DNA of 24,156 nucleotides from Betaproteobacteria bacterium (GTDB taxonomy: Bacteria > Pseudomonadota > Gammaproteobacteria > Burkholderiales > SG8-41). The stretch is taken from assembly GCA_031404395.1 (NCBI GenBank), contig JANNHN010000210.1:1-24156 (forward strand), in the 5' to 3' direction. The notes beneath the pieces were generated by a model. It did no database searches and was not told the origin of the DNA. It was given only the letters and a program-made list of their open reading frames with translations. Position 1 is the first letter of the stretch. Each line of letters opens with the position of its first letter. This document shows, piece after piece, positions 1 to 24,156 of this stretch. The translations under genes were made by a program, and so were the position numbers.

Positions 1-626
1 AGCCAGAACCAGCCGAACAGCCCGGCCCCGCTTTGCTGGGCCCTGACGATGTCGGCAAGATTCAGGCTTTGCGCCGCCATCAGCACGCCGACCAGCGAGA
101 AACCCATGGCGATTTCATACGACACGATCTGCGCTGCCGAACGCAGGCTGCCGAGAAACGCGTATTTGGAATTGGACGCCCAACCGGCAATGATGATGCC
201 GTAAACGCCGAGCGAGGTCATCGCCATCAGGTAGAGCAGGCCGGCGTCGATATTCGACAGGATCAGTTCCGGCGAAAACGGAATCACCGCCCAGGCGGCC
301 AGCGCCGGCGCCAGCGCCATGACCGGGGCAAGCACGAACAGGAACTTGTTCGAGCCGGTCGGGATGATGACTTCCTTGACCAGCAGTTTGAGGCCGTCGG
401 CGATGGGTTGCGCCCAGCCGCCCAGCCAGGAAATGCCGAAAAAAGTCGTGCGGTTCGGGCCGATGCGGATCTGCATGAAACCGATCATCTTGCGTTCCCA
501 CAGCGTCAGGTAGGCCACGCACAGCATCAGCGGCACAACGATCAGCATGATCTTCACCAGCGTCCACACCACCGGCCACAGCGGGCCGAGCAATGTTTGC
601 GGATAGGCGAGCAGCGTATCGAGCAT
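1..626 (-). CDS. nuoH: NADH-quinone oxidoreductase subunit H (N-terminal part; runs off the window edge)
   Basis: Manual minus-strand translation from the ATG at 626, which overlaps the nuoG stop as TAATG: [59 protein letters not shown]...[13 protein letters not shown]...[24 protein letters not shown]. These are NuoH/ND1 signature motifs at the expected operon position. Confidence 0.97.
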
Positions 627-2995
627 TACGCGGTCGCCTTCTGTGTCTGAGCGACGCGTTCGACCGTCAGCGGCGCGGCAGCAGCACCGAGCTCTGCGGT
701 TTCCGGACACGCTGCGGCAAGACGCACGCAACCGGCGGGCAGTTTGTCGTCGATGGCGTAGGGCACGGTCGCCTCACCGCCGTCCTGCATCACGCGCACA
801 AAATCGCCGTCGCGCAATGCCAGTTGATCGGCCAGCACGCGATTCATCGTTGCTGTCGGTGGCTGCGCGTCGCGGGTTTTTTGCAGGCCGGGCGCGCGGC
901 GCGCCAGCGCATCGGCGGCGTAGATCGGCGTTTCTGCAATCCGCGCAACACCGCTGCCGGCAATGGACAGCGTGCCGAGATTATTATTTAACTCATTGTT
1001 TTTATTGAATATTTCAGTCTTGCCATGGAGTGCTTCGCGCTGCGCATCATCAGCACCATCGTGCTCGAAGCCGGCGACACCGAGCAGATTGCCCAGCACA
1101 CGCAGCACTTTCCACGCCGGGCGCGTCTCACCCAGCGGCTGCACCACGCCGGCGAAAGTCTGCACGCGGCCTTCGGTGCTGATGAACGTGCCTGCGGTTT
1201 CGCTAAACGGCGCAATCGGCAGCAGCACATGCGCATATTCAGTGGCGCGATGTTGGAACGGGCTCAGCGCAACCACGAGCTCTGCCTGTTTCAGCGCCGC
1301 CATCGCCTGCCGCGGGTTATACATGTCGAGTTCCGGCTCGACGCCGAGCAGCAGGTACGCCTTCAGCGGCGTTTCCATCATCTGCCGCGCGTTTTTGCCT
1401 GTGATCTTGCCGGTGGGCACACAGCCGGCGACATAACCGCCGACGCTGTTGGCCGCTTCGCCGAGAAAACCGAACGGGCAACCGAGTACTGCTCCCAGCG
1501 CCTGTGCCAGCGCATGCAATTCACCGGCGGCCGGATGCTGCTGTGCGAAGTCGCCGAGAAACACGCCTGGCTGTTTACCGGCAACGAGGCTGGCGGCAAT
1601 GCGCTGCGCTGCGTCGCTGACCACAACAGCGGCCACTGCCGCGCGCACCGCCTCCGGTACCGCGACATTTTTCAGTTCTGCGGCTGCTTTCACTACCTGT
1701 GCCAGCGTCTGCGGCAGCAGTCTTGGCGCGACGATGGCCTTGTTGGCGACGCGCATCAGCAGATCATCATCGACCGCATGAATCAGGTTGAGTTCGGTGC
1801 GTTTTTTTGTGGACTGGCGCAACCGGTGCGCAAGCAGCGGATGATCCTTGCGCAACGTCGAGCCGATCACCAGCACGCGGTCCAGCGTGCCGATATCGGC
1901 GATGTTCATGCCCAGCCACGGGATACCGGCGAGCTTGCCGTCACCGCTGAAATCCGCCTGGCGCAGCCGGAAATCAACGTTGCCTGAACCAAAGCCCCGC
2001 AGCAGTTTCTGCAGCAGGTGCATTTCTTCCAGCGTCTGATGCGGCGTCGCCAGCGCGCCAACAGCGGCCGCGCCATGCGCGCCCTTGATACGCTGCAGTT
2101 CTTTGGCAATGAACTCCAGCGCTACCGGCCAGTCCACTTCCTGCCACGCCGCGCCCTTGCGCAGCATCGGCTTGGGCATGCGGGTTTCCGCATTCAGCGC
2201 TTCATACGAAAACCGGTCCTTGTCCGACAACCAGCACTCATTGACGGCTTCGTTGTCGCGCGGCAGCACGCGCATCACGCGGTTCTGCTTCACCTGCACC
2301 GTCAGATTGGAACCGAGGCCGCAGTGCGGGCTGATCGAAGGCTTGCGCGTCAGCTCCCAGGTGCGGGCGCTGTAGCGGAACGGTTTCGATGTCAGCGCAC
2401 CGACCGGGCACAAGTCGATGGCGTTACCCGACAGCTCCGAATCGACGGTCTTGCCGACAAAAGTGATGATTTCAACATGCTCGCCGCGGCCGATCATGCC
2501 CAATTCCATGATGCCGGCGATTTCCTGACCGAAGCGCACGCAACGCGTGCAGTGGATACAGCGCGTCATATCGGTGGAAATCAGCGGGCCGAGATTCTTG
2601 TTGTTCACCACGCGCTTGTCTTCTTCGTATTGCGAGCCGCTGCCGCCGTAACCCACCGCCAGATCCTGCAACTGGCATTCGCCGCCCTGATCGCAGATCG
2701 GGCAATCGAGCGGATGGTTGATCAGCAGGAACTCCATGACGCCCTTCTGCGCGTTGACCGCTGCATCCGAATGCGTCCACACCTTCATGCCGTTGGTCAC
2801 CGGCGTCGCGCAGGCCGGCAGCGGTTTCGGTGCCTTCTCGACCTGCACCAGGCACATGCGGCAGTTCGCGGCGATCGACAGTTTCTTGTGATAGCAGAAG
2901 TGCGGCACAAAAATGCCGGCCTGATGCGCGGCGTCCATGACCGTGCTGCCCTCAGCCACTTCCATCAACTTGCCGTCCAACTCAATTTCTAGCAT
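626..2995 (-). CDS. nuoG: NADH-quinone oxidoreductase subunit G
   Basis: 789 aa. Fe-S motifs [29 protein letters not shown] and [11 protein letters not shown]; lies between nuoF and nuoH. Confidence 0.98.
989..1001 (-). promoter_or_regulatory. IHF-like site embedded in the nuoG coding sequence
   Basis: Minus strand AAACAATGAGTTA matches WATCAANNNNTTR with one mismatch, inside a 35-nt stretch (980-1014) containing only 4 G/C. Confidence 0.35.
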
Positions 2996-3011
2996 GGCAC
3001 ATGCTCAATAA

Positions 3012-3075
3012 TCTCCCCTCTTCCATCGGGACAAGGGAACACTTGCCGCGAAGCAGAGGGGACGGGGGAGAGGGG
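3012..3075. repeat. REP-like palindromic element in the nuoF-nuoG spacer
   Basis: TCCCCTCT (3014-3021) pairs with AGAGGGGA (3055-3062); TCTCCCC (3012-3018) can alternatively pair with GGGGAGA (3065-3071). Resembles the CCCCTCTCCC...GGGAGAGGGG class of proteobacterial intergenic repeats. Confidence 0.55.
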
Positions 3076-3088
3076 CAATCGCATCGCG

Positions 3089-4402
3089 TTAGACATAGGG
3101 CGCGACCAGGCACTTCTTGTGGTCGATGTGATATTGGAATTCGTCACGGTAATGCTTGATGAACGCCCGCACCGGCATCGCTGCGGCATCCCCCAGCGCG
3201 CAGATCGTGCGGCCCTGGATGTTGTCGGCGACACGATTCAACTGGTCGAGGTCTTCGTTGCGGCCCTTGCCGTGCTCGATACGATCAACCATGCGGTAGA
3301 GCCAGCCGGTGCCCTCGCGGCAAGGGGTGCATTGACCGCAGGATTCCTCGTAATAGAAATAGGACAACCGCAGCAGCGACTTCACCATGCAGCGCGTCTC
3401 GTCCATGACGATCACCGCGCCGGAACCCAGCATTGATCCCGCCTTGGCAATCGAGTCATAGTCCATGTCGGTCGCCATCATGATGCTGGCCGGCAGCACC
3501 GGCATCGACGAGCCACCGGGAATCACCGCCTTGAGCTTGCGGCCATCACGCATGCCCCCCGCCATTTCCAGCAGCTTGGGGAACGGGGTGCCGAGCTTCA
3601 CCTCGAAGTTGCCGGGACGCGTCACGTCGCCCGACACCGAAAAAATCTTGGTGCCGCCGTTGTTCGGCTTGCCCATGTTGAGAAAAGCCTCGCCGCCGTT
3701 GATGATGATCCACGGCACAGCGGCAAAGGTTTCGGTATTGTTGATCGTCGTCGGCTTGCCGTAGAGGCCGTAGCTCGCCGGAAACGGCGGCTTGAAGCGC
3801 GGTTGACCCTTCTTGCCCTCGAGCGATTCCAGCAGCGCAGTTTCCTCGCCGCAGATGTAGGCGCCGAAGCCGTGGTGCCCGTGCAACTGGAACGAAAAAT
3901 CCGCGCCGAGGATTCTGTCGCCGAGGTAACCCGCGGCGCGCGCCTCGTCCAGCGCCTCTTCAAAACGTTCGACCACGTCCCACACCTCGCCGTGGATGTA
4001 GTTGTAACCCACGGTGATGCCCATGGCATAGCCGCCGATGATCATGCCTTCGATGAGGATGTGCGGGTTATAGCGCAGGATGTCGCGGTCCTTGAATGTG
4101 CCAGGCTCGCCTTCATCCGAATTGCACACCAGGTACTTCTGCCCCGGAAACTGCCGCGGCATGAAGCTCCATTTGAGCCCCGTCGGGAAGCCGGCTCCGC
4201 CGCGTCCGCGCAACGCGGATTTTTTCAGATCGTTGATGATCTGCTCGGGCGGAATTTTTTCGGCAATAATCTTCTTCAGCGCCGCATAACCGCCGCGCGC
4301 CTCGTAATCCTTCAGCCGCCAGTTAAGGCCGTTGACGCCCTTCATGATCAGGGCGTCCGGCCCGAACAGTTCGCCGGCAAAGGGCGGAATCGGCAGGCCC
4401 AT
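3089..4402 (-). CDS. nuoF: NADH-quinone oxidoreductase subunit F
   Basis: 437 aa. [43 protein letters not shown] and the N3 cluster motif [12 protein letters not shown]...TICALG. Confidence 0.98.
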
Positions 4403-4905
4403 TATCGGGAATCCCCTGACTTAAGCGTGCCGAGCAATTGATCAATTTTTTCCGGACTCATCGCACACAGCATCCGCTTGTTATTCTGCAGAATCACCGG
4501 TGCATCACCGCAGGCGCCCATACACTCGCCTTCCTTCAGCGTAAACCGGCCGTCAGGCGTGGTTTCACCGAAGCCGATGCCCAATACTTTTTTCAGATGC
4601 TGCGCAGCGCCGGTCGCGCCCTGCAGCGCGCACGGCAGGTTGGTGCAGATCGTCAGTTTGTATTTGCCGACCGGTTTCAGGTCGTACATGGTGTAGAACG
4701 TCGCCACTTCGTACACCGCCACCGGCGCCATGCCGAGATATTGCGCGACAAAATTCATGGTTTCCGTTGATAACCAGCCCTTCTCGTCCTGGGCGATGGT
4801 CAGCGCCGCCATCACCGCGGACTGTTTTTCAGTCGGCGGATACTTGGCGACGGCCTTGTCGATCCTGGCCAGTGATTCAGGTGACAGCATCAGGGGGGCG
4901 TTCAC
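4402..4905 (-). CDS. nuoE: NADH-quinone oxidoreductase subunit E
   Basis: Real gene is the 3' part of ORF 4402..5262. Start is GTG 4905 (GTGA overlap with the nuoD stop) or ATG 4890. Motifs EVATFYTMY and CTNLPC...[10 protein letters not shown] (2Fe-2S). Confidence 0.96.
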
Positions 4906-6155
4906 CGGTCGATCTCCCCGAACACGATGTCCTGCGTGCCGATGATCGCCACCACATCGGCGATCATGTGACCCCGCACCATTTCGTCCAGCGCCGCGAG
5001 ATGCGCAAAACCAGGTGCGCGGATTTTCAACCGGTACGGCTTGTTGGCGCCGTCGGATACCAGGTAAATGCCGAACTCGCCCTTGGGATGCTCCACTGCC
5101 GCATAAGCCTCGCCCGGCGGCACGTGCATGCCTTCGGTAAACAGCTTGAAGTGATGGATCAACTCTTCCATGTTGGTCTTCATCGCCACACGCGACGGCG
5201 GCGCCACCTTGTGGCTGTCGGCCATTACCGGGCCGGGATTCTTGCGCAGCCAGTCCACGCATTGCCGGACGATGCGATTCGACTGGCGCATTTCCTCAAT
5301 GCGCACCAGGTAGCGGTCGTAGCAGTCGCCGTTGACGCCCACCGGGATGTCGAATTCCATCCGGTCATACACTTCGTACGGTTGCTTCCTGCGCAGATCC
5401 CATTCGATGCCGGAACCGCGGAGCATCGCACCGGTGAATCCCAGCGACAATGCGCGCTCGGGTGAGACCACGCCGATACCCACTGTGCGCTGTTTCCAGA
5501 TGCGGTTGTCCGTCAGCAGCGTTTCGTATTCATCGACATACCCCGGAAAACGCCGGGTGAAGTCCTCGATGAAATCAAGCAGCGAGCCCTGGCGGTTTTC
5601 GTTCAATGTCCTGGTCGCCGCGGCGTTGTGGATGCGTGTAGCGGTGTACTGCGGCATGGTATCCGGCAGATCGCGATAAACCCCGCCCGGCCGATAGTAG
5701 GCTGCATGCATGCGCGCACCGGACACCGCCTCGTACATGTCGAACAGGTCTTCGCGCTCGCGGAAGCAATACAGGAATATCGTCATCGCGCCGATGTCCA
5801 GCCCGTGCGCCCCCAGCCACAGCAAGTGATTCAGCAACCGGGTAATTTCGTCGAATAGTACGCGGATGTACTGGGCGCGCTCGGGCACCTCGATCTCCAG
5901 CAGCTTCTCGATGGCCATCACGTAGGCATGTTCATTGGCCATCATCGATACGTAGTCCAGCCGGTCCATGTACGGCACCGACTGGAGGAAAGTTTTGTGT
6001 TCGGCGAGCTTTTCGGTCGCGCGGTGCAGCAGGCCAATGTGCGGATCGGCGCGCTCGATGACTTCGCCGTCGAGTTCCAGCACCAGGCGCAGCACGCCGT
6101 GGGCAGCCGGATGCTGGGGACCGAAGTTCATGGTGTAGTTCTTGATCTCAGCCAT
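4902..6155 (-). CDS. nuoD: NADH-quinone oxidoreductase subunit D
   Basis: 417 aa. [30 protein letters not shown] and C-terminal DIVFGEIDR. Confidence 0.98.
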
Positions 6156-6158
6156 GGA

Positions 6159-6773
6159 TCAACCCTTGCGGAACCCTTCGCTGTCCGCGTAATGCTCTTC
6201 GCGGACGATGCGCGGCGTGATCACGCGCGGCTCGATGGTGACCGGCTGGTAAATGACGCGTTGCTGATCGGGGTCGTAGCGCATTTCGACGTTGCCCGAC
6301 AGTGGAAAATCCTTGCGGAACGGATGACCAACAAAACCGTAATCGGTCAACAGGCGGCGCAGATCCGGATGCCCGGTGAACATGATGCCGTAGAGGTCAA
6401 ACGCTTCGCGCTCGTACCAGTTCGCCGATGACCACAGCCCGATCATCGACGCCACCACCGGAAAATCATCGTTCGGCGCAAACACGCGCAGCCGCACGCG
6501 CCAGTTGTGAGTAATGCTCAGCAGGTGGTAGACGACGGCAAAACGCGCGCCCTGCCAGGCGCCTTCACCATGATCGCTGTAATCCATCCCGCAAAGATCG
6601 ACCAGTTGCTCGAACCGCAGCGCCGCATCGTCGCGCAGGAACGCGCCGGCCGCCAGCAGGTGTTCGGCATTGACGACGACGGTCACTTCGCCCAGCGCCG
6701 TGTTGGCGCTGACCAGTTTGTCGCCGAGCGCGGTCTGCAGCGCGGCGGTCAGGATTTCGAGTCGATTGGCCAT
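6159..6773 (-). CDS. nuoC: NADH-quinone oxidoreductase subunit C
   Basis: [41 protein letters not shown] motif. Start placed at ATG 6773 (MANRLE) so it does not overlap nuoB. Confidence 0.96.
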
Positions 6774-6783
6774 GAAATTCCGG

Positions 6784-7275
6784 TCAGCGGGCAATCGTAT
6801 TGGTACGCTTGATCTTGTTCTGCAACTGGATGATGCCGTAGAGCAGCGCTTCCGCGGTCGGCGGACAGCCCGGCACGTAGATATCCACCGGCACGATGCG
6901 GTCGCAGCCGCGCACCACCGAATACGAATAATGGTAATAACCGCCGCCGTTGGCGCAGGAACCCATCGAAATCACCCAGCGCGGCTCGGCCATCTGGTCA
7001 TAGACCTTGCGCAGCGCCGGCGCCATCTTGTTGCACAGCGTGCCGGCAACAATCATCACGTCGGACTGGCGGGGGCTGGGGCGGAATACGATGCCGAAGC
7101 GGTCAAGATCGTAGCGCGAGGCACCGGCATGCATCATTTCCACGGCGCAGCAGGCAAGGCCGAAAGTCATCGGCCACAGTGAGCCGGTGCGCGTCCAGTT
7201 GACCAGCGAATCGACCGACGTGGTGATGAAGCCCCTGTCGTTGAGATTCTCGCTGATGGTTTCGATGGCGCCCAT
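6784..7275 (-). CDS. nuoB: NADH-quinone oxidoreductase subunit B
   Basis: [21 protein letters not shown] and [10 protein letters not shown] (N2 cluster ligands). Confidence 0.98.
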
Positions 7276-7289
7276 GAGTTACCTCTTTC

Positions 7290-7658
7290 TCATTCCCATT
7301 CCAGCGCCCCTTTTTTCCACTCATAGACAAAGCCCACGACCAGAATGGCGAGAAAAAGCATCATGGAAAAGAACCCGAACAGGCCGATTTCCTGCAACAC
7401 CACGGCCCACGGAAACAGGAATGCAATTTCAAGATCGAACAGGATGAACAGGATGGCAACGAGGTAATAACGTACGTCAAAGCGCATGCGTGCGTCTTCG
7501 AAGGCCTCGAAGCCGCATTCGTAGGGTGACAATTTCTGCTGATCGGGACGATGCGACCCGACGACGCGGCTGACGATCCAGCCTGCGGCAATCGGCGCGA
7601 CGCCAAAGGCCAGGCCGACGGCGATGAACATCAGAATCGGAAAGTAACCTTCCAGCAT
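7290..7658 (-). CDS. nuoA: NADH-quinone oxidoreductase subunit A
   Basis: [29 protein letters not shown] and [11 protein letters not shown]. Start placed at ATG 7658 (MLEGYFPIL). Confidence 0.97.
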
Positions 7659-7751
7659 CTGTTGCCTTTTGCGACATTTTCTGAACACCTTGCAGCCCGA
7701 CTTGCCGGCCGCCCCTGCACTGCCCCCTGCACCACTGTCCCGCTGTCAGCC

Positions 7752-7836
7752 TGGTGTCGACGGAGAGACTCGAACTCTCACGGCTTTCGCCACCGCCCCC
7801 TCAAGACGGCGTGTCTACCAATTCCACCACGTCGAC
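7752..7836 (-). tRNA. tRNA-Leu (anticodon GAG)
   Basis: 85-nt minus-strand sequence GTCGACGTGGTGGAATTGGTAGACACG-CCGTC-TTGAGGG-GGCGG-TGGCGAAAGCCG-TGAGAGTTCGAGTCTCTC-CGTCGACACCA. It has a 7-bp acceptor stem, GAG anticodon, long variable arm, TTCGA loop and encoded CCA, at the conserved secG-nuoA position. Confidence 0.97.
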
Positions 7837-7912
7837 ATGACCTGCAGCGGGCCGAAGAACAGATTCCGTGCGATCTGTTTCCGGTTAACTCTGTACCCTT
7901 ATTCCGGTACAT

Positions 7913-8317
7913 CTACTTCGGCACGCCTCCCGCCTGCGATCCGCCATCCGGCACCGGCACGATCGGCAGGACAGGCACCGGCACTGCGGACGCCGGGAGT
8001 TGTGTCGGCGGCGTCGGTATCTGCGACGGTAACGACTGCGACGGCGCTTGCTCGACCGGTTGCGTCATGACGCCCCGGTTATCGCCCTTTTTGCCGGACA
8101 CCACGGTCAAGCCGATGCTCGACACGAAAAAGATCGCAGCAAGAACTGCCGTCGTCCGACTGAGAAAATTCGCCGATCCGGCCGAACCGAACATGCTGCC
8201 CGACGAGCCGCCGCCGAACGCAGCGCCCATGTCGGCGCCCTTGCCATGCTGCAACAGCACCAGGCCGATAATGCCCAGCGCTGCAGCGACGTGTATTACC
8301 AGTATCAGAACTTCCAT
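7913..8317 (-). CDS. secG: Preprotein translocase subunit SecG
   Basis: From ATG 8317: MEVLILVIHV...VLLQHGKGADMGAAFGGGSSGSMFGSAGSANFLSRTTAVLA, followed by a Pro-rich tail; downstream of tpiA. Confidence 0.96.
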   Translation of the reverse strand: MEVLILVIHVAAALGIIGLVLLQHGKGADMGAAFGGGSSGSMFGSAGSANFLSRTTAVLAAIFFVSSIGLTVVSGKKGDNRGVMTQPVEQAPSQSLPSQIPTPPTQLPASAVPVPVLPIVPVPDGGSQAGGVPK

Positions 8318-8336
8318 GTTGATTTCACCTTGCTTT

Positions 8337-9098
8337 TCAAACCTGCTTCGTTCCCGCCGCCGCGCGGCAAATCGCTGTGAACTCTTCCGCAACCAACGAC
8401 GCACCACCGATCAGTCCGCCGTCGATATCGGGCATGGCAAACAACTGCACGGCATTTGCCGCCTTCACGCTGCCGCCATACACAATCCGCACCGCATCGC
8501 CCACCGCCCGGTCCGTAACACGTCCACGGATAAACGCATGTACCGCCTGCGCTTCTTCCGGTGAAGCGGTTTTGCCGGTGCCAATCGCCCACACCGGCTC
8601 GTAGGCAATCACCGCATCACGCAGCGCCGCCACACCACACCGCTGCACCACCGCATCCAGCTGGCGGGCCACGACGCACTCGGTTGCCCCCGCCTCGCGC
8701 TCCGCCAGTGTTTCACCGACGCACAGCACCGGCTGCAAACCGGCCTGCTGTGCCGCCGCAAACTTCTCTGCCACCAGCACATCCGTCTCGCCGAACAAGG
8801 TACGGCGCTCCGAATGTCCGACCAGCACCCACGCACATCCGCAATCGCGCAACATCGCGGCAGACACACCGCCGGTATAGGCGCCGTTACCGTGCTGACA
8901 CAGATCCTGTCCGCCCAGAGTCACGCTGGAACCCTGCAACAGGCGCTGCACCTGGAACAGATACGTATAAGGCGGGCAAACCGCGCAATCCACCCCGGAA
9001 ATCTTTGTCAGGGCAGGAACCAAAACCCGCAGCAGTGCCTCGTTAGACGCGAAACTGCCGTTCATTTTCCAGTTGCCCGCGACGAACTTGACCCGCAT
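8337..9098 (-). CDS. tpiA: Triosephosphate isomerase
   Basis: [26 protein letters not shown] and [12 protein letters not shown]. Start placed at ATG 9098. Confidence 0.98.
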
Positions 9099-9125
9099 CA
9101 CTGATCCGATTTCCAAAACCGTTGA

Positions 9126-9154
9126 ATTTTACCGGCTGCGCTCCCCCCGGTCAA
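9126..9154 (-). promoter_or_regulatory. Sigma70 promoter of tpiA(-secG-tRNA)
   Basis: Minus strand TTGACC (9154-9149), 17-nt spacer, TAAAAT (9131-9126); about 28 nt upstream of the tpiA ATG. Confidence 0.75.
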
Positions 9155-9217
9155 TTTGGATGCGTGCATGCTGCAGCGCGAAAACCTGATGAATTTGAAC
9201 GATTTTTCCGGGGATTC

Positions 9218-9751
9218 TCAATCAGGCATCGCGGCACAGATGCGCTGCACAACGGCAGGCTTGGGCAAATCCACATAAAGGTCTTCGAAAGCCAAAACCT
9301 GCATCGCCCCGACCCGCTCCAGCAGTTCGCCACGCCGCAGCAGGAAATCCGGGTTGGCCGGACGTCCGTACGCCTCATTACCCTCGGCAAACGTTTCGTA
9401 AATCAGCAAGCCGCCGGGGGCTATGGCGGCAATCAGGGCGGGAAACAGCGGCCGGTGCAGATAATTGGTGACGACCACCGCAGCAAACTGCCGGCCGGCA
9501 TAGGGCCAGGGGCCGCCTTCGATATCGGCACACCGCGCGACAACCCCGGGCACGACGGCCAGCGCTGCAATCGCTGCCGCATCACGATCGACTGCATCAA
9601 CCGGGTGTCCGCGCGCCGCGAAAAACCGCGCATGACGGCCACTGCCACAGGCCACATCCAGTATGGCGCCCCCTGCAGGCACACGCTCCGCCCACTGCAC
9701 GACCCACGCCGACGGGATATCCAGCGCAGCGTGGTTGCCTGATCCGGCCAT
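9218..9751 (-). CDS. Class I SAM-dependent methyltransferase
   Basis: Motif I LDVACGSGRH, motif II AVDRD, VVVTNYLHR and GGLLIYETF. Start is ATG 9751 or 9763. Confidence 0.85.
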   Translation of the reverse strand: MAGSGNHAALDIPSAWVVQWAERVPAGGAILDVACGSGRHARFFAARGHPVDAVDRDAAAIAALAVVPGVVARCADIEGGPWPYAGRQFAAVVVTNYLHRPLFPALIAAIAPGGLLIYETFAEGNEAYGRPANPDFLLRRGELLERVGAMQVLAFEDLYVDLPKPAVVQRICAAMPD

Positions 9752-9774
9752 GCGCTGATGCACCCGTGTCGCCG

Positions 9775-10551
9775 TCAGGCCTGCTTCATACCCAGCACGC
9801 TGAAATACGCGTGGCTGCGTGTGGATACCCGGCGATGGCGCAATTCCACCGGTGTCCCGTCATAGGTGTATGCGACGCGTTCAATGGCGAGTACCGCCTC
9901 GCCCGCAGCGATCCCCAGCGCAGCAGCGAGTTTGCTGTCGGCATTGACCGCACGCACCCATTCCTCCACGCGGGTCACCGTGATGCCGAAACGCGTCTGG
10001 TAATAACCAAAGATGGTCATGCCGCGACGGCGAAACGCGGCCTCACGCAAATCAGGGAACACCGCTTGCGGCACCACCATCCGGTCAAAGATAACGGATT
10101 GATCCTGCAGAAACAGCAGGTTTTCAATGCGATACACCGGCGCGCCTCGCATAAGCTGCAGTCGCTGCGCCACGACAGCATCGGCCTTGCCGCGCCGGAA
10201 TGAGATGAGGCGGGTCTCCGGAAATTCCTTGCGCCCGGCGTCGTCAACGATGCGGAAATACGTATCCAGCATGTAATCCCGATTGCGGCTCGCGACAAAT
10301 GTCCCGCGCCCGCGCCGGCGCACCAGCACGCGCTCCGCAACCAGCTCACCGATGGCCTTGCGCACGGTACCCACGCTCACCGCGTAACGCCGCGCGAACT
10401 GGGATTCAGTCGGGATCGCGGCGCCCTGCGGCCACTCGCCCTCCATCAAGCTGCGCGTGATGCGTTTCTTGACCTCGGCGTACAGCGGGCCAGGCAATAC
10501 GCCGCCGGGATCCAGCGTCTCGTCCGCAGTGACTGCTAAATTATCCGGCAT
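9775..10551 (-). CDS. GntR-family (HutC/UTRA subfamily) transcriptional regulator
   Basis: wHTH PLYAEVK...IPTESQFARRYAVSVGTVRKAIGELV...RRRGRGTFV and a UTRA-like C-terminus (LAIERVAYTYDGTPVE). Divergent from the mutase operon. Confidence 0.92.
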   Translation of the reverse strand: MPDNLAVTADETLDPGGVLPGPLYAEVKKRITRSLMEGEWPQGAAIPTESQFARRYAVSVGTVRKAIGELVAERVLVRRRGRGTFVASRNRDYMLDTYFRIVDDAGRKEFPETRLISFRRGKADAVVAQRLQLMRGAPVYRIENLLFLQDQSVIFDRMVVPQAVFPDLREAAFRRRGMTIFGYYQTRFGITVTRVEEWVRAVNADSKLAAALGIAAGEAVLAIERVAYTYDGTPVELRHRRVSTRSHAYFSVLGMKQA

Positions 10552-10731
10552 GAGCCCTGTTGTTCATCGGGGTGGCATGAAAGTGGAATTGCATGAAACA
10601 GGCGGCGCCTCATGGCGCCAACCGGGCGCTTGTTGGTCTGGCAATCAATATATCAGGCGGCACACCAGACACCGCCGTATCTCCGGATCTTGCCGGGTTC
10701 TGGAGTCAGGCGTCGTAAAATAATTTATATT

Positions 10732-10744
10732 AATCAACAAGTTA
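10732..10744 (+). promoter_or_regulatory. Putative IHF binding site
   Basis: AATCAACAAGTTA is a perfect match to WATCAANNNNTTR, with an AT tract (TAAAATAATTTATATT) on its 5' side, in the divergent intergenic region. Confidence 0.6.
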
Positions 10745-10828
10745 TAATAATTCATCCGCTACCCGCATCAGGCAATGATGAATAAAAAACCTGCCTGCAG
10801 TCAATCAATTCATATAGATGAGATAGCT

Positions 10829-10857
10829 TTAATAGATAAGCTGGCATCCGCTACACT
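10829..10857 (+). promoter_or_regulatory. Putative sigma70 promoter of the mutase operon
   Basis: TTAATA (10829-10834), 17 nt, TACACT (10852-10857). RBS AAGGA at 10880-10884 precedes the GTG at 10890. Confidence 0.5.
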
Positions 10858-10889
10858 AATGCCCTGACTTAACGCCAATAAGGAACGTC

Positions 10890-11987
10890 GTGATCGAAAG
10901 TATTACCGTGTTCCGGCTGGCAGTACCGCTGACCAAACCCTATCGCCTCGCGTTCGGTGCAGTCGAACGCTACGACACGCTCATCGTTGAGATGACGGAT
11001 CGTGACGGTCGTCGCGGCCTCGGCGAAGCGACGGTGCTCACTGGCTACACCGACGAAACTATCGACGACTGCTGGCGCGTGGCGAGCGACATTGCGCAGA
11101 AACTCGCGGGCCGTGATCTGCAGGCTGCGCGCTCGCTGCTCCTGGCTCTGGCCGCAACCCATCCCTTCACCGCCACTGCATTCGGCACTGCTGTTGAAAT
11201 GATCGAGGGCAGCAGCTTTTTCGCAATAACGCAAAACACGCCCGTGCCGCTGGTCGGGCTGCTGGATGCCAAGGATGAAGCCGGCCTGCACGCCGAGGCC
11301 GACCGCCTGCTGGCGGAAGGCTACCGCACCTTCAAACTCAAAGTCGGCTTCAACGCCGCTGCCGATATTGAGAAAGTGCGCATGGCGCAACGGGCCGTGC
11401 GCGGTCGTGCCGCCCTTCGCATCGACGCCAATCAGGGTTACACCGCTGAGCAAGGCGTCGCATTCGTGCGCGCACTCGACCCTGCAGGCATAGAACTCTT
11501 TGAGCAGCCTTGCCCCGCCGGCGACTGGGAATCGCATCTCGCAGTAGCCAAAGCGGCCAGTGTGCCGCTGATGCTCGACGAATCGATTTACGGCATGGCC
11601 GATATCGAGAAAGCCGCCACACTGAAGTGCGCAACCTACATCAAACTAAAACTGATGAAGCTCGTCACGCTGGATGCATTGGCGCGCGCATTGGAACGTA
11701 TTCGCGAACTCGGCATGAAACCCGTACTCGGCAACGGTGTTGCCGCCGATCTGGGTTGCTGGCTGGAGAGCCTGGTCGCCGCGCGGCACATCGACAACGC
11801 CGGTGAACAGAACGGTTTTCTCAAGGCAAAAACACCGCTGCTGGCTGAGCCGCTGACTTTCGCAGACGGCGCACTGCAGCTCAAAGCGGGTTATGTGCCC
11901 CAACTCGATCCGGACCATATTGCCCGCTACCGCATCGATACGCTGACCTGCACGGCGCGCGGCGCCATCAAGGGAAGAGCGGCGTGA
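10890..11987 (+). CDS. Enolase-superfamily enzyme, muconate-lactonizing-enzyme (MLE) subgroup; function unknown
   Basis: 365 aa. Capping domain (GLGEA), KxK (TFKLKVG), metal ligands in RIDANQG / FEQP / MLDES, Lys in YIKLKLMK, and GEQNG at strand 8. Does not resemble methylaspartate ammonia-lyase. Confidence 0.88.
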   Translation: MIESITVFRLAVPLTKPYRLAFGAVERYDTLIVEMTDRDGRRGLGEATVLTGYTDETIDDCWRVASDIAQKLAGRDLQAARSLLLALAATHPFTATAFGTAVEMIEGSSFFAITQNTPVPLVGLLDAKDEAGLHAEADRLLAEGYRTFKLKVGFNAAADIEKVRMAQRAVRGRAALRIDANQGYTAEQGVAFVRALDPAGIELFEQPCPAGDWESHLAVAKAASVPLMLDESIYGMADIEKAATLKCATYIKLKLMKLVTLDALARALERIRELGMKPVLGNGVAADLGCWLESLVAARHIDNAGEQNGFLKAKTPLLAEPLTFADGALQLKAGYVPQLDPDHIARYRIDTLTCTARGAIKGRAA

Positions 11988-12976
11988 AAGCGGTCGCCAT
12001 CGCGAAATTCGGCGGCCCCGAGAATCTGCAATGGATGGATTGGCCCGACCCTGTGCCGGCCCAAGGCGAAGCGGTGGTCCGCCTCGATTACGCCGGCATC
12101 AATTTCATCGATATTTACATGCGCAGCGGCCATTACGCGCGCTCCCATACCTATCAGACGCCGCTGCCCATGACCATCGGCATGGAAGGCGGCGGCACCA
12201 TCGCCGCTCTGGGCGCAGATGTTAGCGGCTTCAAAATCGGTGACCGCGTTGCTTATTGCATCGTGCGCGGCAGCTACGCGCAATACGCGGCAGTGCCCGC
12301 GTGGAAACTCGTCAAGATTCCGGACGCCGTGCCGCTGCCGGTGGCCACGACTCTGATGCTCCAGGGCAACACTGCGCATTACCTCTCGCACTCGGCATTC
12401 CCGCTGGCGCCCGGCCATATTTGCCTGGTGCATGCCGGCGCAGGCGGCGTCGGACAACTGTTAATCCAGCTTGCCAAACTGCGTGGCGCGACCGTTATCA
12501 CTACAACAGGCAGCCGGGACAAAGCGGAAATCGCCAAACAGCGCGGCGCCGATCATGTCATCCTGTATCGCGATGTCGATTTCCGCGAGGAAGTCATGAA
12601 CATCACCGGCGGCAAAGGCGTCGATGTGGTCTATGACGCTGTCGGCAAGGACACCATCCACAACAGCATCCGCAGTCTGAGAAAACGCGGACTGTGCGTG
12701 AACTACGGCGGCGCCTCGGGGCTGGTGCAATCGATTGAGCCACTGGAGCTAGCCGAAGCCGGATCGGTATTTTTCACGCGTCCGCACCTTGCCGACTACA
12801 TAGGCACCTCTGAAGAATTGAACGCGCGCGCAGCGGACCTGTTTGCGGCTTACACCGCAGGCAAACTCACCGTCGCCATCGACCGCGAATTTGCACTTGC
12901 CGATGCGGCGGCAGCGCACCGCCATCTCGAAGGCCGCGGCACGCGCGGCAAACTGCTGCTCAAGATGACTCACTGA
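11984..12976 (+). CDS. Zeta-crystallin/quinone-oxidoreductase-like NADPH-dependent MDR oxidoreductase
   Basis: GINFIDIYMRSG, LVHAGAGGVGQLL, GVDVVYDAVG and LEGRGTRGKLLL; no Zn ligands. GTGA overlap with the upstream gene. Confidence 0.9.
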   Translation: MKAVAIAKFGGPENLQWMDWPDPVPAQGEAVVRLDYAGINFIDIYMRSGHYARSHTYQTPLPMTIGMEGGGTIAALGADVSGFKIGDRVAYCIVRGSYAQYAAVPAWKLVKIPDAVPLPVATTLMLQGNTAHYLSHSAFPLAPGHICLVHAGAGGVGQLLIQLAKLRGATVITTTGSRDKAEIAKQRGADHVILYRDVDFREEVMNITGGKGVDVVYDAVGKDTIHNSIRSLRKRGLCVNYGGASGLVQSIEPLELAEAGSVFFTRPHLADYIGTSEELNARAADLFAAYTAGKLTVAIDREFALADAAAAHRHLEGRGTRGKLLLKMTH

Positions 12977-13422
12977 TGACCACCAAACCAAAAACACTCG
13001 TTACCGGCGTCATCGGTTCTGACACCCACATCGTCGGCAACCGCATACTGTCGATGGCACTGGAAAAATCCGGCTACAAAGTGGTCGCGCTGGGCGCCCT
13101 CACCCCTTCCACTGACTTCGTGAAAGCTGCGGTTGAAACCGCCGCCGACGCCATCATGGTGTCCTCCCTCTACGGCCAGGGCGAACTCGATTGCCGCGGC
13201 TTCCGCGAATTGTGCATCGAGGCAGGACTCGACGACATCCTGCTCTACGTCGGCGGCAACCTGATTGTCGGCAAACATCCGTGGCCCACGGTAGAAAAAA
13301 TATTCCTCGACATGGGTTTCGACCGTGCAGCAGCACCCGGCACGCGCGCAGAGACCGTGGCTGAGTGGCTCAACAGGGATTTTGCCGCGCGCGCGCAAGG
13401 CCTGCACCGCGCGCCGGACTAG
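12976..13422 (+). CDS. glmS: Glutamate/methylaspartate-mutase-type B12-binding (sigma) subunit (also called MutS/MamA)
   Basis: GVIGSDTHIVGN (DxHxxG base-off/His-on motif), VSSLYGQGELDC and LLYVGGNLIVGK closely match clostridial GlmS as I recall it. TGATG coupling with the upstream gene. Confidence 0.95.
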   Translation: MTTKPKTLVTGVIGSDTHIVGNRILSMALEKSGYKVVALGALTPSTDFVKAAVETAADAIMVSSLYGQGELDCRGFRELCIEAGLDDILLYVGGNLIVGKHPWPTVEKIFLDMGFDRAAAPGTRAETVAEWLNRDFAARAQGLHRAPD

Positions 13423-13442
13423 TGCCTGTTAACAACCATCCC

Positions 13443-14855
13443 ATGAGCGCCGCGCTGCTGATCGACTTTGGATCGACCTACACCAAGCTGCGTGCCATTG
13501 ACCTCGCCGCGCGCAGCGTACTGGGTGCGGGTCAGGGTCCATCCACCGTGACGACCGACATCACCATCGGCATGAAAGCCGCACTCGCCGATCTCGAGCG
13601 GCACCTGGGTGGCCTGCCAAAGTTCAAGTATCGCCTCGCCTCCAGCAGCGCTGCCGGGGGCTTGCGCATGGTGACCGTGGGACTGGTGCGCGAACTCACC
13701 ACCGAAGCGGCGCGGCGTGCGGCGCTGGGCGCGGGCGCCAAACTTGTCGGCACCTTCGCCTATCGCCTCACAACCGCAGATATCAATAAAATCAATATGT
13801 TATCTCCGGATATCCTGTTGCTGGCCGGCGGCACTGACGGCGGCAACAGCGAAGTAATCATTGCCAACGCCAAAAGTCTGGGACGCGCCGCCTTCAACTG
13901 CCCCATTGTTTACGCCGGCAACCGCGCCGCCGAAGAAGACGCCTGCGCTGCGCTCTCAGGCAAAACGGTGATTGTCGCCGAGAACGTCATGCCGGAATTC
14001 AATGTGCTCAACATCGAGCCGGCGCGCGCGGCCATCCGTCGGATATTCATCGACCGCATTGTCCATGCCAAAGGCATAGACCGCGCACAGGCGGATTTCG
14101 ACGCGGTGCTGATGCCCACGCCGGCCGCCGTCATGGAGGGCGCGCGACTCGTCGCCGACGGCATAGACGGGCGCGGCGGACTGGGGCCTCTGCTCATCGT
14201 CGATCCGGGCGGCGCCACAACCGACGTGCATTCGGTTGCCGACGGTGAACCCGCAGAGAACGCCGTCGCCGTCGGTTTGCCGGAGCCGCGCGTGAAGCGT
14301 ACCGTTGAAGGCGACCTTGGCATGCGCCACAACGCGGCCACCATCGCCGAGGTCGCAGGACTTGACCACATCGCAGCCGATGCGGGACTGAAACCAGAGC
14401 GCGCCTCAGCACTTCTCTCCGCAATCGCCCGCGACGTGGAGCGACTACCGCAGACCACGGAAGAAATCGCACTGGATCTGGCGCTGGCGCGCGCTGCCGT
14501 GAAACATGCCGTCGCCCGCCACTGCGGCACAGTAGAAACGGTGCATACCGTCCACGGCGCGGTCATCGTCCAGCACGGCAAGGATCTGAGCCGCATCAGC
14601 GCCGTCATCGGCACCGGCGGAGCCATCGTCTCCAGCAGCGATCCGTACGCGGTGCTGATGATGACGCTTGCCAATCCGGAATCGCCGTTGTCACTGCGAC
14701 CCAAATCGCCGCGTCTGTTGCTCGACCGTCATTACCTGCTCTACGCTTGCGGCTTGCTGAGTACCGCGGATCCGCAGGCTGCACTGGAACTGGCAACCAA
14801 CCACCTCGAACCGCTCACTGAGGAGAAGCCCCATGAACGCGCCCACTGCGCCTGA
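13443..14855 (+). CDS. glmL: Glutamate-mutase accessory protein GlmL/MutL (actin-like ATPase, putative reactivating factor)
   Basis: From ATG 13443: LLIDFGSTYTK, SSAAGGLRM, DILLLAGGTDGGN, DPGGATTDVHS and KRTVEGDLGMR; lies between the S and E subunits. Confidence 0.92.
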   Translation: MSAALLIDFGSTYTKLRAIDLAARSVLGAGQGPSTVTTDITIGMKAALADLERHLGGLPKFKYRLASSSAAGGLRMVTVGLVRELTTEAARRAALGAGAKLVGTFAYRLTTADINKINMLSPDILLLAGGTDGGNSEVIIANAKSLGRAAFNCPIVYAGNRAAEEDACAALSGKTVIVAENVMPEFNVLNIEPARAAIRRIFIDRIVHAKGIDRAQADFDAVLMPTPAAVMEGARLVADGIDGRGGLGPLLIVDPGGATTDVHSVADGEPAENAVAVGLPEPRVKRTVEGDLGMRHNAATIAEVAGLDHIAADAGLKPERASALLSAIARDVERLPQTTEEIALDLALARAAVKHAVARHCGTVETVHTVHGAVIVQHGKDLSRISAVIGTGGAIVSSSDPYAVLMMTLANPESPLSLRPKSPRLLLDRHYLLYACGLLSTADPQAALELATNHLEPLTEEKPHERAHCA

Positions 14856-16323
14856 CGCAGCAACCCGCCTCCCGCTCTCCGAAACATCAATCCCTGACGA
14901 TGTGTTCCACACCATGCGCCAGGAAAACCTGGCGCGCTGGCCGACCGGAGCAGATGTGGATTTCGACGCGGCTGTCGAGCGCCACCGGACACTGCCCAAG
15001 CACAAGCAACTGGCGTGGGTGATGCGCGAAGCTGACCGCCAACGGCGCTGTCTCACCCAGCCGCGCGGCGGCTGCGCCACCTTCGAGATGCACCGCGCCC
15101 TCATGATCGCGCTCGACCGCGAAGGACTCGCCGACGTGGTGCCGACGACGACCGACAGCTATACGCGCAACGAACAATGGCAACTCGCACAACAAGGCAT
15201 CGATGAATCCGAGAAGGCTGGTCGTTCGCTGCTGAACGGCTATCCGATGGTGAACTACGGCGTCGCAAAAGCGCGCGCGCTGGTGGATGCCATCGACAAA
15301 CCCGCCATCATGCTGACCGGCACTTCCATGCCCAAACTGACCGGTGAAATCGGCTACGCCGGCGGTTACTCGGGTTATCTGGGATCAGGCATTGCCTACA
15401 CCACTTCCTATATCAAGGAACTCACGATCGAGGAAGGCATCCGCAATTACCAGTATCTCGATCGTCTGGTGGCGATGTATCAGGCGCATGGCGTCGAGCT
15501 CCACCGCCGGCAGCCGGGCTTTCTCACCGGCACCAACATTCCGCCTTCAATCGCCATCATCACCTGCGTGCTCGACTGCCTGCTTGCCGCGGGGCAAGGC
15601 GTGAAGAACTACGGACTGGAAATGGGCGAAACGATGCACCTCATCCAGGATGCCGCCGCAGTCGCCGCCTGCCGGGAGCTGTGCCAGGAATATCTCGTGA
15701 AAAAGGGATACCACGATGTATTCACGCCCATCACGCTGCTGCACTGGATGGGCGCCTGGCCGCAGGACGACGCGCAAGCGGCGGCGATCATCAGTTACGG
15801 CGGCACGCTCGCCGCGATTGCCGGCGCGAACAGCGTAACCACCAAGAGCACGCATGAAGCCTATGGCATCCCGACGCCGCAGGCGAACGCGGAAGGTCTG
15901 CGCACGACGCGCACGGCAATCTATCTCGCGCGCAACATCCGGCTCGACTCCATGCCTGAATTCCAGACGGAAAAAGATCTCATCAAGCGTGAAGCCCGGG
16001 CGATACTCGACAAGACGCTGGAAATGGGCGACGGCGATGCGGCCATCGGCACGGTGCGCGCCTTCGAGGCCGGCGTACTCGATGTTCCGTGGTCGCCCAA
16101 CCGCCATGTCAAAAGCCGCGTCATGCCGGCACGTGATATCGACGGCTATCTCCGTATCGTCGACCCCGGGCTTATGCCGTTCCCGAAGGACGTCATGGAA
16201 ATCCATGAAGAACGGCTCCGGCTGCGCGCCGAAAAAGAAGGCGTGGAGTACGGCCATGATCTCGCCGTCTCCAGTGTCTATGAAATGGCGGAGCCGATTG
16301 CGAAACTGCTGCCGGACAAATGA
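14833..16323 (+). CDS. glmE: Glutamate-mutase-like catalytic (epsilon) subunit with a divergent substrate pocket
   Basis: 496 aa. WPTG, QPRGG, DSYTR, ESEKAGRSLLNGYP, LTGT, HWMG, KSTHEA and GTVRAFEAGVLDVP are colinear with clostridial GlmE. RBS AGGAGA; 23-nt overlap with glmL. Confidence 0.93.
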   Translation: MNAPTAPDAATRLPLSETSIPDDVFHTMRQENLARWPTGADVDFDAAVERHRTLPKHKQLAWVMREADRQRRCLTQPRGGCATFEMHRALMIALDREGLADVVPTTTDSYTRNEQWQLAQQGIDESEKAGRSLLNGYPMVNYGVAKARALVDAIDKPAIMLTGTSMPKLTGEIGYAGGYSGYLGSGIAYTTSYIKELTIEEGIRNYQYLDRLVAMYQAHGVELHRRQPGFLTGTNIPPSIAIITCVLDCLLAAGQGVKNYGLEMGETMHLIQDAAAVAACRELCQEYLVKKGYHDVFTPITLLHWMGAWPQDDAQAAAIISYGGTLAAIAGANSVTTKSTHEAYGIPTPQANAEGLRTTRTAIYLARNIRLDSMPEFQTEKDLIKREARAILDKTLEMGDGDAAIGTVRAFEAGVLDVPWSPNRHVKSRVMPARDIDGYLRIVDPGLMPFPKDVMEIHEERLRLRAEKEGVEYGHDLAVSSVYEMAEPIAKLLPDK

Positions 16324-16357
16324 ATGTAGAATCAAAACATAATAAAAGGAGGAAAGC

Positions 16358-17317
16358 ATGAACTTACTGATGAAGGGGCTGGTCCTGATTTTCGTCGCCG
16401 GCTGCGCGCCGGTGCTGGCACAAACGTATCCAACGAAACCGGTGCGCATGGTAATCGGCTTCCCGCCCGGCGGCGGCACCGACATCATCGGCCGCATCGT
16501 CGCGCAGAAACTGGCCGAGGGACTGGGGCAGCAGGTCATCGTCGATAATCGCGGCGGCGCCAGCGGCCAGATTGCCGCTGATCTGGTCGCCAAGTCCCCG
16601 CCCGACGGCCACACGGTGATGATGGCGCATATCGGCGCCATGTCCATCCTGCCGTCGCTGTACCCGAAACTGCCCTACGATCCGGTGCGGGATTTTGCGC
16701 CGATCAGCCTGGTCGCAACCAGCCCCAATCTGGTGGTCGTACATCCATCGCTGCCGGTCAAGAACATCAAGGAATTGATCGCCCTCGCCAAGGCGCGTCC
16801 CGACCAATTGCATTACGCATCGCCGGGGGCAGGCCTGGTACAGCATCTCGCAGGCGAACTGTTCAACCTGCGCGCGAAGGTGAAAATAGTTCACGTTCCG
16901 TACAAGGGCGCCGGCCCTGCCATCGTCGACCTCATCGCCGGCCATGTACAGCTGAGCTTCGATGTGATACCGGCAGCACTTCCCTACGTCAAATCCGGAA
17001 GATTGCGCGCGGTGGCGGTCACCGGCGAAAAACGCACTGCCCTGCTGCCGGATATACCGACCATCAGCGAAAGCGGACTCCCCGGTTTCGATCTTGCCAC
17101 CTGGTGGGGGCTGGTCGCGCCGGCGGCGGTCAACAAAAACATCATCGGGCGTCTGCACGCCGAGACCGTAAAGCTGCTGCCCGGCGTCAAGGATCGCATC
17201 GCCAACGCCGGAGCGGATATCGTGGGCAATTCGCCCGCGGAGTTTGCAGCCTACATACAATCAGAGCGCGAGAAGTACGCGCGCATCGTCAAGGAAGCCA
17301 ACATCAAGATCGATTAG
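16358..17317 (+). CDS. Bug/TctC-family tripartite tricarboxylate transporter substrate-binding protein
   Basis: Signal peptide followed by YPTKPVRMVIGFPPGGGTD, DNRGGASG, HVPYKGAGPA and W-x-G-L-x-A-P; strong RBS AAAGGAGG. Confidence 0.93.
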   Translation: MNLLMKGLVLIFVAGCAPVLAQTYPTKPVRMVIGFPPGGGTDIIGRIVAQKLAEGLGQQVIVDNRGGASGQIAADLVAKSPPDGHTVMMAHIGAMSILPSLYPKLPYDPVRDFAPISLVATSPNLVVVHPSLPVKNIKELIALAKARPDQLHYASPGAGLVQHLAGELFNLRAKVKIVHVPYKGAGPAIVDLIAGHVQLSFDVIPAALPYVKSGRLRAVAVTGEKRTALLPDIPTISESGLPGFDLATWWGLVAPAAVNKNIIGRLHAETVKLLPGVKDRIANAGADIVGNSPAEFAAYIQSEREKYARIVKEANIKID

Positions 17318-17337
17318 CGTATTACTGTTATCGCCGC

Positions 17338-17367
17338 AAAAAAACGGGCGCAAGCGCCCGTTTTTTT
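17338..17367. terminator. Bidirectional Rho-independent terminator
   Basis: A7-CGGGCG-CAAG-CGCCCG-T7 between the convergent bug and hss genes. Confidence 0.9.
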
Positions 17368-17409
17368 GTTGCCGCCCCGACCACATCAACAGGGTCCGCA
17401 TCAACAGTG

Positions 17410-18825
17410 TCAGATCACCCGGATATTCTTGAATTGCCAGGGATCCGAGGTATCCAGATCTTCCGGGAACGGATGGTTGCGGCCCTGCAGCGGCGTCCAG
17501 TCCGAATACGCGCCGACCATCGTGCCGAGATACGGCGCCGCAATTTCCAGTACTCGCCGGAAATCCATGTCGTCCGGATCAATGATGCCGGCGTGTGGAT
17601 TTTCCATGGCCCAGATCACTGCGCCGACTACCCCCGCGGCCACTTGCAGACTGGTCGCATTGTTGTATGGTGCCAGCTTGCGCGCCTCGTGGATCGACAG
17701 CTGCGAACCATACCAGTACGCACCCTTCTTGTGGCCGAGCAGCAACGCGCCCAGTTCATCAGTGCCGTCGGTAATCTCGTCGCGGTACAGCCGCCGTTGT
17801 TCCTGACCCACCCAATGGCGACCCGCAAGTTCATGCACCGACAGCACCGTGTCGTCGCAGGGATGATAGGCATAGTGGCAGGTCGGGCGGTACACCACCC
17901 GGTCGCCGTCGCGCACGGTCAGGTAATCAGATATCGAAATTGCCTCGCCGTGCGTAATCAGAAAACCGTGGAATGCACCCTCGTTGGGCGTCCAGGTGCG
18001 CACGCGCACCGACGCGCCGGGACGATTCAGATAAATCGCCGCCTTGCAGCCAAAATCATGCTCGCGGCCTTCCGGCGGAAAATATTTCTCGTGGCTGCCC
18101 CAACCCAGTTCGCAGGGCTGCGAGCCTTCCCCGATAAAACCGTCCACGGACCAGGTATTCACAAACTCGCCGCGCCGCTTGCGCGGTGAAGCCACCTGGG
18201 TGTCGCGCTCCGAGCAATGAATGCTCTTCACGCCGAGTTCCATGGCCAGTTGCCCCCAGCCGGATTTCGACTGCGGGATATCCGTGCGACCGAGGATGTC
18301 CTGCGAGAGATTGACCAGCGCCTGCTTGACCCAGTGCGAAATCAGGCCGGGATTGGCGCCATGCGTGGGAATGACGGTCGGACCCGCAGGAAATTTCTTG
18401 CGCAACCCCAGCACTTCCTCACGCTGCCCGTAGTTGGAGCGGCGCGACGCCGATACCGACTGATCCGTGTATCCGCCGGCCCACGGCTCAATGCACGAAT
18501 CGAGGTAAAGCACGCCTTTTTCACAGCAGAATTCGATCAGCGCAGAACTCGCCACATCGACCGACAGATTGATCAGGAAATCGCCGCGATCCAGCCGCGA
18601 ATCAAGGATCGCGCGGAAGTTCTCGCGCGTGAGCGGGTTTATTTCGTAACGAATGCCGAACGACTCGGCCTCGGCACGGCCGCGATCATGCCCGGTAATG
18701 ATCGAAATCCGCTCTTTCGGCATGTCGATATGGCGCAGCAACAGCGGCAGAACGCCCTGCGCGACCGAACCGAAGCCGACGAAAACAATGTTTCCCGCGA
18801 ATTTGAAGTGCTTTTTATCTGCCAT
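17410..18825 (-). CDS. hss: Homospermidine synthase
   Basis: 471 aa. Rossmann motif VGFGSVAQG, YLDSCIEPW, HGANPGLISH, EFVNTWSVDGF, YRPTCHYAYHPC and NATSLQV. Confidence 0.93.
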   Translation of the reverse strand: MADKKHFKFAGNIVFVGFGSVAQGVLPLLLRHIDMPKERISIITGHDRGRAEAESFGIRYEINPLTRENFRAILDSRLDRGDFLINLSVDVASSALIEFCCEKGVLYLDSCIEPWAGGYTDQSVSASRRSNYGQREEVLGLRKKFPAGPTVIPTHGANPGLISHWVKQALVNLSQDILGRTDIPQSKSGWGQLAMELGVKSIHCSERDTQVASPRKRRGEFVNTWSVDGFIGEGSQPCELGWGSHEKYFPPEGREHDFGCKAAIYLNRPGASVRVRTWTPNEGAFHGFLITHGEAISISDYLTVRDGDRVVYRPTCHYAYHPCDDTVLSVHELAGRHWVGQEQRRLYRDEITDGTDELGALLLGHKKGAYWYGSQLSIHEARKLAPYNNATSLQVAAGVVGAVIWAMENPHAGIIDPDDMDFRRVLEIAAPYLGTMVGAYSDWTPLQGRNHPFPEDLDTSDPWQFKNIRVI

Positions 18826-18861
18826 TTCATAAACTGGTGTTGTAGTTTTTCGGGAACCCGA

Positions 18862-18870
18862 AGTCTATCA
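18862..18870 (-). promoter_or_regulatory. Putative extended -10 promoter for hss
   Basis: Minus strand TG-A-TAGACT, about 36 nt upstream of the hss ATG; no good -35 element. Confidence 0.4.
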
Positions 18871-19080
18871 ACTTTTGCATGGCACGCACAGCAATCCGGC
18901 ATGCATTCTCCGTACAGCAGCAATCACCGTCATGCGCTTGTCGTGCAACGCACGCAACGCGCTGCCCGCCCGCGTGCACCGTCCATCCGTCGTGGCGTTC
19001 GGCCATCCGGCAGCAATGCCGACTGCACGCCCTTGATGCCCAATGGGGTCCACCACAGTAGAGCGCTTCGGGAATTTCAC

Positions 19081-19093
19081 TAACCTGTTGTTT
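19081..19093 (-). promoter_or_regulatory. IHF-like site in the hss/sauS divergent region
   Basis: Minus strand AAACAACAGGTTA (one mismatch to WATCAANNNNTTR) with an AT tract on its 5' side. Confidence 0.4.
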
Positions 19094-19175
19094 TTATTTG
19101 TAATAATTTATATCACGGCAGACAATATCCACTGCAAAGACACGCCGATGCAAGCGTTTGCAGCACCGCCCTCGT

Positions 19176-19181
19176 TATAAT
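19176..19181 (+). promoter_or_regulatory. Putative -10 box upstream of sauS
   Basis: Perfect TATAAT about 56 nt upstream of the ATG; no matching -35, so possibly activator-dependent. RBS AAGGAG before 19238. Confidence 0.4.
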
Positions 19182-19237
19182 CACGCACATTTACCTGCTG
19201 TTCCATCCGCGCAGGCAAGCAGTCGAAGGAGTCAGCC

Positions 19238-20662
19238 ATGTCTGCAGTTGAAGTACCGTCCACCTCCGCCGCAGTGCAAACCGTCTCTGCACTGGTTGCA
19301 CGCGCACGCAAAGCGCAGGCTGCAATCACGCACTACACGCAGACGCAGCTCGATGAGCTGGTCACTGCGTCCGGCTGGGCGATCATGGAACCTGCGCGCA
19401 ACAAATTACTGGCCGAAATTGCCGTGCGCGACACCGGCCTCGGCAACGTCGAAGACAAAATCACCAAAAATCACCGCAAGACACTGGGCCTGCTGCGCGA
19501 CCTGCAGGGCGCCATCTCCACCGGCATACTCGCCGAGCTGCCGGAACTGGGCATCACCGAGATCGCGCGGCCGGTCGGTGTGGTTGCCGCTGTCGTGCCT
19601 TCAACCAATCCCGGCGCGACACCCGCCAACAATATCATCAACGCGCTGAAGTGCGGCAATGCCGTCATTCTGTCGCCCTCGCCCAAGGGTTACTCGACGG
19701 CGGCGAAACTGCTGGAATTCATTCATGCCGAATTCGCGCGCATCGGCGCGCCGACCGATCTGGTGCAGACCCTGCCGCATCCGGTCACCAAGGAAAGCTC
19801 CAGCGAGTTGATGAAGCAGTGTGATCTGGTGGTCGTCACCGGTTCGCAGGCCAATGTGCGCGCGGGTTACTCCAGCGGCACGCCGGCGCTGGGCGTGGGC
19901 GCGGGCAATGTCGCGGTGATCGTTGACGACAGCGCCGACTGCGGGGACGCGGCGCAGAAAATCATGCACTCGAAGATTTTCGACAATGCGACGAGTTGCT
20001 CGTCGGAAAACAGTGTCATCATCGATGCCGCGGTTTACGAGCGCATGCTCAAGGCGTTGACCGCAGCCGGCGGCGCGTTGCTGACCGTGGCGGAAAAAGA
20101 AACCCTGCAGAAAACCATGTTCCCCGGCGGCAAACTGTCGCCGGCAGTGACCGCGCAATCCGTAGGCAGAATCTGTGCGGTAGCCGGACTGACGCGCCCC
20201 GAACTCGTCAACGCCAAATGCCTGATGGTCGAGGAATCCGGCACCGGCAAAGCCGCGCCGTTCTCCGGCGAGAAACTGTCACCCGTGCTGACCATTTACA
20301 AAGCGCGTGATTTCGACCACGCGTTTGCCACGCTGCGCGCCATCTACGACTATCAGGGCGACGGCCACTCCTGCGGCATCCACACCACGAACAACGAACA
20401 CATTCGCCGGCTGGGCATGGAAATGACCGTCTGCCGCGTCATCGTCAACCAGGCCCACGCCATCGCCAACGGCGGCAGCTTCGACAACGGCCTGCCGTTC
20501 TCGCTGACCATGGGTTGCGGCACCTGGGGCGGCAACAGTTTTTCCGAGAACCTGAATTACCGGCACTTCATGAACACCACGCGCATCGTGCGTCCCATCC
20601 CGCCGCGCGAGCCGTCTCCCGAAGACATCTTCGGCGCGTACCGCCGGAAATACGGCGCGTGA
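19238..20662 (+). CDS. sauS: CoA-acylating aldehyde dehydrogenase, sulfoacetaldehyde dehydrogenase (SauS)-like
   Basis: WAIMEPARN, KNHRKTLGLLRDL, PSTNPGATPA, catalytic FDNATSCSSENS, PFSGEKLSPVL and NGLPFSLTMGCGTWGGN closely match Cupriavidus SauS as I recall it; paired with a SauT-like ligase. Confidence 0.8.
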   Translation: MSAVEVPSTSAAVQTVSALVARARKAQAAITHYTQTQLDELVTASGWAIMEPARNKLLAEIAVRDTGLGNVEDKITKNHRKTLGLLRDLQGAISTGILAELPELGITEIARPVGVVAAVVPSTNPGATPANNIINALKCGNAVILSPSPKGYSTAAKLLEFIHAEFARIGAPTDLVQTLPHPVTKESSSELMKQCDLVVVTGSQANVRAGYSSGTPALGVGAGNVAVIVDDSADCGDAAQKIMHSKIFDNATSCSSENSVIIDAAVYERMLKALTAAGGALLTVAEKETLQKTMFPGGKLSPAVTAQSVGRICAVAGLTRPELVNAKCLMVEESGTGKAAPFSGEKLSPVLTIYKARDFDHAFATLRAIYDYQGDGHSCGIHTTNNEHIRRLGMEMTVCRVIVNQAHAIANGGSFDNGLPFSLTMGCGTWGGNSFSENLNYRHFMNTTRIVRPIPPREPSPEDIFGAYRRKYGA

Positions 20663-20708
20663 CGCCGCGCGTCTTCATGCCTGCGCCGCACGCCGCGGTC
20701 GTTGCGCC

Positions 20709-21311
20709 ATGAACCCGAACAAAAGCATCGATTTCTTCGAAACACAGTTCCGCAAGCAGGTTGCAGCCGGCGATTTTGCGCTGAACCCGTTCGAGACGGC
20801 CTGCCTGCCCTTCGTGCACGGACGCGTACTGGATTTCGGTTGCGGGCTGGGCAACCTGGCGATCACAGCGGCGCGCCGCGAGCTGGACGTAGTGGCTGTC
20901 GACGCGAGCGAGGCCGCGATCGCGCGTATCAGGAAGACCGCGACGGCTGAACGTCTCCGGATCGACGCGCAATGCGCCGAGATCGGCGGTTACATCATCT
21001 CCGGGCAGTTTGACACCATTGTCGCCATCGGCTTGCTGATGTTCTTCCCGCGGGAAAACGCGCTCGGGTTGCTGTCGCAGATACAGGCACACGTCACTGA
21101 TGGCGGCACGGCGATCGTCAACACGCTGACGGAGGGCACCACCTACATGGGCATGTTCGAACCGGGCCATTACCATCTCTTCGGCAAGAACGAATTGCGG
21201 GATCTGTTCGCAGGCTGGAAGGTTCTGCACTTCGCACACGATAATTTCACCGCACCAGAGGGCGCCACGAAGGCATTCGCGACCATCATCGCGCAGAAGA
21301 ACAATCCCTGA
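20709..21311 (+). CDS. Class I SAM-dependent methyltransferase (TehB-like)
   Basis: 200 aa. VLDFGCGLGN, VVAVDAS, FDTIVAIGLLMF and GGTAIV. Confidence 0.85.
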   Translation: MNPNKSIDFFETQFRKQVAAGDFALNPFETACLPFVHGRVLDFGCGLGNLAITAARRELDVVAVDASEAAIARIRKTATAERLRIDAQCAEIGGYIISGQFDTIVAIGLLMFFPRENALGLLSQIQAHVTDGGTAIVNTLTEGTTYMGMFEPGHYHLFGKNELRDLFAGWKVLHFAHDNFTAPEGATKAFATIIAQKNNP

Positions 21312-21331
21312 TCCCTTACGATCCACCACAA

Positions 21332-22840
21332 ATGCGCACCATCCGCCATTACGTCGACATCCGCGCCGCGGAACAGCCCTCCGCCACATGGCTGATCGCA
21401 CCAGAGACCGGTGCCACGATGACTTACGCGCAATTGCAACGCGATTCGCGTGAACTCGGCCGCTACCTGCTCGGTCTGGGACTCAGCAAGGGCGACAAAG
21501 TCGCGCTGATGCTGCACAACGGCTACCAGACCGGCCGCCTGCTGATCGGTGTCATGTATTCGGGATTCACGGTCGCGCCGCTGAACCTGCTGGCGCAACC
21601 TTCGCAACTGGCTTACGTGCTGGAGCACTCCGATACCCGCGTGGTGTTCACCAGCGAGGAATTTGCCGAACGATTGAAAACGGCGCTCGCCGGTATCCAG
21701 CGCGATATCACCGTCATCACCATCGACCCCGATGCGACGGCGCTCTTTGAGCAGGCAACATTGGCCGACAGCGCATTGCCGGAAGTTGCGGAAGCCGACG
21801 ATGCATTGCTGATGTACACCTCGGGCACCACCGGCCAACCCAAGGGCTGCGTACTGTCGCACCGCAGTGTCTGCGCCGGCGGCGAGTACACCAGTGCCGC
21901 ACATGAACTCACCGCAAAAGATCGCGTGCTGTGCGCGATGCCGCTGTACCACATCAACGGCCAGATCGTCACTGCTGTCGCACCGCTGGCTCACGGCGGC
22001 AGCGTGGTCATGCCCCGCCGCTTCAGCGTCAGCAACTACTGGGAACTCGCCACCAGACACCAGTGCACGTGGATCAACGTGGTGCCGACCATCATCGCCT
22101 ACCTGCTCAACGCACCGGATCCGCGCGACCGCGGACTCGACATCTCGCGCGTAAAGTTCTGCCGCTCGGCCTCGGCGCCGCTGCCGCCGGAACTGCACCG
22201 CGCTTTCGAAGACCGTTTCGGCATCGGCATCATTGAAACCTTCGGCATGACCGAGACCAACGCGCCCTGCTTCACCAATCCCATTGATCCAGCCAAACGC
22301 AAGATCGGCAGCCCCGGCACGGCTTTCGGCAATGAAGCCAAGGTCATCGATCCCGCCACGGGAAAAACGCAGCCGCGCGGCACGCCCGGCGAACTGATGG
22401 TACGCGGCGACAACGTGATGACGGGTTATTACAAGGATGCGGGGAACACCGCGAAAACGCTGGAGCCCGACGGCTGGATGCACACCGATGATCTGGGTTA
22501 TATGGACGCCGACGGATTCGTGTTCGTCACCGGGCGCATCAAGGAACTGATCATCAAGGGCGGCGAGAACATCGCGCCGCGTGAAATCGACGAAGCGCTG
22601 CTGAAACACCCCGCTGTACTCGAAGCTGCGGCAGTGGGCATCCCCGACGCCAATTACGGGCAGGACATCATGGCCTGCGTAGTAATCAAACCCGGCCATG
22701 AATGCAGCATCGCCGAACTCATCGAGTTCTCGCAGCAGGAACTCGGCAAGTACAAAACACCCAAGCTCATCAGGTTCGTCAACGACCTGCCCAAAGGCCC
22801 TTCAGGCAAGGTGCAGCGGCTCAAGCTCCTGGATCTGTAG
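21332..22840 (+). CDS. sauT: Acyl-CoA ligase, sulfoacetate--CoA ligase (SauT)-like
   Basis: YTSGTTGQPKG, PLYHING, CTWINVVPTIIAYLLN, FCRSASA, IIKGGENIAPREIDEAL and C-terminal GPSGKVQRLKLL as in SauT. The A7 motif reads TDD instead of TGD. Confidence 0.78.
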   Translation: MRTIRHYVDIRAAEQPSATWLIAPETGATMTYAQLQRDSRELGRYLLGLGLSKGDKVALMLHNGYQTGRLLIGVMYSGFTVAPLNLLAQPSQLAYVLEHSDTRVVFTSEEFAERLKTALAGIQRDITVITIDPDATALFEQATLADSALPEVAEADDALLMYTSGTTGQPKGCVLSHRSVCAGGEYTSAAHELTAKDRVLCAMPLYHINGQIVTAVAPLAHGGSVVMPRRFSVSNYWELATRHQCTWINVVPTIIAYLLNAPDPRDRGLDISRVKFCRSASAPLPPELHRAFEDRFGIGIIETFGMTETNAPCFTNPIDPAKRKIGSPGTAFGNEAKVIDPATGKTQPRGTPGELMVRGDNVMTGYYKDAGNTAKTLEPDGWMHTDDLGYMDADGFVFVTGRIKELIIKGGENIAPREIDEALLKHPAVLEAAAVGIPDANYGQDIMACVVIKPGHECSIAELIEFSQQELGKYKTPKLIRFVNDLPKGPSGKVQRLKLLDL

Positions 22841-22892
22841 CACACCTATACAATCACGATGCAGTCCCCGGACGAGCCGCCGCAGGCGGCGC

Positions 22893-24156
22893 TCATGATG
22901 GCTGCCGTGCCGCCCGGCTGATCGTAAACTCCTTCACCAGCGCGTAGATCGCGGGAATCACGATCAGAGTGAGAATGGTGGAGGAGATCATGCCCCCGAC
23001 CATGGGCGCGGCGATGCGGCGCATCACTTCCGAGCCGGTGCCGCTGCCCCACATGATCGGCAACAGACCCGCCATAATCGCCACCACGGTCATCATCTTC
23101 GGCCGTACGCGCTCGACCGCGCCTGCCATCACCGCTTCATAGAGATCTGCGACCCCCGGTCTGCCGCCCTTTGCCGCGCTTTTTGCCTTTATTTCCTCCC
23201 AGGCCTGGTCGAGATAGATCAGCATCACCACCCCGGTCTCCGCGGCAACACCGGCAAGCGCGATGAAGCCCACAGCCACTGCGACGCTGATGTTGTAGTC
23301 AAGCAGCCATATCAACCAGACGCCGCCCACCAGCGAAAATGGCACCGACAGCATGACGATGAAGGTTTCGGTGAGCCGCCTGAAATTAAGGTAGAGGAGC
23401 AGGAAGATGGCCAGCAATGTCAGCGGTACGACCACCTTCAGTTTCTGCTTGGCCCGCTCCATGTACTCGAACTGGCCGCTCCACGTCGCGTAGTACCCGG
23501 GCGGAAATTTCACCTGCTCGCGCACCGCCTTCTGCGCGTCGGCCACATAGCCGCCGATGTCGCGGCCGCGGATATCGACGTAAATGTATGCCGCCAGCAG
23601 CGCGTTCTCGGTGCGGATGCTGGGGGGCGCCTTGACCGGCTTGACGCTCGCCACCTGTCCCAACGGGATCATGCCGCCGTTCATGGTGGGCACCAGAACC
23701 TGGGTGGCGATGGCCTGCGGATCGCTGCGCAGTTCGCGCGGATAGCGCACGCTGACGCCATAGCGCTCGAGCCCTTCCACCGTCGTGGTCACCATCTCGC
23801 CGCCGAGGGCGGTGCCGATGACGTCCTGCAAATCGCCCACCGACAAGCCATAGCGCGCCAGAGCCATGCGATCGGGCTCGATGTCGAGGTAGTACCCTCC
23901 CGTGACCCGCTCGGCGTAGGCGCTGGTGGTGCCCGGCACTGCCTTCACCGCCACCTCGATCTTTTGCGCCAGCTTCTCGATTTCGCCCAGATCCTTGCCG
24001 AACACCTTGATGCCGATGGGTGTGCGAATACCGGTCGCCAGCATGTCGATGCGCGCCTTGATCGGCATGGTCCAGGCGTTGGAGACGCCGGGCATCTGCA
24101 TCGCCTGGTCCATTTCGGCGATGAGTTTGTCCACGGTCATGCCTGGACGCCATTCG
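22893..24156 (-). CDS. cusA: CusA/SilA-type Cu(I)/Ag(I) RND efflux pump (C-terminal part; starts outside the window)
   Basis: WRPGMTVDKLIAEMD, RIDMLATGIRTPIGIKV, YYATWSGQFEYM, GVAAETGVVML and AVERVRPKMMT; open to the right window edge. Confidence 0.92.
   Translation of the reverse strand, partial: EWRPGMTVDKLIAEMDQAMQMPGVSNAWTMPIKARIDMLATGIRTPIGIKVFGKDLGEIEKLAQKIEVAVKAVPGTTSAYAERVTGGYYLDIEPDRMALARYGLSVGDLQDVIGTALGGEMVTTTVEGLERYGVSVRYPRELRSDPQAIATQVLVPTMNGGMIPLGQVASVKPVKAPPSIRTENALLAAYIYVDIRGRDIGGYVADAQKAVREQVKFPPGYYATWSGQFEYMERAKQKLKVVVPLTLLAIFLLLYLNFRRLTETFIVMLSVPFSLVGGVWLIWLLDYNISVAVAVGFIALAGVAAETGVVMLIYLDQAWEEIKAKSAAKGGRPGVADLYEAVMAGAVERVRPKMMTVVAIMAGLLPIMWGSGTGSEVMRRIAAPMVGGMISSTILTLIVIPAIYALVKEFTISRAARQPS

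Follow-up and report, generated by a model that had tools for sequence, protein, structure and literature searches.

Which acid is processed by a B12-dependent mutase whose genes resemble those of glutamate mutase, when methylaspartate ammonia-lyase (MAL) is not encoded beside them? The question was raised by the window, the whole stretch of 24,156 nucleotides from a betaproteobacterium (GCA_031404395.1, JANNHN010000210.1:1-24156). Our best explanation, held with slightly more than even confidence, is that positions 9775-17367 are a horizontally acquired catabolic cassette of seven genes, including a regulator, plus a terminator, and that they encode a new pathway of AdoCbl mutase and epimerase for an amine-free, probably sulfonated, acid.

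Six tightly coupled ORFs occupied the + strand at 10890-17317, in the order MLE-like enzyme, QOR, GlmS, GlmL, GlmE, and Bug receptor. The MLE-like gene (10890-11987) started with GTG after a ribosome-binding site AAGGAA and overlapped QOR (11984-12976) in GTGA; QOR overlapped GlmS (12976-13422) in TGATG. GlmL (13443-14855) followed after 20 nt; the longest ORF start, at 13365, was rejected, and the real start was the ATG at 13443. GlmE (14833-16323) overlapped GlmL by 23 nt and was separated from Bug (16358-17317) by 34 nt containing an AAGGAGG site. The original prediction of six co-oriented genes with these junctions was borne out by the ORF coordinates and by Pfam and NCBIfam domain matches. 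The divergent GntR gene that it named was also found (9775-10551, - strand), with Pfam GntR and UTRA effector domains of the HutC/PhnF type. Between them lay an AT-rich divergent control region (10552-10889) with promoter-like hexamers at 10724-10751 (+) and 10804-10775 (-), which were consensus matches only. For the single upstream promoter proposed earlier there was a candidate at 10724-10751, which matched only 9 of 12 consensus positions, and promoter-like matches in the control region were no more frequent than in shuffles (4 found, 3.2 expected). The proposed closing terminator was confirmed. A bidirectional intrinsic terminator at about 17338-17367 (A7-CGGGCGC-AAGC-GCGCCCG-T7) closed both the operon and the convergent hss gene; its 106-nt fold had -35.6 kcal/mol (z = -4.05), and none of 200 shuffles folded as well.

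The three mutase proteins were assigned by family models. GlmS, the B12-binding subunit, scored 184 bits with NF002612 (cut-off 110) and 176 bits with TIGR01501, also above cut-off. Its B12-binding domain carried the base-off/His-on motif D16-x-H18-x-x-G21, read in the translation as D16-T-H18-I-V-G21 (DxHxxG). GlmL, an accessory protein of the GlmL/MutL type (mutase chaperone/reactivase), contained a MutL domain and scored 563 bits with NF040745 (cut-off 475). GlmE was a member of the Met_asp_mut_E TIM-barrel family (PF06368, 463 bits; TIGR01503, 459 bits, cut-off 390), matched 1CB7_B with 395 bits, and had about 40% identity to canonical enzymes.

The substrate pocket of GlmE was compared by alignment to 1CB7_B, in Clostridium cochlearium numbering. 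R66, R100, Y177, Y181, K326, and E330 were kept; R149L, H150T (Thr or Ser in the clade), E171L, and E214R were changed. In glutamate mutase, binding of the glycyl moiety is attributed to R66, R149, and E171, and that of the acrylate moiety to R100 and Y177 (PMC10947579). At the Arg149 position the window has Leu161, and all 80 clade members examined have Leu, which left the arginine claw Arg66/Arg100/Arg149, the holder of two carboxylates, incomplete. The Glu171 position was Leu183 and again Leu in 80/80, compared with Glu in 31/31 canonical representatives. Besides these two, 11 specificity positions differed from the 31 canonical representatives, with two Phe-to-Trp changes among them. An AF2 model of the E subunit (pLDDT 95.5) placed L161, L183, and R226 at the C-terminal ends of strands 3, 4, and 5. 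The new Arg (E214R, R226), at the end of barrel strand 5, would line the pocket, judging from barrel topology. By residue count, the pocket charge rose from +1 to +3. The mutase retains the B12-binding and radical machinery, with its adenosyl-side residues, together with the subsite for the propionate/acrylate half (Arg100, Tyr177), and the subsite for the migrating glycyl group has been rebuilt through the Leu and Thr/Ser replacements and the new Arg. This sequence evidence sets the E subunit apart from canonical glutamate mutases, despite its database name. The substrate is presumably not glutamate, because two of the residues holding its glycyl part (Arg149 and Glu171) were replaced in every clade member.

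Members of this clade were 68-85% identical among themselves, with no more than 41% identity to any other sequence. In the tree they fell outside the canonical group, and their sister (P0127) was also MLE-linked. MAL was not found in the window, as had been predicted for the unit. The host genome (83% complete) had no PF07476 match above cut-off, with weak MAAL_C matches only, and tblastn with a MAL query found nothing in the host genome or in 80 related loci. The canonical pairing of mutase and mal was seen in the positive control P0126, with the order S-L-E-MAL and GlmE adjoining MAL. For B12 supply, another feature of interest in the original prediction, the host genome has a PduO-type adenosyltransferase as well as a TonB-dependent receptor preceded by a cobalamin riboswitch. 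In the literature, no paper describing this mutase family was found.

The first enzyme of the operon belonged to the MLE subgroup of the enolase superfamily (MR_MLE_N/C), in an uncharacterised subfamily. With the models of characterised families it scored 102, 101, 89, and 71 bits, below the curated cut-offs of 131, 335, 500, and 400 bits, and its best PDB match reached only 99 bits. All isofunctional NCBIfam models being below cut-off, assignments as OSBS, muconate cycloisomerase, Ala-Glu epimerase, N-acyl amino acid racemase, and DgcA were rejected. MAL was also rejected, since the protein matched only MR_MLE_N/C and was not among the weak MAAL_C matches of the genome. Aligned to YkfB (1JPM) and 3RIT, it kept the catalytic set KxK, Asp, Glu, Asp, Lys (K-l-K, riD, fEqp, mlDes, lKlmK). 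It is probably a C-alpha epimerase/racemase or a beta-eliminating lyase by its sequence. The (cyclo)isomerase role given to it earlier needs correction, epimerase or lyase activity being as likely as cycloisomerization. In genus relatives, an MLE paralogue of 39-44% identity occurred independently of the mutase in a cluster of Bug, MLE, GntR-UTRA, and TauD.

The second enzyme was a zinc-free MDR/QOR-type NADPH reductase (ADH_N and ADH_zinc_N). It scored 244.7 bits with 4RVU and 240.6 bits with 1WLY, a 2-haloacrylate reductase, and 263 bits with NF008024, below the cut-off of 348. Its sequence resembles 2-haloacrylate reductase and quinone reductases to the same degree. Recurrence of the whole neighbourhood without mal had been proposed as a check and was found in part: of 30 well-flanked loci, 29 contained the MLE-like gene with the mutase, 16 contained QOR, and 6 contained GntR, and the Bug type differed between clade loci. 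In G008, the cassette occurs without the MLE gene. The loss of Arg149 and Glu171 throughout the clade, the recurrent MLE-type partner, and the failure to find MAL support the central earlier claim of a non-canonical B12 mutase operon, probably of a new catabolic pathway.

Comparison with genus relatives without the cassette placed its insertion point precisely between a methyltransferase gene and a resident block of homospermidine synthase (hss), SauS, and CoA ligase genes. The GntR/UTRA gene was part of the insert; it was missing here in mutase-less relatives and present in mutase-bearing G008. The Bug/TctC-type periplasmic receptor (Pfam TctC, 242 bits) also arrived with the cassette: it was 71% identical to the Bug after GlmE in locus L009, whereas its identity to the Bug resident in genus relatives was only 46-49%. 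No TctA or TctB was found in the window; among the related well-flanked loci, TctA occurred in 13/30 and TctB in 11/30. Sulfoacetate import has been proven for a TTT system, and a sulfoacetate pathway with such an importer operates in Bilophila wadsworthia (PMC10413351).

Downstream of the insert, the resident SauS, a CoA-acylating sulfoacetaldehyde dehydrogenase (19238-20662, +; NF047625, 745 bits, cut-off 600), stood at the same position in relatives without the cassette. The adjoining AMP-forming acyl-CoA ligase (21332-22840, +; AMP-binding domains) was syntenic in relatives. It received no specific NCBIfam assignment and is possibly a SauT-like sulfo-acid CoA ligase. We propose SauS as the downstream acceptor module for the cassette. 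The host also encoded Xsc (878 bits, contig C209). In the genus, SauS was above cut-off in 29 of 40 genomes, Xsc was present in 36 of 40, and the mutase was rare. Because SauS and Xsc are near-universal there, they show no co-variation with the mutase at genus level, and the adjacency in the window could be positional.

The strongest functional clue was the repeated proximity of the mutase to genes for sulfonate degradation, seen also in other taxa, and neither it nor the insertion beside the SauS/CoA-ligase block had been mentioned in the original prediction. SauS, Xsc, or TauE lay within about 10 kb in 16 of the 30 well-flanked loci, with varying gene orders, and the sulfonate-linked loci spanned Beta-, Alpha-, and Gammaproteobacteria. 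Xsc in this evidence scored 1066 bits. At least seven sulfonate families recurred near the clade (Xsc, SauS, SauCD-like, TauE, SuyAB, ComC-type, and TauD), and SuyAB-type, Ldh_2/ComC-type, TauD, and CuyA-like genes were found nearby. Roughly estimated, a single-copy gene of a 3-4 Mb genome would lie within 20 kb by chance in under 1% of cases. This repeated adjacency suggests a functional link of SauS and Xsc with the cassette. The dicarboxylate or lactone acid substrate proposed earlier found no specific support, and a sulfo-carboxylate is more likely.

In the pathway that we favour, a sulfo-carboxylate would most probably be imported by the Bug/TTT system. The mutase would convert an amine-free, more negatively charged acid X-CH2-CH2-COO- to CH3-CH(X)-COO-, or work in the opposite direction. 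The MLE-type enzyme would serve as epimerase for the branched isomer at its acidic C-alpha, in the way that methylmalonyl-CoA epimerase assists methylmalonyl-CoA mutase; alternatively, it might eliminate X, as methylaspartase eliminates ammonia. QOR could reduce a 2-substituted acrylate feeding the same pool. The product would pass to the resident CoA ligase, SauS, and Xsc, with release of sulfite. As a specific lead, X may be the sulfonate group, with 3-sulfopropanoate and 2-sulfopropanoate interconverted via acrylate and a sulfite radical anion, by analogy with the acrylate and glycyl radical step of glutamate mutase. QOR has no explained role in the direction from 3-sulfopropanoate to 2-sulfopropanoate. 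Neither 2-sulfopropanoate nor 2-sulfoacrylate has a physiological source known to us. 3-Sulfopropanoate occurs naturally and is reportedly degraded via sulfoacrylate and sulfolactate (PMC11489063); this route agrees with the presence of Sdh-like, fumarase-like, 2-hydroxyacid dehydrogenase, and Ldh_2 genes in the alpha and gamma loci. The cassette is probably the entry point of a hitherto undescribed route for a sulfonated organic acid.

The best surviving alternative, possible though clearly doubtful, is a non-sulfonated, amine-free C5/C6 dicarboxylate such as 2-hydroxyglutarate, 2-oxoglutarate, or 2-methyleneglutarate. The MLE-type enzyme would then dehydrate or isomerise the branched product, and the sulfonate genes would be no more than frequent neighbours in acid-catabolism islands. 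Glutamate mutase slowly accepts 2-hydroxyglutarate, and the loss of the amine-binding Glu171 suits any amine-free analogue. No sulfonate gene lay within 10 kb in 14/30 well-flanked loci; SauS and Xsc did not co-vary with the mutase inside the genus, and the class-I fumarase-like and Sdh-like genes of some loci also suit mesaconate or methylsuccinate chemistry. However, the sulfonate-specific families recur around the clade across three classes and in many gene orders, with the low chance estimated above, and TauD accompanies the MLE paralogue independently of the mutase. The net positive charge gained by the pocket and the insertion beside SauS also argue against such a substrate.

A larger sulfonated substrate appears improbable. 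The mutase would convert, for example, 2-sulfoglutarate to 3-methyl-2-sulfosuccinate, followed by MLE-type sulfite elimination to mesaconate, or by Sdh-/fumarase-like enzymes and a lyase yielding sulfoacetate and pyruvate. One pathway would then explain both the sulfoacetate module (SauCD/SauS/Xsc) and the Sdh/Fum genes, and the three pocket arginines (R66, R100, and the new R226) and frequent TTT "tricarboxylate" transporters would suit a tri-anion; but the di-anion sulfoacetate is also carried by a TTT system, the loci share no conserved lyase or aldolase gene, the two Trp and two Leu replacements suggest a smaller pocket, and to our knowledge 2-sulfoglutarate has no natural source. It is equally hard to credit that the enzyme is still a glutamate mutase, with the MLE-type enzyme as a non-orthologous MAL replacement in a variant methylaspartate pathway: S, L, and E all passed NCBIfam equivalog cut-offs, E is about 40% identical to canonical enzymes, MAL and the MLE-type enzyme have a common superfamily and mechanism, fumarase/mesaconase-like genes occur in some loci, and one carrier genome (G067) has MAL elsewhere, but that MAL is unlinked, 400 kb off inside a peptide-ABC/PrpD/AsnC cluster, no ammonia- or glutamate-related genes are conserved near clade loci, and the glycyl-holding residues and 11 further specificity positions differ as described.

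Compared with C. cochlearium glutamate mutase (GlmS/GlmE and GlmL; PDB 1CCW/1CB7/1I9C, EC 5.4.99.1), the window has the same S-L-E three-gene architecture, DxHxxG subunit, TIM-barrel E subunit, and conserved pocket residues, and likely the same fragmentation-recombination mechanism around the acrylate half. It differs in R149L, H150T/S, E171L, E214R, and nine further fixed differences, in its position outside the canonical clade, and in having MLE-type, QOR, and TTT partners and a sulfonate context instead of a MAL partner. As in glmS-glmL-glmE-mal operons, the immediate neighbour of the mutase genes encodes an enolase-superfamily enzyme. Like MAL, this enzyme could attack the branched product at the proton alpha to its carboxylate, but it is of the MLE subgroup (KxK + Lys), without MAAL_N/MAAL_C. 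The pairing of a C-alpha epimerase with an AdoCbl mutase on CH3-CH(X)-COO- / X-CH2-CH2-COO- skeletons would parallel methylmalonyl-CoA epimerase and mutase, although the protein families are unrelated and the substrate here would be a free acid, not a CoA thioester. QOR resembles the 2-haloacrylate reductase CAA43 (PDB 1WLY) as a zinc-free, NADPH-dependent MDR with a score close to that of the best quinone-reductase match; it is only moderately similar to either, and its action on a 2-substituted acrylate is our proposal. Sulfoacetate degradation proceeds through SauT or SauCD, SauS, Xsc, and TauE, with the TTT importer SauXYZ in Cupriavidus necator. The window is consistent with it in the SauS equivalog and CoA ligase 2-4 kb downstream, Xsc elsewhere in the host genome, SauCD-like, Xsc, and TauE genes in related loci, and a TTT-type receptor in the operon. 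A mutase, an enolase-type enzyme, and a QOR are not required in the known pathway; here they would form an added upstream module.

The operon lies in a metagenome-assembled betaproteobacterial genome of 2.6 Mb (557 contigs, 83% complete). Its six plus-strand genes were as described in the original prediction, with identical junctions: a GTGA overlap between the MLE-like and QOR genes (11984-11987, +), a TGATG overlap between QOR and GlmS (12974-12978, +), a 20-nt gap ahead of GlmL, whose true start is ATG 13443 (+), a 23-nt overlap between GlmL and GlmE (+), and a 34-nt gap with AAGGAGG ahead of Bug (+). Pfam and NCBIfam assigned an MR_MLE enzyme, a zinc-free MDR/QOR reductase and a TctC/Bug receptor among the products. 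The NCBIfam scores were 184 bits for GlmS (NF002612), 563 bits for GlmL (NF040745) and 459 bits for GlmE (TIGR01503, cut-off 390). A GntR+UTRA regulator, assigned by Pfam, is divergent from the operon (9775-10551, minus strand). The predicted closing terminator (17338-17367) proved to be a classic bidirectional hairpin (z = -4.05). The upstream promoter was only a consensus-like match, of a frequency no higher than chance. Between the GntR gene and the operon, the exact 10-nt direct repeat CATCCGCTAC occurs twice at a spacing of 92 nt (10753-10762 and 10845-10854), which may be due to chance; the repeat was rejected as a conserved operator because it was absent at equivalent places in related loci.

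GlmE was aligned with the Clostridium cochlearium glutamate mutase without gaps across the relevant stretch. Arg66, Arg100, Tyr177, Tyr181, Lys326 and Glu330 (C. cochlearium numbering) were retained, while Arg149, His150 and Glu171 were replaced by Leu, Thr and Leu. In glutamate mutase, R66, R149 and E171 hold the migrating glycyl moiety, and R100 and Y177 hold the acrylate half (PMC10947579). Leu149, Thr/Ser150 and Leu171 were found in all 80 related E subunits from other genomes. Thirteen positions, including E214R, F216P, F297W and F408W, were fixed differently between these 80 clade members and 31 canonical representatives. By count of the replaced residues, the pocket would be two negative charges poorer. 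In the predicted model (pLDDT 95.5), Leu161, Leu183 and Arg226, the last at the E214 position, end barrel strands 3, 4 and 5, respectively. Since Arg226 lies at the end of strand 5 and Leu161 at the end of strand 3, an arginine has probably been relocated from strand 3 to strand 5. The TIM-barrel topology suggests that these three residues contact the substrate. GlmS retains the DxHxxG motif. The mutase of the window is not a canonical glutamate mutase, and the clade enzyme is unable to hold glutamate in the known way.

An exhaustive profile-free search gathered 888 relatives. The clade of the window formed one 50%-identity cluster, with the next best match 41% identical. At the species level, at least 130 genomes carried this clade; these belong to Proteobacteria of freshwater, groundwater, soil and marine origin, Polynucleobacter among them. 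In the tree the clade had a support of 1.0 and grouped with the Met_asp_mut_E representative P0127 (pocket signature RRLGITY), outside the canonical group. To our knowledge, all annotation pipelines name the clade methylaspartate mutase. The canonical RRRHEYY signature was exact in only 31 of the 118 full-length 50%-identity Met_asp_mut_E representatives (P0126-P0270), and therefore most of the 'glutamate mutase' family is functionally unassigned. Arg100, Lys326 and Glu330 were nearly universal across the representatives. The Met_asp_mut_E family apparently covers many specificities yet to be assigned, and some members are fused to the B12 domain (630-660 aa). The sister clade P0127 is a further MLE-coupled GlmE-like mutase, with the gene order MLE-S-L-E-MFS-TctB-TctA-TctC-aldehyde dehydrogenase-cupin-second MR_MLE (L097:5019-13867). 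The contig of P0135, the next representative in the sister position, is too short to show its gene neighbourhood.

The gene order of a canonical representative was S-L-E-MAL, with methylaspartate ammonia-lyase (MAL) last. The predicted lack of this lyase next to the mutase was borne out: tblastn with the MAL of the canonical locus matched nothing in the 80 related loci or in the 83% complete host genome, and PF07476 had no match above cut-off in that genome. Another carrier genome, from Rhodospirillales (G067), encodes a true MAL homologue (L101:7920-9335, 299 bits) in a cluster with a peptide-type ABC transporter, MmgE-PrpD, AsnC, an M24 peptidase and Amdase. It was rejected as a mutase partner, being unlinked at a distance of 400 kb, with no second GlmE in G067; no canonical GlmE was found in that genome, and this MAL is used outside the mutase context.

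Neighbourhood counts were taken from the 30 loci flanked by 5 kb or more on each side, with genes called per locus by a codon model. The original prediction had asked whether the set of MLE, QOR, S/L/E, Bug and GntR recurs. The MLE-like gene recurred in 29/30 loci, but the rest of the set was less constant, with QOR in 16/30, a TctC-type receptor in 21/30 and GntR in 6/30. The MLE-like protein has the complete KxK/Asp/Glu/Asp/Lys catalytic set and scored above threshold for none of the characterised families.

Sulfonate-degradation genes were found beside the mutase in several taxa. SauS, Xsc or TauE occurred within about 10 kb in 16 of the 30 well-flanked loci, and SauS or Xsc in 12. The gene orders varied among Beta-, Alpha- and Gammaproteobacteria. 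The neighbouring TPP enzyme is Xsc (1066 bits), which was also encoded in all five further carrier genomes tested. The neighbouring SucCD-like ligases scored slightly under the SucCD cut-offs, and they are not succinyl-CoA synthetases because their alpha subunit has Thr ('SRSGSLGT') in place of the succinate-binding Tyr. The signature residues did not separate a sulfoacetate from a 3-sulfopropanoate specificity. ADP-forming sulfoacetate and 3-sulfopropionate CoA ligases of the SucCD-like type have been described (PMC10413351, PMC11489063). Further neighbours were SuyAB-type sulfo-lyase subunits, an Ldh_2/ComC-type dehydrogenase, TauD and a CuyA-like PLP enzyme. Alpha- and gammaproteobacterial loci also contained an SdhABCD-like complex split by a TauE gene and a two-subunit class-I fumarase-like hydratase. 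In Polynucleobacter MAGs (L070:13559-19598 and L079), genes for CobS-/CobT-type cobaltochelatase subunits and a sulfolactate-type SuyAB/Ldh_2/2-hydroxyacid dehydrogenase cluster both directly adjoin the mutase locus, so B12 and sulfonate genes are co-located there.

An MLE paralogue, 39-44% identical, was found in genus relatives in a Bug / MLE / GntR-UTRA / TauD (/ Bug) cluster (L095:8120-12051 in G033, which is without the mutase, and L096:8251-13232 in G008). Because the paralogue occurs in a TauD cluster without the mutase, the link of this enolase subfamily to sulfonates does not depend on the mutase. The cluster may be a second sulfonate pathway with the same enolase subfamily.

Only one of the 36 other species of the genus carried the mutase. 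Relatives without it had the order nuo-tpiA-methyltransferase-Bug-hss(-)-SauS-CoA ligase, and in the window GntR-MLE-QOR-S-L-E-Bug was inserted downstream of the methyltransferase gene; the indel defines the cassette boundaries. The Bug of the window is a different paralogue, with 46-49% identity to the resident Bug and 71% to the Bug after GlmE in L009, a related mutase locus. In the one further congener that carries the mutase (L091, G008:C20:28000-47900), GntR-QOR-S-L-E stands ahead of the resident Bug. No MLE orthologue was found in the G008 genome, and its cassette is a natural 'MLE-less' variant. The saccharopine-dehydrogenase-like gene at 17410-18825 (minus strand) was rejected as a pathway member, as it is a homospermidine synthase gene (hss; 556 bits to PDB 4XQ9) resident in cassette-less relatives. 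In every genus relative examined, hss sits between Bug and SauS, an odd but conserved position for a polyamine gene within a sulfoacetate-type cluster. Two small SAM-methyltransferase genes of TehB/Methyltransf_25 type were also observed: one flanks the cassette and is syntenic in relatives (9218-9763, minus strand), and the other separates SauS from the CoA ligase and had no match in the four relatives compared (20709-21311, plus strand). SauS and Xsc were near-universal in the genus, and the mutase showed no genus-level co-variation with either; therefore, the sulfonate argument is drawn from cross-taxon adjacency only. The cassette looks like an add-on beside a pre-existing sulfoacetate-type module.

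The host genome encodes a PduO-type adenosyltransferase and a TonB-dependent receptor preceded by a cobalamin riboswitch (92 bits; G000:C450:554-2876, L099). Searches of this 83% complete genome for CobA and CobS were negative. These results pointed to B12 salvage, with the host a probable scavenger of the cofactor.

The conserved acrylate subsite points to X-CH2-CH2-COO- type substrates, with CH3-CH(X)-COO- as their isomerisation products. X would be negatively charged and without an ammonium group. QOR is related to 2-haloacrylate reductase and could convert CH2=C(X)-COO- into CH3-CH(X)-COO-. The branched isomer would have an acidic C-alpha, the presumed site of epimerisation by the two-lysine enolase-type enzyme. 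A sulfonate group appears to be the simplest X consistent with the sulfonate context. A larger sulfo-dicarboxylate and a non-sulfonated acid are alternative candidate substrates. We know of no route by which these bacteria desulfonate beta-sulfo acids directly. 3-Sulfopropanoate has been described as a natural product. With a sulfonate as X, it would interconvert with 2-sulfopropanoate via acrylate and a sulfite radical anion, and the ligase/SauS/Xsc route or TauD would be a fitting outlet for the alpha-sulfo isomer. At low confidence, we propose an AdoCbl sulfonate mutase acting in this way between C3 and C2 of sulfopropanoate, together with a dedicated enolase-superfamily 2-sulfopropanoate racemase, which would link beta-sulfo acids with the alpha-sulfo (Sau/Xsc/TauD) machinery in one direction or the other. 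One report routes 3-sulfopropanoate via sulfoacrylate and sulfolactate (PMC11489063), which would match the Sdh-like, fumarase-like, 2-hydroxyacid dehydrogenase, Ldh_2 and SuyAB neighbours.

No description of the clade enzyme or pathway was found in a full-text literature search. Identification of the substrate would give a new B12-dependent reaction, and would probably close a gap in organosulfonate catabolism concerning what becomes of 3-sulfopropanoate and related acids. A part of the sulfur cycle would also become dependent on B12. Very few AdoCbl carbon-skeleton mutases are known, and the textbook case of one acting on a free acid is glutamate mutase. As proposed here, the enolase-type enzyme and the mutase would mirror the methylmalonyl-CoA epimerase/mutase pair.

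Follow-up and report, generated by a model that had tools for sequence, protein, structure and literature searches.

The enolase superfamily is a textbook case of function assignment from sequence and genome context. One of its members, methylaspartate ammonia-lyase (MAL; TIGR01502/PF07476), deprotonates the product of glutamate mutase alpha to a carboxylate and is encoded beside glmS, glmL and glmE in clostridia and enterobacteria. Abstraction of an alpha proton followed by beta-elimination of sulfite from a sulfo-carboxylate is the reaction of SuyAB, the (R)-sulfolactate sulfo-lyase, and of other desulfonating lyases; SuyAB is not known to belong to the enolase superfamily. Here we describe a window of 24,156 nucleotides (the whole stretch of DNA analyzed) from a Betaproteobacteria bacterium, in which a gene for an enolase-superfamily protein of another subgroup than MAL, referred to as ENO, precedes the genes of a glutamate-mutase-like enzyme. 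The features discussed are listed below.

9775..10551, minus strand: GntR/UTRA-family regulator, divergent (Pfam, NCBIfam); beside ENO in 16 of 81 loci
10552..10889: AT-rich control region separating the divergent GntR and ENO genes
10890..11987, plus strand: ENO, predicted MLE-subgroup enolase-superfamily enzyme of an uncharacterized family (K149/K151, D179, E205, D230, K254, E306)
11984..12976, plus strand: MDR reductase, Qor/zeta-crystallin type; present in 46 of 81 loci
12976..13422, plus strand: GlmS-like B12-binding subunit (Pfam, NCBIfam)
13365..14855, plus strand: GlmL-like accessory (reactivase-type) protein (Pfam, NCBIfam)
14833..16323, plus strand: GlmE-like catalytic subunit with a changed pocket (alignment to C. 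cochlearium GlmE)
16358..17317, plus strand: TctC/Bug-type periplasmic binding protein (tripartite tricarboxylate transporter), with which the co-directional set ends
19238..20662, plus strand: SauS-like CoA-acylating sulfoacetaldehyde dehydrogenase (745 bits vs. a cut-off of 600); 24 of 81 loci
21332..22840, plus strand: AMP-forming acyl-CoA ligase (SauT-like position); 15 of 81 loci

The ENO gene and its predicted active site

Translation of 10890-11987 on the plus strand gives a product of 365 amino acids, which starts at a GTG codon 7 nt downstream of AGGA. The control region contains this putative ribosome-binding site and promoter-like hexamers on both strands, all of them consensus matches only. 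The ENO stop and the MDR start overlap at 11984-11987, and the true start of GlmL is probably downstream of 13365, because the ORF matches the family only from about residue 30 on. ENO had been described as the first gene; this holds in the window, whereas the orders glmSLE-ENO-MDR and ENO-glmSLE-MDR are also seen elsewhere.

The first-pass annotation had named a KxK motif, Asp/Glu/Asp metal ligands, a strand-6 Lys and a strand-8 GEQNG in ENO, and the translation contains each of them, as K149-L-K151, D179, E205, D230, K254 and G305-E306-Q307-N308-G309; E231 adjoins D230, and the strand-6 motif reads K252-L-K254. The assignment of ENO to the MLE subgroup was also upheld, with Pfam (MR_MLE_C, 2e-30; MR_MLE_N, 1e-5), a motif alignment with 1jpm and Foldseek in agreement. 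In the HMMER alignment with the B. subtilis L-Ala-D/L-Glu epimerase 1jpm, five ENO motifs (FKLKVG, RIDANQG, ELFEQP, LMLDES and IKLKLMK) paired with what we take to be the KxK, Asp, Glu, Asp and strand-6 Lys of the epimerase. The predicted metal ligands D179, E205 and D230 aligned to RLDANQG, ELVEQP and MADES of 1jpm and are found at strand ends in the model, while K149/K151 and K254 aligned to KIKVG and NIKLMK and are all invariant.

An AlphaFold2 model of ENO (pLDDT 87.7, pTM 0.87) displayed the two-domain fold of an alpha+beta capping domain and a modified TIM barrel, with Foldseek TM values of 0.79-0.86 to MLE-subgroup structures. The catalytic residues were placed at the C-terminal ends of barrel strands 2 (147-152), 3 (175-180), 4 (201-205), 5 (227-229) and 6 (250-253), and E306 at the short eighth-strand position, where the model is of low confidence (mean pLDDT 57 over residues 301-310). 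All the named residues except Q307 are invariant in 62 mutase-linked and 18 other orthologues (49-82% identity), which indicates that this catalytic set is more than a chance occurrence; position 307 varies and is mostly Met in a 24-sequence alignment. As judged from its sequence, ENO is an Mg2+-type enolase-superfamily enzyme of the MLE subgroup with its own conserved family.

Comparison with characterized families

The first-pass annotation had set its proposal against membership of ENO in a characterized OSBS, dipeptide-epimerase or MLE family, and no such membership was found, as ENO scored below all the curated cut-offs and belongs to no characterized family. The scores were 101.8 vs. 130.55, 87.2 vs. 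200.65, 80.3 vs. 259 and 71 vs. 236 bits for the menC/OSBS models TIGR01927, TIGR01928, PRK02714 and PRK05105, respectively, 100.9 vs. 334.95 bits for muconate/chloromuconate cycloisomerase (TIGR02534), 88.9 vs. 500 and 40.9 vs. 343 for L-Ala-D/L-Glu (dipeptide) epimerase, and 70.6 vs. 400 for the N-acetyl-D-Glu racemase DgcA (NF042940). No men genes were found among the annotated ORFs of the window, and no MAL model (TIGR01502, PF07476, PF05034) was among the Pfam/NCBIfam matches of ENO. Hydroxyproline dehydratase was rejected as an assignment, being below cut-off or absent. The identity of ENO to solved structures is only 20-26%, with 26% for the best match, and its identity to the dipeptide epimerases and N-succinyl-Arg/Lys racemase is about 20-30%; none of the solved structures is close, and epimerases, racemases and cycloisomerases rank equally. 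Homologues of ENO carry the automatic source names 'L-Ala-D/L-Glu epimerase' or 'o-succinylbenzoate synthase.'

The closest characterized relatives of ENO are 1,1-proton-transfer enzymes, i.e., 1jpm (6e-33) and N-succinyl-Arg/Lys racemase 2p88 (8e-33), while muconate cycloisomerases score at ~1e-22. The dipeptide epimerases and this racemase (1jpm/1tkk, 3rit, 3jva, 3q45 and 2p88), which are the best profile matches (6e-33 to 1e-27), have the fold, the KxK, the Asp/Glu/Asp ligands and the strand-6 Lys in common with ENO, and the 20s loops are alike (PLTKPYRLAF in ENO and PLTRPYRIAF in 3rit). However, strand 8 of ENO reads N-A-G-E-Q-N-G and is without the DxD of dipeptide epimerases, presumably their ammonium-binding motif, and strand 7 reads G-N-G-V-A instead of G-S/C-M-x-E. 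The genomic partners of ENO are a B12 mutase or a dioxygenase rather than the peptidases and murein-recycling genes of the dipeptide epimerases. The muconate/chloromuconate cycloisomerases (1muc, 1nu5 and 3dg3) belong to the same subgroup and match ENO structurally over the full length (TM 0.82-0.85). The acidic residue of ENO 52 residues past the strand-6 Lys is likened to that of muconate cycloisomerase, in which the equivalent spacing is 54 for the P. putida enzyme (K273 to E327). Unlike in the setting of muconate cycloisomerase, no catechol or beta-ketoadipate genes are found near ENO.

Distribution and signature of the ENO family

The ENO family, taken here as orthologues of 49% identity or more, is carried by about 300 species, mostly uncultured Burkholderiales. 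At E <= 1e-30, the family falls into roughly 300 clusters. The carriers are soil and groundwater bacteria, and Pelomicrobium sp. G1 is a cultured one, with its orthologue at 204-1250 of L048. From column counts in 80 orthologues, the family signature is P17-Y18-[RK]19, T51-G-Y-T54, N181-Q182, Y234, M256-K257, G281-N-G-V-A285, C290-W291, E293, N303-A-G-E306-x-N308-G309 and K312, and the ENO of the window fits it. A paralogue of ~42% identity differs at nine of these and nearby positions (G23R, T51A, Y53S, Q182R, Y234R, M256K, N282D, N303G and E306D) and is found in minimal islands of the order TctC, ENO-paralogue, GntR and TauD-like gene. No description of this system was found in the literature joining glutamate mutase, the enolase superfamily, sulfoacetaldehyde and sulfo-dicarboxylates. 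By these sequence features, ENO is predicted to represent a new family of enolase-type acid/base enzymes that usually adjoins a rebuilt B12-dependent "glutamate mutase."

Linkage to an altered mutase

Neighborhoods of 81 loci were annotated by ORF clustering and Pfam. Consistent with the link to a glutamate-mutase-like enzyme on which the first-pass annotation had built, glmS/L/E-like genes lay within 10 kb of ENO in 30 of the 32 loci flanked by 6 kb or more at either end, and three gene orders occur. ENO either shares its transcription unit with the genes of a glutamate-mutase-like B12 enzyme or is clustered with them. An obligate linkage was rejected, as it fails in both directions. In a sample of 151 genomes of the bacterial family, 18 of the 34 ENO-bearing genomes were without the variant GlmE and 2-3 genomes had the variant mutase without ENO; no variant GlmE was found in five large ENO-bearing genomes searched directly. 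The mutase operons without ENO are L087, which is from the genus of the window and otherwise the same locus, and L096. In mutase-less genomes, ENO stands beside an RdpA/TauD-like dioxygenase gene, and its active-site signature is unchanged.

Canonical MAL was not found in the MAG of the window or in five large relatives; a PF07476 scan of the former gave sub-threshold matches only, on other contigs. MAL was present in only 5 of 19 variant-mutase genomes (absent from 14) and never on the same contig as the variant mutase. Given that the same model matched 20 of the 151 genomes of the bacterial family, the search itself is capable of finding MAL. A canonical MAL elsewhere in the genome was therefore rejected as the enzyme of the lyase step, being absent from the MAG and the five relatives and never linked in the others. 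The first-pass interpretation is partly supported: ENO fills the equivalent genomic niche by the glmS/L/E genes, and canonical MAL is absent from most such genomes.

GlmS, GlmL and GlmE pass the NCBIfam methylaspartate-mutase cut-offs (459 vs. 390 for GlmE). Compared to C. cochlearium GlmE, whose numbering is used here, R66, R100, Y177 and Y181 are kept in the GlmE of the window, while R149, H150 and E171 are replaced by Leu161, Thr162 and Leu183, respectively. Both Arg149 and Glu171 are Leu in all 50 readable ENO-linked copies, 48 of which read R/R/L/T/L/Y/Y. According to PMC10947579, R66, R149 and E171 of glutamate mutase serve the glycyl group that migrates, and R100 and Y177 serve the acrylate part. 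The aligned residues indicate that the glycyl-binding half of the pocket is rebuilt and the acrylate-binding half kept; with the amino-group binder and one carboxylate binder gone, this mutase is predicted to be unable to hold the amino end of glutamate. Assigning a substrate from the pocket alone was tried and rejected, as 2-sulfoglutarate, 2-/3-sulfopropanoate, 4-sulfobutanoate, 2-methyleneglutarate and 2-hydroxyglutarate each fit part of the evidence and none fits all of it. ENO and the mutase proteins are small and of a soluble type, and the candidate substrates are simple chemicals.

Sulfonate-related neighbors

A tripartite tricarboxylate transporter (TTT) uptake system is found near ENO almost always, and the MDR reductase usually. 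The binding protein of the transporter is more commonly of another type, TctC2 (e.g., L022, 12135-13121), than of the type in the window. Of the enzymes with solved structures, M. tuberculosis Qor and 2-haloacrylate reductase (1wly, 2e-70) are the best matches to the MDR. Genes for Xsc, CoA ligases, TauD/RdpA-like dioxygenases and the TauE sulfite exporter recur as neighbors as well, as do Sdh-/fumarase-like genes. Among solved structures, the TauD-like protein is best matched by the enantiospecific (R)-phenoxypropionate dioxygenases (9e-39). In L007, the gene for TauE immediately precedes glmS in the same direction, as part of a run of 11 genes with glmSLE-ENO-MDR and with neither Xsc nor SauS. 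L011 and L050 are further examples with TauE. Xsc and SauS are found at the edge of the operon or within it, in many different layouts such as Xsc-ENO-MDR-glmSLE-tctCBA-SDR-SauS on one strand in L059. Some clusters hold genes for a fumarase-type hydratase (4 of 81 loci), Sdh-like proteins or an ICL-family lyase (1 of 81 loci), and L073 has both the fumarase-type hydratase subunits and a PEP-mutase/ICL-family lyase beside ENO-glmSLE. The minimal conserved set consists of transporter, mutase and ENO (L048, L049, L051 and L055). A saccharopine-dehydrogenase-like gene and a small methyltransferase gene were dismissed as pathway members and more likely reflect lineage synteny with dapA, bamC and tpiA.

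It should be noted that Xsc passes its cut-off in 106 of the 151 genomes of the bacterial family, so its genome-wide presence is uninformative and only physical adjacency carries weight. The recurrent neighbors suggest a sulfonated carboxylate as the substrate class. The lactone or paraconate substrates proposed earlier find no support in this neighborhood, which points instead to sulfonate chemistry.

Proposed reaction of ENO

There are good grounds for reading ENO as an acid/base enzyme that acts on the non-amino compound consumed or formed by the mutase, given the MLE membership of ENO, its place outside the characterized families, its tight linkage to an altered mutase and the absence of canonical MAL from most of these genomes. 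Within this reading, we tentatively favor a MAL-like beta-elimination lyase, possibly releasing sulfite, to which we give somewhat less than an even chance; such activity is a candidate only. K151 or K254, together with the metal, would take the proton alpha to a carboxylate of the branched product of the mutase, X-CH(COO-)-CH(CH3)-COO- or a shorter analogue, and the enediolate would expel the beta substituent X, as MAL does after true glutamate mutase. The resulting enoate would be reduced by MDR or hydrated by the fumarase-like enzyme of some clusters. X would most likely be a sulfonate leaving as sulfite, as the gene context suggests, with hydroxide as another possibility. Following the logic of the methylaspartate pathway, the mutase would move a non-eliminable alpha-substituent to the position beta to a carboxylate.

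The lyase is favored because the catalytic set is complete and invariant, the mutase linkage holds with no canonical MAL found to do the job, an enoate-type step is encoded next door (the MDR overlap, the 1wly match and the recurrence of glmSLE-ENO-MDR) and sulfite/sulfonate genes (TauE, Xsc and SauS) adjoin. TauE exporters are co-located with SuyAB-type lyases as well as with ENO, and the overall reaction proposed here would be the same. The lyase is weakened by the racemases/epimerases as closest characterized relatives, by the L087 and L096 operons without ENO, which would be odd for an essential pathway lyase, by ENO in genomes without the variant GlmE, by two Leu that offer no obvious sulfonate binder in the mutase pocket and by the low confidence of the eighth-strand region of the model. 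Loss of sulfite at the ENO step would also leave the SauS, Xsc and CoA-ligase neighbors without a role. It is possible but on the whole unlikely that the mutase places the sulfonate beta to a carboxylate and ENO acts as a desulfonating (C-S) lyase, which would be the first in the enolase superfamily. The pair would run as an oxygen-independent 'sulfo-analogue of the methylaspartate pathway,' 2-sulfoglutarate -> 3-methyl-2-sulfosuccinate -> mesaconate + sulfite, or as a 2-/3-sulfopropanoate version that could explain the fate of 3-sulfopropionate.

MAL-type beta-elimination fits the evidence about as well as an accessory epimerase does. An epimerase/racemase, which we regard as a real though somewhat doubtful possibility, would have K151 and K254 act on opposite faces of an alpha-substituted acid (e.g., alpha-sulfo or 2-methyl) and invert the center next to its carboxylate, to supply the right stereoisomer to a stereospecific partner, either the B12 mutase or, in mutase-less genomes, the RdpA/TauD-like dioxygenase; MDR would act upstream, reducing a 2-substituted acrylate to one enantiomer as 2-haloacrylate reductase does. 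Its functional precedent is methylmalonyl-CoA epimerase, which feeds the stereospecific B12 carbon-skeleton enzyme methylmalonyl-CoA mutase; unlike ENO, it has the VOC superfamily fold and CoA thioester substrates, and ENO on a free carboxylate would need the Mg2+-stabilized enediolate chemistry of the enolase superfamily. Epimerization agrees with the nearest characterized relatives, the dispensability of ENO in the otherwise identical sister-genome locus L087 and in L096, the unchanged ENO signature beside a TauD-family gene in mutase-less genomes, the minimal islands of the ~42% paralogue and the enantiospecific relatives of the TauD-like protein, and it keeps a downstream role for SauS, Xsc and the ligases. 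However, the minimal set would then only isomerize, with no catabolic gain, TauE would be inside an operon without another sulfite-forming enzyme, and it is not evident why a single-stereoisomer mutase needs a racemase. The K/K pair is common to all MLE-subgroup reactions and so does not favor racemization.

ENO could, improbably, be an allylic isomerase or cycloisomerase of a C6 methylene diacid beside a glutamate-mutase-type 2-methyleneglutarate mutase, in which the pi-bond at C2 makes the radical shift chemically easy. It would replace 3-methylitaconate delta-isomerase, forming dimethylmaleate by loss of the C3 proton and protonation of the methylene carbon, or open or close a paraconate-type lactone, with a hydratase and an ICL-family lyase then yielding propionate and pyruvate. 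The Leu/Leu replacement of Arg149/Glu171 suits a =CH2 group, the Glu at strand 8 is an MLE-like trait and L073 encodes both later enzymes, but these are rare among the loci, MDR, TauE, SauS, Xsc, the TauD-like and Sdh-like genes are left without a role, no environmental source of methyleneglutarate is obvious for aerobic Burkholderiales and the mutase-less genomes are unexplained. Less probable still is ordinary glutamate catabolism, with 3-methylaspartate remaining the product of the mutase and ENO acting as a non-orthologous MAL or a 3-methylaspartate epimerase. The mutase scores agree with it, and MAL itself brings this chemistry within reach of the superfamily; nevertheless, Glu171, which hydrogen-bonds the glycyl amine, and the claw residue Arg149 are lost from every readable linked copy, ENO has no counterpart of the acidic DxD pair with which dipeptide epimerases bind ammonium groups, and the neighbors are sulfonate and dicarboxylate genes rather than those of glutamate fermentation. 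It is hardly credible that ENO is a member of a characterized family (OSBS, dipeptide epimerase, muconate cycloisomerase or N-acetyl-D-Glu racemase) that stands beside the mutase by chance: the automatic names of its homologues would have it so, but ENO falls below every curated cut-off, has low identity to solved structures and is linked to the mutase across three gene orders.

Implications

ENO and the mutase probably belong to a pathway not described before, the substrate of which would be a small organic acid, likely a sulfonated one. With its tie to an altered B12 carbon-skeleton mutase, the ENO family of about 300 species would extend the enolase superfamily by a new reaction or substrate class, and this mutase would be a new member of the small group of B12 mutases with free acids as substrates. 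In a recent review, the mechanism of 3-sulfopropionate degradation in Bilophila wadsworthia is said to remain unclear (2026; PMC12890257). If the substrate is a sulfonate, the ENO-mutase pair would allow abundant soil and groundwater Burkholderiales to cleave or move C-S bonds by a new route that needs no oxygen, and it might bear on the degradation of short sulfocarboxylates such as 3-sulfopropionate.

Gene Layout and Catalytic Site of ENO

ENO, an enolase-superfamily protein of 365 aa, is encoded at the head of a co-directional gene set. Its GTG start lies 7 nt 3' of AGGA, and the region upstream is an AT-rich divergent control region.

Genes of the window (coordinates, strand where assigned, and product)
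3-7688, minus: nuoH-A, the first genes in the window
Between the nuo genes and the GntR/UTRA gene: tpiA, then a small methyltransferase gene
9775-10551, minus: GntR/UTRA regulator
10890-11987, plus: ENO
11984-12976, plus: Qor-type MDR reductase (MDR); start overlaps the ENO stop
12976-13422, plus: GlmS-like mutase subunit
Ends 14855, plus: GlmL-like protein
14833-16323, plus: GlmE-like mutase subunit
16358-17317, plus: TctC/Bug binding protein; closes the co-directional set
17410-18825, minus: saccharopine-dehydrogenase-family protein (SDH), 471 aa, downstream of that set
19238-20662: SauS-like acylating sulfoacetaldehyde dehydrogenase (745 bits vs. cut-off 600)
20709-21311: TehB-like SAM methyltransferase, between the SauS-like and ligase genes
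Ends 22840: AMP-forming CoA ligase, downstream of the TehB-like gene
Last in the window: AcrB gene, partial

The first-pass annotation had placed ENO in the muconate cycloisomerase (MLE) subgroup, and both fold and catalytic set uphold this. All the residues that it named (K149/K151, D179, E205, D230, K254, and G305-E306-Q307-N308-G309) are present in the translation, pair with the corresponding motifs of the Bacillus subtilis Ala-Glu epimerase in an alignment and, Q307 excepted, are invariant across 80 orthologs. An AlphaFold2 model (pLDDT 87.7) places them where barrel strands 2-6 end, with E306 at a short eighth-strand position where confidence is low. The acid/base and metal site of ENO is a complete one of the MLE type, as the annotation had correctly read it.

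ENO scored below every curated family cut-off compared, i.e., menC (101.8 vs. 130.55), muconate cycloisomerase (100.9 vs. 335), Ala-Glu epimerase (88.9 vs. 500), and DgcA (70.6 vs. 400), and models of 3-methylaspartate ammonia-lyase (MAL) gave no match. Its best solved relatives were dipeptide epimerases and N-succinyl-Arg/Lys racemase (6e-33 to 1e-27), with muconate cycloisomerases near 1e-22; in structural comparison, epimerases, racemase and cycloisomerases were about equally distant (20-26% identity). A search against 1.84 billion library representatives gave matches at E <= 1e-30 to 300 clusters, forming a continuum from 53% identity downward. More than 120 relatives shared at least 60% identity, and their names, where any, were automatic only. 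ENO was checked for clustering with a characterized o-succinylbenzoate synthase, epimerase or MLE family, and none was found. ENO is a real, conserved and uncharacterized MLE-subgroup family; that it has a known MLE-subgroup function is extremely improbable.

Linkage of ENO to a B12-Dependent Mutase

With one genome scanned per species, 302 ENO-encoding stretches were confirmed. The titles of the 80 records kept point mainly to uncultured members of the Betaproteobacteria, Burkholderiales and Casimicrobiaceae, and one isolate, Pelomicrobium sp. G1, is among them. Several MAG records with this Burkholderiales-type cluster (L002, L016, L020, L042, L047, L054, L063, and L074) bear the titles Streptomycetaceae, Enterobacteriaceae, Chitinophaga, Bordetella parapertussis or Acidobacteria; these labels are probably wrong.

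The neighborhood survey covered the 80 best loci and the window, in which relatives of the window proteins were located and all ORFs clustered. In the 32 loci flanked on either side by 6 kb or more, mutase genes were found within 10 kb of ENO in 30, tripartite tricarboxylate transporter (TTT) genes in 29, MDR in 23, and SauS in 14. The occurrence of three gene orders (ENO-MDR-glmSLE, glmSLE-ENO-MDR, and ENO-glmSLE-MDR) favors selection on the linkage over inherited synteny.

The link is strong, yet not obligate. In 151 genomes of the same bacterial family (the tallies of ENO/GlmE and of Xsc take in unpublished genomes G017 and G153, on which alone no individual claim depends), ENO orthologs (at least 51% identity) were found in 34, plus one partial copy, and the variant GlmE described below in 19; 16 genomes had both, 18 ENO only and 3 GlmE only. 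Five ENO-bearing genomes of 5-6 Mb had no GlmE-like gene. The mutase-less ENO copies, whose active-site signature is the same, form two clades nested within mutase-linked ones in a quick, midpoint-rooted tree with SH-aLRT support only. L087 (G056:C20), from the window's genus, has the window's layout (tpiA, MT, GntR, MDR-glmSLE-tctC, SDH, SauS-ligase) with ENO cleanly absent: there is no remnant, and the GntR-MDR gap is just 246 bp. In L096, glmSLE occurs without ENO or MDR.

According to PMC10947579, glutamate mutase binds the migrating glycyl group through R66, R149, and E171 and the acrylate part through R100 and Y177. In an ungapped alignment with Clostridium cochlearium GlmE (1cb7_B), the GlmE-like protein keeps R66, R100, Y177, and Y181, while R149, H150, and E171 are replaced by Leu161, Thr162, and Leu183, respectively. 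Both Leu residues, at the R149 and E171 positions, occur in 50 of 50 readable ENO-linked copies. Judged by these pocket residues, the partner enzyme is not a glutamate mutase, and its substrate would keep the -CH2-CH2-COO- half but carry a different, non-amino migrating group.

Further GlmE-like paralogs (33-39% identity) occur at L088-L094, in genomes of the same bacterial family (G016, G137, G140, G095, G067, G041, and G119). GlmS/GlmL-like genes adjoin most of them, TctC genes adjoin all, and ENO is near none. Each has its own residue set at the seven glutamate-mutase pocket positions (RRRSPMH, RRRT-GY, RRRTTFY, YRRITYY, GRASLQH, RRRSLHH, and QRDNTQH), and none keeps Glu171. They look like free-acid B12 mutases that have radiated to act on differing substrates.

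Searches of the window's own MAG (83% complete) and of five relatives (3.2-6.8 Mb) turned up no MAL; the same model detected true MAL in 20 of the 151 family genomes, which served as positive control. Just 5 of the 19 variant-mutase genomes had MAL, in none on the same contig. About 13 of the 20 MAL-bearing genomes had no GlmE-like gene at E <= 1e-60, i.e., MAL without a detectable mutase.

Recurrent Neighbors

Across the 80 loci and the window, true sulfoacetaldehyde acetyltransferase (Xsc; 932 bits vs. cut-off 676) was found at 11 loci, SauS at 24, SDR genes at 13-15, TauD-family dioxygenases at 10, biotin carboxylase (BC) at 6, Sdh-like flavoprotein, cytochrome b and Fe-S genes at 5-6, class-I fumarase-type hydratase subunits at 4, the TauE sulfite exporter at 3, and a PEP-mutase/ICL-family lyase at 1; AMP- or ADP-forming CoA ligases also recur beside ENO. 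Because Xsc is common genome-wide in the family (106 of 151 genomes), only adjacency counts as sulfonate evidence. L059 carries Xsc-ENO-MDR-glmSLE-tctCBA-SDR-SauS on a single strand, and L010, L018, and L025 carry ENO-MDR-glmSLE-TauD-SDR. L007, which lacks both Xsc and SauS, reads BC-carboxyltransferase-TauE-glmSLE-ENO-MDR-tctCBA, its PYC_OADA carboxyltransferase adjoining BC. Chance falls far short of explaining why single-copy genes adjoin each other in this many arrangements. ENO is genomically coupled to a non-glutamate B12 mutase, a TTT importer, an ene-reductase-like MDR, and sulfonate or sulfite genes.

The succinate-dehydrogenase-like set (Fe-S, cytochrome b and flavoprotein subunits) lies within the ENO/mutase operon at L026:2043-5266, L023, L052, L069, and L073:15053-19286, interleaved with class-I fumarase-type subunits in three loci; in L026 the ENO start and the stop of the flavoprotein gene overlap. 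These genes suggest an oxygen-independent dehydrogenation-plus-hydration route, parallel to the TauD-like hydroxylase of other loci. The best solved relatives of the TauD-like protein are enantiospecific (R)-phenoxypropionate dioxygenases. An ENO paralog (~42% identity) occurs in minimal islands of TctC, paralog, GntR, and TauD-like genes (L084:8938-10110, L085:8706-9725, L086:8709-9755 on the minus strand, and L097:8334-9374), and its pocket has additional basic residues (G23R, Q182R, Y234R, and M256K).

A methyltransferase gene overlaps the start of ENO in L073 (L073:9354-10016), and methyltransferases of another type (e.g., L024:18423-19196) lie beside ENO in 5 loci. The SDH gene (window 17410-18825) is kept beside the cluster in 12 loci, directly 3' of MDR on the same strand in L056, L063, and L079. 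Its product, which had no NCBIfam match, may be homospermidine-synthase-like and only syntenic with the cluster.

Possible Roles of ENO

We tentatively favor a MAL-like lyase. The mutase would shift a non-eliminable substituent to the position beta to a carboxylate, ENO would remove the alpha proton and then expel the beta substituent, and the resulting enoate would pass to MDR or a fumarase-type hydratase. A lyase would explain transporter, mutase and ENO as the conserved core, the translational coupling of ENO and MDR, and TauE in an operon without other sulfite source. As a close second possibility, ENO may instead be an epimerase/racemase supplying a stereospecific mutase or dioxygenase, which accounts for its closest relatives, the mutase operons without ENO and the ENO and TauD-like pairs, and leaves a downstream role for SauS, ligases and Xsc. 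We consider unlikely a step on methylene diacids that is 3-methylitaconate-isomerase-like or lactone-forming; it agrees with the two Leu residues in the pocket of the mutase and with the genes of L073 but does not explain most neighbors. Ordinary glutamate catabolism is very unlikely.

The first-pass proposal that ENO abstracts an alpha proton from the mutase substrate or product, as a functional analog of MAL, is reasonable, if supported only in part, with the mutase linkage and no MAL stand-in in its favor; the reaction may be an elimination or an epimerization. Candidate substrates, each fitting part of the evidence, are 2-sulfoglutarate with 3-methyl-2-sulfosuccinate, 2-/3-sulfopropanoate, 4-sulfobutanoate, 2-methyleneglutarate, and 2-hydroxyglutarate.

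No description was found in the literature searched of an enolase-superfamily enzyme that acts in sulfonate catabolism or together with an enzyme resembling glutamate mutase, and the mechanism of 3-sulfopropionate degradation by Bilophila wadsworthia is still unclear according to a 2026 review (PMC12890257). The ENO family is probably part of a new B12-dependent pathway.

Follow-up and report, generated by a model that had tools for sequence, protein, structure and literature searches.

Glutamate mutase is a textbook adenosylcobalamin-dependent carbon-skeleton mutase, and to our knowledge only a handful of such mutases are known. In the methylaspartate pathway this B12 enzyme is coupled to methylaspartate ammonia-lyase (methylaspartase), an enolase-superfamily enzyme that abstracts an alpha-proton and eliminates ammonia. 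Glutamate mutase is made from the three-gene set GlmS/GlmE/GlmL (EC 5.4.99.1; Clostridium cochlearium structures 1CCW, 1CB7, 1I9C and 6H9E). In its active site Arg66, Arg149 and Glu171 hold the glycyl unit, with Glu171 touching the glycyl amine, and Arg100 and Tyr177 hold the acrylate (PMC9545868). For organosulfonates, sulfoacetate degradation has been described with SauT, SauS and Xsc in Cupriavidus necator and with SauCD, SauS and the TTT transporter SauXYZ in Bilophila wadsworthia (PMC10413351). It is established that sulfoacetate and 3-sulfopropionate are served by SucCD-like ligases and TTT receptors (PMC10413351, PMC11489063), and the degradation of 3-sulfopropionate was stated to be previously unreported (PMC11489063). 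The published analysis of sulfoacetate gene neighbourhoods names no mutase, B12 or enolase-type gene (PMC10413351), and no paper tying a GlmE-type mutase to sulfonates was found in the literature searched.

Here, a stretch of 24,156 nt from a Betaproteobacteria bacterium (assembly GCA_031404395.1, contig JANNHN010000210.1), referred to as the window, was analysed. Judged from its sequence and context, the window is proposed to encode an adenosylcobalamin mutase that, together with an enolase-type enzyme, acts on a sulfonated non-amino acid as part of a sulfoacetate/sulfoacetaldehyde island. The probability of this reading is put at about 0.6.

Organization of the mutase operon

The reading frames of the mutase operon, all located on the plus strand, are intact and tightly packed. 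The operon comprises an enolase-superfamily enzyme of the MLE subgroup, here termed MLE' (10890..11987; Pfam MR_MLE_C/N), an accessory quinone-oxidoreductase-like MDR reductase (11984..12976; Pfam ADH_N/ADH_zinc_N), whose top NCBIfam match, NADPH:quinone reductase, lies under the model cut-off, and the three genes of a glutamate-mutase-type system. The GlmS-type B12-binding small subunit (P0002; 12976..13422) matches NF002612 with 184 bits (cut-off 110) and carries DTHIVG, a DxHxxG motif. The GlmL/MutL-type, reactivase-like accessory protein (13440..14855) matches NF040745 with 563 bits (cut-off 475); its open reading frame is listed from 13365, homology starts only at the methionine at 13440, and the model covers residues 30-482 of the long frame. 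The GlmE-like catalytic subunit of 496 aa (P0001; 14833..16323) scores 463 bits against PF06368 (cut-off 26.6) and 459 bits against TIGR01503 (cut-off 390). Together, these three proteins would form a working adenosylcobalamin-dependent carbon-skeleton mutase. The final gene of the operon encodes a TctC/Bug periplasmic solute receptor (16358..17317; Pfam TctC).

A divergent GntR/UTRA regulator of the HutC type is encoded on the minus strand (9775..10551; Pfam GntR and UTRA); it is the probable regulator of the operon, and a homologue occupies the equivalent position in nine related loci. Downstream on the plus strand lie SauS, the acylating sulfoacetaldehyde dehydrogenase (19238..20662; NF047625, 745 bits, cut-off 600), and an AMP-forming acyl-CoA ligase (21332..22840; Pfam AMP-binding). 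The ligase is covered by no specific model and appears to be SauT-like by position, its cluster adjoining SauS in five other loci (L023, L027, L030, L036 and L055). An Rfam scan of the window returned no B12 riboswitch or other Rfam family.

Substrate pocket of the GlmE homologue

Residues 20-485 of the GlmE homologue were aligned to residues 8-473 of C. cochlearium GlmE (phmmer against the PDB chains of 1CCW, 1CB7 and 1I9C; E = 2.5e-117). The alignment extends over 466 residues at about 40% identity, is gapless and has a constant offset of +12; together with the DNA it bears out every coordinate and residue given in the initial annotation. Retained are Arg66 (R78), Arg100 (R112), Tyr177 (Y189) and Tyr181 (Y193) as well as the adenosyl-ribose contacts Lys326 (K338) and Glu330 (E342), the latter two being invariant in the 81 sequences of the clade described below. 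With these contacts and the GlmS and GlmL partners kept, the radical machinery is intact, as had been noted initially.

The differences from C. cochlearium GlmE (R149L, H150T, N170Y, E171L, G173S, E214R, F216P and H291L) lie in four short stretches. In the upper arginine claw, Arg149-His150 are replaced by Leu161-Thr162 (15313..15318, plus strand; CTG at 15313-15315 and ACC), so the complete claw Arg66/Arg100/Arg149 is absent. At the amino-group contact, Asn170-Glu171-Gly172-Gly173 are replaced by Tyr182-Leu183-Gly184-Ser185 (15376..15387, plus strand; TAT for Tyr182, CTG at 15379-15381 for Leu183, TCA for Ser185). Furthermore, Glu214-Pro215-Phe216 have become Arg226-Gln227-Pro228 (15508..15516, plus strand), HRRQPGF standing in place of NREPFGP, and LLHW stands in place of FHQW (His291 to Leu303). 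The changes appear to be confined to the subsite of the migrating glycyl unit, with the acrylate subsite (Arg100, Tyr177, Tyr181) seemingly intact.

The proposal in the initial annotation that the new Arg226 relocates a carboxylate anchor agrees with raw covariation counts, in which position 214 is Arg or Lys only where position 149 is not Arg. The tree-aware test of this 149/214 arginine swap was not significant; with four independent pairs on supported branches its power was low, and it was too weak to show the swap. Arg226 probably takes over the guanidinium of Arg149 from a neighbouring strand. Due to the replacement of Glu171 by Leu, of Glu214 by Arg and of Arg149 by Leu, the net charge of the pocket would rise by about +2, and an anion, for example a sulfonate, would fit at the site of glutamate's ammonium group. 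New hydroxyl side chains in the pocket are provided by Tyr182, Ser185 and Thr/Ser162.

Conservation and phylogeny of the LLR clade

The protein belongs to a clade, named LLR after L161, L183 and R226, of 81 members with 68-100% identity from Beta-, Alpha- and Gammaproteobacteria, ranging from freshwater Polynucleobacter to Proteobacteria of soil, groundwater and marine origin. The plasmid collection contained no close member, its relatives there being at most 41% identical. Except for an alternation of Thr and Ser at position 162, the substituted pocket positions are invariant in 81 of 81 sequences, and because only 146 of the 466 alignment columns are invariant overall, the pattern is not due to chance. 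Leu161 and Leu183 are thus found in every clade member, while position 171 is Glu in 33/33 canonical clusters. Between these 33 clusters and the clade, 13 positions are conserved yet different (among them 149, 171, 173, 180, 214 and 216), and 43 positions are common to both (among them R66, R100, Y177, Y181, K326 and E330).

In the phylogenetic tree, rooted at the midpoint only, the LLR clade is monophyletic (SH-aLRT 100). All canonical sequences form one clade, and the LLR sequences are placed opposite to it, among non-canonical variants; the three substitutions singled out initially therefore mark a conserved lineage and are not private to one sequence. Because of this placement in the large non-canonical half of PF06368, the protein is not a recently remodelled glutamate mutase. 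The glutamate-binding signature is present in only 33 of the 117 PF06368 sequence clusters, which leaves the larger part of the family functionally unexplored. The clade is under purifying selection and not in decay. The conserved pocket and intact partners make the initial suggestion, that the specificity has shifted to a substrate lacking an alpha-amino group, the right kind of reading.

Association with sulfonate genes

The protein of the window differs from canonical glutamate mutases in having sulfonate genes as neighbours. No PF07476 match above cut-off was found for methylaspartase in the organism's own genome (83% complete), nor did the enzyme turn up as a conserved neighbour in any of 80 loci. 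The gene context links the mutase to SauS, SauT or SauCD, Xsc, TauE and SoeABC. SauS was found in 45 of 50 clade genomes, plus two in which it is in pieces, and Xsc in 43. The organism's own genome encodes Xsc (878 bits, contig C209) in addition to the SauS of the window (745 bits), both above their equivalog cut-offs. Among 201 genomes sampled evenly across the order, SauS was present in 10/10 mutase genomes and in 15/191 others, the ten representing about four families of related and hence not independent genomes. Three genomes of the same genus keep SauS and Xsc and have no mutase cassette; the dependence between mutase and SauS is therefore one-way.

SauS, Xsc or TauE is located within 8 kb of the gene in 17 of the 34 fully flanked loci, often in the same operon. 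One locus (L069) has the order GlmSLE-SauS-SucC'-SucD'-MDR, and in a Polynucleobacter island the mutase operon is flanked by SoeABC/Pta/SauST on one side and by Xsc on the other. Pta and TauE occur in the same loci or genomes as the mutase. The system resembles those of C. necator and B. wadsworthia in having SauS above the equivalog cut-off, and AMP-forming or SucCD-like ligases, TctC/TctBA and Xsc in the same loci or genomes; unlike the published sulfoacetate clusters, the mutase/MLE cassette is added here. Co-location and one-way co-occurrence are both strong, and the mutase operon may take part in the sulfoacetate pathway. SauS and Xsc nearly always co-occur in the order, and the association with SauS could instead stem from a sulfonate lifestyle or sulfite handling in common and not from a feed into SauS.

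The partner enzyme MLE' and accessory proteins

MLE' is an obligate partner of the mutase. Its orthologues are found in 49 of the 50 clade genomes, and at an identity of at least 52% it occurs in 11 of the 201 order genomes, ten of which are the mutase genomes. In an alignment with YkfB (1TKK), FKLKVG, LRIDANQGY, IELFEQP, LMLDES and IKLKLMK fall on its catalytic motifs, and the MLE-subgroup signature is present with the strand-2 KxK, the Asp/Glu/Asp metal ligands and the strand-6 Lys. As in the methylaspartate pathway, a B12 mutase is thus paired with an alpha-proton-abstracting enolase-superfamily enzyme, but here the partner is of the MLE subgroup (KxK and strand-6 Lys) and not a methylaspartase.

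The other components are less constant. MDR orthologues were found in 29 of the 50 clade genomes and are missing in 21, and orthologues of an FRD-like flavoprotein (at least 63% identity) were found in 42, with a match of E ≤ 1e-140 in 47. The idea that MDR and an SDH/FRD-like complex are alternatives for one step was rejected, because the FRD-like flavoprotein co-occurs with MDR. The TctC of the window, considered as a candidate for the ancestral sulfoacetate receptor, is 47% identical to the TctC adjoining SauS/SauT in Polynucleobacter, equally 47% to that at the same position in a same-genus genome and 25% to that within the Polynucleobacter mutase operon.

Proposed reaction

Glutamate would no longer be the substrate of the LLR mutase. 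From the pocket and the gene context we infer that the substrate is sulfonated, and propose the following steps and chemistry. The mutase may abstract a hydrogen from the carbon alpha to the carboxylate that is retained; the sulfonate-bearing unit, or the sulfonate itself, would migrate by a glutamate-mutase-like fragmentation and recombination. MLE' would then act on the mutase product through alpha-proton abstraction, the most likely outcome being beta-elimination of sulfite, comparable to the release of ammonia by methylaspartase, or else epimerisation. By analogy, the two systems likely have a common logic, namely to rearrange the substrate so that the leaving group is beta to the carboxylate and then to eliminate it, the leaving group here probably not being ammonia. 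The module would be an add-on to an island handling sulfoacetate, sulfoacetyl-CoA, sulfoacetaldehyde (SauT/SauCD, SauS) and sulfite, together with Xsc and Pta. A functional analogy only is offered by the glycyl radical enzymes IslA/IseG, HpsG and HpfG, in which a radical beside the sulfonate-bearing carbon breaks or shifts the C-S bond; these have an unrelated fold and are oxygen-sensitive and anaerobic, whereas the LLR mutase is B12-dependent and occurs in aerobes.

Three conversions are candidates, each of them individually unlikely. Ranked highest is 2-sulfoglutarate to 3-methyl-2-sulfosuccinate, which, with sulfonate in place of the amino group, mirrors exactly the conversion of glutamate to methylaspartate. 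It is followed by 3-sulfopropanoate to 2-sulfopropanoate, a 1,2-sulfonate shift, and by 4-sulfobutanoate to 2-methyl-3-sulfopropanoate. In the literature searched, 2-sulfoglutarate and 4-sulfobutanoate were not found as natural metabolites and appear at most as synthetic linkers. From beta-sulfo acids the enolase-type enzyme alone could free sulfite, and because of this the need for a mutase is left unexplained for 3-sulfopropanoate. That the mutase performs new B12 chemistry, either a radical 1,2-sulfonate shift or the cleavage of a sulfonated acid to acrylate and sulfite or sulfoacetate, is considered rather improbable. Also rejected was a complete methylaspartate pathway in sulfo form, running through dehydrogenase, hydratase and citramalate-type lyase to sulfoacetate and pyruvate: the neighbours include neither a conserved hydratase nor a conserved lyase, and in Polynucleobacter the operon in its minimal form contains only MLE, MDR, TctC and GlmSLE.

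Alternative readings

The mutase could act on a non-sulfonated C5 dicarboxylate (2-hydroxyglutarate, 2-oxoglutarate, 2-methyleneglutarate or glutarate), in which case the enolase-type enzyme would serve as dehydratase or isomerase, and island formation alone would have brought the sulfonate genes nearby. This has a minor though appreciable probability. Both carboxylate anchors could remain (R78, R112, R226); Roymoulik and coworkers reportedly observed in 2000 that glutamate mutase slowly turns over 2-hydroxyglutarate; and some loci carry a D-2-hydroxyacid dehydrogenase, a BhcA-like aminotransferase and a glyoxylate-reductase-like gene. The PF06368 sister P0129 (R-R-L-G...I, 40% identity) also bears on this question. 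It has the common core of MLE-type enzyme (42% identical to MLE' of the window), GlmS, GlmL, GlmE and TTT transport, but differs in keeping Glu214, in other pocket residues and in having an ALDH that is not SauS; its mutase-MLE pair occurs without obvious sulfonate genes, which was counted against a sulfonated substrate and in favour of a C5 dicarboxylate. However, a C5 dicarboxylate leaves unexplained why the otherwise rare SauS (12% background) is found in 45-47 of the 50 clade genomes and in every mutase genome of the order sample, and why operons are shared with SauS, SauCD, TauE and Xsc. The loss of two acidic residues and the gain of an arginine also exceed what is needed for dropping an amino group. 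Isocitrate lyase was found in 27 of the 50 clade genomes, so that the module is unlikely to be a glyoxylate-shunt substitute for growth on C2 compounds. The initial annotation had named 2-methyleneglutarate, 2-oxo- or 2-hydroxyglutarate and alkyl dicarboxylates as candidates, and these found no support in the gene context, which is one of organosulfonate breakdown.

The remaining possibilities carry less weight. Improbable is a B12-dependent eliminase or lyase, in which the substrate radical falls into acrylate and a sulfite or sulfoacetate radical, the pieces being released and not recombined, and in which the MDR reductase would detoxify acrylate. Beta-sulfonyl radicals fragment easily, an enoate-type MDR reductase lies within the operon, and sulfoacetate release would account for the one-way dependence on SauS. 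Also in its favour, glutamate mutase itself is accepted to pass through acrylate and a radical fragment (PMC9545868). Against this, we know of no precedent for lyase activity in the PF06368 family, the MDR gene is absent from 21 of the clade genomes, and the constant enolase-type partner is left without a clear role. That the protein is still a glutamate (methylaspartate) mutase, with Arg226 replacing Arg149 and Glu171 dispensable, is suggested by the TIGR01503, NF002612 and NF040745 scores above curated cut-offs, by database sources naming relatives methylaspartate mutase and by the arginine swap in the raw covariation. It is nevertheless very improbable, given that the glycyl-amine contact is Leu throughout a clade placed outside the canonical one, and given the methylaspartase searches in the genome and the 80 loci. 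The chance of a decaying or non-catalytic paralogue is practically negligible: two residues deemed important for glutamate turnover are missing, but the intact frames, the tight operon, the pocket invariant across three proteobacterial classes at 68-85% identity and the retained cofactor contacts and partner proteins contradict it.

Implications

A widespread and strongly conserved relative of glutamate mutase is embedded among genes of organosulfonate catabolism, and its pocket has most likely been converted from ammonium-binding to anion-binding. If the proposed function is true, a new B12-dependent reaction would be added to the sulfur cycle, the availability of B12 would be linked to sulfonate turnover, and a systematic database error would be corrected, as curated models name these proteins methylaspartate mutase. 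In case a sulfonate shift or cleavage is true, aerobes would gain a B12-dependent route by which sulfonates with no described aerobic degradation enter Xsc/SauS.

Genes of the mutase operon region

The window has about 61% G+C, and its mutase operon region consists of six co-oriented genes and one divergent regulator. The plus-strand genes encode an enolase-superfamily enzyme of the MLE type (10890-11987), a quinone-oxidoreductase-like reductase (MDR; 11984-12976), a GlmS-type B12 subunit (12976-13422), a GlmL/MutL-type accessory protein (13440-14855), a GlmE-type subunit (14833-16323) and a TctC receptor (16358-17317), and a GntR/UTRA regulator is encoded on the minus strand (9775-10551). All three mutase proteins scored above cut-off as methylaspartate mutase S, L and E with the curated NCBIfam models, and relatives carry matching names in public sources. 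On the 3′ side, homospermidine synthase on the opposite strand is followed by SauS (19238-20662; NF047625, 745 bits, cut-off 600) and an AMP-forming ligase that resembles SauT by position (21332-22840); a TehB-like SAM methyltransferase of 200 aa (20709-21311) lies between the latter two (span 19238-22840). Ordinary neighbours lie further out: upstream, nuoA-G (within 626-7836) and tRNA-Leu(GAG) (7752-7836), all on the minus strand, and at the window end (within 22893-24156) an AcrB-type efflux pump represented by its C-terminal part.

Substrate pocket of the GlmE-type subunit

In a phmmer search against all PDB chains, residues 20-485 of the GlmE-type protein were aligned without gaps to residues 8-473 of Clostridium cochlearium GlmE (1CCW/1CB7/1I9C; E = 2.5e-117). 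The +12 offset and every residue call of the initial annotation were correct in this alignment, and the codons at 15313 and 15379 both read CTG in the DNA, as had been claimed. The replacements are R149 to L161, H150 to T162, N170 to Y182, E171 to L183, G173 to S185, E214 to R226, F216 to P228 and H291 to L303; R66, R100, Y177, Y181, K326 and E330 are unchanged. The residue roles in glutamate mutase are given by a structural paper (PMC9545868): R66 and R149 form the upper claw that, together with E171 in contact with the amine, binds the migrating glycyl unit; R100 and Y177 bind the acrylate half, and Y181 touches the methylene radical. Set against these roles, the changed and retained residues indicate that only the migrating-group subsite is rebuilt, the B12 mutase machinery and the acrylate subsite being intact. 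Two pocket carboxylates (E171 and E214) are gone and three arginines remain, a charge shift of about +2 that would suit an anionic group where glutamate has its ammonium.

In raw cluster counts, R149 is paired with E or D at position 214 in 64 of 75 clusters and with R or K in none, and R/K214 is confined to clusters without Arg149. This pattern points to a salt bridge between the two positions in canonical enzymes, with R226 perhaps providing the guanidinium lost with Arg149. The earlier idea of Arg226 as a substitute anchor agrees with the raw covariation, but a tree-aware sign test of the 149/214 swap, with only 4 independent pairs, gave no signal.

Conservation and phylogeny of the clade

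Among 1.8 billion cluster representatives, the 50% cluster of the query and one further protein (P0123, 67% identity) stood isolated, all other matches having at most 41% identity. Genome contigs yielded 80 loci at 68-85% identity in Beta-, Alpha- and Gammaproteobacteria, including Polynucleobacter and one cultured Burkholderiaceae isolate. Across the 81 clade sequences 146 of 466 columns are invariant, among them L161, Y182, L183, S185, R226, Q227, P228, F230, L303 and H304; position 162 is occupied by either T or S. A maximum-likelihood tree of 127 sequences, rooted at the midpoint only, recovered the clade as monophyletic (SH-aLRT 100, stem 0.52) and placed it among non-canonical variants, all sequences with the glutamate signature forming a single separate clade. 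Canonical sequences and the clade have 43 conserved positions in common and differ at 13 conserved ones (149, 158, 171, 173, 180, 194, 214, 216, 223, 236, 297, 408 and 469). The expectation that the pocket substitutions mark a conserved clade was thereby borne out, and such conservation is what altered specificity, as had been proposed, should produce, and not decay, which is hardly credible.

Gene context and co-occurrence with sulfonate genes

The ORFs of all 80 loci were clustered and recurrent clusters annotated. GlmS and GlmL accompany GlmE wherever contig extent permits; in the 34 loci with at least 5 kb on each side, the MLE-type gene was found in 26 and the MDR in 18. TctA and TctB recur in 22-28 loci each, and TctC is more widespread among the 80. 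At least one of SauS, Xsc and TauE/SafE lies within 8 kb in 17/34 loci, frequently in the same operon, with equivalog scores of 745-783 bits for SauS and 932 bits for Xsc (TIGR03457). Examples are GlmSLE-SauS-SucC'-SucD'-MDR with TauE-MLE nearby (L069) and Xsc-MLE-MDR-GlmSLE-TctCBA-...-SauS-ligase (L030/L036), and the order in one streamlined Polynucleobacter genome is SauT-SauS-TctC / IclR-Pta-SoeABC / GST-GntR / MLE-MDR-TctC-GlmSLE / Xsc / CobS/CobT. Import of sulfoacetate by TTT systems is established (PMC10413351), and 3-sulfopropionate is handled by very similar gene types (PMC11489063). By position, the mutase module is embedded among sulfonate-catabolism genes.

The Polynucleobacter island (L092:1-19000, L066) includes Pta and SoeABC-like sulfite dehydrogenase genes, CobS/CobT cobaltochelatase genes adjoining Xsc, and further a BKACE enzyme, a GMC oxidoreductase and a SulP permease. 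In some alphaproteobacterial loci (L049:9613-11853; L054:7150-8157) three extra genes adjoin the mutase gene, encoding a BhcA-like aspartate-glyoxylate aminotransferase (589 bits, slightly below cut-off), a glyoxylate-reductase-like D-2-hydroxyacid dehydrogenase and an Ldh_2 protein related to sulfolactate dehydrogenase. An SDH/FRD-like set of Fe-S subunit, cytochrome b, TauE-like membrane protein and flavoprotein adjoins some mutase loci (L076:13012-16905; see also the own-genome contig C313:3-1142). The flavoprotein matches TfrA best among NCBIfam models and falls under every SdhA/FrdA cut-off; its orthologues (at least 63% identity) occur in 42/50 clade genomes, with a match at E <= 1e-140 in 47/50, and in 22 of 25 SauS genomes against 9 of 176 others in the order sample. 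A possible role for it is that of 3-sulfopropanoate dehydrogenase or sulfoacrylate reductase. That the MDR and this complex are mutual alternatives was rejected.

An MLE' orthologue was present in 49 of the 50 genomes holding the clade enzyme, SauS above cut-off in 45 (with frameshifted pieces in two more), Xsc in 43 and isocitrate lyase in 27. Among 201 genomes drawn evenly from the window's order, 10 had the clade enzyme, 25 had SauS and 31 had Xsc; SauS occurred in 10/10 mutase genomes, which are related and represent about four families, against 15/191 others. MLE' (at least 52% identity) was found in 11 of these genomes, 10 of them mutase genomes; the eleventh, the complete genome G123, has MLE' at 52% identity, SauS and Xsc, with no clade GlmE detected; either the pairing has an exception here or a more distant mutase may be present. 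From these counts the dependence is one-way: the mutase/MLE module occurs where sulfoacetate/Xsc genes are, not the reverse. Since genomes of the order sample with one of SauS and Xsc nearly always have the other, dependence on SauS in particular is inseparable from a sulfonate lifestyle in general. In three genomes of the same genus (99% complete; L096, L097, L098), nuoA, tRNA-Leu, a TctC, homospermidine synthase and SauS follow one another as in the window (compared over 7300-17410), but GntR-MLE-MDR-GlmSLE is missing, and the TctC at that place has only 47% identity to that of the window. The block of about 7.7 kb therefore behaves as a gained or lost cassette.

Proposed reaction and alternatives

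We consider it probable (about 0.6) that the clade enzyme is a B12 mutase for a sulfonated acid working with the MLE partner, which is obligate and has the full catalytic residue set (KxK, D/E/D, K). Hydrogen would be abstracted alpha to the retained carboxylate, fragmentation would give acrylate and a radical carrying, or being, the sulfonate, and after recombination the partner step would begin with alpha-proton abstraction. Glutamate mutase and methylaspartase offer a parallel, glutamate being rearranged to place its leaving group beta to a carboxylate before that group is eliminated. Judged by homology, conversion of 2-sulfoglutarate to 3-methyl-2-sulfosuccinate comes closest: sulfonate would replace ammonium, both carboxylate anchors would be kept, and mesaconate would form by elimination of sulfite. 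Judged by natural occurrence, conversion of 3-sulfopropanoate to 2-sulfopropanoate ranks first: the sulfonate itself would sit in the glycyl site, and possible entry of the alpha-sulfo product into SauT/SauS/Xsc would account for the one-way dependence. As a third candidate, 4-sulfobutanoate might yield 2-methyl-3-sulfopropanoate, to be eliminated to methacrylate and then reduced. Each has a weakness: a literature search did not show the C5 and C4 compounds (2-sulfoglutarate and 4-sulfobutanoate) as known metabolites, a beta-sulfo acid such as 3-sulfopropanoate should need no mutase, and the MDR occurs in only 29 of 50 clade genomes. The general statement is therefore preferred, every single named substrate being unlikely.

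A non-sulfonated C5 acid, the substrate type favoured by the initial annotation, is unlikely, as it leaves the sulfonate association unexplained. Less probable still is a B12 lyase rather than an isomerase, which partly overlaps the sulfonated-acid mutase, and a true glutamate mutase is very improbable given the replaced Glu171, the clade placement and the lack of a methylaspartase match above cut-off in the window's own genome (83% complete) or in the 80 loci. A full-text literature search found no description of the clade enzyme or pathway, and no mutase is mentioned in the published analysis of gene neighbourhoods around sulfoacetate clusters.

Diversity of the GlmE family

The nearest variant clade, that containing P0129 (L090:5019-17287), shares the MLE-GlmS-GlmL-GlmE core and has Leu149 and Ile171 but retains Glu214; its locus adds MFS and TctBAC transport, a non-acylating ALDH, a cupin and a second MR_MLE enzyme, with no sulfonate genes evident. 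Of 117 clusters formed at 50% identity within the GlmE family PF06368 (P0123-P0272), only 33 have the canonical glutamate signature. Because the remaining clusters show many different residue sets at positions 149, 150, 171 and 214, most of PF06368 is probably not glutamate mutase.
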